Positions 1 through 64,000 of a DNA stretch of 64,000 nt are shown here, piece by piece (position 1 is the first letter of the stretch; each line of letters opens with the position of its first letter). Made by a program: the position numbers and the translations under genes. The stretch spans positions 3,404-67,403 of the IMG/VR virus record IMGVR_UViG_3300020469_000041, one strand, 5' to 3'. The stretch is from a virus. Below the pieces are notes generated by a model that was given only the letters and a program-made list of their open reading frames with translations, was not told the DNA's origin and searched no databases.

Positions 1-192
1 CTTACCACCAATTAAATCGACGCTAGAAGCAACTCCACCAGATTCAGTTCCAGTACCAATGTATAATCTATCACCATTGTTTGCTTGTGTACCAGATACA
101 TATGAGTATGCTAATTCACCTGTTTTAATATTACTAGGAGCTGTGGTGGTTGCGCCCGTAGTTAAGATTTTAATCCTTGTTAAATTAGCCAC
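1..192 (-). CDS. tail fibre-like protein, N-terminal part (runs off window); not in ORF track
   Basis: GTG start overlaps the TAG of the upstream gene; translates MANLTRIKILTTGATTTAPSNIKTGELAYSYVSGTQANNGDRLYIGTG..., an N-terminus (GELAY..GDRLYIG) typical of marine phage fibre proteins. Confidence 0.65.
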   Translation of the reverse strand, partial: MANLTRIKILTTGATTTAPSNIKTGELAYSYVSGTQANNGDRLYIGTGTESGGVASSVDLIGGK

Positions 193-437
193 TAATATGT
201 GCCTCCTATTATATTCAGATTTTGATTTTCAATCTGAGTTGTAACTTTATATTCTCCAGCAGTCCCATCATAAATCATCATAACACCATCACTAGTTCCC
301 GATGTATTTACATCAGCTAAATCACCAAGGCTTAATTCACCTGCTTGGATTTTCATAGTTGTGGCCACAATTTCTTGTTGTGCGTTTGCTTTTCCTTTTA
401 ATTTTGCTGCATTTCTAATTTTAGCTCTTATGGTCAT
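192..437 (-). CDS. small tail-fibre-associated structural protein
   Basis: 81 aa, LGDLADV motif and C-terminal I-x-GG-x-Y typical of virion accessory proteins; tightly packed in the fibre operon. Confidence 0.5.
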   Translation of the reverse strand: MTIRAKIRNAAKLKGKANAQQEIVATTMKIQAGELSLGDLADVNTSGTSDGVMMIYDGTAGEYKVTTQIENQNLNIIGGTY

Positions 438-440
438 TGC

Positions 441-779
441 TTATGCCCTTGTAACGCCTGGTCTAACTTCTAGTTGTCCTTCGATAATTCTTGTTATTTC
501 ACTAGTTGAAGTTTTAGTAATTTCAACATCGTATACATATCTTCCAGCTTTTAATGCATTAGTTGTAGTGGCAGATAGAGCAATCTTTACAATACCACCA
601 GCTGCACTAAATACCGAAGCTGTAAATGCTGTTGAAGTTGTAGAAGTATAAGTCTTTCTTAACTGACCTTCAACAGTGTATCCAGCAAGATCTAATGGAT
701 CACCACTAGAATCTGTTACATCAATTTCAGCACCAAATGTACTTCCTTGGTCTACTGATAAATTAGAATATATTGCCAT
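441..779 (-). CDS. virion structural protein (BppU/baseplate upper protein-like Ig fold)
   Basis: DQGSTF..DLAGYT..GRYVYDVEI..RIIEG pattern common in T4-like marine phage structural genes. Confidence 0.6.
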   Translation of the reverse strand: MAIYSNLSVDQGSTFGAEIDVTDSSGDPLDLAGYTVEGQLRKTYTSTTSTAFTASVFSAAGGIVKIALSATTTNALKAGRYVYDVEITKTSTSEITRIIEGQLEVRPGVTRA

Positions 780-791
780 TCTATATTTCCT

Positions 792-3700
792 TTAACTATT
801 TATATCTTTTAAGCTTTCAATCTCAGCTCTAAGTAATTTATTTTCTTCTTTCAATTCTTTAATTGCTTCGATAAACAACGCTGATAGTTGGTTGTAATCT
901 ACTGCTTTATGAGTTTCATCTTCAACTTTCAAAGTCTCAACTTCTTTAACTGCACTCGGTAAAACATCTTCTACATTCTGCGCAATTACACCAGCAGATT
1001 CTTTACCATCTCTAATCCATTCAAAAGTTACACCATCTAATTGACATACTTTATCAAGAGCATTTGTAACTATATTCACATTAGTTTTTAATTTAGCATC
1101 TGACGCAGTAGTAGTTGAAAATGCTACAACATCTCCATCAGCATGGAAGTCTCCATTATTAGCCATTCTAAATTCATGAGTTGGATTACTACTAGTAGTA
1201 GCTGAAGTATAAAAATCAATATATCCTGTATCTCCACTTGCAACAGCTGAATGTAATTTAATATATGACTTAGCTGTTGCATGAGCATGACCTAAATATA
1301 TATCACCAGAATAACTACTTCTTCTTTGATCATTATCTAAATCAATTGTTATTTTGTCAGTGCCATCGGTCAAAGTTAAACCAATACCAGCATCTATAGT
1401 AAATGTATCGGAGTGACTATCAGCGCTATGTAATGTCGTATTAGTTCCATTATTTTGAGCCTGAATATTACTAAATGTAATTTGTTCTCCAGTTGCACCA
1501 GCCTCAATACCATCAAGCTTAGCTTTATCACTCCTACTCATCGCTCCAGCAAATAACGAAGTTGCAACCAACAAAACTCCATCATTACCAGTACTTGAAT
1601 TAATTGTTACTGTATCACTGCCTGATGTTTGTGTGACAGTTATATTAGTACCAACATTTACTTGAGCGCCTGTAGCAATACCATCAAGCTTATCATGATG
1701 AGTAACTGACATCACACCTGCCGCAGTACTTGAGGCCTCAAATATTTGAGAATTATTACCAGTACTAGAATTAATACCAACAATATTAGTACTTGTTGTA
1801 ACATTTAGGTTAGTACCTGGAGTTTCAATAGTAATATTATCATCACTGGTTTTTTGAATTGTTGTAATACCACCTGCAGTTAATTGAATATCATCAGTAC
1901 TGCTTGGATTAGTTCCTACTAATTGAATAAATGGGTTGAAATTATTTCCTACAGAACTTTGAGCAACTTTATGTGAATATGTAGTATTTGCAGTATCATT
2001 TTCCCAAGGAACATTAACAACACCCTGACCAGCAGAATTTACTTGAAGACCATAGGTTCTGCCGGCCGTGTCGGAAATACTCTCAGCTTCTTCAGTTTGC
2101 TCTGTATCATCAATTAATTCAATACCACCTCTTATTGTAGAAGTTGCAGCATCTAAGTTAATAGTTCCAGTCGAAGTTATTGGATTAGAACCTGGTGAGA
2201 CTGATAAACCAGTACCAGCTCCAACACTTGTTACTCCACTGCTTGTTGCAAAACCACCATAGTTACCAAGATCGTTACTAAAGTCGCTTAGTGTTACAGT
2301 TGATATTTTTTTCCTTTTCTGTACACCAGCACCATCTGCAGACCAGTTATCTAGAATTATCATATAATCATCAGCACCTACAACATCCTCAGACATATCA
2401 TCTAATTCAGTTAGATCTAAGTCAACTGTAAACGTTGCACTGCCTGCTTGATCCGCGCTAAATGTAGCAGAACCGTCAAGTCCTTTTGTTGTTGACATTG
2501 TTAATGTGCCATTGTTTGCACCGGCCGGTGCGCTAGGCATTGTGAATTGAACAGTAGTTACAGTTTCAGCGTGTCCTTGTGTATTAACAGCAACTCCAGT
2601 TACTGCTGAAAACTGTTCTCCAAAGGTTAAAGTATTTGCAGTTCCAGTAGCTTGACCCGTACCAATTCTTTCATCTCCATGAATAATTGATAAAGTATGA
2701 CTATCTCCAGATCGATCACCGGGAAAATCAGTTTTTATTGCAGTACCACCTATTATTCCTAGTGTTTCACTTCCAGTTATTGTTTCACTGTCTATTGGTT
2801 CCGCGCCACCTTTACCATCATCTCTTACATTAAAAGTCATTGCTGCAGGAATTTCACTCGGCCGAGGAATATTTACTTCACTACCGACTACACCATGTTG
2901 CCATCTGTCTGTTGTTTCATTCCATTTTAAACTAGCATTTGTTTGATTATATCTGAATCCTTCGATACCAAGATCAACAAGAGCAGTTGCTCCTTTATTA
3001 AGAAGAATAATGTTATCTTCTATAGTAACATTTTCAGTATCAAGAGTAGTTGTAGTACCAAGTACTGAAAGATTGCCGGTAATAGTTGCATTTCCACTAA
3101 CTCCCAAGTCTTGATTTACTTGAAGATCACCAGAAATAGTGGTATTTACACTTGCAGAATTACCTATAGTTACATTGCTATCAATTTGTCCGAGTCTTGT
3201 TTCAAGATTACTAACTGATACATCAACATCGGGACTATTTGCACCATGAAAATTAATAGAACCTGAGTTAGTATAAGTTACAGTAACATTACCGCTGTCT
3301 GTAAATCTGACGTTGTTATTAGATCCATCATTGTGTCTAAGTATTGGATCGTTACTATCATCATTAGAATTAACAGCAATAAAAGATGCTGTCTTTTCAT
3401 TAGAAGTTAATAAATAACTACCTAAGTTAGCGCTAACAACTACTTTAGTACCAGTTCGTGCTGTAGATATAACTCCACTGCCTTCAATATCAACTGTTGT
3501 ACCAGAACCAACTGCGCCCGTTCCACCAGAATCTGCAGTTATATTCCAACTAGAATAATTATCAACTAAATTACCATTCGAAGCACTAGTGATGTGACCT
3601 CTACTATCAATTGTTAAAGTAGGTATTCTATAACCATCTCCATATATTCCGGAACTTACTCCAGATGTCGGGTGACCATAAGAAACTGTATTGTTTGAGC

Positions 3701-6700
3701 TTGCATATGCTGTTGTTAAGAATGCATCATCAGCAAAGTTAACAACATTATCTCTATCAATGTCTGCCTTTTTTGTACCTTCAACAAAAAGATCCCAACC
3801 ATCAGTATCTGGATCAAAACCAAAATTAGCAAGTGTTAAATTGCGTTTCGTTACATTTAATCCAGTAAGATGACCTTCAGAATTACTTTGAATGTATATA
3901 TTATCTGGAACCTGAACACCAGTAAATGTTTCATTTTCTAATAGAGCGGTAAGACTTGGATGAACATATGGAGCTGGATTTTCTGCAGTTGTAAAAGCAG
4001 TTACGTGACCAAATGTGTCGAATGTTAAATTTTGTATATAAGTTCTACCAGTATTTGTAGATGATCCAAGTAGAGTTGATGTATCAGCATGAGCTATAGT
4101 AAAATTACTTGGATCTGATTGATCAGCCGACCAAGTAAGATCTCCAGATAAAGTAATACCAACACCCTGTATAGCAGTTGTAATACCATCTCCTATCGTT
4201 ACAGCTGCAGGAACAACAGTAGCTGCTGTTACATGACCAAATGTATCAAAGTCGAAATCAATATCTTGTATAAATGTATTATTACTATTGTTAGATGTTA
4301 AATCAGCAACTGGTGATGTATCAGCATGAGCAACAGTAATTGTAGATGTACCAGAACTATGTGCACTACTGATACTAATACCAGCTCCAGAAGCAAAGTT
4401 GACAATGTCTGTATTACCAACCTGATCTACTTGGTTACCATCTTCTTGTAATACCCAGTATGGATTTGTTGCTTGATATCTAGTATCAAAATTAGCGGCT
4501 GTTACAGCAGTAACGTGACCCTGAGCATTAGTAATAATCGATTTAATATATTGACCATTTTGTGTACCTGTTTGTCCATAAGTATCCGCAGTACCAAAGT
4601 TATCGTGATCAATTGTTAGTGTGTCACTAGTAGCGTTTGTTGTAATTGTAATAGCATCAGCACCAGCTAAAGTTAGAGTATCTGCGTTCGAATCAGCCAC
4701 AATACTACTTTGGCCTGAAACAGCTATTGTTTTAAATATGTTTTGTGATGAACCTAAATCTGTATTTGTAATAGTAATAATATTATCACCACTACCAATT
4801 GTAGAAATACCAGTACCTTGTGTAAGATTCAATGCATCATTATTATTATCAGCAGTTGCAGTTGTACCTGATGAAGGAACTGCACTAGAGAATATATTAA
4901 GAGCTGCTGCAGCTACAGAACCTCTATCAGTATTAGTATATGTTACAGCAAAGCCCGTTACGCTTTCACTTAGTCCTGCTCCAGCACTAAATGTTAAATC
5001 ATCTGAGGGTCCAAAATCAGCTCCTTCAACCTTAGGAGTATCAAGAGTTGCGGTTGAAAGAATTAATGCTCCATCAGCTTCCCATCTTCCTCCGCCAGCT
5101 GCACCGTAATTGTATACAATACTATGAGCTCCAGTTACTCCAGCAGCAACACCACTTGGACTTGTAATTGGTCCAACTTCTAAACCAAAACCACCTGTTG
5201 TTGGTTCTGATGAAAGGTTATTACCAGCAAGAACTAATGTATCTTCAACAGTTAATGTCTCAGTGTTTAAAACTGTTTGTGTGCCTTCAACTTGTAAGTT
5301 ACCACCAACATATAAATTCTTACCAATTGAAGCACCACCGGTTACAATTAATGCTCCGTCTGTTGCACTACTTACAGTTGATTCTGTAGAATTTGTTATT
5401 GTAGTAATACCGTTGATAGTTACCGCACCTCTTAATGTTGAACTAAGAGCAACATCTAATGTTCCGTCTGTATCAACATTACCTGATATATCTAACGATC
5501 CAGCATCTAACTCACCAGTAAGTGTAATATTTCTAAATCCTGAAATATCTTTATTTCCATCTACGACTACAGCTTTTGAAGCACTTACTGTACCAGCTGT
5601 TACACTATCAATAGTTTCTAATTCAGCTTCTGATATATTTGCTGAACCTATAACAAAAGAAGTACCTGTTATTGCTCCACCAGTGATTGACGAAGTTCCA
5701 ACATTGATATTACCAAAATCTGAAGTAATACTACCAGCGTTTAGAGCACCGACTGTTGTAACATTTGACAATGTATCTAATGCAGATTCAAAGTAGGTTT
5801 CAAAGTTTTGAAGACCAACTTGCTTCATTGTTCCATTATCATTTACGACTAATCTATCAGCATCTACTAATGTTGTAGAAGTTGCTGATGTTCCACCATC
5901 CATTACATTTAATTCTGTAGCAGTAGCAGTTAATGTTATTCCATTGATTGATAATGCATCAGTTTCCAAAGAGCCATCAATATCAACATTACCAGATATA
6001 TCTAAGTTTGTAAATACTGAAGTTCCTACTGCAGTAACTGTTCCAGAGAATATAGCATTAGCTCCACTACCTGTAAGCATAGTAGTAGAACCAGATTTAA
6101 TAAGTATATTATTAGTACCACTTGCTTTGTCTATTTCTCCGTATTGAGTACCAGCAGCTTTTAATGTTAAATTACCACCGCCAGAATCTAATATAACATC
6201 TCCGGCAGAATCAATAGTAAATGTTCCTGATGTTACATTAAATGCATTTGAACCTGCACTAATTTCATATGCCGATGCATCGAAGACACCTTCGATTTCG
6301 TTAATTGCGCCAACTAAGAAATTAGCATCTGTACTTAATGTGACAGAACCTGCTGTATGAATATCATCATATATTTCGTTAATAGCATCTAAGATAGAAG
6401 TTTTGTCTGCAGTTTTAAGATCAGACATTTCTCTTCTTGATCCACCAGATCCGGCATTACCAGCATTAAATAGATCAGCTTCGATTTCATTAATAGCATC
6501 AACAACGCTTGTATTGGTTGTGTGAAGAGTTGTTAGCGATCCATTTACATTAATATCGTCTTGAGTATTTTTAATTGCAGTTGTAAGATCGGCTCCAGCA
6601 TAAGCTGTATCACCAATCTCTGCATCAAGAACTCTGACTGCTCCAGAAAGATCAGTAGAGTTAGCTGCATCAACAGGACCACCTGTTCCAAATACCATGT

Positions 6701-8495
6701 TACCAATTTGCGATTCATGTTCGTTGATCGCATCTCTTACGTTTTGAGCAGCTGTATTTAATATATAGTTAGAATTAGTTCCTCTTAATACTGTTTCAAA
6801 TTCGTTAATCGCTGCAAGAACGTTATTAGCATTTGTGCCTATAACATAACCAGTTCTTTGAGTTGTATCATCTCTTAGAACATTTTCTAATTCGTTAATA
6901 GCTGCAACAAGATCAGAAGTTGTATTAGTATCTAAACTAGTTACATCACCAACATCTCCTTGTAATTCTTTAATTCCACCAGTGGCTGTTGTTGCAGTGT
7001 AACCTGTAGCATCATCAATTTCTAAATGATCACCAAGTTCAGCTCTTAATTCTCTTACAGCCGCAGATAAATTATTTGCAGTTAAACCAGTAAGTGTCAT
7101 ATTACCAATATCAGTTTCATGCTCATTAATTGCTGCTGTTAAATCAGTTGCAGAAGTATCTAAACTTAATGAACCAACTTCTGTGTGCAATTGATTAAGT
7201 GCACCAGTAATTGTGTTTGAACCCGAATCAATAGTAGTAATATTTTCATTACCAATTTGATCTTCATGTTCTCTTACTGCAGATGTTAAGTTTGAAGCTG
7301 TTGTTCCTAAATTACCAGATGTAACATTTCCAACTTCTGTATGTAATTGCTCGAGTGCGCCAGTGATATTATCATTAGAACCTGATATGCCAGTAATATC
7401 AACATTACCAATCTGTGTTTCATGTTCCGCGATAGCAGTACTTACAGTAGAGGCTGTTGTACCCATAGCTCCAGCTGTAATTGTTCCAAGTTCCGCGTCA
7501 TGTTCATTGACCGCTAGAACCAAATCATTAGCAGCTGTTGTTAAGCTTTCAACAGTACCAATGTCGTCTTGTAATTCGTTTATTGCTGCTACAACATCTA
7601 AAGAGAATATTTTAATTACATCTGATGCGGCAGCTGGAGTTGTTAATTGTATATAAGATCCATAAGTAGAATCAACTGCAGTTAAAGCTCCATGTTGAGC
7701 TCCAGTAATAGTATCACTAGAGCCTAAAGCTCGTATTAAAGTGCCAGCATTTAATGATCCATTAAATGTCTTAAGGCGAATAACTCCATCTGAAATAGAA
7801 TGTAATGTTCCATAAAAAGTAGCATTTGCTTCTACATTAGCTTGAGATGTTTGTTCTGATCCCTGATATATTGTTACACCTTCAGTATAATTCGTTAGTG
7901 TTGGAGATCCAGTTTGTGAAATAGTTGCTCTAATATTAGCTGTATGAAAACCTGCAGCAGTGATTCCTTGAGTAAGCTCAGTTCCATTTTTATAAACTCT
8001 TACAATTCCAACCGGAAAAGATTCAATAACTATTCGAATAACTTTAGCATTAGCAATTGTGTCGGGAGTTGCTCCAACTTTTAAATCAGCTGATGTACTA
8101 AATGTTCCAGAAGAATCTCTAACTAAAATTTTACTTGTTGATGCTGATACAATTATTGCTGTCCAAGATGGAGTTCCAGAACTTCCTTGATATATTGTAG
8201 CACCAGCAATATAAGAAGAATCTAGAGATGAAACACCTTCTAAAATAATATATCCACCAGTATTGTCTACTGTATGAGCTGGACTTATTTCGAAGCGAGC
8301 TGTTTTTGCTGGACTAGAAGTATCACTACCAGAAAAAAGAACATCTCCTGCAGATGCAGTATAGTTATAAGTCTTATCTGCCATTAAAGCATTGAGTTGT
8401 TCGTTATCACCTAAGTGTAAAGAGATCTCATTCGACTTTTGTCTAAGTTCTTCTAGTGTATTATTTTTTAGAATTCTTGTTTCTTTATTAGCCAT
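792..8495 (-). CDS. long tail fibre protein with C-terminal peptidase S74 intramolecular chaperone
   Basis: 2567 aa, G/S/T-rich; (D/N)LxxAINE repeats; FDxxGH(V/I)T repeats; C-terminal SDAKLKTNV...GVIAQNVE...VDYNQL plus coiled coil. Confidence 0.85.
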   Translation of the reverse strand: MANKETRILKNNTLEELRQKSNEISLHLGDNEQLNALMADKTYNYTASAGDVLFSGSDTSSPAKTARFEISPAHTVDNTGGYIILEGVSSLDSSYIAGATIYQGSSGTPSWTAIIVSASTSKILVRDSSGTFSTSADLKVGATPDTIANAKVIRIVIESFPVGIVRVYKNGTELTQGITAAGFHTANIRATISQTGSPTLTNYTEGVTIYQGSEQTSQANVEANATFYGTLHSISDGVIRLKTFNGSLNAGTLIRALGSSDTITGAQHGALTAVDSTYGSYIQLTTPAAASDVIKIFSLDVVAAINELQDDIGTVESLTTAANDLVLAVNEHDAELGTITAGAMGTTASTVSTAIAEHETQIGNVDITGISGSNDNITGALEQLHTEVGNVTSGNLGTTASNLTSAVREHEDQIGNENITTIDSGSNTITGALNQLHTEVGSLSLDTSATDLTAAINEHETDIGNMTLTGLTANNLSAAVRELRAELGDHLEIDDATGYTATTATGGIKELQGDVGDVTSLDTNTTSDLVAAINELENVLRDDTTQRTGYVIGTNANNVLAAINEFETVLRGTNSNYILNTAAQNVRDAINEHESQIGNMVFGTGGPVDAANSTDLSGAVRVLDAEIGDTAYAGADLTTAIKNTQDDINVNGSLTTLHTTNTSVVDAINEIEADLFNAGNAGSGGSRREMSDLKTADKTSILDAINEIYDDIHTAGSVTLSTDANFLVGAINEIEGVFDASAYEISAGSNAFNVTSGTFTIDSAGDVILDSGGGNLTLKAAGTQYGEIDKASGTNNILIKSGSTTMLTGSGANAIFSGTVTAVGTSVFTNLDISGNVDIDGSLETDALSINGITLTATATELNVMDGGTSATSTTLVDADRLVVNDNGTMKQVGLQNFETYFESALDTLSNVTTVGALNAGSITSDFGNINVGTSSITGGAITGTSFVIGSANISEAELETIDSVTAGTVSASKAVVVDGNKDISGFRNITLTGELDAGSLDISGNVDTDGTLDVALSSTLRGAVTINGITTITNSTESTVSSATDGALIVTGGASIGKNLYVGGNLQVEGTQTVLNTETLTVEDTLVLAGNNLSSEPTTGGFGLEVGPITSPSGVAAGVTGAHSIVYNYGAAGGGRWEADGALILSTATLDTPKVEGADFGPSDDLTFSAGAGLSESVTGFAVTYTNTDRGSVAAAALNIFSSAVPSSGTTATADNNNDALNLTQGTGISTIGSGDNIITITNTDLGSSQNIFKTIAVSGQSSIVADSNADTLTLAGADAITITTNATSDTLTIDHDNFGTADTYGQTGTQNGQYIKSIITNAQGHVTAVTAANFDTRYQATNPYWVLQEDGNQVDQVGNTDIVNFASGAGISISSAHSSGTSTITVAHADTSPVADLTSNNSNNTFIQDIDFDFDTFGHVTAATVVPAAVTIGDGITTAIQGVGITLSGDLTWSADQSDPSNFTIAHADTSTLLGSSTNTGRTYIQNLTFDTFGHVTAFTTAENPAPYVHPSLTALLENETFTGVQVPDNIYIQSNSEGHLTGLNVTKRNLTLANFGFDPDTDGWDLFVEGTKKADIDRDNVVNFADDAFLTTAYASSNNTVSYGHPTSGVSSGIYGDGYRIPTLTIDSRGHITSASNGNLVDNYSSWNITADSGGTGAVGSGTTVDIEGSGVISTARTGTKVVVSANLGSYLLTSNEKTASFIAVNSNDDSNDPILRHNDGSNNNVRFTDSGNVTVTYTNSGSINFHGANSPDVDVSVSNLETRLGQIDSNVTIGNSASVNTTISGDLQVNQDLGVSGNATITGNLSVLGTTTTLDTENVTIEDNIILLNKGATALVDLGIEGFRYNQTNASLKWNETTDRWQHGVVGSEVNIPRPSEIPAAMTFNVRDDGKGGAEPIDSETITGSETLGIIGGTAIKTDFPGDRSGDSHTLSIIHGDERIGTGQATGTANTLTFGEQFSAVTGVAVNTQGHAETVTTVQFTMPSAPAGANNGTLTMSTTKGLDGSATFSADQAGSATFTVDLDLTELDDMSEDVVGADDYMIILDNWSADGAGVQKRKKISTVTLSDFSNDLGNYGGFATSSGVTSVGAGTGLSVSPGSNPITSTGTINLDAATSTIRGGIELIDDTEQTEEAESISDTAGRTYGLQVNSAGQGVVNVPWENDTANTTYSHKVAQSSVGNNFNPFIQLVGTNPSSTDDIQLTAGGITTIQKTSDDNITIETPGTNLNVTTSTNIVGINSSTGNNSQIFEASSTAAGVMSVTHHDKLDGIATGAQVNVGTNITVTQTSGSDTVTINSSTGNDGVLLVATSLFAGAMSRSDKAKLDGIEAGATGEQITFSNIQAQNNGTNTTLHSADSHSDTFTIDAGIGLTLTDGTDKITIDLDNDQRRSSYSGDIYLGHAHATAKSYIKLHSAVASGDTGYIDFYTSATTSSNPTHEFRMANNGDFHADGDVVAFSTTTASDAKLKTNVNIVTNALDKVCQLDGVTFEWIRDGKESAGVIAQNVEDVLPSAVKEVETLKVEDETHKAVDYNQLSALFIEAIKELKEENKLLRAEIESLKDINS
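797..804 (-). promoter_or_regulatory. T4-type late promoter TATAAATA
   Basis: exact TATAAATA on the minus strand ~18 nt upstream of the 779 start. Confidence 0.6.
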
Positions 8496-8722
8496 TATTT
8501 TCCACCAATTAGTTTCTGTAACATTTTCTTAATTTCGGCAACATCACTTTTTAAATTATCAATATCTTGAGTTTGTTGTTCATCCAGTTTTCTTTTCATT
8601 TCCGTTGCTTTGATTTGACTTCTTCTAGCTAGATAAGCATCGTTATTAATATTTATAATAGCTGTATTAGCGCTATCTCTTTCTAGGCTAGGATTACCTT
8701 CAACTTTTATTTTTTTAGCCAT
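8495..8722 (-). CDS. conserved small T4-like protein (coiled-coil C-terminus)
   Basis: KVEG..LERD..AIIN motif; usual neighbour of the DUF4815 gene. Confidence 0.5.
   Translation of the reverse strand: MAKKIKVEGNPSLERDSANTAIININNDAYLARRSQIKATEMKRKLDEQQTQDIDNLKSDVAEIKKMLQKLIGGK
8650..8657 (-). promoter_or_regulatory. T4-type late promoter TATAAATA (candidate for the tail fibre gene)
   Basis: exact motif ~155 nt upstream of the fibre start. Confidence 0.4.
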
Positions 8723-8734
8723 TCATATTCTCCA

Positions 8735-11700
8735 TTAAGTAGCAGCTATAGCTCTAAAATCTTTTACTGTTGGTGGCCTTGCAGAATTTTTAGATCTTAA
8801 AATAATCTTAAAGGCCATAGAACCAAATGTTCCAGTTGGATCAATAGCATATTTACTTTCATTATAAATATTCTGATCATCATTAATTGGTATGGCATCT
8901 ACTGGACTTGCTTGAATCCAAGCTATAGAATTAAAATCTACATCACTACCAGAAGGAACTGTTCTATAATAAAAATCAATACTAGATCCTGATGGTCTGT
9001 TTGAAGAAAGATAAACATTAATAACATCTGCTTCTTCAGCCAAATCAATCTTCTTAGTTATATATTTACAAAGTTCAGAACCACCATAAGCATTAGTCTC
9101 AACTACAGTTCCATTATCTCCAATTCTATTTTGAACCGTAATTACTGATAATCTATTAGCATCTAGAACGGGAGTAAGGTGATCTCTAGTAGTTGTTAAA
9201 ACTGCCCTTAGTGTAAAGGTTTTAGCTCCTCCAGATTCATTAGCTGTCGAAGATATAACTAATGGATTACTATATTCTTCATTCATATTAGCTTTTATTT
9301 CTATTTCGTTATTAGTGGAGTATGGTGTTTGAGCACCATCAATAGATCTTTGCGAAGTTGAAGTTAAATAAAATCTAATATCAGTACTAGGAACAATCGC
9401 CGTAGCTGCTACCAAATGAGATACATCAATTTGAATATTCTCAGTAGCAGTTATTAACGAACCACCACCGGATCCAGCAGCACTAGCGGTATCACTATTT
9501 AGCGCTGTAATACTATATGTATCATGAGTAATATTTGATATTGTATGTGTACCATTAATATTTGTAGCATCAATACCGTTAAAGGTTATTGCTCCAGATA
9601 TAACAACACTAGAAGTAGTACCATGCATAGCATGGTTTTTATGTCTAACTGTTATAACACCAGATCCACTTGTAGTAGATAGAGCATCAGGTTTTAATAA
9701 TTTTACTGGGTTAGCATCATTGACAAATGTTACTTCTTCAGATGAATTAGTAAATTTTGCTCTCTTAAGAGTAAACTTAAGATCTTTACTTTGATCAGGT
9801 GTCCATGTAGAAGCATTCTGAGAAGTAAAGAATGAACCACCATGAGGCTGCTTATTAATTCTATAGTTTGCATTTGTTACATCTAATCCACCCATTTCAG
9901 CGACCCAAGCTTTATACTCATCACAATCAGATTGAATAACAATAGCGTATTCTTGATCTTGTAATAAGTATACTGGATAATCAAAAGTAAACGTTGTAGC
10001 TGTTGCTGCAGTAGAAGAAACATTAACGCTTCCTGGAAATAATTCTACTTCAGTTCCAGGAATAACTGTTTGTGTAGGTATACCATTTTCAGTAGTAACT
10101 ATGCTTACACAAACTGGAATTTCTGCATCATCTCCTGTTTTAATAGTATACTTAGATTCAAAATATAAATCAAGAGAAGTAACAAATATACCACCGCTTT
10201 TTTCTATTAAAATGCTTTGTGCTAATGGATCAATCCAAGTAGTAACAGTTCTATTAAATGTTTCGCTTACAACTCTGGCGTCGTTAACTCTAGAAATTTC
10301 TAATCTAGGAACCTTTGTACTAACAACAGTTCTTTGTGTTGATTCAATGAGACCTTGAGAATGAAACTGAGTTTCAGCTGATGTTGCTTCAAGAGATCTA
10401 GCACCTGTCGAAGAATCACTTAATCTAAATTCTTTAGTTCCACTTTTAAACTTAGTAACAGAATTTCTTGGTATTACAAATGATCCAGTTATCTGGCCTT
10501 TATTATTTGTTATTAAATCACTTGCTCCATCTGGATGTGTAGTAGCTCCAGGATATTGAACAACTCCAGTTGTATCTGACCACTCTTGATATGCCTCTTC
10601 TTTACAATAAGTAGTAACATTAACATCATTAAAGAAAGCATATACTTTAGTATTAGGTTTCATACGAGAAGCTTTAAAGTATATCTTTCTTGATCTCATA
10701 AATGGTACAAAGTTAGTTTCAACAATTCTATTTCCAGTTTCTTTTGTCACTGTATCAAAAGCAACTTCAGTTCTTAAACCAGACCGTGATTGATTATCTG
10801 TAACAGTTGTAGCTGTAACAGTTTGAAATTCTCTACTGCCGCCGCGTCTTGTTCTTGTTCTACCAGTGAATCCAGCGCTAACTAGTTCTGTTTCGATTTG
10901 TCTACCGGCCCAGTTAGTTTCCCATTCATTCCAAACAGTTCCTAATATACCTTCTTCTTCTGCTCTTGCTACAAATTGATCATATTGACCATTATCATCA
11001 ATAACAATATCTGGTCTGATTTCTGTTTCTTTCCATTCATCTGATTCTGGAGAAAGCTGAACTCTACCAGCCCAACTAAAGACTGCATAAGGGTTAACGT
11101 TAATAGCAACAGATGCGTACGGCTGTTTTGTATGTTCTACTTCAGTATGTGCCATTGTCCAGTTAGAAGACTTTTTAACAGCAGTATTAGATGCCGAAGA
11201 TTTAGTAATTAAGTTAACATTTTTAGTTGGACACTCAGGCCTTAATAGACCAAATTGCTTATCAATAGATTCACTACATTCTGGATGAGTCATATCAGCA
11301 ACTGATTGATCTTTAAATGAATCAACGACAATACCATTTTTAAATCTACTAAGTCCAGCAACATCAACCATATGAATATCAGCAGCAGATTGCTCTAGTA
11401 AAGATAATGAAGTATAGTATTCTAGATTCTTAATTCTTTTATCTAGTTTACCAATATCTTTCATTGTGTATCTTTTATTATCTTGCATCTCAGGAGCAAC
11501 ATCAGATAAACTAAATACATATGGACTTAGTTTTAATTGATATAATGTCAAGCCATCTTCTTTATCTGCGGGAGGCTGAGGATATTCTGAAGGGACACCT
11601 TTTATTATTTCAAAAGCTCCATCTCTTTTCATTATTAATTTATCAGTTCTTGGTAGATAGTAGTTTATATCTGCTGTTAAAGCATGTCCTACTTTAGGAG

Positions 11701-13999
11701 CTCCTGATAAACTAAAGCCAGTACCAGTACTAAATTCCGATCCCGTTGTAGGAGATCCAGAAGAAGATTTAGTTGGTCTAAAATCTATACAATCTCTTAA
11801 TTCTAAATTACCAGAGGATCCACTAAACGATGGTATAATAGAATAGTCAGCAGTAGGATATGAATCTACACAGAAATAATCTCCAGCTCCATGCTCATAA
11901 TGCTCAAATATTACAACCATGTTTCCTGTAGGAAGAGCTGCTGTTCCTGCTTTTTTAATAATTTTCCCTTCATCATAAAAATTATCTCGTTGACCGTTAT
12001 CTAAAGTAAAGTTTGCTTTTTGATCAACACCTAAAAAATCTGTGATAGAAGTTATTGAAATAATATCTGATTTGTCTAAATTATAAGCTGGATAATTTCC
12101 ATTAGTAACATTAATTGTTTTAGAAACTGATACCTTAGTTTTTGACTTTGGAGCAATTGTCTTTTTAACTGTAGCTATAATATTACAAGAAACATTATTG
12201 CCAATAGCGGTAGCAGCTGAATAAGTAATACCAGTTGTACCGTTACCGCCAGAAGTAATATTCCCGCTTTGTCCAGTCTTTATAGTTGCTCCACCAGTCG
12301 GAGCTATAATAATATCTGAGACATCTTCAAATAATCCAACTGAAGTAGAAAATGATAATGTTCCAGTACTACTTGTAGCAGTTTGGAATATTCTTTTAAT
12401 TGAATACGTTGTATCTCTGCTAGGATCTGCTAAAGTTTTAATTGCTGTCTGAGGTAACTGGAAAACACATGTATTATGTCCAACATCAAATCTTGTACCA
12501 TCATCAGCAGCAACAAAATTAGCAGCGAATCCATAAGTTGCTTGTGATACGTTATCGACAGCATTAAATGTTCCAGAAGACATTACAATGTCAAATAGAT
12601 ATAATCTAGCATGATCACTATAAGCTTCCATTCCTCGAACTCTTGCCGTACCAACTGAAGAGGCCGCGGCTTTTAAAACAATATTAGAAAAGTTTTCTAA
12701 ATCAGGAATTCCTGTTAAACCAGTCAAACTTAGTTTAACATAGTTACCAATATTAATTTGTGTATTTGATTCATTTTGAAAAGCTGTAGCATCAGATCCT
12801 CTAGGCTTTTCAACATCAAGATAAGTTGTACCCACTTTATGATTTCTATAACCTTTTACATAAGCAGTAGATGGTTCAATACCTAATGCTATTTTATCAG
12901 CACTACCACCTTCAGCAGCGCTATATTTACCAAAGTTACCTGCGCTGTTATTTAAGTGTTCTAAAATTTCTAGTTCAAATGGTTGAACTACATAATCACC
13001 AGATTCATCATGAGTTCTTTGTGCTAAACGTAATGTTAATCCGGTGTCTTGAGTTTTATCTGTTTTATCAACAGTAACAAGACCATTATCAACAGTTAGT
13101 AAAGTAATATATTTATCTACTGTTCTACTATCAATATCTATTGGCTGTTTAATAAGCGTAGTAGCAATTTGATATCTATTTGCACCAGGTGCAGAAGTGT
13201 TTGGAACACCTTGAGCATTATCAACTAATGATGCATCTGTTGAAGAAGATACTTCATTCTCAGCAATTTGTAGACCAATAATATACGAAGGGTTATTACT
13301 ATACTTGTCTAAAATAATAGTAGAAGCACCAACATATACAAAGCATCCTGATATAAAGTAAACGCCTTCAGATATCGATACAGAAGATCCTTGACCTACT
13401 GCATTTGCAATATTAGACGCGTCATTAGTTCCATTAACATTTGATCCACCGCCAACCATACCATATTTTACTGGACTAGCATTAGATTGAAATACTTCTC
13501 CTACTCCAAACTTGTCAACAGTATTAGTTCCACTACTAACATCATCACCAGATTTTAGATATCTAATATAAAGTGTATCTGGATTACTAGCATCAACTGC
13601 ACTTACTGCTTGTAGAACTGTTGCAGTTACTTGATTACCACTACTTGATGTACCAGTAATAATAGTTCCAACAAAGCTTTGTAAATCGGCTGAAGTATAC
13701 GTTACGCTACTATGAACAAATGAAGCTTCGACTTTTAAATAATCATATTCTATGTTAAGAGATAATTCTCCATTTACAACTCGTGATCCATCTTTAAAAG
13801 CGTATTGGCCATGCCTATCAATTTGAGCTTGAAGCATAGTCTGTAACTGCGTAAGCTCTCTAGCTTGCACGGCATATCCTGGACGGAATAAAATTCTATG
13901 ATAATTTTTTGTTTCGACATTAGTCAGATCGCCAATTTCACCAAAATAATCATCATAGTATGGCTCTGATTTAAATGCTTTTATATTCGTAGTTGTCAT
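8735..13999 (-). CDS. large virion structural protein (DUF4815/VrlC-like)
   Basis: PYYDDY...YHRILFRPGYAVQARELTQLQ N-terminus; DPLAQS and GSFFTSQNASTW motifs. Confidence 0.85.
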   Translation of the reverse strand: MTTTNIKAFKSEPYYDDYFGEIGDLTNVETKNYHRILFRPGYAVQARELTQLQTMLQAQIDRHGQYAFKDGSRVVNGELSLNIEYDYLKVEASFVHSSVTYTSADLQSFVGTIITGTSSSGNQVTATVLQAVSAVDASNPDTLYIRYLKSGDDVSSGTNTVDKFGVGEVFQSNASPVKYGMVGGGSNVNGTNDASNIANAVGQGSSVSISEGVYFISGCFVYVGASTIILDKYSNNPSYIIGLQIAENEVSSSTDASLVDNAQGVPNTSAPGANRYQIATTLIKQPIDIDSRTVDKYITLLTVDNGLVTVDKTDKTQDTGLTLRLAQRTHDESGDYVVQPFELEILEHLNNSAGNFGKYSAAEGGSADKIALGIEPSTAYVKGYRNHKVGTTYLDVEKPRGSDATAFQNESNTQINIGNYVKLSLTGLTGIPDLENFSNIVLKAAASSVGTARVRGMEAYSDHARLYLFDIVMSSGTFNAVDNVSQATYGFAANFVAADDGTRFDVGHNTCVFQLPQTAIKTLADPSRDTTYSIKRIFQTATSSTGTLSFSTSVGLFEDVSDIIIAPTGGATIKTGQSGNITSGGNGTTGITYSAATAIGNNVSCNIIATVKKTIAPKSKTKVSVSKTINVTNGNYPAYNLDKSDIISITSITDFLGVDQKANFTLDNGQRDNFYDEGKIIKKAGTAALPTGNMVVIFEHYEHGAGDYFCVDSYPTADYSIIPSFSGSSGNLELRDCIDFRPTKSSSGSPTTGSEFSTGTGFSLSGAPKVGHALTADINYYLPRTDKLIMKRDGAFEIIKGVPSEYPQPPADKEDGLTLYQLKLSPYVFSLSDVAPEMQDNKRYTMKDIGKLDKRIKNLEYYTSLSLLEQSAADIHMVDVAGLSRFKNGIVVDSFKDQSVADMTHPECSESIDKQFGLLRPECPTKNVNLITKSSASNTAVKKSSNWTMAHTEVEHTKQPYASVAINVNPYAVFSWAGRVQLSPESDEWKETEIRPDIVIDDNGQYDQFVARAEEEGILGTVWNEWETNWAGRQIETELVSAGFTGRTRTRRGGSREFQTVTATTVTDNQSRSGLRTEVAFDTVTKETGNRIVETNFVPFMRSRKIYFKASRMKPNTKVYAFFNDVNVTTYCKEEAYQEWSDTTGVVQYPGATTHPDGASDLITNNKGQITGSFVIPRNSVTKFKSGTKEFRLSDSSTGARSLEATSAETQFHSQGLIESTQRTVVSTKVPRLEISRVNDARVVSETFNRTVTTWIDPLAQSILIEKSGGIFVTSLDLYFESKYTIKTGDDAEIPVCVSIVTTENGIPTQTVIPGTEVELFPGSVNVSSTAATATTFTFDYPVYLLQDQEYAIVIQSDCDEYKAWVAEMGGLDVTNANYRINKQPHGGSFFTSQNASTWTPDQSKDLKFTLKRAKFTNSSEEVTFVNDANPVKLLKPDALSTTSGSGVITVRHKNHAMHGTTSSVVISGAITFNGIDATNINGTHTISNITHDTYSITALNSDTASAAGSGGGSLITATENIQIDVSHLVAATAIVPSTDIRFYLTSTSQRSIDGAQTPYSTNNEIEIKANMNEEYSNPLVISSTANESGGAKTFTLRAVLTTTRDHLTPVLDANRLSVITVQNRIGDNGTVVETNAYGGSELCKYITKKIDLAEEADVINVYLSSNRPSGSSIDFYYRTVPSGSDVDFNSIAWIQASPVDAIPINDDQNIYNESKYAIDPTGTFGSMAFKIILRSKNSARPPTVKDFRAIAAT

Positions 14000-14029
14000 A
14001 TGTTCTCTCTTTTAAAATAATATTTATTA

Positions 14030-15421
14030 TTAGAATTCTATAATAATTTTAATGTCTTCAATTTGCGATGCTGTTCTATCAATAGGATTTCTGTTTTCTA
14101 GAAAGATAATATCTCCTGAATGTCTTTCAACTTCTGGATTTATATTGAATCCAGATCCTGGAGGAGTTCCTACAGCACCTGATGTAGCTCCACTAACATT
14201 TGAACCAGATACGAAATTACCATATCCAGTTTTAGAGTTTTGAGCGTAATAAACATATCCCGTACCAGAATCTATTTCTACGACGAATGCTTGAGCTAAT
14301 GTTGCACCAGTTCCTTGAGTAATTAATTCATCAACAGCAAAAGCACCAGATATTGAACTAAAGTTAAGTGCTGCAGTTGCTTTAAGAGTTGCTGAAGTTG
14401 ATATTGTTGATGTGCCAAAGTTAAATGGATTTTTAACTAAAGTAATTTGTCTAAAATCGTTACCGACGGTAAGATCAGAACCTGATCCACCAGATCCTTC
14501 TAGCAAAGTATTGACAGCTGCAAAAAAGCCTCCCAGCTCTTTTACTGGATCTGTACCATGTCCATTTTCTGGAGAAATAACAGCTCGTGCTGTAGCATCA
14601 GAACCACCTCCACCGGAAATTACAACATGTGCAGCTGAATAATCAGTACCTTTTGCACTGACAGTAATACTTGTTACAGCTGTACCAGTTCGAACAGCTG
14701 TTGCAGTGGCCTGAGTACCAGCCCCAGTAATAAAGACACTTGGATCAGAACTGTATCCAGTTCCACCAGCAGTGACTTCAAATCTTTCAATACCACCAGC
14801 AGTTGTTGAATCTCTAGAAGCTTTTTGGTTTAAATATTGTGCGTAGTCTCCTTCAGATAAACCAGCTTCTGCTGCGGCATCATCAGCAAAAGATTCAACA
14901 TTAATAGTTTTTACAGGCATGTAAGAAGTTGTGAGGAATTTTTCTGCATCGGCGACGGCTACCGTATACATATATTTCCAAATATAACTATCTGATTCTG
15001 CAGTTGGTGCAGTTAGTGTCTGTGTTGGCTCTTGACTAGAAGCTGTACCAGGAGAGTATATACATTTATATACTTTAAATTCTGATGTGATGACATAAAA
15101 AGCTTTATCAAAAATATCTGCGTCGTCAGAATCCCATGCAACATAGCTAGTACCGGTAGTCCAAGTATGTCTTGGAATTACGTGTGATACATCTGCTGAT
15201 CCTAAAAGCTTTAAAGCAAATACATTTTCTCTTGCTTCTACTAAAGAATCTAGTGTGTCATATGGAGTGAATGGAGTGGTGTCTGTTGTATCAGAAGTTG
15301 AATTAGACCAAGCATCAGTTTTACCTATAGCTACAAATACACTTGTGCCAGATGCTGCGATGTCTTCTTTGAAATTTTCTGCATTCAAAGTTCTGAATTT
15401 AGAAGTTACTATTGCCGTCAT
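14030..15421 (-). CDS. gp8: baseplate wedge subunit gp8
   Basis: VYKC...DSYIWKYMY motifs, C-terminal ENR.PI.R...QIEDIKIIIEF; synteny. Confidence 0.85.
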   Translation of the reverse strand: MTAIVTSKFRTLNAENFKEDIAASGTSVFVAIGKTDAWSNSTSDTTDTTPFTPYDTLDSLVEARENVFALKLLGSADVSHVIPRHTWTTGTSYVAWDSDDADIFDKAFYVITSEFKVYKCIYSPGTASSQEPTQTLTAPTAESDSYIWKYMYTVAVADAEKFLTTSYMPVKTINVESFADDAAAEAGLSEGDYAQYLNQKASRDSTTAGGIERFEVTAGGTGYSSDPSVFITGAGTQATATAVRTGTAVTSITVSAKGTDYSAAHVVISGGGGSDATARAVISPENGHGTDPVKELGGFFAAVNTLLEGSGGSGSDLTVGNDFRQITLVKNPFNFGTSTISTSATLKATAALNFSSISGAFAVDELITQGTGATLAQAFVVEIDSGTGYVYYAQNSKTGYGNFVSGSNVSGATSGAVGTPPGSGFNINPEVERHSGDIIFLENRNPIDRTASQIEDIKIIIEF

Positions 15422-15433
15422 TTTTATTTCCTA

Positions 15434-18037
15434 TTAATTATTGTGAATAAAAGAATTCACGTTATATTTATTTATATCACTTATAGAAGTACTTTGTAAT
15501 TCTACGTTACCTAATACCTCTAAAGTTTCATTAAAATCATAAAGCATATTATTAGTTAAAATATTAGTTTTTTGACTATAATAATCGTTTGCTGGTTGAG
15601 TCCTATATCCAGCTGGAACTACCGTCACTTCATAACCACCCATAAATTTGTCTGATACGGGGGTGGACTCTGTCACAGTCCAATTTTGACCAGATGTTAA
15701 TACACCTTTCTGTAAAAGATTACCATTGTATAATTGTCTGCCTCTAACAGAAGCGGATCCTTGTACTGGATTCGTAACTTTATTAAATACTGGATCTACA
15801 TCGCTATGATTCAATTCAAGTATTCTTGTAAGAGGAATGTTTTTAGCTCTATTTTCATTTTTAGCTATTGAAGCAATATAAACTTGTGGAGTAATAACAT
15901 AACCAAATCCAGGATTTACTATAGAGGCCGAAGCTATTTCAGATGGAACAAGCTGTGCTACTGCAGTAGCATTACCAGTAACTGTAACAGTTGGAACTTC
16001 AGTAAATCCAGATCCTTGATTAACAATTTCAATATGAGATACTGATCCATTTTCTATGTGTGCTATTGCTGTAGCACTTGAACCTCCACCACCGCTTATT
16101 GTAACATCAGGTCTAGCAGAATATCCTGATCCACCATTCAACATTTCAATATGAGATACTTTAGTAGCTTGTAATACATATTTACCAGTTGCAGTAATAT
16201 TACTAGATAAAGGTACTCCAAGATTATCAACTGATGTTGGTGCTGTAAATATAAGTGCTGGAGGTGTTGAATACTTTTTATTAGTATCTGGTACTACATT
16301 AATATTAGCAATCTTAGATAAATTAGGATTCGCAGCAACATTAGCAAAGGCCGAAGAGTAATTTGCTCCAGCTGCAGTAACTGTGGCTCCATTAATTTTA
16401 CCATCAGAATCTATAGTACATGTAACAGTTGCTTGAGAAATTGTTTGGCCAGTTACTGCTACACCATTTACTGTAATTACTGGAGCAACTGAATATCCAA
16501 ACCCAGCATCAGCGATCGTAACTGCTGTTACTTTATGAGCATTTACTCCAGTCGTGGGAACCGTAAGAGATAGTCTACCAGATTTATGTATGTCTACAGA
16601 AGTAAATGGTAAGAATTGTGAAACAAACATTTCTACTAAGAGAGGTATGTCCTCAATACCAATAACACCAGGTTGTAAGTCGGGCATAGAAGAAAAAGTA
16701 AATCTATTTGTTCTACCATATCCAAAATAGCTTTCACCCGTTAGTTGACCATGCTTTGGTCCACCAACGTGTCTAAGTTCTCTTAGTAATTTTTGATCAT
16801 CACCAAGCTGATCTCGTGTACCAAATAATTGAATTAAGATTTCAGCAAAATATTTAAATCCAGCTGGATGTACTAATCTATTATAGAAATAATTCCATGT
16901 AGATATATTTTGTCCAGTACGAATAAGATAAGAAAACTTTTGAAATCTTAAACTATCTTGAAGTTTAATTGTATCTGATAAGAATCCTTTTTTATCTAAA
17001 TAAATACCACCTTTTGGTAATGAAGAGTTTATTTCCCAATTACCAGAAGAAGGTATAAGAGTTTTATCCCATGGAAAATCTACTTCAACTTCATCATCAA
17101 ATAAAAGTCTAAAGAATATTTCAATAGAATCTGACGATCCACGTATTTTATAATAATTAATAATTGTTTTATAAAGATTCTTTTTATTAACTTGAATTGA
17201 TCTTGGAACTACTGCGGCAATTTCTTTTTGTATTAACTCTAAATATGCTGCAGTAGTTTTATCTATATCCATCGCATCTTCAATTGTATTTAAAGTATAC
17301 GAAGCACCAGGACCAGCCCAATATTTTACAATTGTTGTAAGCGTTGCTGTTTTAGTATTATTAGAAAACGTAATGGATGCTCCATTACTTATTGAAGCCG
17401 CTGCAGATAATACTAATGTAGTTCCATTTATAGAATGAACTGTTGTATTAGCTGGAATACCTACACCTGTTACAGGCATTCCTACTGTAATAGTAGAATC
17501 ACTTGAAGCAAGAGTTACATTAACACTATTTGATACTGTTCCATTAACTTGTATAATAGATTTTAATTGACTTACAGTAAAAGTCTTACCAATGTCCGAA
17601 GTTGAATTAGCAAGAGATCCCGGCAAATTATTACCATTCGTAATATTAACATTTGAAGCTGTTAATGTAAATGTAGTAACTGAACCATCATTATCTGTCA
17701 AAGTTAATGTTGAATTAGATCCATCGTCATCTGTAAAGAAATGATCATTTTCATTTCTTGGATCACTTACTCTAAATACAGCTCTATCATCTAAAATAAT
17801 ATCAGTATATGTTTCTGTTTCCTGATATATGAACTCTTCTAAGTTCATGTACTTATAATAAGCTTCTAATAATAATTGTAGGCCCGCTGAATTATTTAAA
17901 ATTTCAGATGCAACTAATTCTTCAGTTCTTAAATTTTCTTTTGTTCTAGACTTTGAAGAAGCGACAGATTCAATATATCCTGGAGAGGACATACTTGAAC
18001 TATAAAGCTTATTATCTGGACGGTAAGTTCCTGGCAT
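15434..18037 (-). CDS. baseplate wedge initiator, gp7-like
   Basis: YYKIRGS..SIEIFFRLLF, QDS..FQKFSY..VHPAGFK motifs; GxGY..P.V repeats; between gp6 and gp8. Confidence 0.7.
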   Translation of the reverse strand: MPGTYRPDNKLYSSSMSSPGYIESVASSKSRTKENLRTEELVASEILNNSAGLQLLLEAYYKYMNLEEFIYQETETYTDIILDDRAVFRVSDPRNENDHFFTDDDGSNSTLTLTDNDGSVTTFTLTASNVNITNGNNLPGSLANSTSDIGKTFTVSQLKSIIQVNGTVSNSVNVTLASSDSTITVGMPVTGVGIPANTTVHSINGTTLVLSAAASISNGASITFSNNTKTATLTTIVKYWAGPGASYTLNTIEDAMDIDKTTAAYLELIQKEIAAVVPRSIQVNKKNLYKTIINYYKIRGSSDSIEIFFRLLFDDEVEVDFPWDKTLIPSSGNWEINSSLPKGGIYLDKKGFLSDTIKLQDSLRFQKFSYLIRTGQNISTWNYFYNRLVHPAGFKYFAEILIQLFGTRDQLGDDQKLLRELRHVGGPKHGQLTGESYFGYGRTNRFTFSSMPDLQPGVIGIEDIPLLVEMFVSQFLPFTSVDIHKSGRLSLTVPTTGVNAHKVTAVTIADAGFGYSVAPVITVNGVAVTGQTISQATVTCTIDSDGKINGATVTAAGANYSSAFANVAANPNLSKIANINVVPDTNKKYSTPPALIFTAPTSVDNLGVPLSSNITATGKYVLQATKVSHIEMLNGGSGYSARPDVTISGGGGSSATAIAHIENGSVSHIEIVNQGSGFTEVPTVTVTGNATAVAQLVPSEIASASIVNPGFGYVITPQVYIASIAKNENRAKNIPLTRILELNHSDVDPVFNKVTNPVQGSASVRGRQLYNGNLLQKGVLTSGQNWTVTESTPVSDKFMGGYEVTVVPAGYRTQPANDYYSQKTNILTNNMLYDFNETLEVLGNVELQSTSISDINKYNVNSFIHNN

Positions 18038-18041
18038 AATC

Positions 18042-19901
18042 TTATCTCATTCTTGAAGTCGTTGTGTAATCGATTGTACCCGAAGAACCAGATACAGAAA
18101 TTGTATCGATGCTTGGAGTGATTTGTACTCTTAATGGATCAATACTGATTAATTGATCTCTCTTTGGAGCAAGGTCTAATGAATTAGGTACCACTGTAAT
18201 TCGAATAGTACTTCCAGTCCAACCAATATCAGGTATAAAGTTGTTTAGTGTAATTGTTCCATTTGTTATATCTACTAATCCAGCATCATTTATGACAGTT
18301 ACATTTACTGAATTCACAATCTTATAAACAATTACTTGTCTATTTGTAGAACCAGCAATTGGAATATCTCCAAAGTATACATTATCTCCATTAAGCTGAA
18401 AAACAGTTGATGTAATAATAAAATTAGTAGAAGAACCCGAACTAAAGAACGGAGCTGTAAAGTTTAGTTTAAAATTGTTTGCTGACGTTTTACTTGGAGT
18501 AATCGTCATAAACATATTTGGCCTTACACTACTATTTTGTATTGAAGGATCAGCATTATCAATCGCTTTTAATAATTGTGAATGTCTAAATACTCCATCA
18601 AACTTATTTAATTCATTAAAGTTATAATCAGAAATTGTATCTCTTACAACTGAAGTTAATTCAACTGGAGATCGATCTGTTAAATTTGGATTATATTTAA
18701 ATCCAACATCTAAATCTAGATACGTAAAGTTAGGATCAACAATATATGGAGTAATTGATACAACACTCTTACCTTTTAATATTGTATTTTTAATTTGTAT
18801 TTTTTCTGCATCAGTCAATGTTTCATTTACAATTGGCTTGATCGCGATATAAACAGAACCATAATCTGGTGGATCATTATCTTCTCCACCCCAGGTAGAA
18901 ATCGAATTAATATTTGTAAACTCTTTCTTAAGAATTGCTCTATAATCGTCTGACGTCACAGCTCTATTTTGAGATGTAAAAGTAAGAGGAGCATTAAATC
19001 GAATTGATTCATTTGTTTCTTTTGGAGAACCACCAGCCGCTTTTGTAACAAGTGTAATTGTATTTGTTGCAAATCCACCAATGTTATCTACCATTTTAAA
19101 TTCATTTGCTCCATTTGAATCTTCTCCATTTGTGAAGATATAATCAAGAGTAACAATATTATTATTTAAGGGTTTCTTACCCGTTACACCATCTCCAAAA
19201 TATACTTCATAATATTCATTTGAATTTTCTTGGAGATAATATACTCGACTCGCAGAATCAACATTAATCAATGATTCAAATTGTGTATAGTTATCAAATG
19301 AAGTTGATTGCTCGTTTGCTTGTATTAAAACTTTTAGTGTAGAGGTATCGACATCATCATCTGATATTTGAAACTTTTGATTCTCAATATCGTTATCAAC
19401 TCGATATAAAAGCTTTTTACGAGTACCTTCGACAATGACTACATTTGCAAATGTAAATGTATTTGCTGAAGTATCTAAAACTGCAGATTGCTCACTTAAA
19501 ACTACATATCTAAATAGTCTTCCATCAACCTCTGTTGAAAGTTTAGCACCTCGAGAAAGAGTTAATGTAGATGGTATAGTACCTGATTCTCCAGAAACAT
19601 CAACTGTAATATTAATTGTTGCACGTGGTGCTAAAACAGATCGAGGAATATAACCTAACAATTTCGCACGTGTGACAATGTTACCACGTATCTGAGCTGA
19701 ATCTAGAAATGCTTCATTAAGTGCGAAGTGCGCAGTCATCGCATTATAGTGTGTATTATATGCTAAGATATCTAAGAGAGAAGATAAACCTGATCCTTCA
19801 AAGTCATGACTATTAAAAGCTGTCTGTGTCTTTAAATAGTTCTTTAAATTCTTTTTGATTTGATCGAAATCAAGTTCGGTTACATTTAAATTAGTTGCCA
19901 T
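18042..19901 (-). CDS. gp6: baseplate wedge subunit gp6
   Basis: LDFDQIK.NLK..DFEGSGLS.LLDILAYNTHY; QNRAVT.DDY; WGGEDN.PP.YG. Confidence 0.92.
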   Translation of the reverse strand: MATNLNVTELDFDQIKKNLKNYLKTQTAFNSHDFEGSGLSSLLDILAYNTHYNAMTAHFALNEAFLDSAQIRGNIVTRAKLLGYIPRSVLAPRATINITVDVSGESGTIPSTLTLSRGAKLSTEVDGRLFRYVVLSEQSAVLDTSANTFTFANVVIVEGTRKKLLYRVDNDIENQKFQISDDDVDTSTLKVLIQANEQSTSFDNYTQFESLINVDSASRVYYLQENSNEYYEVYFGDGVTGKKPLNNNIVTLDYIFTNGEDSNGANEFKMVDNIGGFATNTITLVTKAAGGSPKETNESIRFNAPLTFTSQNRAVTSDDYRAILKKEFTNINSISTWGGEDNDPPDYGSVYIAIKPIVNETLTDAEKIQIKNTILKGKSVVSITPYIVDPNFTYLDLDVGFKYNPNLTDRSPVELTSVVRDTISDYNFNELNKFDGVFRHSQLLKAIDNADPSIQNSSVRPNMFMTITPSKTSANNFKLNFTAPFFSSGSSTNFIITSTVFQLNGDNVYFGDIPIAGSTNRQVIVYKIVNSVNVTVINDAGLVDITNGTITLNNFIPDIGWTGSTIRITVVPNSLDLAPKRDQLISIDPLRVQITPSIDTISVSGSSGTIDYTTTSRMR

Positions 19902-19907
19902 AGTTTA

Positions 19908-20360
19908 TTACCTTAAACGTCTTAATACGATTTCAACTTCGCTTTGAGAATCGAATTCTTTTATTCTGAATTTAACGAGAATTCGATATGAATTTGTATC
20001 TCTCTCGTCGACTATATTAATGAAAATTAATTCCACTCTTCTTTCATGTTCTGTCAAACATCGCTCTATATTTTCTTTGAGTGCAGACTTTGTAATTTCA
20101 TCTGCCGGTTCAAAGAGAAGAGCTCTGAGATTGGCTCCAACACCATGATTAAATGGTCGCTCAAAAAAGTTAGTCAAAAGCAAATTCTTGACTGCATACT
20201 TAATTGCTTCATCATCTTTCAGAGGAACAATATCTTTTCGAATTGGATGAAGAGTTAAATTCAAATTTAAATCAGTCCATGGTTTAACACGAGAAGCCTT
20301 CGAAGCTTTTTTCGTATCTCCGATAACTGAGTAATCTGATAATATGTTTTGTATTGCCAT
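19908..20360 (-). CDS. gp25: baseplate wedge subunit gp25
   Basis: AIK.AVKNLLLTNFFERPF..G.NLR.LLFEP motif. Confidence 0.9.
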   Translation of the reverse strand: MAIQNILSDYSVIGDTKKASKASRVKPWTDLNLNLTLHPIRKDIVPLKDDEAIKYAVKNLLLTNFFERPFNHGVGANLRALLFEPADEITKSALKENIERCLTEHERRVELIFINIVDERDTNSYRILVKFRIKEFDSQSEVEIVLRRLR

Positions 20361-20365
20361 ATAAC

Positions 20366-20373
20366 TATTTATA
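20366..20373 (-). promoter_or_regulatory. T4-type late promoter TATAAATA
   Basis: exact motif in the gp5-gp25 spacer. Confidence 0.65.
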
Positions 20374-20374
20374 C

Positions 20375-21064
20375 CTATAATCCTGTTGATTCGTCAGCAA
20401 CGGAGGTTAATTGCTTCGCTGGATTTGGTGAGCTCGCGCCACCAGTTCCTGGAACCTCAACGTGTTTATGTGTTGCGAGTGTTGGTTTATTTCCTGCATC
20501 GGTTGAGATATCACCTGTTGCATGTATTGTACCTGTCACTGTTGTGTTACCAATAATGTTGACGGTCTGATTTGAGGACGACATATTAATTGTACCATCA
20601 GACTCCATACGAAGAAAGGTACCAGACTTGTGCTTGATAGAAATACGTTCAGCACCGGATGTATTGTCGAGCTCAATCGTATGGCCGGCTTCGGTTTTAT
20701 GTACCTTATTGGTCGGAGGATTGAGTTGAGCCTCGAGAGGAATGTCTATTGTTCCATTGGTAGAGGAAGCGATTGAACCGAGTATGATTGCGTCCTGTGC
20801 CGAGGGTCCATCACGAAAGAATCCGACAACCCAAGATCCAACCATGAGCTCATGATTCGAGCCGAACCCTTTATAGGAAGCGGAGGTATTTGGCATGAGC
20901 ACTGTCGACCATGGCAGCTTCGCCGTCTCAATCTTTGTATCATAATAACCATAGGGAAGAACCTTTACTCTGTTGGATAAGAGAGGATCATTAATATCTT
21001 TGATCTCTCCGATAAACCAGGAAAATTCACTTCCAATAAACTGATCCATACTAGGCACTTGCAT
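20375..21064 (-). CDS. gp5: baseplate central spike, gp5 OB-fold type, short, no lysozyme domain
   Basis: WFIG...DPL..RVKV, LPW, GSWVVGFFRDG..AQ..IILGS; GH.IE.DNT.G.ERI; C-terminal HKH. Confidence 0.8.
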   Translation of the reverse strand: MQVPSMDQFIGSEFSWFIGEIKDINDPLLSNRVKVLPYGYYDTKIETAKLPWSTVLMPNTSASYKGFGSNHELMVGSWVVGFFRDGPSAQDAIILGSIASSTNGTIDIPLEAQLNPPTNKVHKTEAGHTIELDNTSGAERISIKHKSGTFLRMESDGTINMSSSNQTVNIIGNTTVTGTIHATGDISTDAGNKPTLATHKHVEVPGTGGASSPNPAKQLTSVADESTGL

Positions 21065-21236
21065 TCTCCATATAACAATTATGTTGTTGATGTATTACCC
21101 AAGAGAGTTCTTGTATCATACGCTGATACCATTGCTTGTCATATGAATTCGAAGTCTTATTCATATCCTCGGTGAGTTGCTCAATTCTCATCTTGACATA
21201 CATATTTAGATTGGGTTTTTCTTTTCTTCTTCTCAT
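21051..21236 (-). CDS. hypothetical protein
   Basis: 61-aa ORF with RBS-like GAGG upstream, overlaps gp5 start. Confidence 0.5.
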   Translation of the reverse strand: MRRRKEKPNLNMYVKMRIEQLTEDMNKTSNSYDKQWYQRMIQELSWVIHQQHNCYMENASA

Positions 21237-21323
21237 TCTCGCTCACCTCTCAGAGTCAAATTTTCTGGAGAAAAATTTTTTTACCGAAACGGTTTGAAAC
21301 TTTTTCTCAGTTTTTAAAATTAG

Positions 21324-22652
21324 TCAGATTGTTACATTCTGGCTAGTTGGTAAATCTATCTTATCTAATGATTCTATAAAGGAATCTTTCTTACACAATA
21401 GTTTCATTTTATATTCTTCTTCAAAGGTATGTTCTATTGAAGCAACAATATACTTACCAGATAAGTACTTGTCTCGACCACGTTCTTCCTCAGAGTTATC
21501 AATCGAAACAATCACAGATAAATTAATGGTCATACCACAAGAGAGTTGAAAATCACCATAGACCTCTAGAGTGACTTCTAGTGTATCCATATTCTCTATA
21601 TAGGCATTTGCGTGAAGTATATCTAAGTCAATCGGAGCATGGTAGTTAGACCCGCCTGTGATGGCCGAACCGTTGAGGCTCATATAAAAGTTAGTCGATT
21701 CACTATAGTCCTTTATGGCACGATCATCTAATTCCATCTGAGTGGTCAAGACACCCTCTTTATTCAACTTCAACTGCGAGCCATCATAACTATATGTCTT
21801 TGTCTTATAGGTCTTAGAAGCAATATCGAGTGTATGGAGAGTGGATGAATAAGCACCATTTGCCATATTGATATACTTCGACATATTAAACTCAGAGGAA
21901 AGCTTCAGCACTTTATTCGCAAGTTTGTTTTCATTCTCCTCAGACCCTATTGTCGTGTCCATAGAGGGCGCGTGTTGATACTCTCTGTGCGCTTCCTTAT
22001 TAATCATGTTCTCATAGGAATTAAAGTGTATACCATCACTCAGTGTCTCGTAGAAGAAGAACGGAGTACCATTATCATAGGATCTCTTTGTTAACCAATT
22101 GATAAGATATAAAGGTCTCATACGAGGATATACACCAGTAATTGTTTGTTTTGTCTCTGTACTTATATTCAACTTCTTTGAATCGATCTTGAGTTCGTCT
22201 GTACATATATCTTTGATTAGCTTACCAGGTACGTTATTGAATGGCTTAGATATTGTCTTCGCCTGATTGATAAACGCATGATCTGATATACATCTGAACA
22301 CATACGTATTGGTACCAGGGCTTAGCTTGGCCATACTATGAATCTCTGCGATACGGAATATAGGCTTATACTTCTCTAATGTGCCGTCCATAAGGCTTCT
22401 CTTCACGATGAACGTTAACCTCTCACCACTCACACATTTCACTTTTTCGAGCAGATTGGCAGAATCTAACACATTGACCTCAGCTTGCAATGCTGTACTA
22501 TATAGAGACTCTGATACACGTATCTGTGCTATCATGTCTGTGATATTATAGATATTACCATTGGTAGCTTTGATATACACACTATCGAGTTCATACGATG
22601 ATGGTACAAGTGCCTCTGATCCGTTTGCTAGCTTACTACTATACCTACTCAT
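21324..22652 (-). CDS. baseplate hub / tail protein (gp27-like)
   Basis: ESLY..., FFFYET..G.HF.S, DKYLSGKYIV..I.H.F motifs; lies between gp53 and gp5. Confidence 0.65.
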   Translation of the reverse strand: MSRYSSKLANGSEALVPSSYELDSVYIKATNGNIYNITDMIAQIRVSESLYSTALQAEVNVLDSANLLEKVKCVSGERLTFIVKRSLMDGTLEKYKPIFRIAEIHSMAKLSPGTNTYVFRCISDHAFINQAKTISKPFNNVPGKLIKDICTDELKIDSKKLNISTETKQTITGVYPRMRPLYLINWLTKRSYDNGTPFFFYETLSDGIHFNSYENMINKEAHREYQHAPSMDTTIGSEENENKLANKVLKLSSEFNMSKYINMANGAYSSTLHTLDIASKTYKTKTYSYDGSQLKLNKEGVLTTQMELDDRAIKDYSESTNFYMSLNGSAITGGSNYHAPIDLDILHANAYIENMDTLEVTLEVYGDFQLSCGMTINLSVIVSIDNSEEERGRDKYLSGKYIVASIEHTFEEEYKMKLLCKKDSFIESLDKIDLPTSQNVTI

Positions 22653-23469
22653 TATTGATTATTGCCTCATATTTTTCTGCAAATTGTGTGATATACTTAG
22701 GATCGACTACCTTGATTTGTGATCTTGCCTCATTTATATTGAATATATGTGTACGATTCGTATCAAAGGATAGCTGTCCGGCTGGCTCTCCTCCAGATAT
22801 GAATATATCGTTTGTCACAAGTCGCTTCTCGTCCGAGTCGTCAGTACGATAGTAGTTATGTGGTGCATCGATATATGGATATACATCATATGTATTCACT
22901 GAATCTAGTGATATGTTTCCTGTAATGGACTCTGTGGCATTTGATGGTCCGGGTGCAGAATTACCAATGAATATTCCTACCACATTTTGCAAGATCAGTT
23001 GATTCATGTCCGCTGACTTCTTGACTAGTGTACCTGTTGCACCGTTTGTTGCTCCTGTAATGGTCTCTCCTAACTGAAATCGACCTGATAGACTATTCGG
23101 ATATGATGATATCACGCCTGGATCGCCGGTCTCGTCCACACTTGGATTGGTTGTGATGGCAACTCCCTCGAACTCCTCATCCATATAGTCATGTAGCTTC
23201 TCTTGACTCATAGGCCATCCGGCAAGACCATCATGTAGAAAGTCATTGATGATAAAGAATGTCCAGTAGTACTGTGTTGTACCATATAGACGTTGACTCA
23301 CGATGTCTGGACGTTCACCATTCTTGACACTATAGAAGCTATAGGCATTTGCATCATCGGCGAATGCAGCAAGAGGTCTTGCACCTCGATAGATATCAAC
23401 CACATTTTGCAAGATTCCATTTCGATCGAAATCATATTGCAACGTTGGAAATTGTCGAAAATAACTCAT
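22645..23469 (-). CDS. gp53: baseplate wedge subunit gp53
   Basis: MSYFRQFP; GERPDIVS.RLYG...YYW.F...N; WPMS; NE..SQIKV. Confidence 0.85.
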   Translation of the reverse strand: MSYFRQFPTLQYDFDRNGILQNVVDIYRGARPLAAFADDANAYSFYSVKNGERPDIVSQRLYGTTQYYWTFFIINDFLHDGLAGWPMSQEKLHDYMDEEFEGVAITTNPSVDETGDPGVISSYPNSLSGRFQLGETITGATNGATGTLVKKSADMNQLILQNVVGIFIGNSAPGPSNATESITGNISLDSVNTYDVYPYIDAPHNYYRTDDSDEKRLVTNDIFISGGEPAGQLSFDTNRTHIFNINEARSQIKVVDPKYITQFAEKYEAIINNE

Positions 23470-24281
23470 GAGCCTACTCCTGTATTAGATTGCGGCTCTT
23501 CCTCAGAGCCACCATCGGGTGATGATGGAAAGACTCCTGCTGCATCATAATTTGTATTATAACCAAGGCCTTGCTCATCGTATAGATCTTGTCTTGTAAT
23601 TGATCGTACCTCTTGAAATGTCATATTCAAATCGATTTCTACAGGAGGTGCACCTAATTTTCCATCATTCTCATGAAAGGAATTGCCTGTTGCATTATAG
23701 TTTGTAGTCATTGCAATCAGATATGTATCAATAATCTTTGGCATATACTTATTTATTTGACCGCCTGCCATGAATTTGATACGAAACGTGGGCGGATACT
23801 CTAATGAACTCAGACCAATACGTAATGGATACATATACTTACGAAATGAATTCTCAATCTCATGAGCTGTCTTTGATTCATCTAATGAAGAGGGAACAAG
23901 CTTAAATGCAAACTCAAATTGTCTTACGTTGACACCTTCAAAGGTCACTGCTGTATAAGGGTTTACTATCACACCTGATTGTAATTCTGCAACCTGGCCA
24001 GCTCCACCCATTGAAGTCTTTAGTCTTTTTGTAATATTTGAAACAATATCTTCTGCTCCAACTGCTGTACCTGAAGCTTTAGCATTTGCTAGAGCACCAA
24101 ACGCACCAAGCTCGCTACTACCATAGTTCATACCATCTGAAGTGGCAATTCCTGATGGAATAAACAAATGAATTTGATTGAATTCTGGCTGATTCTTTCT
24201 TGCCATCGTAAATGATACGTGTGGAAATCCCTTCTCTGATATCCTAGACCTGAGTGTTTCAGGGAACGTTAATATTTTCAT
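23466..24281 (-). CDS. gp48: baseplate tail-tube cap gp48-like
   Basis: NPY..VTFEGV..R.F.F.FKLVP.S..E; YPP.F; L.MTFQE; synteny. Confidence 0.75.
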   Translation of the reverse strand: MKILTFPETLRSRISEKGFPHVSFTMARKNQPEFNQIHLFIPSGIATSDGMNYGSSELGAFGALANAKASGTAVGAEDIVSNITKRLKTSMGGAGQVAELQSGVIVNPYTAVTFEGVNVRQFEFAFKLVPSSLDESKTAHEIENSFRKYMYPLRIGLSSLEYPPTFRIKFMAGGQINKYMPKIIDTYLIAMTTNYNATGNSFHENDGKLGAPPVEIDLNMTFQEVRSITRQDLYDEQGLGYNTNYDAAGVFPSSPDGGSEEEPQSNTGVGS

Positions 24282-24296
24282 GTGTCTGATTACCCT

Positions 24297-24337
24297 TATA
24301 AATAGAAATACATTTAATAACTATAGATCTATTTATA
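24297..24337. promoter_or_regulatory. pair of oppositely oriented late promoters at the strand switch
   Basis: TATAAATA on + at 24297-24304 (towards gp4) and on - at 24330-24337 (towards gp48). Confidence 0.7.
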
Positions 24338-24783
24338 TGGCTTACAAAGGTAAATACACAGTAAAGAACAAAAAGAAATATGTCGGAGATCCTACCAAGG
24401 TAACATATCGTTCTCTATGGGAGCGTAATGCTTTTCGTTGGGCCGAATCAAATCCAAAGGTACGTGCATGGAATAGCGAAGAGATTGTTGTTCCCTACAA
24501 ATGCAAGACAGATAATAGGCTGCACCGATACTTTGTTGATATGTTGATTGAAATGAGTAATGGTGAGGTGATATTAATTGAAATTAAGCCAAAGAAGCAG
24601 ACGATACCTCCTAAGTCAAGTGCACGAAAGACGAAGAAGCATTTGAATGAAGTGACTACATATATCAAGAACACCTCTAAGTGGAATGCCGCGCAACAAT
24701 ATGCAAAGCACAAAGGATGGAAGTTTCAAATCTGGACCGAAGATACTTTAAAGAATTTAGGTATCAAAGTGCTGAAAGGATGA
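24337..24783 (+). CDS. gp4: head completion protein gp4 (TnsA-like nuclease fold); start re-assigned to MAYKGKY
   Basis: KY.GDP....YRSLWE, W.SEE..VPY, HRYFVD, IEIKPKKQT, N..KW.AA. Confidence 0.9.
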   Translation: MAYKGKYTVKNKKKYVGDPTKVTYRSLWERNAFRWAESNPKVRAWNSEEIVVPYKCKTDNRLHRYFVDMLIEMSNGEVILIEIKPKKQTIPPKSSARKTKKHLNEVTTYIKNTSKWNAAQQYAKHKGWKFQIWTEDTLKNLGIKVLKG

Positions 24784-24791
24784 TATAAATA
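24784..24791 (+). promoter_or_regulatory. T4-type late promoter TATAAATA
   Basis: exact motif immediately upstream of gp2. Confidence 0.65.
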
Positions 24792-24796
24792 GTTAT

Positions 24797-25387
24797 ATGG
24801 CAAGTTTATTTGATACACTACAAGCACAAGCATTTAGAGCTGGCGTTTCTCCTCGCACGAAGGAATCACAGCAATGGTTTCAGCGTAATGTTAAGAAGTT
24901 AGCTGATGTAAATAGAAGATCTGTACTGAAAGATGATGCATTAGATCCTACTACAAAGCCAAGAGTTGGTGATATGATTATGTATTTCTATGATCCAAAG
25001 CATAAAGCAACATTACCATACTATGATAGATTTCCTCTTACGATTATGGTCGAACCAGCACCTGGTGGATTCTATGGATTGAATCTACATTACCTATCAC
25101 CGGGTGTACGTGCAAGATTCCTTGACGAGCTCATGAAGTTAGGCCCAAGCAAGGTTGGTGAAACATCACGCTTGGCAAGATTACGATATAAGACTCTTGC
25201 AAGTGTAAGGAAATTCAAAGAATTCGAACCGTGTTATAAGCATTATCTAATGCCTCATGTTAAATCAAAGATGGTAAGAGTCCCAATGACTGAATGGGAA
25301 ATTGCTATCTTCTTACCAACAGAGCAATTTGTAAAAGTCAAAGCAGCTTCTGTATGGAGATACTCAAGGAAACAATACGCATCATGA
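24797..25387 (+). CDS. gp2: DNA end protector protein gp2
   Basis: YFYDPKHK.TLPYYDRFPL, GLNLHYL, C.KHYL..HV, W..AIFLP. Confidence 0.92.
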   Translation: MASLFDTLQAQAFRAGVSPRTKESQQWFQRNVKKLADVNRRSVLKDDALDPTTKPRVGDMIMYFYDPKHKATLPYYDRFPLTIMVEPAPGGFYGLNLHYLSPGVRARFLDELMKLGPSKVGETSRLARLRYKTLASVRKFKEFEPCYKHYLMPHVKSKMVRVPMTEWEIAIFLPTEQFVKVKAASVWRYSRKQYAS

Positions 25388-26046
25388 ACAGCATAGATAA
25401 CCTCAAGTCAGTGATATCTAAGAAAGGCGGAGTTGCAATGCAAAATCGCTTTCAGGTATTTTTTACACCTCCTTCTGCAAATAGCTTAAAATCATTACTT
25501 AACACCGATACAAGATCATTAGTTGGTGATCTTGCAAAAAACGCAATTACTGGTGGAAGTATAAAGAATCTTATACCAGATCCACGTGATATATCGATAT
25601 TATGTGAGTCAGTAAGTCTACCAGGACGAGCAATTACAACTCTTGATTACATAGCTGAAAGACAAGCAATTAAGATACCATACAGTGTAATTAATGAAGA
25701 TATTACCATGACATTCATATTAACAAATGATTACTTTATAAAGAAGTTATTTGATTCATGGCTGACTAGTATTTTCGATGTTGAAAACTATAGAGCAGGT
25801 TATAAGAAAGACTTTACGTGTGATATTATCATACAACAACTAAATGAACAAAATATTCCAGTTTACGGTGTGAAACTAGAAGGTGCATTCCCCATCACCG
25901 TCAATGCAATAAACATGGACAACAACGCAGAAAATACTGTCCAGAAAATGAGTGTGACAATGAGTTACGAAAACTATGTACCAGAAGATATATTTGATAG
26001 CGTTAAATCAGCTGTCACTTCTGCTGCTGGTGCCCTTGGTATTTAA
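25384..26046 (+). CDS. tail tube / baseplate-tube initiator (gp19/gp54 family); start re-assigned to MNSIDN
   Basis: NRF.V, LCESVSLPG, IPY, F..W, I.QL, AFP, V.M.Y motifs; ATGA overlap with gp2 stop. Confidence 0.75.
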   Translation: MNSIDNLKSVISKKGGVAMQNRFQVFFTPPSANSLKSLLNTDTRSLVGDLAKNAITGGSIKNLIPDPRDISILCESVSLPGRAITTLDYIAERQAIKIPYSVINEDITMTFILTNDYFIKKLFDSWLTSIFDVENYRAGYKKDFTCDIIIQQLNEQNIPVYGVKLEGAFPITVNAINMDNNAENTVQKMSVTMSYENYVPEDIFDSVKSAVTSAAGALGI

Positions 26047-26065
26047 TATAATATAGGAGAATATA

Positions 26066-26770
26066 ATGGCGTTACCAAAAATAAGTGTTCCACGGTATGA
26101 TGTAGAATTACCATCTACCGGTAAAACATTAAAGATGAGACCTTATCTAGTTAAAGAAGAAAAGGTTTTAATGATTGCATTAGAGTCTAGTGATCCTGGA
26201 CAAATTGCAAATGCTGTAAGAAGCGTTATTCAAGAATGTTACAGTTTAGATGATGTTAATAGTCTAACTACATTTGATATAGAATATCTATTTTTACAAC
26301 TAAGAGGAAAGTCTGTAGGTGAAGAAATGGAACTACAGATTAAATGTGAACACTGTGAAGAGTTAAATCCTCTACACATAAATGTAAATGATATTAAAAT
26401 AACTAACGTTAATGAAGATCACAAAATTGTAATGCTAACTGATAAAATTGGTGTTAAAATGCGATGGCCATCGGTTAAAACATTTAGTGAATTAAATGTT
26501 GAAAAATTAAATTCTGTAGAAGGTTTAATGGATCTTATTATTGAGTGCATTGAAAGTATATTTGATGATGACGCAGTATATGATAATACACAAACAAGTA
26601 AAGAGGAAATGGAAGGATTTATAGAAAATCTTAACTCTTCGCAGTTTAAGAAAGTTCAAGCTTTCTTTCAAGATATGCCTATTGTTGAATATACGCACGA
26701 TATGATATGTAGTAGTTGTGGTGAAAAAAGTAAAATAGAGCTAAGAGGACTACAAAGTTTTTTTTCGTAG
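26066..26770 (+). CDS. gp26: baseplate hub assembly protein gp26
   Basis: MALPK...Y.V.LPSTG...RPYLVKEEK.L; FDIEYLFLQLRGKSVGE; two CxxC; ends GLQSFF. Confidence 0.88.
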   Translation: MALPKISVPRYDVELPSTGKTLKMRPYLVKEEKVLMIALESSDPGQIANAVRSVIQECYSLDDVNSLTTFDIEYLFLQLRGKSVGEEMELQIKCEHCEELNPLHINVNDIKITNVNEDHKIVMLTDKIGVKMRWPSVKTFSELNVEKLNSVEGLMDLIIECIESIFDDDAVYDNTQTSKEEMEGFIENLNSSQFKKVQAFFQDMPIVEYTHDMICSSCGEKSKIELRGLQSFFS

Positions 26771-26952
26771 GCCTTTCACATGAGAGTTTAGTTAATTATT
26801 ATAAGACTAATTTTGCATTAATACAGCATCACAAATATAGTTTAACTGAGCTGGAAAATATGTTACCGTGGGAAAGGCAGATATATGTTAGCCTATTACA
26901 GCAACATATTGAAGACGAAAACGAAAAGATTAAACAAAGGAAAACAAGATGA
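26764..26952 (+). CDS. gp51-like hub assembly chaperone frame (no start codon; probably reached by -1 frameshift from gp26)
   Basis: reads FVGLSHESLVNYYKTNFALIQHHKYSLTELENMLPWERQIYVSLLQQHIEDENEKIKQRKTR*, matching the gp51-like family of marine T4-likes; absent from ORF track. Confidence 0.75.
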   Translation, partial: FVGLSHESLVNYYKTNFALIQHHKYSLTELENMLPWERQIYVSLLQQHIEDENEKIKQRKTR

Positions 26953-27272
26953 CAGAAGAAATAAAAGCAAGTGGACATCATCCAGCTGATACCAATGGTG
27001 ATGGCAAGGTAAGTAGAAAAGAGCAAGATATGTATATGGAGTTTAAAAGAAAAGAACTCGAAGATGCAGATGCAATGCGAGATGCACAGCGTAAAATGGC
27101 ATGGTTCTCTTTATTTGGTATGTTACTATATCCATTCTCTGTCGTGCTAGCAAGCTTATTTGGGTTAGATGAAGCACAAAAAACATTAGGTAGTATGGCA
27201 CCAACATACTTTGTTGCTGTTGCTGGTATCGTAGCAGCATTCTTTGGTGCACAGGCATTCAGTAAAAAATAG
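26949..27272 (+). CDS. small membrane protein with EF-hand-like loop
   Basis: DTNGDGKVSRKE followed by two hydrophobic helices. Confidence 0.55.
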   Translation: MTEEIKASGHHPADTNGDGKVSRKEQDMYMEFKRKELEDADAMRDAQRKMAWFSLFGMLLYPFSVVLASLFGLDEAQKTLGSMAPTYFVAVAGIVAAFFGAQAFSKK

Positions 27273-27281
27273 GAATAAATC

Positions 27282-29156
27282 ATGGCAGACGATAATTCAA
27301 TAAACTTTCAAGAACTAATAAACTTAATGGCCGAAAATAATCGGTCTACAGTCGAAATTGAACGTGATGGTCGTAATACTCGTCGTCATCTTTTAGAAAT
27401 GAAAAAACTACAAACTACTGCCCTTGAAACATCAAAAAATATGACAGCAATATTTGATAACTTTTTCGAATCTATGGATGCAAGTGCTTTACAAAAAGCT
27501 GAAACAGAAATGGAAAGAGCTTCTATATTTGAAGAAATTAGAGATTCTCTTAATGATGGTATACAAGTAGAAAATACAAGTAGCAATAGCTCTGGCAGTG
27601 GCAGTGGCATGATTAGCAAGCTTGGTGGTATGATGGGCGGAGCTGCTATGGCCGCTGGCGCATTACTTGCGGGTGTGGGTATAGGTGCAGCTGGTCTTAC
27701 ATATGCTATGGGCAAGATGGAAGAGCTAGACACTAAGAAGATTAAAGAAAACGTTGATGATCTATTGTCAATGGCCGAATCTGATAGAATGACTGTAGGT
27801 AATGTTGCGGCTGTAACTGCAACAATGACTGCATTAGGCGTTGGCTTAGCTGCATTTACTATAGGCGAAGGCGCATCAAAAGCTGTTGCTAAATTCTCTG
27901 AAGGTAGTGACTGGCCACAAGATATTAAAGATAACGTAGAAACATTATTATCTATTGGTGATATACCAGGCATGGGTGGAAATGCAGCAGCTGTAAGCTT
28001 AACATTAACTGGTCTAGGAGTTGGACTAGCCGCTTTTGGTATAGGTAAAGCTGCAGACGGTGTTGGTACTGCAATATCATCATTTAGTGAAGGTAACTTT
28101 GCTGATAACATTAAGAAAGAAGTAGAGACTCTACTATCGATAGATACTGGTAAAGACGGCCAAGTTGGTGACTTTATGAAAACTATGTCTGGCTTAGGTT
28201 TAGGCTTAGCAGCATTTGGCATAGGTAAAGCTGTTGGTGGTACGGGTGATGCTATTACAAAGTTCTCCAGCGGTGATAACTTTGCACAAGGTATTAAAGA
28301 CGAAGTAGAGACACTGTTATCTATTGATACAACATCAGGTATAGACGTAGAAAACTTTAAAAAGACACTAGGCGGATTAGGAGTTGGCTTAGCTGCATTT
28401 GGTATAGGTTCATTCTTTGCTAGTGGAGATGGTGTTGCTGATGGAGTTAAGAAAGAAGTAGAAACATTATTAACCATTGGCGATGGCGCTGATATGGACA
28501 GAACACTAGCAGCTACTGGATCTCTTGCTGCACTAGGTGTTGGTCTTACTGCATTCGGCGCTGGTAAAGGTGTCAATGCTCTTGCTGACCTAGGGTCTTC
28601 TATTGTTGGATTCTTTACTGGATCTAAGAGTCCTGTAGAACAAGCAATTGAAGTAGGTGAAAAGGCTGATACAATTCAAGCTGGTGCAGATGCATTTAGT
28701 GCTTTTGCTGATGTATTTCAACGAATGAGTGAAATGGGTAATATATCACTTGATTTAGATGATGCTATAGAAGAAATGGTTGAGTATTCTAAAGTGTTAG
28801 AAACTGTATTACAAGGTGGTAAAATTACTATCGGTAAAAACTTTAAAACTGATGGTTTAGCAAATTTAACAGAAGACGTTGACAAAGCAGTATCTAATAT
28901 TAATCGTGTTCGTGATGTATTACAATTGCAATCAGACAATGGTGCTGATGTTCAAGGCACAGATAATAAACAAGGTGATAAAGTTATTCACTTATCAGCT
29001 GAAAACATAGAATTAAGATTACCAGAAAATAATCAATCTGCGGGTGAAAATATTACTTTAGCAAGCGCTAATAATAGTAAACAATCTAATGTAAATGTTA
29101 TACAAACTGCGCCTATTAATAGAATCAATGCGACCGCAGCGGGTGCATACGCATAA
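27282..29156 (+). CDS. tail tape-measure-like protein (gp29 position)
   Basis: 624 aa, A/G-rich; repeated LGVGLAAFGIG and K.EVETLLSI units; follows gp26/gp51. Confidence 0.65.
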   Translation: MADDNSINFQELINLMAENNRSTVEIERDGRNTRRHLLEMKKLQTTALETSKNMTAIFDNFFESMDASALQKAETEMERASIFEEIRDSLNDGIQVENTSSNSSGSGSGMISKLGGMMGGAAMAAGALLAGVGIGAAGLTYAMGKMEELDTKKIKENVDDLLSMAESDRMTVGNVAAVTATMTALGVGLAAFTIGEGASKAVAKFSEGSDWPQDIKDNVETLLSIGDIPGMGGNAAAVSLTLTGLGVGLAAFGIGKAADGVGTAISSFSEGNFADNIKKEVETLLSIDTGKDGQVGDFMKTMSGLGLGLAAFGIGKAVGGTGDAITKFSSGDNFAQGIKDEVETLLSIDTTSGIDVENFKKTLGGLGVGLAAFGIGSFFASGDGVADGVKKEVETLLTIGDGADMDRTLAATGSLAALGVGLTAFGAGKGVNALADLGSSIVGFFTGSKSPVEQAIEVGEKADTIQAGADAFSAFADVFQRMSEMGNISLDLDDAIEEMVEYSKVLETVLQGGKITIGKNFKTDGLANLTEDVDKAVSNINRVRDVLQLQSDNGADVQGTDNKQGDKVIHLSAENIELRLPENNQSAGENITLASANNSKQSNVNVIQTAPINRINATAAGAYA

Positions 29157-29181
29157 AAAAAAGGGACTCGAAAGTCCCTTT
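29155..29181. terminator. intrinsic terminator between convergent genes
   Basis: AAAGGGACT-CGAA-AGTCCCTTT hairpin (UUCG loop on minus strand) with an A8 tract (U-tract on minus). Confidence 0.85.
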
Positions 29182-29195
29182 ATATCATCTACAAA

Positions 29196-29360
29196 TTATG
29201 CAGACCAAGCAAAACCTCGGTATATACCTGATTTAGCCTTTTCACGCTTTTCAATTGATGATGATACGTAATCAACACCACGATACTTCAAAGATCGCTC
29301 TTGTGGCTTAATTACTGTGTTGTCGACGTATGTTACGCCTCTATACATTTTGATAGTCAT
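29196..29360 (-). CDS. DUF4278-like small protein with three YRG motifs (54 aa); not in ORF track
   Basis: MTIKMYRGVTYVDNTVIKPQERSLKYRGVDYVSSSIEKREKAKSGIYRGFAWSA; strong SD TAGGAGGT upstream. Confidence 0.8.
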   Translation of the reverse strand: MTIKMYRGVTYVDNTVIKPQERSLKYRGVDYVSSSIEKREKAKSGIYRGFAWSA

Positions 29361-29383
29361 ATGACACCTCCTAAATTAAGAGA

Positions 29384-29437
29384 TGCGTTCCTTCAGCTGT
29401 ATTGCCTACTTCCGTTCACATATCGTGAATGAACGAT
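29384..29437 (-). ncRNA. glutamine riboswitch (glnA motif, class I)
   Basis: AUCGUUCA-UUCAC gauau GUGAA-CGGAAGUA-GGC aauaca GCU-GAAGGAACGCA: P1 CGUUC/GAACG, P2, E-loop AGUA/GAA, P3; directly 5' of a YRG/DUF4278 ORF. Confidence 0.88.
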
Positions 29438-29484
29438 TGTAGTCTTTTCAACCATGACTTATGGTGTTCAGAACTGAACAATAT

Positions 29485-29492
29485 TATTTATA
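29485..29492 (-). promoter_or_regulatory. T4-type late promoter for the riboswitch unit
   Basis: exact TATAAATA ~48 nt upstream of the aptamer. Confidence 0.65.
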
Positions 29493-29515
29493 AAAAAAGG
29501 GACCCGAAGGTCCCT
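29492..29515 (-). terminator. intrinsic terminator after gp32
   Basis: AGGGACC-UUCG-GGUCCCU followed by U-tract; cUUCGg tetraloop typical of T4-like terminators. Confidence 0.88.
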
Positions 29516-29599
29516 AAAAGATTTTATAATAGTCACCTTAATTTATTGCCGGTGCTTCTTATGTTCTCCTTTGGTTATTATGTGGGGCTACAAACTATC

Positions 29600-30505
29600 T
29601 TAGCCTTGTTGCGCCAACTTATCGAAGTAAGACAAAGTATCCTCTTCGGCTTCATCGCTAGTATTGAATGGAGCGCTGTCAACCGCAGACATTGAAGGCT
29701 GTTCCACTACTGGAGCAGATTCCATCATTGGAGCAGTATCCATAGACATGTGACCAGCGTCAACACCTAACACTTTATTCAACTTAGCTTTGAGTTCATC
29801 ATAAGACTTGTAATTGTTAGGATCAGTGAAGTCAGATAGAGAGTATAACTTATTGTATACTTCTTCTAGTCTTTCTTCATCTCCATTATATAAAGAGGCT
29901 GCTGCAGAAAACTCTGATTTATCATAGTTTACCCAACCTTCAACCTTGCGAATTTTAATCTTAAAATCTGCACCTTCCCAAAAATCATAAGGATTTACTG
30001 GATCTTCATCTGCAAATTGTGGTTGCATTACATCCATGATTTTATCAAAGATCTTTTTACCAAATTTGTAAAGAAATACCTTACCTTCGTTATCAGGGTT
30101 TGCAGGATCAGAAACGACTAAGACATTTGATACATAGTGTAGACGTCTTTTCCTCTCCCTTGCTGTAGCTTTATCCTCATCACGGCCAGTGTTCCAAAGC
30201 ACTGAATTTGCTTCAGATACTGGATCATCTTGTCCAATTGAGGTCAAACTATTTTCAATATACCACAGTCCAGTAGAACCTTTGAATCCATGATCCCAAT
30301 ACCTTACCCAAGGAAGATCTTCACCTTCTTTGGCTGGTAAGAATCGGACTACGGCATAACCATTTCCTGCTTTATCCCTGGTGGGTTTCCAAAACCTATC
30401 ATCGTCGTATGACTTTGTTTCAGTTTTAGTAGACACAGCTTCAGCTGCTTTTACGAGTTGGTCGATTGACGAGCCTCGTGTGCTCTTTAGATTTGCAAAT
30501 GACAT
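29600..30505 (-). CDS. gp32: single-stranded DNA binding protein gp32
   Basis: DDRFWKP..DKAGNGYAVVRFLP, WYIENSLTSIG, FGKKIFDKI, DFWEGADFK.KIR, acidic tail. Confidence 0.96.
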   Translation of the reverse strand: MSFANLKSTRGSSIDQLVKAAEAVSTKTETKSYDDDRFWKPTRDKAGNGYAVVRFLPAKEGEDLPWVRYWDHGFKGSTGLWYIENSLTSIGQDDPVSEANSVLWNTGRDEDKATARERKRRLHYVSNVLVVSDPANPDNEGKVFLYKFGKKIFDKIMDVMQPQFADEDPVNPYDFWEGADFKIKIRKVEGWVNYDKSEFSAAASLYNGDEERLEEVYNKLYSLSDFTDPNNYKSYDELKAKLNKVLGVDAGHMSMDTAPMMESAPVVEQPSMSAVDSAPFNTSDEAEEDTLSYFDKLAQQG

Positions 30506-30595
30506 ATATTTTCTCCGTATTGCATTGTATTAAGACGTAATTGTCTTTTCTATTTTTATTTCTGAATTATCCACTTTATACATTATATAATCTAT

Positions 30596-30625
30596 ATTAT
30601 AACACATTTTCATGTGTTTGTAAAC
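30596..30625 (-). promoter_or_regulatory. sigma70-type early promoter
   Basis: GTTTACA-N17(ending TGT)-TATAAT upstream of gp32. Confidence 0.75.
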
Positions 30626-31200
30626 TCTTTTCTTAATAAACATACACATTTATTATGATCAAAGCTTACGAAGGGTGTATATTTTTCGATCTTTCTTTGA
30701 GTATCAGGCCATATAATGGTATCTGATATGTTCTTAGATTCACGAGATATAAACCCAAATATGGCATTAAGAATAACAATAGTTTCTAAACTAATTTCTT
30801 CTTGCAACCATAATTTAATGATCAGAGGATGCTGGCCATCTATGGCTTGAAACATACTGTTAAAAGATACATCCTCCTCTCCTAACCTATTTATATCTAT
30901 TGAAAACACTCGATGAATACTTTCTTGTATTCTTTTGTGATCTCTATAGTTTTGTTCTCCCTCTTCATCCATCATATCTCCAACATAGCTGAGTCCAGCT
31001 TTAAAGTTAGAAATGTAGTAATCCTTTAAGTTACCATTATGTTTTTTAGCAAGTTTTGCAAAGAAATACTTATCTTTTCTTTTGAAAAAAGACTTAGGTG
31101 AAACATTAGACTTAAAGTTATATTTTACAGCATCATATCCAGATTCAAAATGTAACTTTAAAGCGTTATACAATTGATAAGATTCAAATGGATCAGTCAT
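30610..31200 (-). CDS. gp59: helicase loader gp59
   Basis: Y.LY.ALKLHF..YD..KY, F.KRKDKYFF.KL, ISLET; position between gp33 and gp32 as in T4. Confidence 0.85.
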   Translation of the reverse strand: MTDPFESYQLYNALKLHFESGYDAVKYNFKSNVSPKSFFKRKDKYFFAKLAKKHNGNLKDYYISNFKAGLSYVGDMMDEEGEQNYRDHKRIQESIHRVFSIDINRLGEEDVSFNSMFQAIDGQHPLIIKLWLQEEISLETIVILNAIFGFISRESKNISDTIIWPDTQRKIEKYTPFVSFDHNKCVCLLRKEFTNT

Positions 31201-31310
31201 TGTGGTATTATTTCCAAATACATCATATATATAGTAAGTATAGTGCTACAGATTAAAATCCATACTCCTAGTTTAAAAAAACCGTTTACTATTGCTGTTA
31301 AAAATTTCAT
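31197..31310 (-). CDS. small membrane peptide (37 aa); not in ORF track
   Basis: MKFLTAIVNGFFKLGVWILICSTILTIYMMYLEIIPQ; fills the gap, ATGA overlap with gp59. Confidence 0.45.
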   Translation of the reverse strand: MKFLTAIVNGFFKLGVWILICSTILTIYMMYLEIIPQ

Positions 31311-31316
31311 ATAATT

Positions 31317-31559
31317 TTAAATTGGTAATTTATTACCTTTTTTACCTCTAATTAGATTAAGTCTCAATGCTTCTGCTTCCATTTTATCTTTGAGAGAATC
31401 AGTAAGTAATTTTTTTAAGTTACTGTAATCCATTCCTCTTTCCTCTATGATAAAAGAAGCTGCATCGATGTAAGACATATTTCCCTTTGCTACTAACTGC
31501 TCAACAGCATTGGAGAATCGTTTTCTTGTCATGATTTTTTGCTCTATATCTATTTTCAT
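31317..31559 (-). CDS. gp33: late transcription co-activator gp33
   Basis: F...VE......SYIDA.....E; L...LKDK.EAEA..LNLI; synteny with gp59. Confidence 0.8.
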   Translation of the reverse strand: MKIDIEQKIMTRKRFSNAVEQLVAKGNMSYIDAASFIIEERGMDYSNLKKLLTDSLKDKMEAEALRLNLIRGKKGNKLPI

Positions 31560-32713
31560 ATTACCCTAAGTAGTATACAATCAACATTGATTCTACCATT
31601 TGGAACACTTACTTTTGTAGTAATAGTATCCCATACTTGTTTGTCGATTTGTTTAATTGTTTTACTTAAGATCAATGGAAGTATATCTTCTGGTTTACGC
31701 AAGGTAGTCGTCCTACTTTGAGTTTCACAGATATTCTTTATGGTAGTACCACTTACCTCAAATCCTTTTGTTGAATTTGTTATAAACTGAGAAAGCTTTC
31801 TTGTCTTAGTGTTATACACATATAACATTTCTTTTCCTGGAATCATAACAGGATTAATAGACATTAATTTAGCATCAATGTCTTCAACCTTATATTTAAG
31901 GTTTTTGATTTGCACGTCAGAAGCTTTCGGCTTTTTGATCCTTGGAATTTTAGCTGCTTTGGTTGCAACTTTTAGTTTATCTAAATCTGCAAAGATATTT
32001 TCCATAAGCTTGATCATTTTGCTTAGATCAGTTCTTTTAATATGTGAATAACTTTCAACAGCTTGATCACATGTTTTATCATATGCGTCTTTTACCGGTT
32101 GATATTCTTGCATTACAAGATCTTTAAACATATTAAGAGTACTACCCTTAAGTTGATATTGCTTAAATAGCTTATAAGCATCAAACTTATTATTGAATTC
32201 TCCATCCATCCAACCGTCAACAATAAAGTCCCAATCTTCCCACACAGTTTCTATTAACTTTGCTCTTTGTCTTTCTTGGATAGATAATGGTGCAGGTTTA
32301 GAAGCTTCGCTATCTTCAAGGTCTTCAACTGTAATCAAAGCTTTTTGATATATACCTTCAAGGATGTTACCCCATCTCTTTAATTCCGGCTTAGTATACT
32401 CATAACCTCTTGTAAAGATCTTGGCAACTTTACCTAGTTCCATCGTAAGTTCCCAATCTTTAAGTTTTTTAAGAGTCTTAATTTTTTCTTTATCATAACC
32501 ATATTGATCAGTGGCCAAAGATAAAACCGCTTGAGTATAGTCTTTTGGCTTTAAGTAATAGTTATACCATGTTGCAGCTCCAGCCCATAAGTTACTGCGC
32601 TGTGGGTTATCAATTGTTTCTCCTTTTTGAAAAACTGGTTCAAACCCCATATGAGATTGATCAATACTTGTTCGATTCTTTCTCATTTTATTTCTTGCTT
32701 TATTCTCAGCCAT
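31556..32713 (-). CDS. conserved T4-like hypothetical protein
   Basis: WYNY, SINP..IPG...LYVYNTK.RKL, G.EVSGTT, TLRKP, NGRIN..CILLRV pattern common upstream of gp33. Confidence 0.6.
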   Translation of the reverse strand: MAENKARNKMRKNRTSIDQSHMGFEPVFQKGETIDNPQRSNLWAGAATWYNYYLKPKDYTQAVLSLATDQYGYDKEKIKTLKKLKDWELTMELGKVAKIFTRGYEYTKPELKRWGNILEGIYQKALITVEDLEDSEASKPAPLSIQERQRAKLIETVWEDWDFIVDGWMDGEFNNKFDAYKLFKQYQLKGSTLNMFKDLVMQEYQPVKDAYDKTCDQAVESYSHIKRTDLSKMIKLMENIFADLDKLKVATKAAKIPRIKKPKASDVQIKNLKYKVEDIDAKLMSINPVMIPGKEMLYVYNTKTRKLSQFITNSTKGFEVSGTTIKNICETQSRTTTLRKPEDILPLILSKTIKQIDKQVWDTITTKVSVPNGRINVDCILLRVI

Positions 32714-32722
32714 ATTAAACTC

Positions 32723-32950
32723 CTAATCTCTATGATAATTTTTGATACCTAGTACATAGTTTTCAGCTGCACTATCTGCATATATTTCATTATGTCCATT
32801 GTACCATTCGATACCTAACGACTCACCGTCGATATACATACGTATACCATAGTGAGGATAATCTCCAAATGATCTTAATGTTTCAGCCTTGCGATTCTTA
32901 AATTCTCCAGAACCATGATATTCGCTAAGTAACATATATTTATTTGACAT
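32723..32950 (-). CDS. hypothetical protein
   Basis: 75 aa, ends AAENYVLG; operon-packed. Confidence 0.5.
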   Translation of the reverse strand: MSNKYMLLSEYHGSGEFKNRKAETLRSFGDYPHYGIRMYIDGESLGIEWYNGHNEIYADSAAENYVLGIKNYHRD

Positions 32951-33146
32951 TATTTTCTTCCTTAACTTCTTGGTTAAATTTTTTTCTAGCTAATTGTTTT
33001 ATTTCTAATCTAGACATTTTTGGATTTTTCTTTTTCAGGTCTTTACTAATATGAAATAGTTTCTCAGAATCTTCTAGTAAGAGATACGCTCCTGATATTA
33101 GTACCATAAAAAAACCAAGAGCAAATATTCCTAACAACATATCCAT
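32940..33146 (-). CDS. hypothetical membrane-anchored protein
   Basis: N-terminal hydrophobic helix, basic tail. Confidence 0.45.
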   Translation of the reverse strand: MDMLLGIFALGFFMVLISGAYLLLEDSEKLFHISKDLKKKNPKMSRLEIKQLARKKFNQEVKEENNVK

Positions 33147-33147
33147 A

Positions 33148-33453
33148 CTATTTCCCTATATGTTCTACATCTTTTCGTGGGATAACTTGATATGCACCTT
33201 TATTATAAGCAGGTGCAACTGTAAAATTCTTAGAAGCTTCAGCTTTCCAAGAGTTATCAACAGGTGTTTCACGACAAGAGACACCCGTATAAGAAGGATA
33301 CTTTTCATTGAATTCATCAATTCGTTGCTGAGCATAAGTTTTTCGAACTTCCATCGGCTTAAATTCTTGTTTGATTTTACGTCTTGGAGTAAGAGCTTTT
33401 GTTTTGCGTTTACGGCCGTAGTGATCGTAACGTATCGATCCTATGTAGTTCAT
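33148..33453 (-). CDS. conserved phage hypothetical protein
   Basis: C-terminal TVAPAYNKGAYQVI motif seen in many marine myoviruses. Confidence 0.6.
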   Translation of the reverse strand: MNYIGSIRYDHYGRKRKTKALTPRRKIKQEFKPMEVRKTYAQQRIDEFNEKYPSYTGVSCRETPVDNSWKAEASKNFTVAPAYNKGAYQVIPRKDVEHIGK

Positions 33454-33689
33454 ATATTACCTGGAGCCTCTATGAGTAATAACGCCATATCCTTAGATTC
33501 TTCTATTACTTCGAATTTGCCATTATGATGTTCTCTCGTAACTAATCCTGAGTTATAAGCTTTTTCAATATAGCTGTTTTGACCTAGAATATATACAATT
33601 TCTCCAGCCCATTTTTCGACTGCCATTTTACGCTTTTGATATTCTACTTGATCAGTGTATTGTGTCATCTGAACTCCTACCATTTTCAA
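33450..33689 (-). CDS. hypothetical protein (start probably MTQYTD at 33668)
   Basis: ORF track; AGGAG precedes the internal ATG. Confidence 0.45.
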   Translation of the reverse strand: MKMVGVQMTQYTDQVEYQKRKMAVEKWAGEIVYILGQNSYIEKAYNSGLVTREHHNGKFEVIEESKDMALLLIEAPGNI

Positions 33690-33810
33690 CCAACTCCATG
33701 TATTGTTTAAGTTTTAAATCCCAGATTAATTTAAACTCTGGGTTTTTAGCTTTGTCTCTAGCATTTCTTAGTGCGATTACTCTACGCAAAATCCTAGTAG
33801 TCCCAATCAT
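33652..33810 (-). CDS. hypothetical protein (52 aa); not in ORF track
   Basis: MIGTTRILRRVIALRNARDKAKNPEFKLIWDLKLKQYMELVENGRSSDDTIH; fills the gap between neighbours. Confidence 0.45.
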   Translation of the reverse strand: MIGTTRILRRVIALRNARDKAKNPEFKLIWDLKLKQYMELVENGRSSDDTIH

Positions 33811-34072
33811 TTTTGCCTTCATTGTAAGCATCCATAAGTGAAGAACCCGCGATATAATCTTGAGTTTCTTTATCAGTATAATACATGTTTTCTTCTTTAA
33901 AGCACTCTAAACTTCCTGGTGCTTGGTGACCTGCCTTTTTGACAGTGGCTGTAAGCTTGTTGTAATAGTTTTTTGGCTTTGAATAAACCCTCTTAACAGC
34001 ACTTTTAAATTCTTTTTCAGCTCGAGCTTTTTCTGCTGCGGCCTTGATCATTTGCATTCTATCCATATACAT
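33794..34072 (-). CDS. hypothetical early protein
   Basis: GAGGA RBS, directly downstream of a sigma70-type promoter. Confidence 0.55.
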   Translation of the reverse strand: MYMDRMQMIKAAAEKARAEKEFKSAVKRVYSKPKNYYNKLTATVKKAGHQAPGSLECFKEENMYYTDKETQDYIAGSSLMDAYNEGKNDWDY

Positions 34073-34091
34073 TCCTCACTAAATAATATAT

Positions 34092-34120
34092 ATTATAACA
34101 TACTTTAAACAAAAAGTAAA
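34092..34120 (-). promoter_or_regulatory. sigma70-type early promoter
   Basis: TTTACT-N17(ending TGT)-TATAAT with A-rich UP element. Confidence 0.78.
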
Positions 34121-34138
34121 GGTTTTTTTTCAATTATT

Positions 34139-34384
34139 TTAAACTTCTTCAATAGTAATTCGATATTGCTTACCGTTTACATCTTTACACAAAATAGTTT
34201 TTCGTGTAGACTGCATCCAACCGGTTTTATGAAGATCCATTTTTACATTGTCAACATGACTAATTAAACCATGAGTATTTTCAGAATCTGATTGTAATCC
34301 TGGCTTAATAATTGTGTGAGCAATATAGTCGCAATATGCCATACTTACTCTAGGCGTATTCATTTTAGTAAAATCCTGTATCAT
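34139..34384 (-). CDS. hypothetical protein (start re-assigned to MIQDFT)
   Basis: ends D.NGKQYRITIEEV; ATGA overlap with upstream stop. Confidence 0.5.
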   Translation of the reverse strand: MIQDFTKMNTPRVSMAYCDYIAHTIIKPGLQSDSENTHGLISHVDNVKMDLHKTGWMQSTRKTILCKDVNGKQYRITIEEV

Positions 34385-34623
34385 ACTACTGCCTCCCCGA
34401 ACATGGATTTCCAACAAGTTGGAGTACAACCTGAGATCAAAAACTCTCTTTGATCCACAGTTGCCTCTGGAAGAAGATCTTGAATAAGACCATCTCCACG
34501 CAGGTACGACATGTACTGATCTTCAGTACATGCAATGTCCATTCCGTTTTGCTCGCCCGTTACGGGACTTGTTTTAATTACAGTTACCATCGCGTCATAT
34601 TCTCCTGTGTATCCGCCGCACAT
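34381..34623 (-). CDS. conserved phage hypothetical protein
   Basis: S..TG....MDI, G.LIQD..P.....QREFLISG.TP..W motif. Confidence 0.6.
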   Translation of the reverse strand: MCGGYTGEYDAMVTVIKTSPVTGEQNGMDIACTEDQYMSYLRGDGLIQDLLPEATVDQREFLISGCTPTCWKSMFGEAVV

Positions 34624-34624
34624 A

Positions 34625-34846
34625 TTATTTTACCCATACTTTATTGTATTTGGAAGGAAGATCATCACAAGAGTAATCATCACCATTTGCATAATTTACA
34701 ACACCTACGCATTCATTAGTAGTATTAGACCAATAAACATCTGGCATATCTAATGCGCTTTCTACAGCATTGACTGCCACTCCAAAAATACCACCAGCCA
34801 ATGCACCAATTACTACAGCTTTTACTTTATCTTTATTACTCAACAT
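34625..34846 (-). CDS. hypothetical membrane-anchored protein
   Basis: N-terminal TM; PDVYWS....CV.V..YSC..LP.KY. Confidence 0.5.
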   Translation of the reverse strand: MLSNKDKVKAVVIGALAGGIFGVAVNAVESALDMPDVYWSNTTNECVGVVNYANGDDYSCDDLPSKYNKVWVK

Positions 34847-35121
34847 TACGCCGCCTCAATAATAGTTAGTGGACAATTCCAAAGATGACCATCAATTCTT
34901 ACAACCGCTTTAGTTCGATTAATTTTAGTAACCTCACCAAATTGAACACCATTTCTAGATCCGTTAACTTTTACTTTAGAACCAACTGAAAGAGTAGATT
35001 TAACGGATCGAGCTTTCAAAGATCTTAGCTGCTTTTGCTTAGCATTTATCAAAGTAATAGCTTGATTCATTTCTTCAGTAGATGAAATGCTGTTGATTGC
35101 GTTTATTAGAGATTTTTTCAT
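34846..35121 (-). CDS. hypothetical early protein (SH3/KOW-like C-terminus)
   Basis: VGSKVKV...G.VTKINRTKAVV; first gene after a promoter. Confidence 0.5.
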   Translation of the reverse strand: MKKSLINAINSISSTEEMNQAITLINAKQKQLRSLKARSVKSTLSVGSKVKVNGSRNGVQFGEVTKINRTKAVVRIDGHLWNCPLTIIEAA

Positions 35122-35157
35122 AAAGTTTTTCCTTTCCTTATCATTTAATATAGGTAT

Positions 35158-35187
35158 ATTCTATCATAGTTTTAAGCAAATGTAAAC
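35158..35187 (-). promoter_or_regulatory. sigma70-type early promoter
   Basis: GTTTACA-N17(ending TGA)-TAGAAT. Confidence 0.72.
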
Positions 35188-35241
35188 AGTTTTTTTCATT
35201 TATTTTACACTTTGTGTGACCAAAATTCAATATTGGGTACT

Positions 35242-35655
35242 CTAAAAACATTTGTCATATAGTTTTTTTTCAAGCTCGTATGCTTCTTGCTCCCATGGCG
35301 CTGTTTTGTATTGATTATCACTACACTCTTGACCTTTCCATTCAAGTGAATATCCATTAAGTTCACCACGAAGATATTGTTTAGCATGTACCATTTCATG
35401 AGCAAGAGTTTGCATCATCATTTCGTATGGGATTTTTTCTCCATCAGACTTTCTAGCTATCTGTATCGTGACATAACCTTCTTTTGTATCACCCCAACAT
35501 AAACCCTGTGATTCATCATCTAATACTGTTTGAAATTTAACAAATATAACTTTAGACCACATACGATCAATTTTTAATTCTTTTGAAAGTTTTTGGACAT
35601 AAGCCATTACTTTCTTCTTATGCTTAATTTGTCCTTTAAGAACAAATATGTTCAA
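35242..35655 (-). CDS. zincin-like (HExxH) metallopeptidase; start probably TTG near 35655
   Basis: TLAHEMVHAKQY...PWEQEAY. Confidence 0.7.
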   Translation of the reverse strand: MNIFVLKGQIKHKKKVMAYVQKLSKELKIDRMWSKVIFVKFQTVLDDESQGLCWGDTKEGYVTIQIARKSDGEKIPYEMMMQTLAHEMVHAKQYLRGELNGYSLEWKGQECSDNQYKTAPWEQEAYELEKKLYDKCF

Positions 35656-35840
35656 GCGGCAGCTCCAATAAAGGCATAACGTGGGTTGGCACAAGAAATC
35701 ATACTGACTTCATCAAAACCTAACAGAACAAAACCGTCCATAGGGTCGGTACCTGCTTCAAACATAACCAGGTCGTAACCGGCACGGAACTCTTTAACTT
35801 CTTTGATGTCTACTGGGATAACGTTCATTGTGATATTCAT
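35652..35840 (-). CDS. hypothetical early protein
   Basis: first ORF after a promoter. Confidence 0.45.
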   Translation of the reverse strand: MNITMNVIPVDIKEVKEFRAGYDLVMFEAGTDPMDGFVLLGFDEVSMISCANPRYAFIGAAA

Positions 35841-35873
35841 TTTGAGCCTTTCTGTATTAGTTAATATAAGTAT

Positions 35874-35902
35874 ATTCTATCACAGTTTTACACATATGTA
35901 AA
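35874..35902 (-). promoter_or_regulatory. sigma70-type early promoter
   Basis: TTTACA-N17(ending TGA)-TAGAAT with A-rich upstream tract. Confidence 0.72.
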
Positions 35903-35933
35903 GGTTTATTTTCACTTTTTTTAGATCTTTTTG

Positions 35934-37757
35934 TTATAGCCCATATAACTTTGGTGAATATATGGTTATAAGCTCGTCTTTTCCTTTCACTTTGATATTA
36001 CCTATTTCATCGCATCTATATCCAGGAGGTAGTTGATTCTTAGTGAACGATGATATAATTGTTTTGTATTCTATATACTCATGCCGCGCTGCTGTAGCCT
36101 CAAGTCTAGCGGCAAGATTGACTGCATCTCCAATAACTGAATAGTCAAATCTGGATTCACTACCCATGTTACCAACAATACAATCACCGGTGTTAACGCC
36201 AGTACCAACATTAATGTCAGGCAAACCCCTGGCAGAATATAACTTTTTAAGTTCATTTGTTTTAGCCTCTATTTCTATCGCTGATTTAACTGCCATTTCA
36301 GCATGATTTTCGCACGGTAATGGCGCGTTCCAAAATGCCATTATACAGTCACCCATATATTTGTCGATGGTTCCACCGTTTGCCAATATGATCTTTGTCA
36401 TAGCATCAAGGAATTCATTGACTAATTCTACTAATCCTTCAGGATCATCATTATTTTTATAGTGTTCAGATATAGGAGTAAACCCACATATATCCATAAA
36501 TAAAAATGTCATTTCTTTTCTATCACCACCAAGCTTCAAAAGAGATGGATCATCTTGTAATTTTTGAACCATGTCGGGTGATAAGTATGTACCAAATTGT
36601 TTTTTGATTTCTTCTTTTAATTTAAATGTTACATAAAATCTATTAAAAGAAGCATGTGCAAATACTAAAACTGAAGCCATAATAGGATATAAAACATCTA
36701 ATAGTATTAATGATTCCATCCAATACCAATAACCTATTGAAAACCAGCCAGCCATTAAACCTATAGATCCAATTGCAGAAAACCATATTGGAGTTTTATA
36801 AACAATAAGAAGAATTAGTAAACATGAAAGTAAAATAACAAATAGTTCTAATTGATCAGCATACCACGGTCTCTGGATTTGTATACCATTGACAACAGTT
36901 GAAATTAAATGCGCTTGTATATCATGAGGTAACATTGCACCAGTCGGTGTGGCTACGGGATTTATCAGGCCTCCAGCGCTAAGGCCAAGGATAATTATTT
37001 TATCGTTTGGTATTGGATCTCCAAATGATACTCGCTCATATTCGTTCCAGTAAGCTATTTGAACATTTGAATTTGGTGTTGTATACATAGGAGGAAGTGA
37101 TCCCATTCGAACCCACTCGACTCCAGCTTCTTTTATTTTAATTGCTAAATTGGGTTGAAATTCAAATACTCTTAATACTTCTAATGCTACTGATGGATGT
37201 AAATAATTATTAGCTAATATGACTAATGGTGATTCTCTTACAATACCATCAACTGAAGGAGCAGTTGTAACTGTTCCAACTCCCTGTGCATTTTCTTTTA
37301 TAATTGGATTACGTATACCTTTGTACGAGTATAGCCAATCAGAAGAAACTCCTTTACCAAGTTTACCAAATCCAATTGATGGTTTATCGCCTTGTGGTTG
37401 ATTGCTTAATAATGCTGATAAAATCACATCTCGATTTAACATTGCTTCAGATAGTGTAGCATCTTGATCAAATCGATCTGGTTCGGTAAATCCCATATTA
37501 AAAACATATACGTTATTTTCTGGAGAATTGTTTAACCAATCAGCATAAATATTTCTACTAAATGGAAACTGACCATAAAAATTTAAAGCCTTTTCATCGA
37601 TATCGACAATGACTATATTATCAGATTTAATAGGTTCTTGGTAAGATTGAAGAGAATCAAAATAGTTTAAACGAAATTGTTCAACTAGTTTGGGATCTAA
37701 AACTCTAGTTGATAATAATAAAGCTATGGTAAGTAAAACTACTTTCCAATTGTGCAT
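35934..37757 (-). CDS. CHASE2-domain class III adenylate cyclase
   Basis: CHASE2 motifs IVIVDIDEKAL..YGQFPFSR and DGIVR..PL; three TMs; catalytic FMDICGFT, IDKYMGDCIMAFW, GDAVNLAARLE, VKGK. Confidence 0.93.
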   Translation of the reverse strand: MHNWKVVLLTIALLLSTRVLDPKLVEQFRLNYFDSLQSYQEPIKSDNIVIVDIDEKALNFYGQFPFSRNIYADWLNNSPENNVYVFNMGFTEPDRFDQDATLSEAMLNRDVILSALLSNQPQGDKPSIGFGKLGKGVSSDWLYSYKGIRNPIIKENAQGVGTVTTAPSVDGIVRESPLVILANNYLHPSVALEVLRVFEFQPNLAIKIKEAGVEWVRMGSLPPMYTTPNSNVQIAYWNEYERVSFGDPIPNDKIIILGLSAGGLINPVATPTGAMLPHDIQAHLISTVVNGIQIQRPWYADQLELFVILLSCLLILLIVYKTPIWFSAIGSIGLMAGWFSIGYWYWMESLILLDVLYPIMASVLVFAHASFNRFYVTFKLKEEIKKQFGTYLSPDMVQKLQDDPSLLKLGGDRKEMTFLFMDICGFTPISEHYKNNDDPEGLVELVNEFLDAMTKIILANGGTIDKYMGDCIMAFWNAPLPCENHAEMAVKSAIEIEAKTNELKKLYSARGLPDINVGTGVNTGDCIVGNMGSESRFDYSVIGDAVNLAARLEATAARHEYIEYKTIISSFTKNQLPPGYRCDEIGNIKVKGKDELITIYSPKLYGL

Positions 37758-37758
37758 A

Positions 37759-37926
37759 TCACCAATCCTTTATTATATTTACCATTATTAGTATACCACA
37801 CAATATATTTATTCCTACTATAATTGTTCGAACAACAGCTATAGCATTTTCACTATCAGGATTATACCCGTCTTCTTCATCAAAAGCGCCTAAAGAATGC
37901 TTCCATATTTGCCAATACTTTTTCAT
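37759..37926 (-). CDS. small membrane protein (55 aa); not in ORF track
   Basis: MKKYWQIWKHSLGAFDEEDGYNPDSENAIAVVRTIIVGINILCGILIMVNIIKDW; ATGA overlap with upstream curlin stop. Confidence 0.6.
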   Translation of the reverse strand: MKKYWQIWKHSLGAFDEEDGYNPDSENAIAVVRTIIVGINILCGILIMVNIIKDW

Positions 37927-38696
37927 TGTTGTGTGACTGCAACATTACATCCACCTATTGTCAAACAATTTTGCATAAGATTGTATGACTGAGTTGGACC
38001 ACCAGTTTGTATTAAATTTAAGTTTGTGGGTGATGTACCATCAAGAGTAACTGTTGCATTGTGTGCTCCATAATGTTGATGAATACTAACTTGATTTCCA
38101 TCGTTATTAATCGTTAAATCTAAATCTTTATCACCAGAGCCAGCTTGAGTAAACCATACACTATTATTATCACTATTAATATCAATTTTTAATTCATGAT
38201 TGGGATCAGCTGTACCAGACTTTTGTCCTCCTTTTACCCAATTATTGTCTCCAGTAATATTAATTTCCATTTCATGCCCAGGATCTTCATGTGTATCTCT
38301 GCTACAAGTTGTACTTGTAGAATATATAAATTTACATCCTTGACCTACATCAACGCTGTTTGAATCACCGTCAACATCTATCCAAATTTTATTAATATCA
38401 GTACTATTAGTATTATTCCATTGTTCTACTACAATTTGATTATAATCACCATCTATTCCTTGATTTTTTTTAAGTACTTGATTGTTATTTCCTTCTTGTA
38501 AAACTGCAGTATCTAGTTGATAACCAGATAATACTGTATCAATCAAATTATAATCGCCCTTTTGCTGATATTCTAATTTAAGATTATCACCAGTTTGAGT
38601 TAAATATATTTCATTATCAGCCCAAACTACTCTAAAACTACCAATTACAACAAAAGCTACTAAAGCTAAAATAGTTGTTAATAAAATTCTTTTCAT
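37923..38696 (-). CDS. curlin-repeat secreted protein (CsgA/CsgB-like)
   Basis: signal peptide, then Q/N/G-rich x-Q-x-G-x-x-N / I-x-G-D-x-N repeats; in csgG/csgF operon. Confidence 0.75.
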   Translation of the reverse strand: MKRILLTTILALVAFVVIGSFRVVWADNEIYLTQTGDNLKLEYQQKGDYNLIDTVLSGYQLDTAVLQEGNNNQVLKKNQGIDGDYNQIVVEQWNNTNSTDINKIWIDVDGDSNSVDVGQGCKFIYSTSTTCSRDTHEDPGHEMEINITGDNNWVKGGQKSGTADPNHELKIDINSDNNSVWFTQAGSGDKDLDLTINNDGNQVSIHQHYGAHNATVTLDGTSPTNLNLIQTGGPTQSYNLMQNCLTIGGCNVAVTQQ

Positions 38697-39862
38697 TATT
38701 GCACCTGTGTTATATTAATAATAATACCCTGTCCGTCTCCTAATATTATTTCAGATTCTTTTTGATCTGTAATAGTTCTAAGTGTTGCGTTTTGAGACAA
38801 TAACATTGTTATGCTAATAACTCCATCAACATCTCTAAAAAATTTAACTGTTCCATCACCTTTATCTAATAAAGTATTATATTGACTATCAACGTCGAAT
38901 CCTAATTTCGTTCCATCGAGAGCTACTTCACTAGATAAAGCACTTCTATCTAATGCAGTCTTTTTATCTAAGTCTAATACTATATCTAATATATCTTGTA
39001 AAAAGTCAACATCTAAATAATCTATATCTAATTCTGAAAACTCTAATTCGTCATAAGCCAAATAATCTGTTTCTAGTTCATTAAATTCTAAAAAGTCTAC
39101 ATCTAATATATTGTCACTTTCGTTTTCATTTAGTATACCTTCTTCAGCTTTAACTTCTTTTATTTCTTTTGGTTCTGATACAATAAAAATATTACTGATC
39201 ATATTATTATCTATACCAGAAAGAACTACTGGTCTACTTGGAGCTGTATCATATGAAGATATGACTGATGCTTGATATGCCTCTTCTAAAGTGACAGTAC
39301 CACCAGCATTAGATATTATTATTTTGCCAGAAGCCTTTCCAGTTTCTTCATCGGGTAAAAGTATGATCAACGATTGACCTATTTCATCAATCGTCGTTGT
39401 AAAATCTGTACCCAGTATAGCTATTTCTGCCGTGGGTGTTGATAAATTAATATTAGATTTATTTATTCTTTTACCACGACCAGATGAAAATCTAGCCGTG
39501 CCTTGTACCATACGAATAGCCATCTCAGACTTAGATGGATCTGGATCGTAATAAGCCTTATCAATATAAATTTTTGTGTGTTCTATAATTGATAATTCTT
39601 CTTCATCTAAAAACTCAATTAATATTCTACCATTACCAGTAATGGCTGTATCTTTTAACTCAATTCCTGGAGTAGAAACTTTAGATACTATTATTTCTTC
39701 GCCTCCGGTGCGAATAAGAGAAGCTACTCCAGTCTGTTCAGTTATATCTCCTATAAATTCGGCTGCAGTAGCCGAACTTATAAGAAATAAATTAGTTAGC
39801 GTCAGACTGAATAATATTAATATCCGAACGATCTGTAATGAAGGTTGCATCAAGTATTGCAT
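38696..39862 (-). CDS. FecR-domain secreted/periplasmic protein
   Basis: signal-like N-terminus; D...T..GR..I.F.D, G.ARF.SG, TPTA.IAILGTDF FecR motifs; acidic repeat region. Confidence 0.8.
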   Translation of the reverse strand: MQYLMQPSLQIVRILILFSLTLTNLFLISSATAAEFIGDITEQTGVASLIRTGGEEIIVSKVSTPGIELKDTAITGNGRILIEFLDEEELSIIEHTKIYIDKAYYDPDPSKSEMAIRMVQGTARFSSGRGKRINKSNINLSTPTAEIAILGTDFTTTIDEIGQSLIILLPDEETGKASGKIIISNAGGTVTLEEAYQASVISSYDTAPSRPVVLSGIDNNMISNIFIVSEPKEIKEVKAEEGILNENESDNILDVDFLEFNELETDYLAYDELEFSELDIDYLDVDFLQDILDIVLDLDKKTALDRSALSSEVALDGTKLGFDVDSQYNTLLDKGDGTVKFFRDVDGVISITMLLSQNATLRTITDQKESEIILGDGQGIIINITQVQ

Positions 39863-40640
39863 TATTGGTAACTCCAGTTGTGGAACCAGTATTTTGTCCT
39901 ACAAAAATAAAGTTGTAGTCACCAGTTACACCAACTGTTTGATTATTATCTGCGCCATCTTCCATTGTAGTTTGAACCCAGTTATCTGATCCAATTATAT
40001 CCCAATTAAAAGTCGCATTAGTTGAATTAACAAATACATTTGTTGTATTATCGTCTCCTTGTATATCTAAATCCATGTCTAAAGAATCAGCTGATCCAGC
40101 AGTAGGATTCCAAGAACCCCAAAACGCAGTTTGGCCGCTATTAGTTCTTGACCACGTAGTTCCATTTACAGTCCAAAATTGTTCTGCATTGGATTGATTC
40201 CAAAGAGGAGTAGATATATTATAAACATCATCGTCATTACCAGCTCTAAATACAACTTCGTTAGTATTACCAACTATTGCAGAATCAATAGTTATAGTAT
40301 CAGCAGTAGTTGCGACGCCAATTTTTTGATTCCATTTGTTATAGTTACCAGTAATAAAGTTATTAATAGTAGATCCAGTAGTAGCAATTGTACCAAACAT
40401 TTTATTATAATCACCATCAAGTTTTAAGTCTAAATATGAATTAGAAACAGACATGGTCATATCTATTGACGTACCAGTAAAATCGTCTCCACCATATTTG
40501 TTACCAGCACCAATTTGCTGAATAGTAAGCTCAACATTGTCACCAGTTTGAGCTATCCATATTTCATTATCATTTGCATCGCTAAATGCATTTGACGTTA
40601 ATATAATTCCTAATATTGCGAACAATCCACTTTTATTCAT
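39792..40640 (-). CDS. curlin-repeat secreted protein (CsgA-like)
   Basis: signal peptide, DNEIWIAQTGDN..L.IQQIG.GN, then repeated (I/V)xGxxN units; directly downstream of csgG. Confidence 0.7.
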   Translation of the reverse strand: MNKSGLFAILGIILTSNAFSDANDNEIWIAQTGDNVELTIQQIGAGNKYGGDDFTGTSIDMTMSVSNSYLDLKLDGDYNKMFGTIATTGSTINNFITGNYNKWNQKIGVATTADTITIDSAIVGNTNEVVFRAGNDDDVYNISTPLWNQSNAEQFWTVNGTTWSRTNSGQTAFWGSWNPTAGSADSLDMDLDIQGDDNTTNVFVNSTNATFNWDIIGSDNWVQTTMEDGADNNQTVGVTGDYNFIFVGQNTGSTTGVTNNAILDATFITDRSDINIIQSDAN

Positions 40641-41526
40641 GTTCATCATTTTCTCCTGTTAACGGATGTTTTTCGTTTACCCCATCGTGCTGATGAGGAT
40701 GCCTATGTCCATCCTTTATTACCCAAAGGCCTCTATCATGCCCTTGGTAAATTAACTCTAATACAGCTTCTTCAATTGCAGCTCGCGTAGCGTAAGTCAC
40801 ACTTTCGTTAAAGCCTATACCGTCTTCAATCTCGATAAGTTTAGTATCCATATCAACAAATCGAAATACATCATATCCACCACCTACAGACAAGATAGAT
40901 TTTTTAGTCTGTACGTTCAACAAAATTTCACCCGTAAGAGTAGAGGTAGCTCTTAAACTTACGATTACCGAATCTCTTTTATACTGAGTTGAAGAACCAA
41001 TACCTAAGTATCTAGCTCCTCTACCTCCAGTCTCTAAGTTGGTATCATATCCTATAATACCACCTTCTAAAATTATCCCTGCAAAAAGCATAGGTTGAAG
41101 TTTTTTATCTTCAGCTGTTTTTTCAAACTCTTCTCTAGCTGATCTAATAATCTGTCTTTCTTTAACTAAATTATCAAGTCCAGCTCTTTCAACTACTCTA
41201 AACCATGTACCTTTACCGGCGGTTTTAAGTGCGTCAATAACAAATGCTTCAGCACCTTGTGTTACAGCAGTAGAAAAATCAGCTAAATTTTCTCTACTTT
41301 TTCTTTGTCCAGTTAAATCTTGAAACTCATAAACAGCAACAATGGGCTTAAATTTTGCTGCAGGTAAATTTGCTAATCTTTTAGAAGCTGGTAATGTTAC
41401 AACTACTGCCTCTTCTACACATTCTCCATATTGTTTCATAAATGTCATAGTGCAACTATCTGTCATACTCGGAAAGCTTGAGCATCCAGTTAAAAATAAC
41501 AATCCAATAACGAAAATATATTTCAT
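40633..41526 (-). CDS. csgG: curli secretion channel lipoprotein CsgG
   Basis: lipobox LTGC; VAVYEF.DLTGQRK, FSTAVTQG, WFRVVER.GL.NL.KERQIIR, EGGIIGYD.N..TGG.GARYLGIG. Confidence 0.93.
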   Translation of the reverse strand: MKYIFVIGLLFLTGCSSFPSMTDSCTMTFMKQYGECVEEAVVVTLPASKRLANLPAAKFKPIVAVYEFQDLTGQRKSRENLADFSTAVTQGAEAFVIDALKTAGKGTWFRVVERAGLDNLVKERQIIRSAREEFEKTAEDKKLQPMLFAGIILEGGIIGYDTNLETGGRGARYLGIGSSTQYKRDSVIVSLRATSTLTGEILLNVQTKKSILSVGGGYDVFRFVDMDTKLIEIEDGIGFNESVTYATRAAIEEAVLELIYQGHDRGLWVIKDGHRHPHQHDGVNEKHPLTGENDEHE

Positions 41527-42050
41527 TAGAAAGATCCAGCACCTATAGGAACATCAAGTGTTGTTGTTGTTCCATCCTCGCTCGTAACAGTAATCCTAAT
41601 AATATCTGTTCCATCTTCTCCGCCTCCTACAATTGTTTCGTAAGTAATTGAATTGCCTTCTATATCGAAGGTTCCATATGTTGATGCAGTTTCATTACCA
41701 AACATATTGTCTACCAATTGCTTAGCAATTTGAGCATATATTCTACTTTCTAAATTTCTTAAAAATTTAGCTTGTGTTGTATTATTTGCAGCTCTTTCAG
41801 CTTTATCAATTGCTGCTTGTATATCTTCTCTAATTTTATCTTTTCTAGATTTCTCTTGATTTTCAATAGTTAACCAATGAGCTGAAGTTCCAACTCCACT
41901 AAATGACGGATTCTTAAATTTAAAAGTAATTCCATCTGCATTTGCGAGTGGACTTAACAATAGTGCTAAAATAAGTGCTGGCCAAAACAATATTGAAAAC
42001 CAAACTAATGTTTTAATACTCCATTCATTTAATTTATCTAATATACTCAT
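41526..42050 (-). CDS. csgF: curli assembly component CsgF
   Basis: signal peptide then F.FKNPSFSG (CsgG-binding N-terminus); F..NLESRIYAQ; C-terminal DGTTT.L.VP; adjacent to csgG. Confidence 0.85.
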   Translation of the reverse strand: MSILDKLNEWSIKTLVWFSILFWPALILALLLSPLANADGITFKFKNPSFSGVGTSAHWLTIENQEKSRKDKIREDIQAAIDKAERAANNTTQAKFLRNLESRIYAQIAKQLVDNMFGNETASTYGTFDIEGNSITYETIVGGGEDGTDIIRITVTSEDGTTTTLDVPIGAGSF

Positions 42051-42316
42051 TTCTTTTTCTTTTTCCTCTCGTTTTCTTTATATTCTAATACTACATTTAC
42101 TTTTTGTTGTAGTCTAATCATATCTTGATCAAGCATACGAGTTTGATCAATTACTCTTATAAGAGCAAAATGCATTTCTTCTAGTTTTGGCTCAATCTTT
42201 TCACCAATAAACCACCATACATAATATATAAAATAACCTAACCCAACCATCATTACAATAGGAAATCCATATTGTTGTATTGCGTCAACTAAGCTAAATT
42301 CTACTACAACTTCCAT
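42047..42316 (-). CDS. small membrane protein (TM + coiled coil)
   Basis: QYGFPIVMMVGLGYFIYYVW; IRVIDQTRMLDQDMIRL. Confidence 0.6.
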   Translation of the reverse strand: MEVVVEFSLVDAIQQYGFPIVMMVGLGYFIYYVWWFIGEKIEPKLEEMHFALIRVIDQTRMLDQDMIRLQQKVNVVLEYKENERKKKKK

Positions 42317-42319
42317 TAT

Positions 42320-42493
42320 CTATTTCCAATTATAATATGGATTATCAAACCATCCCATATAGTAAGATAATACAAATATTCCACAAAAAATAATGACTAT
42401 GGCTAACCCTTTCCAAGTGTCTGAATCACTCCAATCTTGTCCCGCTTGTATTTTTTTCCACGTTTTTCCATTTATTCTAGTCTCTTCTGACAT
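42320..42493 (-). CDS. small membrane protein (57 aa); not in ORF track
   Basis: MSEETRINGKTWKKIQAGQDWSDSDTWKGLAIVIIFCGIFVLSYYMGWFDNPYYNWK. Confidence 0.5.
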   Translation of the reverse strand: MSEETRINGKTWKKIQAGQDWSDSDTWKGLAIVIIFCGIFVLSYYMGWFDNPYYNWK

Positions 42494-42773
42494 CCAATTT
42501 CCCGTCCTCTACAAAATTTTCTGCACGGGCTATTCTTTCAATGTCTGGAGTTAACTCTAAAGCACTACTCACCAATAAATCTATTTTAATCATGTCGTTA
42601 TTCATCGCTCTAGCGCGATTCTCCAGTGATTTACAAAACATGGTAAGTGTTCCTATTTGTTCTACTATACCATTTAATATTTGTTTTATCACTAAAAATA
42701 TAAAAAAGCCCATGACAATACTTCCGGCGATAGGTGCACCCACATCGCCTATTAAATTAAATACTTCACCCAT
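42477..42773 (-). CDS. small membrane protein, paralog-like to 42047-42316
   Basis: VGAPIAG..MGFFIF.VI; L.NR...MNNDMIKID. Confidence 0.6.
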   Translation of the reverse strand: MGEVFNLIGDVGAPIAGSIVMGFFIFLVIKQILNGIVEQIGTLTMFCKSLENRARAMNNDMIKIDLLVSSALELTPDIERIARAENFVEDGKLDVRRD

Positions 42774-42774
42774 A

Positions 42775-43020
42775 TTAGGTTGAAGTTGCTACACTTACTA
42801 CTTTAAGTCCAGCGCCACCTTCTAAAGTTTCTGCGGGTAGTTTTTTTACAAGTTCAATTGTTTTAGATTGAACTGTCATTGTACCAACTACTGTTGATCC
42901 AGTTTTATGAGTCATAACTAAATCTCCTGCAGTACTATTATATACTCGTACTAATGTAGCATTACCTACTGCAGTTGCTGATGTTAAGTTAGTCTCACTT
43001 CCCATTAATCTGATTTTCAT
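42775..43020 (-). CDS. hypothetical (probably structural) protein
   Basis: 81 aa beta-rich; AGGAG RBS. Confidence 0.5.
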   Translation of the reverse strand: MKIRLMGSETNLTSATAVGNATLVRVYNSTAGDLVMTHKTGSTVVGTMTVQSKTIELVKKLPAETLEGGAGLKVVSVATST

Positions 43021-43032
43021 TCTTATCTCCTA

Positions 43033-43497
43033 TTAGATATTTTCTAAGCGTGACATAAGTCTTTCCGCTCTGTTTGTTACTTGCTTATGCCATCTAGAAT
43101 CTCTTCCTTCAACAGCTGCTTTTTTCCAGTCACCACTTTGCAAAGCCGCATTGTGATTTTTGAATTTACTTAATCTGGTTCTACCCATATTAAACATCAT
43201 ATTAGCAATTACTTGCTTTACTTCTTGAGGATATCCATCCCATGCTTCATGTAAGATCTTACAGTCTCTGATGACTGATTCAACGTCTCGTTCGAAACAT
43301 TCAATTGTTCGTTCCTCTGACACTGCGGTTCCCACATCCATTCCAAACTCTGGATCAGATTTAAGGACCAGGTGGCCAATTCCAAATGTTGCGTACCCCA
43401 GATGATCTTTATAAATTTCATTAACCTGACCCTCGTCGATTATTAATTGTTCTCTTAATTGATCTATGTCAATATCAGTTTCTTTATTCCAAAACAT
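43033..43497 (-). CDS. T4-type lysozyme (GH24 endolysin)
   Basis: DEG....Y.DHLGY.T.GIGHL catalytic region; NMMFNMG..RL.KF; DSRW..QV..RA.RL. Confidence 0.9.
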   Translation of the reverse strand: MFWNKETDIDIDQLREQLIIDEGQVNEIYKDHLGYATFGIGHLVLKSDPEFGMDVGTAVSEERTIECFERDVESVIRDCKILHEAWDGYPQEVKQVIANMMFNMGRTRLSKFKNHNAALQSGDWKKAAVEGRDSRWHKQVTNRAERLMSRLENI

Positions 43498-43516
43498 AAT
43501 TTACTCTCCGTTATAA

Positions 43517-44125
43517 TTAAAATAATTCTAAAAAGTTAGATATAGGACTTTCAACTTCAGTTCCAAAATGATCAGCAAATGCAAATGGTGCACCACCAGG
43601 CGATCCTGAATAAAGCCAACTTGCTATTGCGTTACTTGTTCCATTATTATATAATTGAAAATCAGTAGCATCAGTTCGATTAAATGACGAATTTGGTGAT
43701 CCTGAATTGTTACTCTGATCAACATAAAAATCTACTCGTGACCATCCACTATTAGTAAATGTGACAGAACCACTTGTTGCTTTTAATGTAAATACGAATG
43801 TAGCAGTATTTATATTACTAATAACACTAATTGCGACATTTCCTGATCCATAAGGACTGCTAAAGTTACCTAGTGGTCCACCACTAAGTGTACTAGTAGT
43901 CATATTCACAGGATTGCTGTAAAATTGAGTGACAGCAGTCCAGGTTGAACTAAATAAAACACTAGATGTTCCATAAAAATCAGAAACTTGGATTTCGCCA
44001 GAACTAGGAACCGCTGCTGGTCCTAAGCCTCCAGAATAGTATTCAGATAAAGATATTGGATTTGATCCTCCAAATTCAGTTTGAATATCACTAAAAGCTA
44101 CTTGTCCAGTTGATACTATAGCCAT
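43517..44125 (-). CDS. putative virion/tail-tip protein
   Basis: N-terminal G.....DIQTEFGGSNPISLSEYY...P.SG.I..SDFYG module common in marine phage structural proteins; S/T/G-rich C-domain. Confidence 0.55.
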   Translation of the reverse strand: MAIVSTGQVAFSDIQTEFGGSNPISLSEYYSGGLGPAAVPSSGEIQVSDFYGTSSVLFSSTWTAVTQFYSNPVNMTTSTLSGGPLGNFSSPYGSGNVAISVISNINTATFVFTLKATSGSVTFTNSGWSRVDFYVDQSNNSGSPNSSFNRTDATDFQLYNNGTSNAIASWLYSGSPGGAPFAFADHFGTEVESPISNFLELF

Positions 44126-44388
44126 TATTTAATAATCTCCGTAATTAGATTTTCGAATTGTTCTATTTTTTCTACTCTATTAGGCCAAAGAATATATTCT
44201 TTCTCTGGATTTTTCTTTAAATTTGATAATAAAGGAAGAATTGAATTATATAGCTTATTTAGCTTTTCTTCTGTGACGGCAAGTTCTGCAGTTTTACTAT
44301 CTGCAGTTTTTATAGTGGACTGTACCGCTTCTAGCTCGTTTTCATCAACGGCAGTAAATCCAAAATCGAAATTTAGTAAATCACTCAT
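44125..44388 (-). CDS. conserved T4-like hypothetical protein
   Basis: FDFGFTAVDE.EL...LYN.I.PLL.NLK.NPEK.YI.WPNR. Confidence 0.6.
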   Translation of the reverse strand: MSDLLNFDFGFTAVDENELEAVQSTIKTADSKTAELAVTEEKLNKLYNSILPLLSNLKKNPEKEYILWPNRVEKIEQFENLITEIIK

Positions 44389-44405
44389 ATTTATCTCCTT
44401 ACTGT

Positions 44406-44413
44406 TATTTATA
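44406..44413 (-). promoter_or_regulatory. T4-type late promoter TATAAATA
   Basis: exact motif upstream of the AGGAG RBS of the 44388 ORF; heads the lysozyme-curli gene run. Confidence 0.7.
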
Positions 44414-44436
44414 CAAGTAAAGAAGCTAAAAGAGGA

Positions 44437-44769
44437 TTATGAGGTGGTTTGATGATATTCTGGCATTTGATAACTAAGAGTTAGTTCTTCTCCCGCTTTA
44501 ATATCTTTAGATGTAATTAAATAATATTCTGGATCTTTTAACTCAGAATTATGAAGAATATTTTTACAAGATGGATTTTCACTATGATTTATAAATGCTC
44601 CAAGTGCAGTTCTTATCCATTCACCATGATAAAAAATTCTCATGAGTCCTAGATTAGTACCTTCTGATATATCATCAGTAGCAAAAGCTCCGAGACCGTC
44701 AATAGTACTTTCCTTTATTGTAACACAACTGGGTAATGGTCTCCATGTATTAGAAAAATCAATCGTCAT
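44437..44769 (-). CDS. SET-domain protein (putative lysine methyltransferase)
   Basis: S.I.GLG.FA..DI..G, FINHS..P.C, DI.AGEELT.SY. Confidence 0.85.
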   Translation of the reverse strand: MTIDFSNTWRPLPSCVTIKESTIDGLGAFATDDISEGTNLGLMRIFYHGEWIRTALGAFINHSENPSCKNILHNSELKDPEYYLITSKDIKAGEELTLSYQMPEYHQTTS

Positions 44770-44872
44770 CTCGAGCTTCCTTTATTTGCTTTAGTATTTC
44801 TATTAATTCTTCTATAGTATTTACGTCTGTGGAATTTTCAGTATCTATCTCAACATTTATATTTATTTTCAT
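44759..44872 (-). CDS. small hypothetical protein (start re-assigned to MKININ)
   Basis: ATGA overlap with upstream small ORF. Confidence 0.45.
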   Translation of the reverse strand: MKININVEIDTENSTDVNTIEELIEILKQIKEARDDD

Positions 44873-45048
44873 AATCCAATTAATGCCCAGCCATGATTGG
44901 CTATCGCATTTAGAATAATAAACCAACAAGTTGCCATATGAGTTATCCACCATATAGTGCGTATAACTGCTACAGCGTCAGCTTGATTATCAGTTTCTCC
45001 TACTTTCTGACCTAAACTTTTAGCCCAGATTCTCCACCATTTATACAT
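44869..45048 (-). CDS. small membrane protein (59 aa), paralog of 37759-37926; not in ORF track
   Basis: MYKWWRIWAKSLGQKVGETDNQADAVAVIRTIWWITHMATCWFIILNAIANHGWALIGL. Confidence 0.6.
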   Translation of the reverse strand: MYKWWRIWAKSLGQKVGETDNQADAVAVIRTIWWITHMATCWFIILNAIANHGWALIGL

Positions 45049-45211
45049 TACCGCGTCTTACAAGTTCATTACGAATTTTTTGCTTTTGTTTTGGTTGAGT
45101 ATTATTATTATCTAATGCTGCTTGCAACACATCAGTTGAAGTTGATCTCATGTAATAGTTTTGGACATTACCTTTGCGATCTTTTGTTGTTTCTTTAAAT
45201 TTTACTGGCAT
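45041..45211 (-). CDS. small basic hypothetical protein (start re-assigned to MPVKFK)
   Basis: ends K.KQKIRNELVRRG; GGAG RBS. Confidence 0.5.
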   Translation of the reverse strand: MPVKFKETTKDRKGNVQNYYMRSTSTDVLQAALDNNNTQPKQKQKIRNELVRRGNV

Positions 45212-45807
45212 TACATTTCTCCAATAATATGTTTGTATATTTCTTTCCATTTCCAATATCTTGGAATATGACCGTTAAATGGATAATAAGCATTATGATC
45301 ATGAGCCACAAGAATAGATCGTAATCCGTAACTATCACCAAGTTCAGCATTTACTGGTTTATCTTCGATCCACCAACATTTACTATTTGCGTATTCTAGT
45401 AAAGCATCATCTTTATCTGCACCGCATGGTAAATATATATAATCATCCCATATTTCTTCACCAAATAAAAGATTCAAGTTTTGTGTTCTTAATCTTTGAG
45501 CATATTTATTGCTACTTAAAGATGATATACAATGAAACTTAAATCCGTGCAACATGTTTAATCTTTTCATGTAGTACACAGCATCTCTTAATGGCGGTAA
45601 AAATGCAATGGCAGCAGAATCGTTAAATTCAGCAACCATTGCTTTACCTAATTCTTTCGATATTCCAAATCTTTGACCAACGTTGTATTGTCGATCATCA
45701 ACTGTTGGATAACCTTTGTGATTCATATATTGAGTAAATGAATATTCCCAATCACATAAAACACCATCACAATCAACTAAAATTATATTGTCTTTCATTT
45801 CCTTCAT
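45211..45807 (-). CDS. HAD-family 5'(3')-deoxyribonucleotidase-like protein
   Basis: ILVDCDGVL.DW motif I; K..; WIEDK..N motif IV. Confidence 0.8.
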   Translation of the reverse strand: MKEMKDNIILVDCDGVLCDWEYSFTQYMNHKGYPTVDDRQYNVGQRFGISKELGKAMVAEFNDSAAIAFLPPLRDAVYYMKRLNMLHGFKFHCISSLSSNKYAQRLRTQNLNLLFGEEIWDDYIYLPCGADKDDALLEYANSKCWWIEDKPVNAELGDSYGLRSILVAHDHNAYYPFNGHIPRYWKWKEIYKHIIGEM

Positions 45808-45831
45808 AAGTCCTTACCAGTTTATATGTAT

Positions 45832-45861
45832 ATTATAACACACTTTCTGGTAAAAGTAAAC
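45832..45861 (-). promoter_or_regulatory. sigma70-type early promoter
   Basis: GTTTACT-N17(ending TGT)-TATAAT. Confidence 0.78.
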
Positions 45862-45873
45862 AGTTATTTTCAT

Positions 45874-47013
45874 TTATTTCAATATCTCTGATATTTCATA
45901 TCCTAAATTTAAAAACCAATTCATATCCCTGCCTCGTGTAACTTCCGCTGCAGTACCTAAACGAATACCACTTGTTTCAGCAAAACTTCGGGGATCATTC
46001 GGTACTCCGTTTTTGTTTACAGTAATTCCATGCTTTTCTAATAGATCGGCAGCTTCTCTTCCGCTGATTTCTTTATCACTTAAATCTACAAGAACAATAT
46101 GACTGTCTGTTCCTCCAGTAGCAATACTATAGCCACCCATTTTAAGACCATCAGCAAGTAATTTAGCACTGTTTTTTACTGCTGTAATATAGTCACGAAA
46201 CTCTTGAGTATTTGCTTCTATAAAGCATTGTGCTTTTGCAGCAATAATATTCATAAGAGGGCCGCCTTGTGTTCCTGGAAATATTGCACCATTTATTTTC
46301 TTTGTTAGCTCAGGATTATTCCACAGTATCATACCACCACGAGGACCACGAAGTGTCTTATGTGTTGTACTCGTTACCGCATGAGCATAGGGCAAAGGAC
46401 TAGGGTACTGTCCTCCAGCAATCAGTCCACTATAGTGTGCCATATCGCACACAAGATATGCGTTTACTTCTTTTGCGATATCTCTGAATGTAGACCACTC
46501 AATTTCTCTTGGATACGCACTTGCTCCTGCAACAATAACTTCAGGATTATATCTTTTGGCAAGACTTCGTACTTGTTCATAATCAATCCAACCTCTGTCG
46601 TTTACTCCGTAAGTATATGCGTTGTAATACTTTCCGCTATGCGTTGGAGGTGCTCCATGACTAAGGTGTCCACCACTTGCAAGATCCATGCCAAGAATCG
46701 TATCTCCTGGTTGCATCAGTGCTTGGTAGACTGCTGAGTTTGCATTGACCCCGCTGTGAGGTTGTACATTTGCAAACTTGCATCCATATAGCTTTTTCAC
46801 TTCTTCTATCGCAAGAGTTTCTATTTCGTCCATGTATTCACAGCCGTTATAGTATCTCTTGCCTGGATAACCTTCTGCATATTTATTTGTAAAGACACTA
46901 CCACAAAGCTCGCGAACAGCGTCACTCGCAAAGTTTTCACTTGCTATTAATTCAATAGTAGAAGCTTGTCTATTGTATTCTTGGTTTAAAATTGAACGTA
47001 TCTTATTGTCCAT
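45874..47013 (-). CDS. glyA: serine hydroxymethyltransferase
   Basis: LIASEN, NKYAEGYPGKRYY.GC, NVQPHSG, GGHLSHG, TTHKTLRGPRGG (PLP Lys), FPG.QGGP. Confidence 0.97.
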   Translation of the reverse strand: MDNKIRSILNQEYNRQASTIELIASENFASDAVRELCGSVFTNKYAEGYPGKRYYNGCEYMDEIETLAIEEVKKLYGCKFANVQPHSGVNANSAVYQALMQPGDTILGMDLASGGHLSHGAPPTHSGKYYNAYTYGVNDRGWIDYEQVRSLAKRYNPEVIVAGASAYPREIEWSTFRDIAKEVNAYLVCDMAHYSGLIAGGQYPSPLPYAHAVTSTTHKTLRGPRGGMILWNNPELTKKINGAIFPGTQGGPLMNIIAAKAQCFIEANTQEFRDYITAVKNSAKLLADGLKMGGYSIATGGTDSHIVLVDLSDKEISGREAADLLEKHGITVNKNGVPNDPRSFAETSGIRLGTAAEVTRGRDMNWFLNLGYEISEILK

Positions 47014-47021
47014 AATAATTC

Positions 47022-47231
47022 CTATTTTAAATATTTTTCAATAATATTTAATTGACCATCAATAACAGACATAGCATCTACTTGTGATTCTACTGTTCCA
47101 ACAATATCTGAGTGATCAGCAAGTCCTACATGAGAACCTAATAAAACTTCAATGTTTGTTTGGTGTCTTCTAAGCTTAGCTCTAAGAGATTCTTCTACTG
47201 TTGTTAATATTTCTTTTCGATAATTGTGCAT
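47022..47231 (-). CDS. hypothetical protein
   Basis: NIEVLL...VG.A.H.DI motif; GGAGG RBS. Confidence 0.55.
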   Translation of the reverse strand: MHNYRKEILTTVEESLRAKLRRHQTNIEVLLGSHVGLADHSDIVGTVESQVDAMSVIDGQLNIIEKYLK

Positions 47232-47236
47232 TTTAT

Positions 47237-47920
47237 TTACCTCCCAAATAATTTTCTACGTTTATATTCTGCTATTGTTTCTAATAGCTTTTTAGTCCAA
47301 TTGTCTCTGTGTTCTACAAATACTTGTGGACCTTCATCACCAGCGATTAACGTGACTAATTGTGTTATTGGCATACCAGTTCTTTCTTCCCACATAATAG
47401 CATATGCAGTTTCTTGTACAAAGTATCCTTCACACCATTCTTTCTTCTTAGTTTTAGCTGCTGTCTTATAATCAATAATAGAATTTTTACCATCAAAAAC
47501 TCCAACGCAATCAACTCGGCCAGCAACACCAAGATGAGAAGAATACAATGGAGCTTCTTGAGCATATACTTTAGATAATCTTTTATCTAGTATATCTTTA
47601 ACCTCCATAAAATTAGATTTTATAAGTGGCATTACACCTTCATCAAAAGATTCATCGTTATCAACATACTTTTCTAGCATTTCATGAACAGCTGTACCAC
47701 GTCCTGAAGCTCTACGAGAAATACGATTTGCTTCTTCTTCGCCTACTCTTTGGCGCCAGGCTCTTATATGATCTTCGCTTAATATCGAAAGTACTGTTGT
47801 AATAGAAGGATAGTTAACACCGTCAGGAGCAGCATAGGTTCTACCAGTTGATAACGTTGTAGCAACCATGTCTTTATATCCAATATCAATTGGTTCATGT
47901 TTAAAGTTTCCCGCTTTCAT
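47237..47920 (-). CDS. PD-(D/E)xK (Cas4-like) exonuclease
   Basis: YPSITTVL, RGT.VH, AGRVDC, IIDYKT, Y.VQ..AYA.M.EE. Confidence 0.85.
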   Translation of the reverse strand: MKAGNFKHEPIDIGYKDMVATTLSTGRTYAAPDGVNYPSITTVLSILSEDHIRAWRQRVGEEEANRISRRASGRGTAVHEMLEKYVDNDESFDEGVMPLIKSNFMEVKDILDKRLSKVYAQEAPLYSSHLGVAGRVDCVGVFDGKNSIIDYKTAAKTKKKEWCEGYFVQETAYAIMWEERTGMPITQLVTLIAGDEGPQVFVEHRDNWTKKLLETIAEYKRRKLFGR

Positions 47921-48584
47921 ATAATTCCTTTGTCATGATAAAGTCACGAACAAAGCCGCTTCGTACAATATCTTCCCACTTAAATTCCACATGATCAAAA
48001 GAGTTCATATGTTTTATAATATTAATAAATTCTTTAATACCGTCTTGATCACCCTTACGAGTAAAATCTGATTGATAATAATCACCCGACATAATAAATC
48101 TACAATCTTCTCCAAGACGAGTTATTACTGAACAAAGCTCATGATAATTACAATTTTGAGATTCATCAACGATTATTATAGCATTTTTAATTGTGATTCC
48201 TCTTATAAATGAAGTTGTTAAGAACTCTATAGATTTACTTTGTATCATTTTAGACCATCCATCTAAGTCTTGAAATAAATCATTTATAATAGCTTTATAT
48301 GGAGATGTGTAAGCATCTTCTTTTTCTTCTTGTGTTCCAGGAAGAAATCCCATATCTCTTGTTGGAACAGCAGATCTTACTATAATAACCTTTTGATATT
48401 CTTTCTTTAATACTGCTTCTAAAGCTAGGTATAAAGAAATAAAAGTTTTACCAGTTCCTGCTGAACCATCTAAACACAAATGATTACCAGAAGCAAATCC
48501 ATCAAAAGCTAATTTTTGATTATGTGTTAATGGCTCCAATTTAACCAAATGCTCTAATCTTAGACGTGAAGGTTTTTTGTTCAT
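47901..48584 (-). CDS. phoH: PhoH-like ATPase
   Basis: GSAGTGKT, RSAV, GFLPG, RG.T, DE.QN, TR.G, GD..QSD, DIVRSG.V. Confidence 0.93.
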   Translation of the reverse strand: MNKKPSRLRLEHLVKLEPLTHNQKLAFDGFASGNHLCLDGSAGTGKTFISLYLALEAVLKKEYQKVIIVRSAVPTRDMGFLPGTQEEKEDAYTSPYKAIINDLFQDLDGWSKMIQSKSIEFLTTSFIRGITIKNAIIIVDESQNCNYHELCSVITRLGEDCRFIMSGDYYQSDFTRKGDQDGIKEFINIIKHMNSFDHVEFKWEDIVRSGFVRDFIMTKELYESGKL

Positions 48585-48823
48585 TTTGTATTAATATTTC
48601 CTCTTAATCTTGGTGGTAGTCCTTTTTGAATTCTTTGTTGTACTTCTTTCCAGCCATCACCAGCCTTTTTAAGTACTTGTCCATCTTTTGCAGTTAGAAC
48701 TTTTGGTGCAGTAATGACTTGCTGAATATTTGGATCTTTTACATATTTTTCCATATCAGAAATAGACATCATTTTAGTTTCTATTTCTTCAGTTTCTAAA
48801 TTTTTAAAATCATACAATGGCAT
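48581..48823 (-). CDS. FmdB-like small protein (start re-assigned to MPLYDF)
   Basis: MPLYDF.N..T.E...MS motif; typical neighbour of phoH in T4-likes. Confidence 0.55.
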   Translation of the reverse strand: MPLYDFKNLETEEIETKMMSISDMEKYVKDPNIQQVITAPKVLTAKDGQVLKKAGDGWKEVQQRIQKGLPPRLRGNINTK

Positions 48824-49379
48824 TAAACCACTCCGGTTGTTGTCTTTTAGTCCAAACCATTTTGAACCTATCTTGTTTAGTTTGATAAAAATTTCTATAA
48901 GATTTAACAGCGTCTGTACCACCTAAGTTATTAACGATACATTCCGGATTAGAACTCATTGCTAACTTATAAGGTGTTCGAACTAATGTTCGTTTTATGT
49001 TGTTTGGTAAATCTTTCAATATTTTTCGTAGCTTGCTGTCTGTTGCATGGACTTTGCCATATCTATATGTATATTCATCGCACAAAGCAATAAAATGTTG
49101 ATAATGCCAAGTATAATTACAACAACCTTCACGAGTCCAGACTGTAGACGGATGATTATAATGACATGCTTTATACAGTATATCTTCTCGGTGGTCATCT
49201 AGTTTATAATATTGTAACATAGAGCCAGATTTAGATGGTCTACGTTCCATGATACCATCAACCATTCTATGAACAGTTGATAGCATTTGTGCAGATTCTA
49301 CAATCATTTTTACAACGTGTTTATCGCATTGTTGTTGAGCTGCTTCGACGGGATCTTCTGATAAAATAAAAATATTCAT
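48810..49379 (-). CDS. pyrimidine-dimer DNA glycosylase-like protein
   Basis: MNIF.L..DP..AA...CDKHVVKMI.ESAQMLST, H.NHP..VW, EY..RYGK.H. Confidence 0.75.
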   Translation of the reverse strand: MNIFILSEDPVEAAQQQCDKHVVKMIVESAQMLSTVHRMVDGIMERRPSKSGSMLQYYKLDDHREDILYKACHYNHPSTVWTREGCCNYTWHYQHFIALCDEYTYRYGKVHATDSKLRKILKDLPNNIKRTLVRTPYKLAMSSNPECIVNNLGGTDAVKSYRNFYQTKQDRFKMVWTKRQQPEWFNAIV

Positions 49380-49386
49380 AATATAT

Positions 49387-49416
49387 ATTATAACACAATT
49401 TCATTCAAATGTAAAC
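49387..49416 (-). promoter_or_regulatory. sigma70-type early promoter
   Basis: GTTTACA-N17(ending TGT)-TATAAT. Confidence 0.78.
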
Positions 49417-49450
49417 CCCTTAATAAAAAATTTTACTAAGGGGTCACGAT

Positions 49451-49621
49451 TTAGTGTATTTTGCTTATTGCCTCCATATCATCAAGGTATTGGTTTAAAT
49501 GTACTATTTTCTTTTCCATTTTGTATGCTAATACATTTTTACCTTTTTTTATTAATTTTCGTTGATAGTATAATGCCTCATTTCTGTCTTTCTTTAGGCG
49601 TTCAATTTGTATATAACTCAT
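49451..49621 (-). CDS. small basic hypothetical protein (start re-assigned to MSYIQ)
   Basis: GGAG RBS before ATG at 49621. Confidence 0.5.
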   Translation of the reverse strand: MSYIQIERLKKDRNEALYYQRKLIKKGKNVLAYKMEKKIVHLNQYLDDMEAISKIH

Positions 49622-49687
49622 AAGCAATCTCCAGGTTAAAGTGAATTGAAAAACTATCATGATATAGACTGTGTCGTTATCTTTCTC

Positions 49688-50113
49688 CTATTTTTTTATT
49701 AGATTAGGAAATGCACCTTTAATTAACGCCTTTGTAATATATTTGAGTTTGAGTTTTTTATCTTTGGCATCGCAAAAAAGTTGTGCATCATCCGGGTGAA
49801 TTGATTCAAGTAAATCTATAAAAGCTGTTTCTCTTTTGAATTGATTTAAATTTGGAGAGGCAACTTTAACAAAGTTTCTAAACTTTGGATATTCAAATCT
49901 AAGCTCTCGCGGTTCTTTTTTTGTAGATGTATCGAATTTTTTATAAGGTGGTTGACCTTCGGGTAATGATAATTTAATAGTATCATCTAATCCGATACGT
50001 AAGATATCTCGAAGCGCAGTACAATCTTGCTCTTTAAGATATTGGATCCTTTTATCTCGAGATCCTAATTTGTTTGTATTTTTTAATATTTCTGATATTA
50101 ATGGTTTAACCAT
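49688..50113 (-). CDS. conserved T4-like hypothetical protein
   Basis: LPEG.PPY, KRE..FI.LLESIHP.DA, AFP.L; usual neighbour of rnh. Confidence 0.6.
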   Translation of the reverse strand: MVKPLISEILKNTNKLGSRDKRIQYLKEQDCTALRDILRIGLDDTIKLSLPEGQPPYKKFDTSTKKEPRELRFEYPKFRNFVKVASPNLNQFKRETAFIDLLESIHPDDAQLFCDAKDKKLKLKYITKALIKGAFPNLIKK

Positions 50114-50960
50114 TATAAAATTCCTCCACACTTTCAATCAATAGATTGCATCGTTTTTTAATTAAATAGTTTAATACTTTCATTTTCATTGGAACTTTTT
50201 GTCCATTAAAAGTATTTATAACATTATTCTGAATTGATTCCGGTATTTGAGATAAATCTATAAGAGTCTTATTTCTTTGATAATTTCTAAACTCTTCGTG
50301 CGTCATAACATCTTTTAAGTTATCTATATTATCAGCCCAGTATTGTATTTTAGCTTTTGTCATAGGTGATTGGCGAATTTCATCCATAATAGAATTATCA
50401 GCTGATAAAACATTAGGTATACCATCGCTTTTATCTCCTTTACATATGTGCTCAAAACAATATGTTCTAGGATTAGAATCACTTACCATTTTCTTTTGAA
50501 TAGGAGAGAATTGTTTAACATTGTTGAATTTGTGTAATTGTATAAAATCTTTATCTGAAGAAATAATCATGACTGGTTCATGCTGACCAAACTCTTGTGT
50601 TTGCATTGTTAACGTACCGATGATATCATCAGCTTCGCATCCTTCTAAATGAATAACCTTGTAAGGCAGGTTTTCTCTAATTTCTTCTCTTACCAAATTT
50701 AATATCCTAAAAATTTCTGTCCAATCTTGAGATGATTCATCTCTTTTCTTTTTACGATGTGCTTTATATAGAGGAAAATATTCTTTACGCCAAGTATTCA
50801 TACCATCAACACAAATTACCATTTGACCGTACTCATTACGATATTTTTTATTGTACATACGAATACTGTTTAGTATCATATGTCGTATCATGTTTTCATC
50901 ATTTAGTTTTTGTACTATAATATTAGATAGCGCAATCTGGCTATAATCAAGTAAAATCAT
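50106..50960 (-). CDS. rnh: T4-type RNase H (5'-3' exonuclease)
   Basis: MILLD.SQI, WRK..FP.YK..RKK, EADDIIG, SSDKDF.QL, GD.SDGIPN. Confidence 0.93.
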   Translation of the reverse strand: MILLDYSQIALSNIIVQKLNDENMIRHMILNSIRMYNKKYRNEYGQMVICVDGMNTWRKEYFPLYKAHRKKKRDESSQDWTEIFRILNLVREEIRENLPYKVIHLEGCEADDIIGTLTMQTQEFGQHEPVMIISSDKDFIQLHKFNNVKQFSPIQKKMVSDSNPRTYCFEHICKGDKSDGIPNVLSADNSIMDEIRQSPMTKAKIQYWADNIDNLKDVMTHEEFRNYQRNKTLIDLSQIPESIQNNVINTFNGQKVPMKMKVLNYLIKKRCNLLIESVEEFYNG

Positions 50961-51288
50961 TCTTTTTATCCATTATTAATTCATGTAATACTTCGAAGTA
51001 ATCGTGTAAAAAATGATTAACTCCTCCGTGTCTCATTAGCATTGAAGAAATCATATTTACAATTACAATCATATCTTTAGCTTCTGGCAATGTTTCATCT
51101 CTAAAATCCATTGCATCGAAATAACCACTTTCATTAAGTAATAACTCTTCAATTTGTAATAATATTATTCGAGAAACATCTCTGCATTCATCAGTAAATT
51201 CTTCATATTCTTGTCTTAGAAATTCTCTTTCTTCTTCAACTTCTTGTATACGAAATTTAGTTGGAAATTGTATAATATTATCTTTCAT
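50947..51288 (-). CDS. hypothetical protein
   Basis: starts DNIIQFP; downstream of promoter. Confidence 0.5.
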   Translation of the reverse strand: MKDNIIQFPTKFRIQEVEEEREFLRQEYEEFTDECRDVSRIILLQIEELLLNESGYFDAMDFRDETLPEAKDMIVIVNMISSMLMRHGGVNHFLHDYFEVLHELIMDKKNDFT

Positions 51289-51297
51289 AATGTATAT

Positions 51298-51327
51298 ATT
51301 ATATCATACTTTTAAGCAAATGTAAAC
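51298..51327 (-). promoter_or_regulatory. sigma70-type early promoter
   Basis: GTTTACA-N17(ending TGA)-TATAAT. Confidence 0.78.
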
Positions 51328-51329
51328 AA

Positions 51330-51755
51330 TTATTTTGAAAAGTTTTTAATTGAATTGCCACCAATTCTACAATTAATAATGCCATTATAATAATCGTCCG
51401 TTAATAATACTTCTCTATCAAACTGTTCTTTTGTTTCCATGTAAGCGCATTCAGATTTAGTTTTACACATATGTAAAATTTCTCTATAGAAACAATCTTG
51501 ACCCATTGATAAAACATCTTCTTGTAAATGTTTATTTGAACCCCAATATTCTCGCCATTCGGATTCAACTAATATTTTCTTTCTTCTCTTGCGAGTCTTG
51601 GTTATTGGTAGAGTCTTTTGGCTCCAAAAAAACTTCTTTCCTATATACTTCTTCCCTGTAGCTCGATTCGTTATCATGTAAACAAATCCATACACGTCTT
51701 TGGGATTGAATTCTTCTGGTGGCAGCCATTTTGTGCCTTTGTAATGCCATGTCAT
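51330..51755 (-). CDS. GIY-YIG family endonuclease
   Basis: GFVY.ITN...GKKYIGKK, W..YWGS, F.REIL, E...QF, YYNG. Confidence 0.75.
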   Translation of the reverse strand: MTWHYKGTKWLPPEEFNPKDVYGFVYMITNRATGKKYIGKKFFWSQKTLPITKTRKRRKKILVESEWREYWGSNKHLQEDVLSMGQDCFYREILHMCKTKSECAYMETKEQFDREVLLTDDYYNGIINCRIGGNSIKNFSK

Positions 51756-51756
51756 A

Positions 51757-51897
51757 TTACTCGTTAAAGTCTAGTTCTTCTAGATCTTCATCCTGATGTT
51801 CACCACAAAGAGGACAAAATAAAATAATTTCATCGTCTTCGTGCCCTATGATAGTTTTATTATAACAAGATTCGCAGTTAACCACAGTACGTTTCAT
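51757..51897 (-). CDS. small zinc-ribbon protein (46 aa); not in ORF track
   Basis: CESC...FCPLCG plus acidic tail. Confidence 0.6.
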   Translation of the reverse strand: MKRTVVNCESCYNKTIIGHEDDEIILFCPLCGEHQDEDLEELDFNE

Positions 51898-51899
51898 AG

Positions 51900-52133
51900 T
51901 TAACCAATATCCTTGAATTTATCCCACCCACCTATTGATTTACCGTCTAATTTTATTTGAGGAAATGTTCTAGCAGTTGGAAATAATTCCATCATTTCTT
52001 CTCTATTAAAATCCTCTCCCAATTTTTTAACTGTGTAACTATGTTTATTTGTTTCTTGTACCATAGCTTGTGCTTTATGTATTGCCATATCACAAAATGG
52101 ACAATGGTCTTTACTATAAATTTCTATAATCAT
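51900..52133 (-). CDS. nrdC: glutaredoxin
   Basis: CPFC active site, TFPQI, IGG. Confidence 0.88.
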   Translation of the reverse strand: MIIEIYSKDHCPFCDMAIHKAQAMVQETNKHSYTVKKLGEDFNREEMMELFPTARTFPQIKLDGKSIGGWDKFKDIG

Positions 52134-52607
52134 TTACAATCCTTCGATATAATTTGATAAAACTTTAATATCGTTTTGAGATAAAATAGAAGCTTGAGAC
52201 CACATAATTTGAGATCTTTTTCCTCTTTGTTCTCTATTTTGATATTGTTTTAATGCTGTTTCTATATATAAGGATGTATTACCCGCCAATGCTGGAAATA
52301 TTCCCATACCCTCGCCTTTCATTCCATGACATCCAGCGCATCCATTCCATGATGCTGGTGTAGGATCTATTTCAACTACTGGAGCCTCAATAACACCTGC
52401 TGCAATTAATCTTTCTTCTTCTAACTTTGCGAGTCGAGCAACCTCGCGTCTTTCTAATAATTGTTCATAGCACTCATTTATACATGCACTTTGTGGATTA
52501 TGTCCTCTTTGTGGTGCATGACTAAACGCAACTGAGATGATAAAAGCTGCAGCACAGGATATTAAAAAAGGAAATAATATATGTGGATTCACGTCTTTAT
52601 GACTCAT
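52134..52607 (-). CDS. membrane-anchored class I cytochrome c (c553/c4-like)
   Basis: N-terminal TM; CAGCHG heme motif; G.G..P.LAG, Y....LK.Y, distal Met (SQIMW), LS..DI..L..YI. Confidence 0.85.
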   Translation of the reverse strand: MSHKDVNPHILFPFLISCAAAFIISVAFSHAPQRGHNPQSACINECYEQLLERREVARLAKLEEERLIAAGVIEAPVVEIDPTPASWNGCAGCHGMKGEGMGIFPALAGNTSLYIETALKQYQNREQRGKRSQIMWSQASILSQNDIKVLSNYIEGL

Positions 52608-53680
52608 AGACTTAATCCTGCTAATGTATTATTATCCATGTCTTGTTTTACTCCTCCAATAACATATGAACTAATTTCAGTTTCTTGTGGTGCAACTTGT
52701 ACATTACCTCCACCTATCCATTTTTCAGTCCAAGGTAATGGATTAGCTTTTGGTGTTACGTATGGACATTGTAATCCAACCGCTCTCATTCTTTTACAGC
52801 CTATCCATTCTATATAATCACATAGAATTTTTTCATTAAGGCCAATCATAGAACCATTTGCAAATAGATATCTGGCCCAAGATTTTTCTTGCTCAATTAC
52901 GTCTAAATATAATTGAACTGATTCTTGTTCTGTTTTCTTAGCTATTTTTTCGTAGTCTTTATCTTCTTTTTTCAAAAGCTTAAGCATTGTGGTAGTACTA
53001 GCCAAATGTAAATTTTCATCTCGAGCAATGAATTTAATAATTTTAGCATTACCTTCCATTTTCTTTAATTCAGCAAAAGCCCAACTACATGCAAATGATA
53101 CATAGAACCTTATACCTTCTAAAGCATTTGCCGATTGCATAGCCATCCAAATTGCTGTCTTATGATCTATTTTATTTACAGGATTATGATTATAATCCAT
53201 CAAATCATCGTAATATTTAGATATACTTGATCCACACTCAACAATTTCTTTATTATCTAATATTCCATCAAATACATGTGAAGGATCTGCATACACATTT
53301 CTTATAATATGTGTATAACTTCTGCTGTGAATAGTTTCTGAAAATGACCATGTTTCAATCCAGTTTTCAACTTCTGGTAATGATACAATTGGTAAAAATG
53401 CTAGATTTGGAGCTCGACCTTGAACACTGTCGAGTACTATTTGTCTTTTAAGATTACTTGTAAAAATGTGTTGTTCATTTTCAGTTAATCCATTAAAGTC
53501 TTTTTTATCTTTAGAAACATCTACTTCTTCTGGTCTCCAAAAGAATCCTAGTTGTTTATCTGTAATTTTGTCTAACTGAGGATATTTAACTTCATCATAT
53601 CTTTGAATATCTACCGCCTCATCCAAAAACATATTTCTAGTCATATGAGACTTTTTATTCTTTTTCAATACTGACATCAC
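52604..53680 (-). CDS. nrdB: ribonucleotide reductase class Ia beta subunit
   Basis: FFWRPEEVD, LDSVQGR, ETIHSRSYTHI, LEGIRFYVSFAC, IARDENLH, VAPQETE. Confidence 0.97.
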   Translation of the reverse strand: MMSVLKKNKKSHMTRNMFLDEAVDIQRYDEVKYPQLDKITDKQLGFFWRPEEVDVSKDKKDFNGLTENEQHIFTSNLKRQIVLDSVQGRAPNLAFLPIVSLPEVENWIETWSFSETIHSRSYTHIIRNVYADPSHVFDGILDNKEIVECGSSISKYYDDLMDYNHNPVNKIDHKTAIWMAMQSANALEGIRFYVSFACSWAFAELKKMEGNAKIIKFIARDENLHLASTTTMLKLLKKEDKDYEKIAKKTEQESVQLYLDVIEQEKSWARYLFANGSMIGLNEKILCDYIEWIGCKRMRAVGLQCPYVTPKANPLPWTEKWIGGGNVQVAPQETEISSYVIGGVKQDMDNNTLAGLSL

Positions 53681-53701
53681 GTTTTTCCTTGTTTTTAATA
53701 T

Positions 53702-54082
53702 TTAAATTTGTTTTTCTCTTACTGCTTTCACTGCACTTTTTATAGCATCCTCCGCCAAAACAGAACAATGTATTTTTACTGGAGGTAATGCTAATTCTTC
53801 AGCAAGTTCAGTGTTCTTTATTTTTTCAGCATCATTTATGTGTTTACCTTTAACCCATTCAGTCAATAAAGAACTAGAAGCTATTGCTGAACCGCATCCA
53901 TAGGTTTTAAATTTAGCATCAACAATAACATCATCATCGTTTATTCTAATTTGTAACCTCATTACATCGCCACAGGCTGGAGCTCCAACCATTCCTGTAC
54001 CTACGTTTTTATCTGAATCATCCATGACTCCAACATTTCTTGGATTTTCATAGTGATCAATAACTTTCTCGCTGTAAGGCAT
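53702..54082 (-). CDS. iscU: Fe-S cluster scaffold IscU
   Basis: YSEKVIDHYENPRNVG, GAPACGDVM, FKTYGCGSAIASSS, LPPVKIHCS. Confidence 0.96.
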   Translation of the reverse strand: MPYSEKVIDHYENPRNVGVMDDSDKNVGTGMVGAPACGDVMRLQIRINDDDVIVDAKFKTYGCGSAIASSSLLTEWVKGKHINDAEKIKNTELAEELALPPVKIHCSVLAEDAIKSAVKAVREKQI

Positions 54083-54091
54083 AGTTTACTC

Positions 54092-54412
54092 CTATGCAAC
54101 GTAAAAACTTTCTCCACAACCACACTTACTTGTTTCATTTGGATTCACAAACTCAAATCCTTCTTGAAACTGTTCTACCTTATACTGTAACTCTGAACCA
54201 AATAAAAAAATTGAACTTTTATTATCTATGTATACAGTTACAGGAAGGTCTAAAAGAACGTGGTCTCCTTCTTCCTCTTTATATGCCCATTCCATTACAT
54301 AAGCATGTCCATTACATCCAGCGCTTTGTACTTTAATACGAATACCTATAGAATTTGCTGGTAATATTAGTTGAGCAAGAGCTTTTTCTGCTGACTCGTG
54401 TATTTCTATCAT
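54092..54412 (-). CDS. iscA: A-type Fe-S carrier IscA
   Basis: GCNG..Y, F.NPN...KCGCGESF. Confidence 0.9.
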   Translation of the reverse strand: MIEIHESAEKALAQLILPANSIGIRIKVQSAGCNGHAYVMEWAYKEEEGDHVLLDLPVTVYIDNKSSIFLFGSELQYKVEQFQEGFEFVNPNETSKCGCGESFYVA

Positions 54413-54415
54413 TAC

Positions 54416-56728
54416 TTATATCTTACAACTATCGCAATCTTCTTCTTCATAAGCTTCGCTTTCACCGTCATAAGAATGATGAGTTTCTCCATCGGTCATT
54501 TCGCCAGCTCCGTCGAACGTATTGAAATAATAAAGCTGTTTTAAACCATATCTATAAGCAGTTACTAGATCTGTAATCATTTGTGACATGGGTATCTTAT
54601 TATCTTCAAAAAACTCTGGATTATAAGATGTATTTACACTAATGCCTTGATCTATGTACTTTTGAAGTATAGCACAGATCTTAAGATAACCATCGGGAGA
54701 TTTTTGATCCCACAATAAGTCATACTTATTTTTTAAGTTGCGATAACCCGGAACTACTTGAGCCATCACTCCGTCTTTACTTTGTTTGTAACTAACTAAT
54801 GCGCGTGGAGGTTCTATACCATTCGTACTGTTAGATATTTGTGCACTTGTTTCAGCAGGCATTAATGCCATCAGAGTAGAATTGCGAGTACCTGTTTCTA
54901 AGAGCTTATGTCTTAGCTCGTTCCACGGTAGTCTTTCTTTATGCTCTATTAAATTATTTATTGCACCTTTATATGTATCAATTGGTAACACTCCACATGC
55001 ATATTTTGTGTGATTTTTTAAATTAATTTCACCCTTTTCAACAGCTAATTGCTGAGAAGCCTTAATTAAATAATAAGACCACGCTTCAGCATATTCATCT
55101 ACAGTTTCAAACGCGCCTTCATCATATTTAAGGCCTCGTTTTGCTAAGAAATATGCTAAATTAATAATTCCAATACCCAAGGGTCTTCTATTCATAGTAC
55201 CCCTTTCTGCAGCTTTTACTGGATAATCTTGATAATCTAATAATTCATCTAGTGCTCTTACTGAAAGATCACAGTATTTTTCGAATTCACTAGGATCATT
55301 TATTAAACCCCAATTGATTGCTGAAAGGGTACACAGTGATATTTCACCTTCTTCTGGATCAGCACCCATTGGGCTTGTAGGTAGATCTATTTCGCAACAA
55401 AGATTACTCATACGAATTGGAGCAACCTTAGCATCAAATGCTCCGTGATCATTTGCATGATCTACATTCATAATATATATTCTTCCAGTATCTTTCCTTT
55501 GTTGAATTACTGTAGAAAATACTTCAGATGCAGATAATGACTTTTTACGAATTGAATAAGCTCTTTCATATTTTTCATATAACTCTTTAAATTTATCTTG
55601 ATCACTAAAGAAAGATTCATATAGGCCTGGTACGTCATTAGGATCAAAGAAGGTTATATTTCCACCTGTTAATAATCTTTCGTACATTAGTTTATTGACT
55701 TGAAAAGCATAATCCATATGACGAACTCTATTTTCTTCTGTACCTTTATTATTTTTAAGTACAACTAAATCTTCAAACTCATAGTGCCACATTGGTAAAT
55801 ATACAGTAGCTGCTCCACCACGAACACCGCCTTGAGAACATGATTTTACTGCTGATTGGAAATATTTTAAAAATGGAATTAGTCCAGTATGAACTACTGA
55901 ACCATCACCAACTTTAGCTCCTTCAGCTCTAATAGAGCCAGCTCCAATACCAATACCTGCTTTTTTAGATATGTATTTTACAATGGAAGTTGCAGTTGCG
56001 TTGATAGAATCAAGAGAATCGCCAGATTCGATAAGAACACAACTCGAAAACTGACGGGTCGGTGTACGTACACCAGCCATAATAGGCGTAGGTAACGATA
56101 TATAGAATTGAGAAATTGCATCGTAGTAATCCTTTACATATTTCATACGAGTTGTTTTTGGATAATCTGAAAACAACGTTGCTGAAATCATCATATACAA
56201 AACTTGTGGAGTTTCGAAATGTTGTTTTGTTCTTCTATCTTGAACTAGATATTTACCTCTAAATTGTTCCATTCCTGCGTAAGTAAAAGTATCATCTCGA
56301 TCGTGTTTAATATATTTACCTAGCTCGTCTATTTCATCACGAGAATAAGATTTCATTATAGATCCATCATAAACTTCTCTATCAACGTTATCGATAATAA
56401 CTTGGGCTAATGAATGCGGTTCATAATCACCGTATACCTCTTTGCGTAATTTGTAAGAAACAAGTCTTGCAGCAACATATTGATAATTTGGAGTATAATC
56501 TGAAATTAATTCAGCAGCACTTTTTATAAGAAGTTCGTGAATATCGTAAGCTGGAATTTTATCGTATAATTGTATATTAGCCTTTAGTTCTATTTCAGAA
56601 ATAGATACTCCAGAAACATTTTCTGTCGCCCATTCTAATACTTTGTGTACTTTTTCTAAGTCAAAGTCTTGTGCAGTACCATCACGCTTTGTTACGTGCA
56701 TTGTCATAAAGTTTTGTCCGTCAGTCAT
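54416..56728 (-). CDS. nrdA: ribonucleotide reductase class Ia alpha subunit
   Basis: ATP cone VTKRDG; TPIMAG, QFSSCVLI, SNLCCEI, ALMPAETS, LYY, C-terminal CDSCKI. Confidence 0.97.
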   Translation of the reverse strand: MTDGQNFMTMHVTKRDGTAQDFDLEKVHKVLEWATENVSGVSISEIELKANIQLYDKIPAYDIHELLIKSAAELISDYTPNYQYVAARLVSYKLRKEVYGDYEPHSLAQVIIDNVDREVYDGSIMKSYSRDEIDELGKYIKHDRDDTFTYAGMEQFRGKYLVQDRRTKQHFETPQVLYMMISATLFSDYPKTTRMKYVKDYYDAISQFYISLPTPIMAGVRTPTRQFSSCVLIESGDSLDSINATATSIVKYISKKAGIGIGAGSIRAEGAKVGDGSVVHTGLIPFLKYFQSAVKSCSQGGVRGGAATVYLPMWHYEFEDLVVLKNNKGTEENRVRHMDYAFQVNKLMYERLLTGGNITFFDPNDVPGLYESFFSDQDKFKELYEKYERAYSIRKKSLSASEVFSTVIQQRKDTGRIYIMNVDHANDHGAFDAKVAPIRMSNLCCEIDLPTSPMGADPEEGEISLCTLSAINWGLINDPSEFEKYCDLSVRALDELLDYQDYPVKAAERGTMNRRPLGIGIINLAYFLAKRGLKYDEGAFETVDEYAEAWSYYLIKASQQLAVEKGEINLKNHTKYACGVLPIDTYKGAINNLIEHKERLPWNELRHKLLETGTRNSTLMALMPAETSAQISNSTNGIEPPRALVSYKQSKDGVMAQVVPGYRNLKNKYDLLWDQKSPDGYLKICAILQKYIDQGISVNTSYNPEFFEDNKIPMSQMITDLVTAYRYGLKQLYYFNTFDGAGEMTDGETHHSYDGESEAYEEEDCDSCKI

Positions 56729-56754
56729 AGTTAGTTAATTAAAATATAGTATAT

Positions 56755-56784
56755 ATTATAACACAAAATTCAACAATTGTAAAC
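56755..56784 (-). promoter_or_regulatory. sigma70-type early promoter for the nrdA-iscA-iscU-nrdB run
   Basis: GTTTACA-N17(ending TGT)-TATAAT. Confidence 0.78.
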
Positions 56785-56786
56785 AG

Positions 56787-57041
56787 TTATTTTTTATTAA
56801 TTTTTGAAACTTGTTCTTCTAAATCAGTAATTCTTTTTGCTAATCTTGGATATTGCTTTAACCATTTATCTTCGCGGGTAGCAATTTCTATATCATATTT
56901 ATTTGCTATCCAGTCCATGGCATTGTCCATTTTTACTTGGAACCACACACCCATCTTAGTATTTTTAAACCAAGCATAAAACGAACTTCCTATAATTGAA
57001 CCGAGTATGGACTTTAATGTTAATATGAATAGCCAATACAT
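56787..57041 (-). CDS. small membrane-associated hypothetical protein
   Basis: hydrophobic N-terminus; GAGG RBS. Confidence 0.5.
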   Translation of the reverse strand: MYWLFILTLKSILGSIIGSSFYAWFKNTKMGVWFQVKMDNAMDWIANKYDIEIATREDKWLKQYPRLAKRITDLEEQVSKINKK

Positions 57042-57043
57042 TT

Positions 57044-57817
57044 TTATACCTCTTCTATCGGAAGCTTTCTTTTAAGCTTCGATAATGCTTTTACATAATT
57101 TGGCATACCATGATCTACAACACCATCAAAGAATTTCCATCTTTTCCATGAGTTCCATATACCATAGAACATATCTGCCCATGTTGGACCAACTGCTTTA
57201 TTTCCAAATCTATCAAAATAAATCATTTCTCCATGGTGTCTAAATCCAAGAAATGCTGGAGGAATTCTACACACAATATCGTTATTATTCATAAATCTAT
57301 AATGATCTGAATTTATGTTTTTAACAAAGTGTTTTCCACCAACTCTTGGTGAACCAAATGTAAAAAGCTCTTGAGGTTGATATCTTGTAGTAGCAATTGT
57401 TGCCATTGCAGCACCTAAACTATGGCCTGTAAAATATACATCTTTTCGTACTTTAAGTTGATCATTGTGATCTAATTCTTTTACAATGTCCATCCATAAG
57501 TCATCTACTTCTTCTTGAAAACCACCATGTACTTTACCACCGGCTTTAGCTGTATTTTTGATTATTTTAAGATCAGCCATAACATCATTTAATTTAGAAG
57601 GTTCAGTTCCTCTAAAAGCAAACCACATATCATTTCTATCTTTTGCTATGAGTACTTCTGCACCATCTCTACTTATAATTTTACCAGACGCAAATCCTAG
57701 TTTTTTACAAGCAGTCTCTGCTGGTTTTGGATTCATATAAGCAATCGCAGATAACTTAGCTGCTATTTCTGCTCTTTCCCATAAGGTTAATTGTTCTTTC
57801 ATTCTAGTTGTCGCCAT
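57044..57817 (-). CDS. lipase class 3 (alpha/beta hydrolase); start re-assigned to MATTRM
   Basis: FAFRGT, VH.GF, TGHSLGAA, TFGSPRVG, R..N.NDIV.RIP, DH.M..Y. Confidence 0.9.
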   Translation of the reverse strand: MATTRMKEQLTLWERAEIAAKLSAIAYMNPKPAETACKKLGFASGKIISRDGAEVLIAKDRNDMWFAFRGTEPSKLNDVMADLKIIKNTAKAGGKVHGGFQEEVDDLWMDIVKELDHNDQLKVRKDVYFTGHSLGAAMATIATTRYQPQELFTFGSPRVGGKHFVKNINSDHYRFMNNNDIVCRIPPAFLGFRHHGEMIYFDRFGNKAVGPTWADMFYGIWNSWKRWKFFDGVVDHGMPNYVKALSKLKRKLPIEEV

Positions 57818-58304
57818 TTTTTTTCTCCAATTTAATTTCAACTGCTCCAGCATCTTCATCATTTATTGTCACATTCCTATAGTAAACTATCACCTCACCG
57901 AGTTGATTAATATATCTTTTAATTTCTTGCGTATTATAAGACATTAGCTCATAATCAGCAACACTCATGGCAACAAAAACAATATCACCTCCGTGTTTCT
58001 TTTTAATATCATCGATAAACTTATCGAGATATGTATACCCTTCAGGGTACAAATCTTCTCTACCTAATTTACAGTTTGATTTTTTAGTTTCAGGATCCTT
58101 AAGACAATTCTCAATTATTTTTGTATCTGAAACTACATACCATTTAGGTTCTTTTAAATCTATTGCTCTTGGCATCACTGGCTGAACAATATCGATTTTA
58201 ATTGGTTTTGTTATTATTTCAACTTCTCTGGGAGGTTGCTGTAATAGACTACAACCACTAATCGTTAAGAGAGCTAATACGCTTGCTATCTGCTTCAATC
58301 GCAT
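57804..58304 (-). CDS. outer-membrane lipoprotein, o-spanin (Rz1-like)
   Basis: lipobox ISGC, Pro-rich segment; 5' end overlaps the i-spanin gene. Confidence 0.65.
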   Translation of the reverse strand: MRLKQIASVLALLTISGCSLLQQPPREVEIITKPIKIDIVQPVMPRAIDLKEPKWYVVSDTKIIENCLKDPETKKSNCKLGREDLYPEGYTYLDKFIDDIKKKHGGDIVFVAMSVADYELMSYNTQEIKRYINQLGEVIVYYRNVTINDEDAGAVEIKLEKKNGDN

Positions 58305-58650
58305 CAAAGACCTCCTTCGTTTGAGCATTTGCTCGTGTTTCTATCATACCAGGTTTTGCACTAGCAAGTTTAGCAATATTATGTCTTCTAAATATATCTA
58401 GATAATCTGACATTTGTGTTTCGTATTGTTGATTTTGTACTTGTAAGCCAGAAAGTGCTTGAGTGGTTTTTTGAAGATTGCCTTGAATGGCCTCAATAGT
58501 AGCTTTTTGTTCTTGATCTCTAAGATCTTGAGCAGCAATAACTTTTATTTGCTCTTCTAGCTTGTTCTTCATAGGAACAATTGAGAATTGATAATATAAA
58601 AATCCTGATAAACCCATAGCAACAATAATTCCAATCAATAATTTAGACAT
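58258..58650 (-). CDS. inner-membrane spanin (Rz-like)
   Basis: single N-terminal TM, long coiled coil, LA.AKPG..E.R.N motif. Confidence 0.7.
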   Translation of the reverse strand: MSKLLIGIIVAMGLSGFLYYQFSIVPMKNKLEEQIKVIAAQDLRDQEQKATIEAIQGNLQKTTQALSGLQVQNQQYETQMSDYLDIFRRHNIAKLASAKPGMIETRANAQTKEVFDAIEADSKRISSLND

Positions 58651-58654
58651 AATA

Positions 58655-58855
58655 TTATTTCTCTATTTTTTTAGACTCAGCAGCTTTCCTTCTTGCAAGA
58701 ATTCTTTCAACAAATTTACGGCCCTCTTTCGTTCGACCATCGTAAAGATCTTTTTTCTTTTTCTTTCTTCTTACTGCATCAGCAGGCATTGATACTCCGC
58801 CTCCACCTACTGAATTTGCAGCTGCGTCTTCCCACATATCTTTAAATGTTTTCAT
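58655..58855 (-). CDS. small basic protein, putative internal head protein
   Basis: MKTFKDMWED.. N-terminus; DGRTKE motif. Confidence 0.55.
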   Translation of the reverse strand: MKTFKDMWEDAAANSVGGGGVSMPADAVRRKKKKKDLYDGRTKEGRKFVERILARRKAAESKKIEK

Positions 58856-59199
58856 GAGTCCTTCTTCGAAGCTTTTGCTTTAGCTAATCGTTCTTTAGCC
58901 TTTTTAAGATTATCTTTAGCTTTGCGCTGCCTTTCGATTTTATCAGCTTTCTTATTAGCAGCATCTGCACGGCCTTGTGGTGTTAAACGTTTAACACCAG
59001 CTTTAGCGCCTTTAAACGCTAGCTTTCCACCAGCCTTAGCGGCTTTACCAGCTAACTTAGCAGTTCCTTTTACAAGTTTCCTAATAAGTTCATCGATTTG
59101 CTCTTCGCTTAATGTGTCAATATGAGCTAATTGATCAGCTTCAGACATGTCAATAAGATTATCAATGTCTATTTCTCGTATTTCTTTAAATTTTTTCAT
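58852..59199 (-). CDS. K/A-rich basic protein, putative internal head protein
   Basis: MKKFKEIRE N-terminus, acidic leader and histone-like K/A tail. Confidence 0.55.
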   Translation of the reverse strand: MKKFKEIREIDIDNLIDMSEADQLAHIDTLSEEQIDELIRKLVKGTAKLAGKAAKAGGKLAFKGAKAGVKRLTPQGRADAANKKADKIERQRKAKDNLKKAKERLAKAKASKKDS

Positions 59200-59789
59200 C
59201 TTTTTAAATCCGCACTCGTTACGAGTATTTTTTGTTTTGTTAAAACATGTTCTACTTGGTATACATTTAAACCAAAGATAGAACCGGTAGGCTTTGTAAA
59301 ATCTATCACACTAACAATATTATTTATATGTGCAATAACTTCAGCTGTCTTTGGAGATACTATATCTTGTATTAGCTTATATTTACCAGGAGCTAGTTTA
59401 TTATCTTTTTCAAACCATGCTGAATTTTCAGATAAATCAATTGTTTCTTCTAAATCATCAAAAATATTACTGATAATATCACGTATTTCTGTATCAGTTA
59501 AATTTGTACTTTCTTTAATTAAAAATAAAGCTGAAGCATAAGAAGCTAATCTAGTTTTACCAAACGGCAATTTATTAAGTAATCTTTTTACATTAAAAAC
59601 TAATCTATGAAAAACTGTATAAGCAGATTTTTCTTGAGGAGTTTTTCTATCTGCTGCTTTCTTTAATACTTTACCATTATCATCTATTACACCAAGATCA
59701 AAAGCTTCCATCTTATCCCAAGGCGTAACAAGCAATTTTAGAAACCTAAACGCGTAAAATAAATCTGCTGTTCTAGATACTACACTCAT
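59196..59789 (-). CDS. conserved T4-like hypothetical protein
   Basis: D..YA.RF.KLL..PW....A..LG.ID..G...AYT.FHRLV.N.KR. Confidence 0.6.
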   Translation of the reverse strand: MSVVSRTADLFYAFRFLKLLVTPWDKMEAFDLGVIDDNGKVLKKAADRKTPQEKSAYTVFHRLVFNVKRLLNKLPFGKTRLASYASALFLIKESTNLTDTEIRDIISNIFDDLEETIDLSENSAWFEKDNKLAPGKYKLIQDIVSPKTAEVIAHINNIVSVIDFTKPTGSIFGLNVYQVEHVLTKQKILVTSADLKR

Positions 59790-60160
59790 TAAATATTCCT
59801 TAGTTTTCCTATAATTATTTTATCTAAAGGGATTTCAACCTTATAATCTTCTGGTAAATAATGTAAGAATACTAAAAATGTTTTTAATGTTGAATAATGT
59901 TCTGGTTCAACTTTAAACCACATCATTCTATTCGCAGCATTAATACCAAACACGTTATAAATTACAATAATATGATTTAATATCAATCGTTCTTGTAAAT
60001 CACCAGATTGCTCATAACGTCTAAGTAATCGTTTTAGATACTTAAATCTTTTTAAATCTTCTTTGAACTCTTCTATGTCTGTACATTCTGGATTATTGTA
60101 ATGTTGTGACGCAAAGAGCTCAAAGTTCCGAGCCGTAAGCTTATCAAATACTTTCATCAT
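59789..60160 (-). CDS. conserved T4-like hypothetical protein
   Basis: NF.LFA..HY.NP.C...EEF..DL.RFKYLKRL, ERLILNH.I..YNVFG. Confidence 0.65.
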   Translation of the reverse strand: MMKVFDKLTARNFELFASQHYNNPECTDIEEFKEDLKRFKYLKRLLRRYEQSGDLQERLILNHIIVIYNVFGINAANRMMWFKVEPEHYSTLKTFLVFLHYLPEDYKVEIPLDKIIIGKLRNI

Positions 60161-60186
60161 ATATTATATATAACAACCTCTAAAGA

Positions 60187-61311
60187 TTAATCTGATTCGT
60201 TATCAGCCTCGTAATTCTTATCTACATAATCAAAGAATTCTTTTTTCTTATCACCTTCGAGCTCACCTGGTGAAGTTACACCAAACTTTTTCAAAGCTGC
60301 TTTAAAGAATTTTTGATATCTTTCTTTATCTTCTTGCATTTTAGATTTAGCTTCGTTCATTGCATGAGCTTCTGCTACAACTTCTTCACTAACTTCTTCA
60401 TTAGCCATTTGTAAAGCAGCTTTTACTTCAGGATCGTCAGATAAACCTTTCTTCATTTTTTCAATTTTATTTACAGCACCAGTCATATTACCGCTCATTT
60501 TAAGAGCAAGATCAGTTGCTTTTTTAACTAAAGCTTTAGGAAACTTACCTTCTTCAATAGTTTCTTCTTCAACTTCTTCCTTCATTGTTTCAACAGCTTT
60601 AATTAAATCTTGAACTGTATACTTCTTTTTAGGATCTAAAGCTCCAGCCATGGTTGTTTTATCTGGAAATTTAGTCTTTTTGCTAGCAACTAAATTCGCA
60701 CCATCAAAATATAAACCTTTAGCTCTCGTGGCTTTTCTTAAAAACTTAGAAAGTGTCATCTGAGGAATATCAGAAGCCATTGCTTTAGGATCTACTTTAG
60801 CAGCATTTTCTTCTAAGTCTTCATCTTCATGTTGAACATCTTCATTAGGTAATGATTTTACAAATTTATCTACTTTTTTCTTATCACCACTTACTGTAAC
60901 GTCCATACCAGTTTTAGTTTTTTTAACTTCTGCTTTTAATCCAGCTTTTTTTGCTAATTTAACCGCGTTAGATGCTGTATCATCATCCATATCAACTAAT
61001 TCAAATGTGTCTTCTTTGACTACAGAACCGTCTTCTTTTTCACCAGACTTCTTAACTTTATGAGCTGCTTTAAAGTCTTTTTCGCCTTTGGCCTTTGGCT
61101 CTCCAGCTTCATCTACTTCTGGTTTTTCGTGTGTATAACCTTTCTTTGAAAGTTCTTCGTGATCTTTCTCAGTTTTTGCTACTGCTTTTTCACCAGTTTC
61201 TGGATGAAACATGTCGTGAGGATATTTAGCTTCTTCCTTTTTTACTTTACCTTCAAGTACATCGCTAACTGCTGCAGCAATGCTTAAAGTAGTTTTATCA
61301 TTAATTCTCAT
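60187..61311 (-). CDS. highly charged putative prohead core/internal protein
   Basis: E/K-rich, modular, many (V/L/I)xE sites resembling prohead protease sites; late promoter upstream. Confidence 0.5.
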   Translation of the reverse strand: MRINDKTTLSIAAAVSDVLEGKVKKEEAKYPHDMFHPETGEKAVAKTEKDHEELSKKGYTHEKPEVDEAGEPKAKGEKDFKAAHKVKKSGEKEDGSVVKEDTFELVDMDDDTASNAVKLAKKAGLKAEVKKTKTGMDVTVSGDKKKVDKFVKSLPNEDVQHEDEDLEENAAKVDPKAMASDIPQMTLSKFLRKATRAKGLYFDGANLVASKKTKFPDKTTMAGALDPKKKYTVQDLIKAVETMKEEVEEETIEEGKFPKALVKKATDLALKMSGNMTGAVNKIEKMKKGLSDDPEVKAALQMANEEVSEEVVAEAHAMNEAKSKMQEDKERYQKFFKAALKKFGVTSPGELEGDKKKEFFDYVDKNYEADNESD

Positions 61312-61321
61312 ATTAGTTCTC

Positions 61322-61621
61322 CTATTTTATGAAAAGCATTCCCGTGATAGCTGTGGCTGCGGTAGCAATTACTATCCAGAATAATTTATTAATTATATTT
61401 ACGGTATGAGCATTTTGCCTTACCAAAATTTCTATTCTATCAACTCTATTTATAAGAGCTAATATTTGTTCTCCTTGCTGTTTGCCAAACTCTGCCATAG
61501 TAGCAATTTTCTCTTCGGCTCGAGCTAAAGATATAATTGCGTCAGACATCTTATCGATTTTTTCTTCGATTCGATCAAGTCTTGCTGATTGTTCAGCTCT
61601 TTGTTGTTGTGCTGTTGCCAT
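61322..61621 (-). CDS. coiled-coil protein with C-terminal TM helix
   Basis: RLDRIEEKIDK...ARAEEKI; hydrophobic C-terminus. Confidence 0.55.
   Translation of the reverse strand: MATAQQQRAEQSARLDRIEEKIDKMSDAIISLARAEEKIATMAEFGKQQGEQILALINRVDRIEILVRQNAHTVNIINKLFWIVIATAATAITGMLFIK
61447..61454 (-). promoter_or_regulatory. T4-type late promoter TATAAATA (intragenic)
   Basis: exact motif ~135 nt upstream of the 61311 start. Confidence 0.4.
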
Positions 61622-61886
61622 ATATGTAAATCCTACATTTTAAAGGTGTAACCCCTTTGATTAATCTATGGAACTCCATTTTCTTTACATCGAAAACCAT
61701 TCCCTTTTTAAGTAACCATGGTAAGCATTCTTGTAGCTGAAATTGCCAACCCTCGCCATCTAAAATTTCTATTTCTCTATCTTCCATATCACGATGCCAA
61801 ACAAATTCTTCATCATCGCGGGAAGGATCAAATTCTCTTATGTCCGCATCTTCCCAGTACGGTTTACCAAAAGTAAGATCCACCAC
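61593..61886 (-). CDS. cupin-like conserved phage protein
   Basis: WHRD.EDR...G.GW.FQ...FHRLIKG. Confidence 0.6.
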   Translation of the reverse strand: MVDLTFGKPYWEDADIREFDPSRDDEEFVWHRDMEDREIEILDGEGWQFQLQECLPWLLKKGMVFDVKKMEFHRLIKGVTPLKCRIYIYGNSTTTKS

Positions 61887-62241
61887 CTTTCAACCCCAAG
61901 TCTTTAGCATATTTTGGAAGTCTACACGCCCAATAACCTGCTTTCGTTTTATCTGTTTTAGTCTCACAATTATGACGAGCTGCAAAGTTTCTTGCTGCAT
62001 CTCTGTCATTTATCTTAGATGTGAGACCACCCTTTTCGTCACCAAACTCAATCTTTTTAACGTTTCCAGTTTTTGGATTTTTTACATAAACAACGTACTT
62101 TTTCTTGCCACTAGATCTCTTAGGCTTATTTAATTCTGGTTCTGCAGCTTCATCAATTTCTATCATTGGTTGATCTAAAGGAACATGAGATCCTTCATAG
62201 ATACCAAATCTTTCTTCAATGTGTTCTAAAAAACTATGCAT
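61864..62241 (-). CDS. conserved basic protein, putative internal head protein
   Basis: MHSFLEHIEE N-terminus; KK..VYVK.P.TG.VKK..FG, F.ARH.C, AGYW.C. Confidence 0.6.
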   Translation of the reverse strand: MHSFLEHIEERFGIYEGSHVPLDQPMIEIDEAAEPELNKPKRSSGKKKYVVYVKNPKTGNVKKIEFGDEKGGLTSKINDRDAARNFAARHNCETKTDKTKAGYWACRLPKYAKDLGLKGGGSYFW

Positions 62242-62444
62242 TATTTATCCTTTACTGCCTTAATATAACCTGGCATATTTGCTTTCGGATCACCTAAATT
62301 CTTAGCACCTTTCTTTAACGCTTCAGCTGAATTTCTAGCTTTTACTACAACCTTTTGGCCCTTTTTTAATTTGTTAATAGACTTTTGTACAGTTACTGTC
62401 CAAAATTCCATACCCTCATTTCTTAATTCTTTAAAGCTTTTCAT
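62241..62444 (-). CDS. small basic protein, putative internal head protein
   Basis: MKSFKELRNE N-terminus. Confidence 0.55.
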   Translation of the reverse strand: MKSFKELRNEGMEFWTVTVQKSINKLKKGQKVVVKARNSAEALKKGAKNLGDPKANMPGYIKAVKDK

Positions 62445-63108
62445 TTTTTTGTCCTTTTATCCATTTTACAGCTATTGCATTTTCTGGTGGTTTTGCAGCC
62501 CATTGCTGTATTCTTTTATAAGCACTTAATACAGCTTTTTCAATATCAGATCCTTTCGAGTTATCTACGACGATCATTCTTTGTCTAAATAAACCTTGAA
62601 ATTTACCTATATTAGTTTGTACATCTTTCCACATTTTAGTTACCATATCATCTGGTAATGAACGTGGCCTTATTTTATTTCTGTCTAATGCAGTATCTAA
62701 ATCAGTATTAACAAAAATCATATGAACAGCATATCCAAGAGCTCTTAACATATCAACTTGCTTTTTAATTTTAGCATAATCTTTACCAGTACCATCAATA
62801 ACAATACCCATTCTACCTTCTAAAGCTCTGGTCATTATTTTACCAGTTAAAGCTTTTGCCTTTGCTCTTACAGCTTGACCTTGAGCTGAAGCTATATCAT
62901 TTGGATTTACTGTAAGTCCAGCTTTCTTTAAACCTTTTTCAAAAGCATCATCAGAATTAATTAATCTAAATCCAAGTGCTTTTAACGCAGTCTTACCTAC
63001 AACAAATGATTTACCACTTCCGGGGCCACCTGCTAGGAATACTGCTTTAAAAATTGATGGATCATTTACACCTTCCATCAAGTCAAAATGTTCTCTAAAT
63101 TTATCCAC
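62431..63108 (-). CDS. P-loop kinase (zeta-toxin/AAA_33-like); start re-assigned to GTG (MDKFREHF)
   Basis: KAVFLAGGPGSGKS, INSDD.FE, VIDGTG, MIFV...L..A..RN..R.R, DNS. Confidence 0.8.
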   Translation of the reverse strand: MDKFREHFDLMEGVNDPSIFKAVFLAGGPGSGKSFVVGKTALKALGFRLINSDDAFEKGLKKAGLTVNPNDIASAQGQAVRAKAKALTGKIMTRALEGRMGIVIDGTGKDYAKIKKQVDMLRALGYAVHMIFVNTDLDTALDRNKIRPRSLPDDMVTKMWKDVQTNIGKFQGLFRQRMIVVDNSKGSDIEKAVLSAYKRIQQWAAKPPENAIAVKWIKGQKNEKL

Positions 63109-63460
63109 CAAACTCGTGTCCAGCAACTCTTTTCATTTGTTTTTTAAATTCAGCAAAATCAGGTTTATTTTTATATAGTTTAATAGAAATTTCGTTTCTA
63201 TCTTTACCTTTGATTCTCCAGTTAAAACCCTTTTCTTTATGTTCTGGCTTAGTAGTCTTTACTACTCTACGCTTAAATCCAGCTTCCCAAGGCTCACTCT
63301 TACCTGGTCCTTCACTCATTTGAGCTTGTTTTATTGCATCAGCTGTAGGAGCACCTTTCTCTCCTTTTTTTCTCATTTTTTCGCCACGAGCCTTTTTAGC
63401 TCTAATATTAGCCCACAAGCCTGGTCCCTTCTCGGATATAAATTTTTTAAAAGTTATCAT
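63101..63460 (-). CDS. basic protein, putative internal head protein
   Basis: MITFKKFISE N-terminus; GLWANIRAK..RGE.MRK.G.KGAPT module. Confidence 0.6.
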   Translation of the reverse strand: MITFKKFISEKGPGLWANIRAKKARGEKMRKKGEKGAPTADAIKQAQMSEGPGKSEPWEAGFKRRVVKTTKPEHKEKGFNWRIKGKDRNEISIKLYKNKPDFAEFKKQMKRVAGHEFGG

Positions 63461-63810
63461 TTTTTTAAATCGTATCTAAATGTACGACCCTTTTGTTGTT
63501 TATCTTTGGTAACTTTATATTTACCAATTCTAGCTAAATTATTAACAAATTCTAATTTACCTTTCTTCATATCTTTGACAAGTTCTGGTTTTACTTTTTT
63601 CCAAATACTATCTAAAATATCTCCGTCATCCATTACTAATGGTGCTTCATCAATTGTATCTTCATTGTATTTGTATTTTTTCTTTAATCTTTCGTATTCT
63701 GCTTTTCTATCTTTAGCGATTTTATCTAAATCGACACCTTTCGACTTAAGTCGACCAAGTAATCGAGATCGAGCAGACTTGCCTTCTTGAAAATCTCTAA
63801 ATGATATCAT
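63457..63810 (-). CDS. basic protein, putative internal head protein
   Basis: MISFRDFQE N-terminus; TAAGGA RBS. Confidence 0.55.
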   Translation of the reverse strand: MISFRDFQEGKSARSRLLGRLKSKGVDLDKIAKDRKAEYERLKKKYKYNEDTIDEAPLVMDDGDILDSIWKKVKPELVKDMKKGKLEFVNNLARIGKYKVTKDKQQKGRTFRYDLKK

Positions 63811-63819
63811 CTTTATTCC

Positions 63820-63864
63820 TTATTCGCAGCATGTGCAGCTGCAGCATTTACAACATTTACACAT
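63820..63864 (-). CDS. 14-aa cysteine-rich micropeptide MCKCCKCCSCTCCE; not in ORF track
   Basis: ATG 1 nt after the upstream TGA, AGAGGA SD upstream, stop embedded in the next gene's TAAGGA SD. Confidence 0.6.
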   Translation of the reverse strand: MCKCCKCCSCTCCE

Positions 63865-63865
63865 A

Positions 63866-64000
63866 TCAACTTCCTCTTACTTTTGCAGCTAGGTCTTTAT
63901 CAGCCCCGCCCCAAGTTCCTTTCGATTTAGTAACAAAAGAATTTACTCTTGCTAACCCCCATTGTGTTGGATTTGTGCCTGGTCTATGACTTGAACTCCA
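63866..64000 (-). CDS. C-terminal part of a protein with HRPG..QW..ARVNSF motif (DUF5824-like)
   Basis: WSSSHRPGTNPTQWGLARVNSFVTKSKGTWGGADKDLAAKVRGS*. Confidence 0.6.
   Translation of the reverse strand, partial: WSSSHRPGTNPTQWGLARVNSFVTKSKGTWGGADKDLAAKVRGS

Follow-up and report, generated by a model that had tools for sequence, protein, structure and literature searches.

The 64,000-nucleotide stretch of DNA analysed here (the window) is part of the genome of a T4-like marine myophage, and its minus-strand block at 35934-42050 is a type VIII (curli) secretion module of the pelagiphage type. The block holds genes for CsgF, CsgG, two curlin-like proteins on either side of a secreted FecR-fold protein, and a class III adenylate cyclase with a CHASE2 domain (Table 1). 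The module is not new, as it was described for pelagiphages in 2022 (mSystems) with FecR and the cyclase included. The original prediction held that csgF and csgG alone had been reported, which has to be corrected: the 2022 paper, PMC9599517 (cited here, like PMC9004378, PMC13001267 and PMC5192318, from the accessible part of its text), covers, for podo- and myo-pelagiphages, CsgF, CsgG, CsgA/B, FecR, a further CsgA/B and adenylate cyclase. GenBank annotates all of these in Methylophilales phage Melnitz, and the same gene order is annotated there and in Pelagibacter phage HTVC008M. Added here to the known picture are the start of the module at p98/p89, the insertion of a 55-aa ORF, the CHASE2 type of the receptor, the Caulobacterales counterparts and a survey for cNMP receivers.

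Table 1. Genes of the module and its upstream flank
Feature	Position	Strand	Assignment
Phage lysozyme	43033-43497		Pfam E 4e-8
p98	42477..42773	-	Single-pass membrane protein, C-terminal coiled coil, phrog_18771; first gene of the conserved module
57-aa ORF	42320..42493	-	One hydrophobic segment, between p98 and p89; window-specific
p89	42047..42316	-	p98 paralogue (phrog_18771); one TM segment, coiled coil, basic C-terminus
CsgF-like curli assembly protein	41526..42050	-	Signal peptide; Pfam CsgF E 9.7e-15; phrog_35372 E 6e-44
CsgG outer-membrane lipoprotein pore	40633..41526	-	Pfam CsgG E 3.8e-49
Curlin-like secreted beta-repeat protein 1 (cur285)	39792..40649	-	G-x-x-N periodicity
Secreted FecR-fold protein	38696..39862	-	Pfam FecR E 2.7e-8
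Curlin-like secreted beta-solenoid protein 2 (cur257)	37923..38696	-	Profile and model match to CsgA
55-aa membrane peptide	37759..37926	-	phrog_1679; inserted small gene
CHASE2 receptor adenylate cyclase	35934..37757	-	Pfam CHASE2 E 1.7e-30, Guanylate_cyc E 2.6e-19; phrog_35576 E 1.5e-171

Identity, Extent, and Conservation of the Module

The Pfam matches for CsgF, CsgG, FecR, CHASE2, and Guanylate_cyc all lie above the curated cut-offs, bearing out the predicted csgF, csgG, FecR, and CHASE2 cyclase genes, and the five named proteins fall into PHROG families (E 6e-44 to 1.5e-171). It had been suggested as a possible objection that the block is a chimeric segment of a host contig. It is not chimeric: its phage context was found again in an independent DNA run. 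Near-identical DNA occurs in 6 runs from 4 studies, 3 of which are possibly the source. RNA-library contigs contain exact-match pieces of the block, and metatranscriptome matches to the module are reported in PMC9599517.

Viral loci were surveyed with the cyclase as seed (43 loci, each extending 5.6 kb or more upstream of the cyclase) and with CsgG as seed (36 usable loci, 44/80 being too short). The linkage proposed from the window was recovered with both seeds. The order p98-p89-CsgF-CsgG-cur285-FecR-(cur257)-AC was found in 43/43 cyclase-seeded loci, each with at least one curlin-like gene, and the CsgG-seeded loci had FecR in 36/36 and the cyclase in 32/36. The module is one tightly packed co-directional block, conserved as a unit, all its genes lying on the minus strand and neighbours either overlapping or at most 3 nt apart. 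The gap-free run of the original prediction was confirmed in this respect, except that the small TM peptide counted in it is an insertion. This 55-aa ORF, which has a paralogue at 44869-45048, is at its position in only 2/43 cyclase-seeded and 1/36 CsgG-seeded loci and is therefore unrelated to the module and no part of it.

The conserved module reaches further upstream, to 42773, with the addition of p98 and p89 (42047-42773). p98 lies directly upstream of p89-CsgF in 43/43 cyclase-seeded loci, and p98 and p89 occur together in 32/36 CsgG-seeded loci. They are phage-specific bitopic membrane proteins; no homologues were found in the bacterial module loci, nor any Pfam match to HisKA or HATPase. 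Small upstream genes are labelled as histidine kinases in the accessible text of the pelagiphage papers; if these are the same genes, the label does not fit, p98 and p89 having no kinase features. The 57-aa ORF had no homologue by phmmer across 82 loci, p98 and p89 abut in the related loci with coordinates examined (13 loci), and this ORF may be an insertion or no gene at all.

Outside phages, the arrangement CsgF-CsgG-curlin(s)-FecR-CHASE2-AC was found in Caulobacteraceae (L085, L164) and Henriciella (L086), amid ordinary chromosomal genes, and FecR and the cyclase were both absent from 68 further curli loci of bacteria. The FecR/AC type forms one clade in the CsgG tree (SH-aLRT 97), which indicates a single origin; this form of T8SS (type VIII secretion system) is thus a single clade common to phages and a few Caulobacterales bacteria. 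Pairs of FecR and CHASE2 genes also recur in bacteria without curli genes. Among the 56 bacterial CHASE2-cyclase loci closest to the window cyclase, 8 encode a Pfam FecR protein within the first two ORFs upstream and 48 have no FecR neighbour.

The Pore and the Curlin-Like Subunits

The window CsgG is 51.7% identical to that of HTVC008M, and its lipobox Cys15 is near-invariant in the alignment of the family. The absence of csgE and of an ECF sigma gene noted earlier was confirmed across the whole 67.4-kb record, where neither CsgE nor Sigma70_r2 was matched, and that of csgC and csgD among the ORFs scanned.

cur285 and cur257, which both have a signal peptide, are paralogues (BLASTP E 7e-6, with a shared N-terminal motif) of curlin-like beta-solenoid type, and neither has a Pfam match of its own. 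Profile and structure comparison upheld cur257 as curlin-like and did so more weakly for cur285. The cur257 family, present in 27/43 cyclase-seeded loci, has a profile that matches 8c50 (E 3e-11) and 8enq (E 1e-6), two curli subunits of solved structure, and the AlphaFold model of cur257 (pLDDT 74.8) is all-beta with CsgA 8c50 as best structural match (Z 19.0, rmsd 8.8, 203 aligned). The cur285 profile reaches CsgA at E 0.028, Curlin_rpt is matched at E<=0.1 by 7/14 family members, and the viral cur285 HMM matches bacterial curlins at 1e-23 to 5e-30; these partly transitive ties weakly suggest that cur285 is curlin-like. In the clade of the window cur285 has an insertion of ~45 aa.

The FecR-Fold Protein and the CHASE2 Cyclase

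In the FecR-fold protein a signal peptide is followed by a FecR beta-domain (~38-226), a linker that is acidic and disordered (~243-311), and, at the C-terminus, a small beta-domain (313-385). Its model (pLDDT 69.4) matches the C-terminal signalling domain of PupR (Z 15.0, rmsd 2.9, 139 aligned), Foldseek gave E 8e-5, and the N-terminal part resembles 5ix9, a "cell surface anchoring domain" (Z 6.8, rmsd 1.9, 73/76 residues), with 25% identity over 64 columns. The signal peptide runs straight into the FecR fold with no anti-sigma part in the cytoplasm, and the record has no ECF sigma match, so that a signal relay in the Fec sense, as first proposed, is not borne out. FecR occurs without the cyclase in 4/36 CsgG-seeded loci and, according to PMC9599517, in many podophages. 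This persistence suggests that the primary partner of FecR may be the T8SS and not CHASE2.

The cyclase is a predicted inner-membrane CHASE2 receptor with, as judged from its residues, an intact ATP-type active site. A short N-terminal hydrophobic segment is followed by periplasmic CHASE2 (10-316), TM segments (~298-370), and the class III domain (411-601), as placed by Pfam and hydropathy. The metal-binding Asp, ATP-specifying Lys, and NxxxR residues named in the original prediction were all found; D422, K466, D470, R536, S540, N547, and R551 are present and each is kept in 68-70/70 viral homologues, pointing to purifying selection on catalysis. Among solved structures its best relatives by sequence are 6fht, an engineered Cya2 chimaera, CyaB 3r5g, and Cya2 2w01. 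CHASE2 is named nowhere (0 occurrences) in the accessible text of the pelagiphage module papers.

For the predicted second-messenger output no receiver is visible. A search for cNMP-binding domains found none in the window or in any of 5 related phage genomes (HTVC008M, Melnitz, and three large related contigs), and in the family to which a MAG labelled Candidatus Pelagibacter (SAR11) belongs only 2/41 genomes have one. A class III cyclase is likewise found in only 2/41 genomes of that family; one of the two is on a contig with the phage-type module, whereas the second lies on a fragment of just 898 bp that contains 7 TGA stops.

Proposed Function and Alternative Models

We propose that in the infected cell CsgG and CsgF would export the curlin-like subunits, which would polymerise on the surface. 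The FecR-fold protein would be an obligatory periplasmic accessory of this FecR/cyclase-type T8SS and, by analogy with other FecR-CHASE2 gene pairs, might be the partner through which CHASE2 reads the state of the envelope or of secretion. CHASE2 would then release the cyclase, as in Sinorhizobium meliloti CyaD1, for which the accessible account gives constitutive cAMP upon removal of CHASE2, and the cAMP would act on a receiver other than a canonical cNMP-binding protein. Taken as a whole, this curli module with a FecR/CHASE2-gated cyclase and a non-canonical receiver is the best explanation, and we give it about an even chance. Weighing against it are the Melnitz-infected cultures without clumping (PMC9004378), the viral loci that keep FecR and lack the cyclase, the 48/56 bacterial cyclase loci with no FecR neighbour, the negative receiver survey, and the weak tie of cur285 to curlins. 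We infer as a possibility that the state of the fibre is coupled to cAMP in a form of surface sensing.

There is a small but real chance that FecR and cyclase are uncoupled, FecR being a periplasmic T8SS accessory that replaces CsgE/CsgC by gating, chaperoning, or plugging CsgG, and the cyclase an independent host-manipulation enzyme travelling along. The FecR and cyclase counts in CsgG-seeded modules, the statement in PMC9599517 that the cyclase is present "frequently", the absence of CsgE from the record, and the likeness of FecR to 5ix9 agree with this, but FecR and CHASE2 genes adjoin in bacteria without curli genes and both are kept in all three bacterial operons of this T8SS type. A doubtful lysis-timing reading makes the fibres beside the point, with CsgG/CsgF as a gated envelope pore (a pinholin/secretin-like pore is raised in PMC9004378), the small membrane proteins as holin/antiholin-like, and the cyclase as timer or superinfection sensor. 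In the window the stretch directly upstream of csgF holds the lysozyme and three small TM proteins, a lysozyme homologue lies at most 2.5 kb upstream of p98 in 15/43 loci, and Melnitz-infected cultures were without clumping in the accessible part of PMC9004378. However, the lysozyme is not adjacent in 28/43 loci, nor in HTVC008M or Melnitz, curlin-like genes are conserved throughout, free-living Caulobacterales keep the CsgGF-curlin-FecR-cyclase operon without phage lysis genes, and the TATAAATA motif is not enriched in the window (15 occurrences vs 12.3 expected). The predicted link to lysis timing is therefore weak.

We consider it improbable that the cyclase acts through nucleotide chemistry with no cAMP receptor, by draining ATP, by supplying a cyclic nucleotide for export through the pore, or by interfering with a cyclic-nucleotide defence of the host. 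Such action would fit hosts without cAMP signalling, and cNMP-binding and class III cyclase domains were each not found in 39/41 SAR11-family genomes, nor was the former in the 5 phage genomes; a Pycsar-effector-like membrane protein also follows the L085 cyclase (PycTM E 9e-25). Yet ordinary adenylate cyclases have this Lys/Ser specificity pair and supply the best solved relatives, a mere drain of ATP would hardly account for a periplasmic sensor domain, no PycTM neighbour occurs at the Henriciella and phage loci, and among receptor families the survey covered cNMP-binding domains only. Import of iron or a cofactor, with FecR as a regulator of the iron-dicitrate type and uptake through the CsgG pore, is raised in PMC9599517 and is scarcely credible here: the domain name, that discussion, and the Fe-S assembly genes (NifU, IscA-like) elsewhere in the window favour it, but FecR has no cytoplasmic anti-sigma region, Sigma70_r2 is absent from the record and a TonB-dependent transducer from the window ORFs scanned, and the same fold occurs beside CHASE2 sensors as well as on giant RTX proteins that have no relation to iron.

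Comparison with Known Systems

With FecA-FecR-FecI the window shares the FecR fold only (PupR Z 15.0) and has neither the transmembrane anti-sigma architecture, nor an ECF sigma, nor a TonB-dependent transducer with signalling domain. E. coli csgBAC-csgDEFG has in common with it the CsgG and CsgF families and secreted Q/N/G-repeat beta-solenoid subunits, whereas the window lacks CsgE (in the record) and CsgC and CsgD (among scanned ORFs), has subunits twice as long, and adds FecR, the CHASE2 cyclase, and p98/p89.

The S. meliloti cyclases CyaD1, CyaD2, and CyaK share the CHASE2-TM-class III layout, and theirs receive the cue via an outer-membrane component, NsrA, as established in PMC13001267. 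Their output is read by the CRP-family Clr with no curli link, whereas no such receiver was seen in the window. The FecR-domain protein SMc02177 is a target of the CyaD1/D2/K-Clr cAMP pathway and, in the accessible account, is not needed for signal perception. The FecR(LysM)-CHASE2 operon of Burkholderia and P. aeruginosa (PMC5192318) also places a secreted FecR protein beside a TM-CHASE2-3TM sensor, but there the output runs through a histidine kinase and its response regulator, a LysM domain is present, and the accessible text gives no secretion genes.

The Caulobacteraceae and Henriciella MAG operons (L085/L187, L164/L188, L086/L190) have the same order and domain set, with CsgG in the viral clade, and differ in being chromosomal, in having no p98/p89, and in 31-52% identity to the window proteins; in L085 a PycTM-like gene follows the cyclase. 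Closest is the pelagiphage T8SS module (HTVC008M, Melnitz, pelagimyophage, and HTVC023P-type podophage; PMC7029224, PMC9004378, PMC9599517), with the same two small proteins, CsgF, CsgG, curlin, FecR, curlin, and adenylate cyclase. The window is a divergent lineage relative to HTVC008M (~50% identity for cyclase and CsgG, 40% for gp6) and has the extra 55-aa and 57-aa ORFs and the lysozyme directly upstream.

Composition of the Gene Block

The block of genes between positions 35934 and 42050 is a real, conserved, and widespread phage module. The window comes from a 67.4-kb IMG/VR record (completeness about 39% by CheckV) in which PHROG markers of a T4-like myophage were found, namely, baseplate, tail tube, head-closure, gp32-like SSB, helicase loader, RNR, and PhoH. 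For the baseplate wedge protein, the identity to its counterparts in the Pelagibacter phages HTVC008M and Mosig and in the Methylophilales phage Melnitz is about 40%. Six conserved genes form the block, and all four named families passed the Pfam curated cut-offs. Its parts are those named in the original prediction. The block is not a chimeric segment of host contig either, since an independent marine DNA run tiles positions 34000-46000 with overlapping contigs at few differing positions. At least half of the sampled words were present in six runs from four studies, three of those runs being possibly the source, and the flanks are the same in the closest viral contigs. Other accessory genes recognized with Pfam encode a SET-domain protein, a serine hydroxymethyltransferase, a cytochrome c-like protein, NifU and IscA-like Fe-S assembly proteins, a class 3 lipase, and a zeta-toxin/AAA_33-like kinase (as a set, 44437-44769, 45874-47013, 52134-52607, 53702-54412, 57044-57862, and 62431-63078).

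Features of the module and its surroundings, in window positions
Feature	Positions	Strand	Remarks
59-aa paralogue of the 55-aa peptide	44869-45048		phrog_1679
p98, small membrane protein	42477-42773		98 aa, phrog_18771
57-aa ORF	42320-42493		between p98 and p89; one hydrophobic segment
p89, small membrane protein	42047-42316		89 aa, phrog_18771
CsgF	41526-42050	-	first of six in transcription order
CsgG	40633-41526	-	second
cur285, secreted repeat protein	39792-40649	-	third; 285 aa
FecR-domain protein	38696-39862	-	fourth; 388 aa
cur257, secreted repeat protein	37923-38696	-	fifth; 257 aa
55-aa membrane peptide	37759-37926		phrog_1679
CHASE2 and class III cyclase protein	35934-37757	-	sixth, after the 55-aa peptide; 607 aa
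HExxH protein	35242-35607		121 aa, phrog_16532

Conservation and Extent of the Module in Viruses

In viral loci seeded with the cyclase and extending at least 5.6 kb upstream of its homologue, the gene order p98-p89-CsgF-CsgG-curlin-FecR-(second curlin)-cyclase was found in 43 of 43, with the second curlin in 27; the predicted linkage is therefore conserved across viruses. An independent viral survey seeded with CsgG, in which 36 of 80 loci were long enough for use, gave FecR in 36/36, the cyclase in 32/36, and both small proteins in 32/36. The extent of the block had to be corrected: the actual module is longer, including p98 and p89, and the 55-aa peptide, first placed in the block, is no part of it. 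This peptide occupies its position in 2 of the 43 and 1 of the 36 viral loci, and its paralogue lies 7 kb away; being rare at this position and having a paralogue, it is an inserted small gene. Copies of phrog_1679 were seen at varying sites in four other surveyed loci (L004, L007, L027, and L034), as expected for a mobile small gene. The 57-aa ORF had no homologue in the 82 loci searched, and p98 and p89 abut in the related loci with listed coordinates.

The paralogues p89 and p98, directly upstream of csgF, each combine a single TM segment near the N-terminus with a coiled coil. Judged from their position, they would be the "HK" genes of the available text of PMC9599517. No Pfam kinase match at E ≤ 1 and no invariant His were found in 28 family members, where Pfam at this threshold gave sub-threshold YvrJ alone (7 of 28 members, best E 0.073). 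The PDB profile search returned coiled-coil noise only, and in the Atlas search the clusters were all viral, with YvrJ at 0.87. Both proteins are missing from the bacterial CsgF-CsgG-FecR-cyclase operons. At the other end of the module, 30 of the 69 related viral loci have the HExxH protein, with weak SprT-like/Peptidase_M91 matches, within 3 kb of the cyclase on its downstream side, and the bacterial operons lack it.

Exact pieces of cur285, csgG, p98, an 81-aa gene, and the lysozyme gene were present in the contigs of one metatranscriptome library (X18 and X19, which look like one data set apparently filed twice), and an exact piece of the cyclase in X20, a third library of uncertain type. 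The RNA-library contigs cover parts of the block only, the uncovered parts being uninformative, and DNA carry-over is possible. This result agrees with the transcript hits of PMC9599517, in whose supplement, as far as available, HTVC008M genes 17 (FecR) and 19 (AC, the adenylate cyclase) are among the hits and the "HK" genes are not identifiable.

Secretion Pore and Curlin-Like Proteins

CsgG matches the Pfam family of the outer-membrane lipoprotein pore with 167 bits (cut-off 20.8), the lipobox Cys being conserved, and CsgF its own family with 55.3 bits (cut-off 25.8) over profile positions 5-132 of 132. No match to CsgE (PF10627, the gammaproteobacterial-type gate) was found in the 67.4-kb record at E ≤ 0.1; CsgE is not required in alphaproteobacterial systems according to the available part of PMC9599517.

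The secreted curlin-repeat subunit is represented by cur257. Its profile, from an alignment in which 2 of 13 rows are bacterial curlins, matches the solved curlins 8c50 (E 3e-11) and CsgA 8enq (E 1e-6). The model of cur257 (pLDDT 74.8) has an all-beta fold, for which 8c50 CsgA was the match of rank 1 (Z 19.0, rmsd 8.8, 203 aligned) as against Z 12-16 for generic beta-solenoids. Foldseek with this model against the PDB gave nothing at E ≤ 0.001, and a curlin came first only in the wider VIA search. By profile and by model, cur257 is a curlin. The first repeat protein, cur285, has the N-terminal motif of cur257 and a G-x-x-N periodicity and is otherwise tied to curlins weakly or transitively. 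The comparison of the two curlin-like alignments by hhalign (A2 against A3, E 3e-35) was set aside as evidence because the same two bacterial curlins are in both. An insertion of about 45 residues in cur285 (A3, columns 163-208) is common only to the two closest contigs, L003 and L006.

FecR-Fold Protein and Cyclase

The FecR-domain protein (Pfam 34.6 bits) was modelled as a signal-peptide-like helix, a confidently modelled beta-domain, an acidic disordered linker, and a small C-terminal beta-domain. The beta-domain resembles the C-terminal signalling domain of PupR (Z 15.0) and BDI_1681, a Parabacteroides anti-sigma factor (Z 12.8). The FecR fold begins at about residue 38, directly after the signal-peptide-like helix, and neither a cytoplasmic anti- or pro-sigma domain nor a TM anchor was found. 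Sigma70_r2 was absent from the 67.4-kb record, itself about 39% of the genome. With no cytoplasmic anti-sigma part in the protein and no ECF sigma in the record, a signal relay by FecR in the manner of the Fec system is not supported. A resemblance to 5ix9, a "cell surface anchoring domain", was seen for the first 75 residues of the fold (Z 6.8, rmsd 1.9, 73/76 residues); we take this domain to come from the part of a giant secreted adhesin that keeps it in the periplasm. Against the PDB, the FecR-family sequence profile gave no FecR-family structure and a single weak match, again 5ix9 (E 0.065). Structural matches of residues 310-376 were weak (Z ≤ 4.0). The C-terminal domain was also considered as a curlin repeat, a reading rejected when hhalign of alignment A1 against A2 found nothing (probability 1.8%). 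Gly151-Thr152 is invariant in 16/16 aligned FecR-fold proteins; FecR and FoxR undergo self-cleavage at a Gly-Thr bond (PMC9249621), which is only a candidate for correspondence to G151-T152.

The cyclase has the CHASE2 layout (Pfam CHASE2 106.9 bits, residues 10-316), with hydrophobic segments at 298-332 and 347-370 and a short N-terminal one judged by eye, followed by a class III cyclase domain (69.9 bits). Its best alignments were to 6fht (an engineered bacteriophytochrome-Cya2 chimaera), P. aeruginosa CyaB 3r5g, and Synechocystis Cya2 2w01. D422, K466, D470, S540, N547, and R551 aligned to CyaB 3r5g, and each was retained in 68-70 of 70 viral homologues. From knowledge of class III enzymes, we take D422 and D470 to be the metal Asp residues, K466 the substrate Lys, S540 the Thr/Asp position, and N547 and R551 the transition-state Asn/Arg pair. 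The motifs first read in this protein are thus present, and it has the full residue set predicted for an adenylate cyclase. A complex prediction for CHASE2 (18-300) with mature FecR (35-388), from paired 16-row alignments and without controls, had a score of 0.00 and a mark of 0.32, which speaks neither for nor against such a complex.

Bacterial Counterparts of the Module

When species-representative genomes were scanned with the cyclase as query, one MAG of Caulobacteraceae and one of Henriciella supplied the nearest true bacterial loci among the best 80 of 589 relatives, two short MAG contigs apart. In each of them, CsgF-CsgG-curlin(s)-FecR-CHASE2-cyclase is ordered as in the phage, between ordinary chromosomal flanks (TonB receptors, glycosyltransferases, and FAA hydrolase, for example), an arrangement repeated in another Caulobacteraceae genome. 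The FecR of the Caulobacteraceae locus L085, used as a single-protein genome query, found itself and one 93% relative, and an alignment-based genome scan for FecR, run with one pattern, missed Henriciella. The CsgG-seeded bacterial scan gave 79 loci: 6 phage-type contigs in MAGs (with p98/p89), 3 Caulobacterales operons, 2 truncated contigs grouping with HTVC008M, and 68 ordinary curli loci, in which the viral HMMs detected no FecR and no cyclase at E ≤ 1e-3.

The CsgG proteins of the FecR/cyclase type grouped as a single clade (SH-aLRT 97) within the CsgG of Alphaproteobacteria, the base being unresolved, in a tree of 104 rows (24 viral rows being a random subsample, rows below 180 aa dropped, and the root placed arbitrarily on two Nitrospirota). 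Judged from these sequences, the linkage of curli, FecR, and CHASE2 cyclase appears to have arisen once, and it is present in free-living bacteria. The abstract of PMC9599517 places these genes outside bacterial T8SS operons, a view that the free-living operons qualify. Phage-type contigs with p98/p89, some of 121-142 kb, were also seen inside MAG bins (loci L166, L167/L186, L168/L183, L169/L185, L170, L171, L172, L173, and L165/L184) labelled as Synechococcus, Sphingobacteriales, Saprospirales, Planctomycetaceae, Rhodobacterales, and Candidatus Pelagibacter. These contigs are likely mis-binned or co-binned phage DNA and no bacterial curli operons.

The pairing of FecR with CHASE2 is found outside curli loci as well. 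A Pfam FecR protein was among the two nearest upstream ORFs in 8 of 56 further bacterial CHASE2-cyclase loci (L087-L162; 107 ORFs scanned, two giant ORFs left out). Three of these eight FecR proteins are giant, with 1,573-1,733 aa (L105, L144, and L156), and that of L144 has RTX repeats. The same 56 loci contain an ABC exporter in 12 and HlyD of type I secretion in 9, the type I genes being divergent, and several have TPR or SlipAM outer-membrane proteins. CyaD1 without CHASE2 makes cAMP constitutively. The available parts of two papers describe a FecR/LysM protein beside a CHASE2 histidine kinase in Burkholderia and P. aeruginosa (PMC5192318) and S. meliloti CHASE2 cyclases for which a plant protein is perceived via the outer-membrane barrel NsrA (PMC13001267). 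The neighbour survey and the published cases together indicate that an exported or periplasmic FecR-fold protein, outer-membrane machinery, and a CHASE2 sensor form a recurrent arrangement, of which the curli module is one form.

Search for a cAMP Receiver

Searches for a cNMP-binding domain gave none in the window ORFs or in any of five larger sequences (the complete genomes of HTVC008M and Melnitz and three related contigs of 126-139 kb). In the family of the MAG titled Candidatus Pelagibacter, which may not be that of the phage's host, 41 genomes with a completeness of at least 80% were sampled, of which 2 had a cNMP-binding match. Matches to class III cyclases were likewise limited to 2 of the 41, one being the phage-type module contig binned in that MAG and the other an 898-bp fragment with seven TGA stops. 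Receivers adjoin the cyclase in some bacterial relatives (L098 has a cNMP-gated ion channel there, and L103 and L136 have GAF-HD proteins). Within the class III and cNMP-binding searches and the hosts sampled, the cAMP predicted for the module has no recognizable reader, which is the main weakness of the signalling interpretation. No Pycsar-like effector gene (PycTM/PycTIR) lies beside the cyclase in the window. Such a gene was seen in one bacterial locus only, L085, where an ORF of 197 aa (11470-12063 of that locus) follows the cyclase after about 440 nt and has a Pfam PycTM match with E 8.8e-25; the same place in the Henriciella locus holds an unrelated multi-TM ORF (BLASTP E 1.2).

Working Model and Alternatives

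Several roles can be weighed for the module. A part in lysis timing had been suggested from a late promoter shared with the lysozyme; this neighbourhood recurs in 15 of 43 loci and the promoter motif is unenriched (TATAAATA at 44406-44413, 18 nt before the ATG at 44388; 15 in the window against 12.3 expected), so that the link is weak. Scans for sigma-70 promoters and terminators were at chance level. An iron role is argued against by the recurrent arrangement, the missing anti-sigma part, and the lack of an ECF sigma in the record. We consider it improbable that the module is a self-contained trans-envelope sensor set in cells otherwise without cAMP signalling. The FecR-fold protein would then stay in the periplasm, as the retention module of giant secreted adhesins does, with its acidic disordered linker passing through the CsgG pore and its C-terminal domain touching the outer curlin fibre. 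Load on the fibre or its loss, from particles, sibling cells, or a superinfecting phage, would act through CHASE2 on cAMP, to be read by a phage-encoded receiver for which the p98/p89 pair or the downstream HExxH protein would be candidates.

The working model that is likeliest as a whole starts from the identities of the parts, which the profile and model matches show. CsgG and CsgF would export the curlin-like subunits, which may form fibres, and the FecR-fold protein and the CHASE2 cyclase, coupled in this model, would monitor the envelope or secretion state and make cAMP; export, fibres, the coupling, and any downstream effect are inferred. If fibres are built, they could alter aggregation and sinking in the open ocean as well as the encounters of phage and host there. 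If the cyclase signals, a second messenger enters hosts of which 39 of the 41 genomes sampled showed neither class III cyclases nor cNMP-binding proteins.

Comparison with Known Systems

The view that csgF and csgG alone had been reported in such phages is outdated. CsgF, CsgG, and three further linked genes were described in pelagimyophages in the available part of PMC7029224, and the pore alone was discussed in that of PMC9004378, where lysis timing was proposed. The available text of PMC9599517 gives the module of podo- and myoviruses as HK(s), CsgF, CsgG, CsgA/B, FecR, second CsgA/B, and adenylate cyclase, infers an alphaproteobacterial origin, and reports the module at 65/65 ocean stations, with transcripts. 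The word CHASE is absent from that text, and our literature search found no paper combining CsgG with CHASE2. At least 598 IMG/VR contigs carry a gene for a relative of the cyclase; together with the 65 stations, this number places the module among the commonest multi-gene accessory blocks in phages of the most abundant marine bacteria. HTVC008M and Melnitz have the same gene order, annotated in Melnitz as CsgF, CsgG, curlin repeat protein, FecR domain protein, curlin repeat protein, and adenylate/guanylate cyclase, and the block of this myophage is a divergent new member of the published kind.
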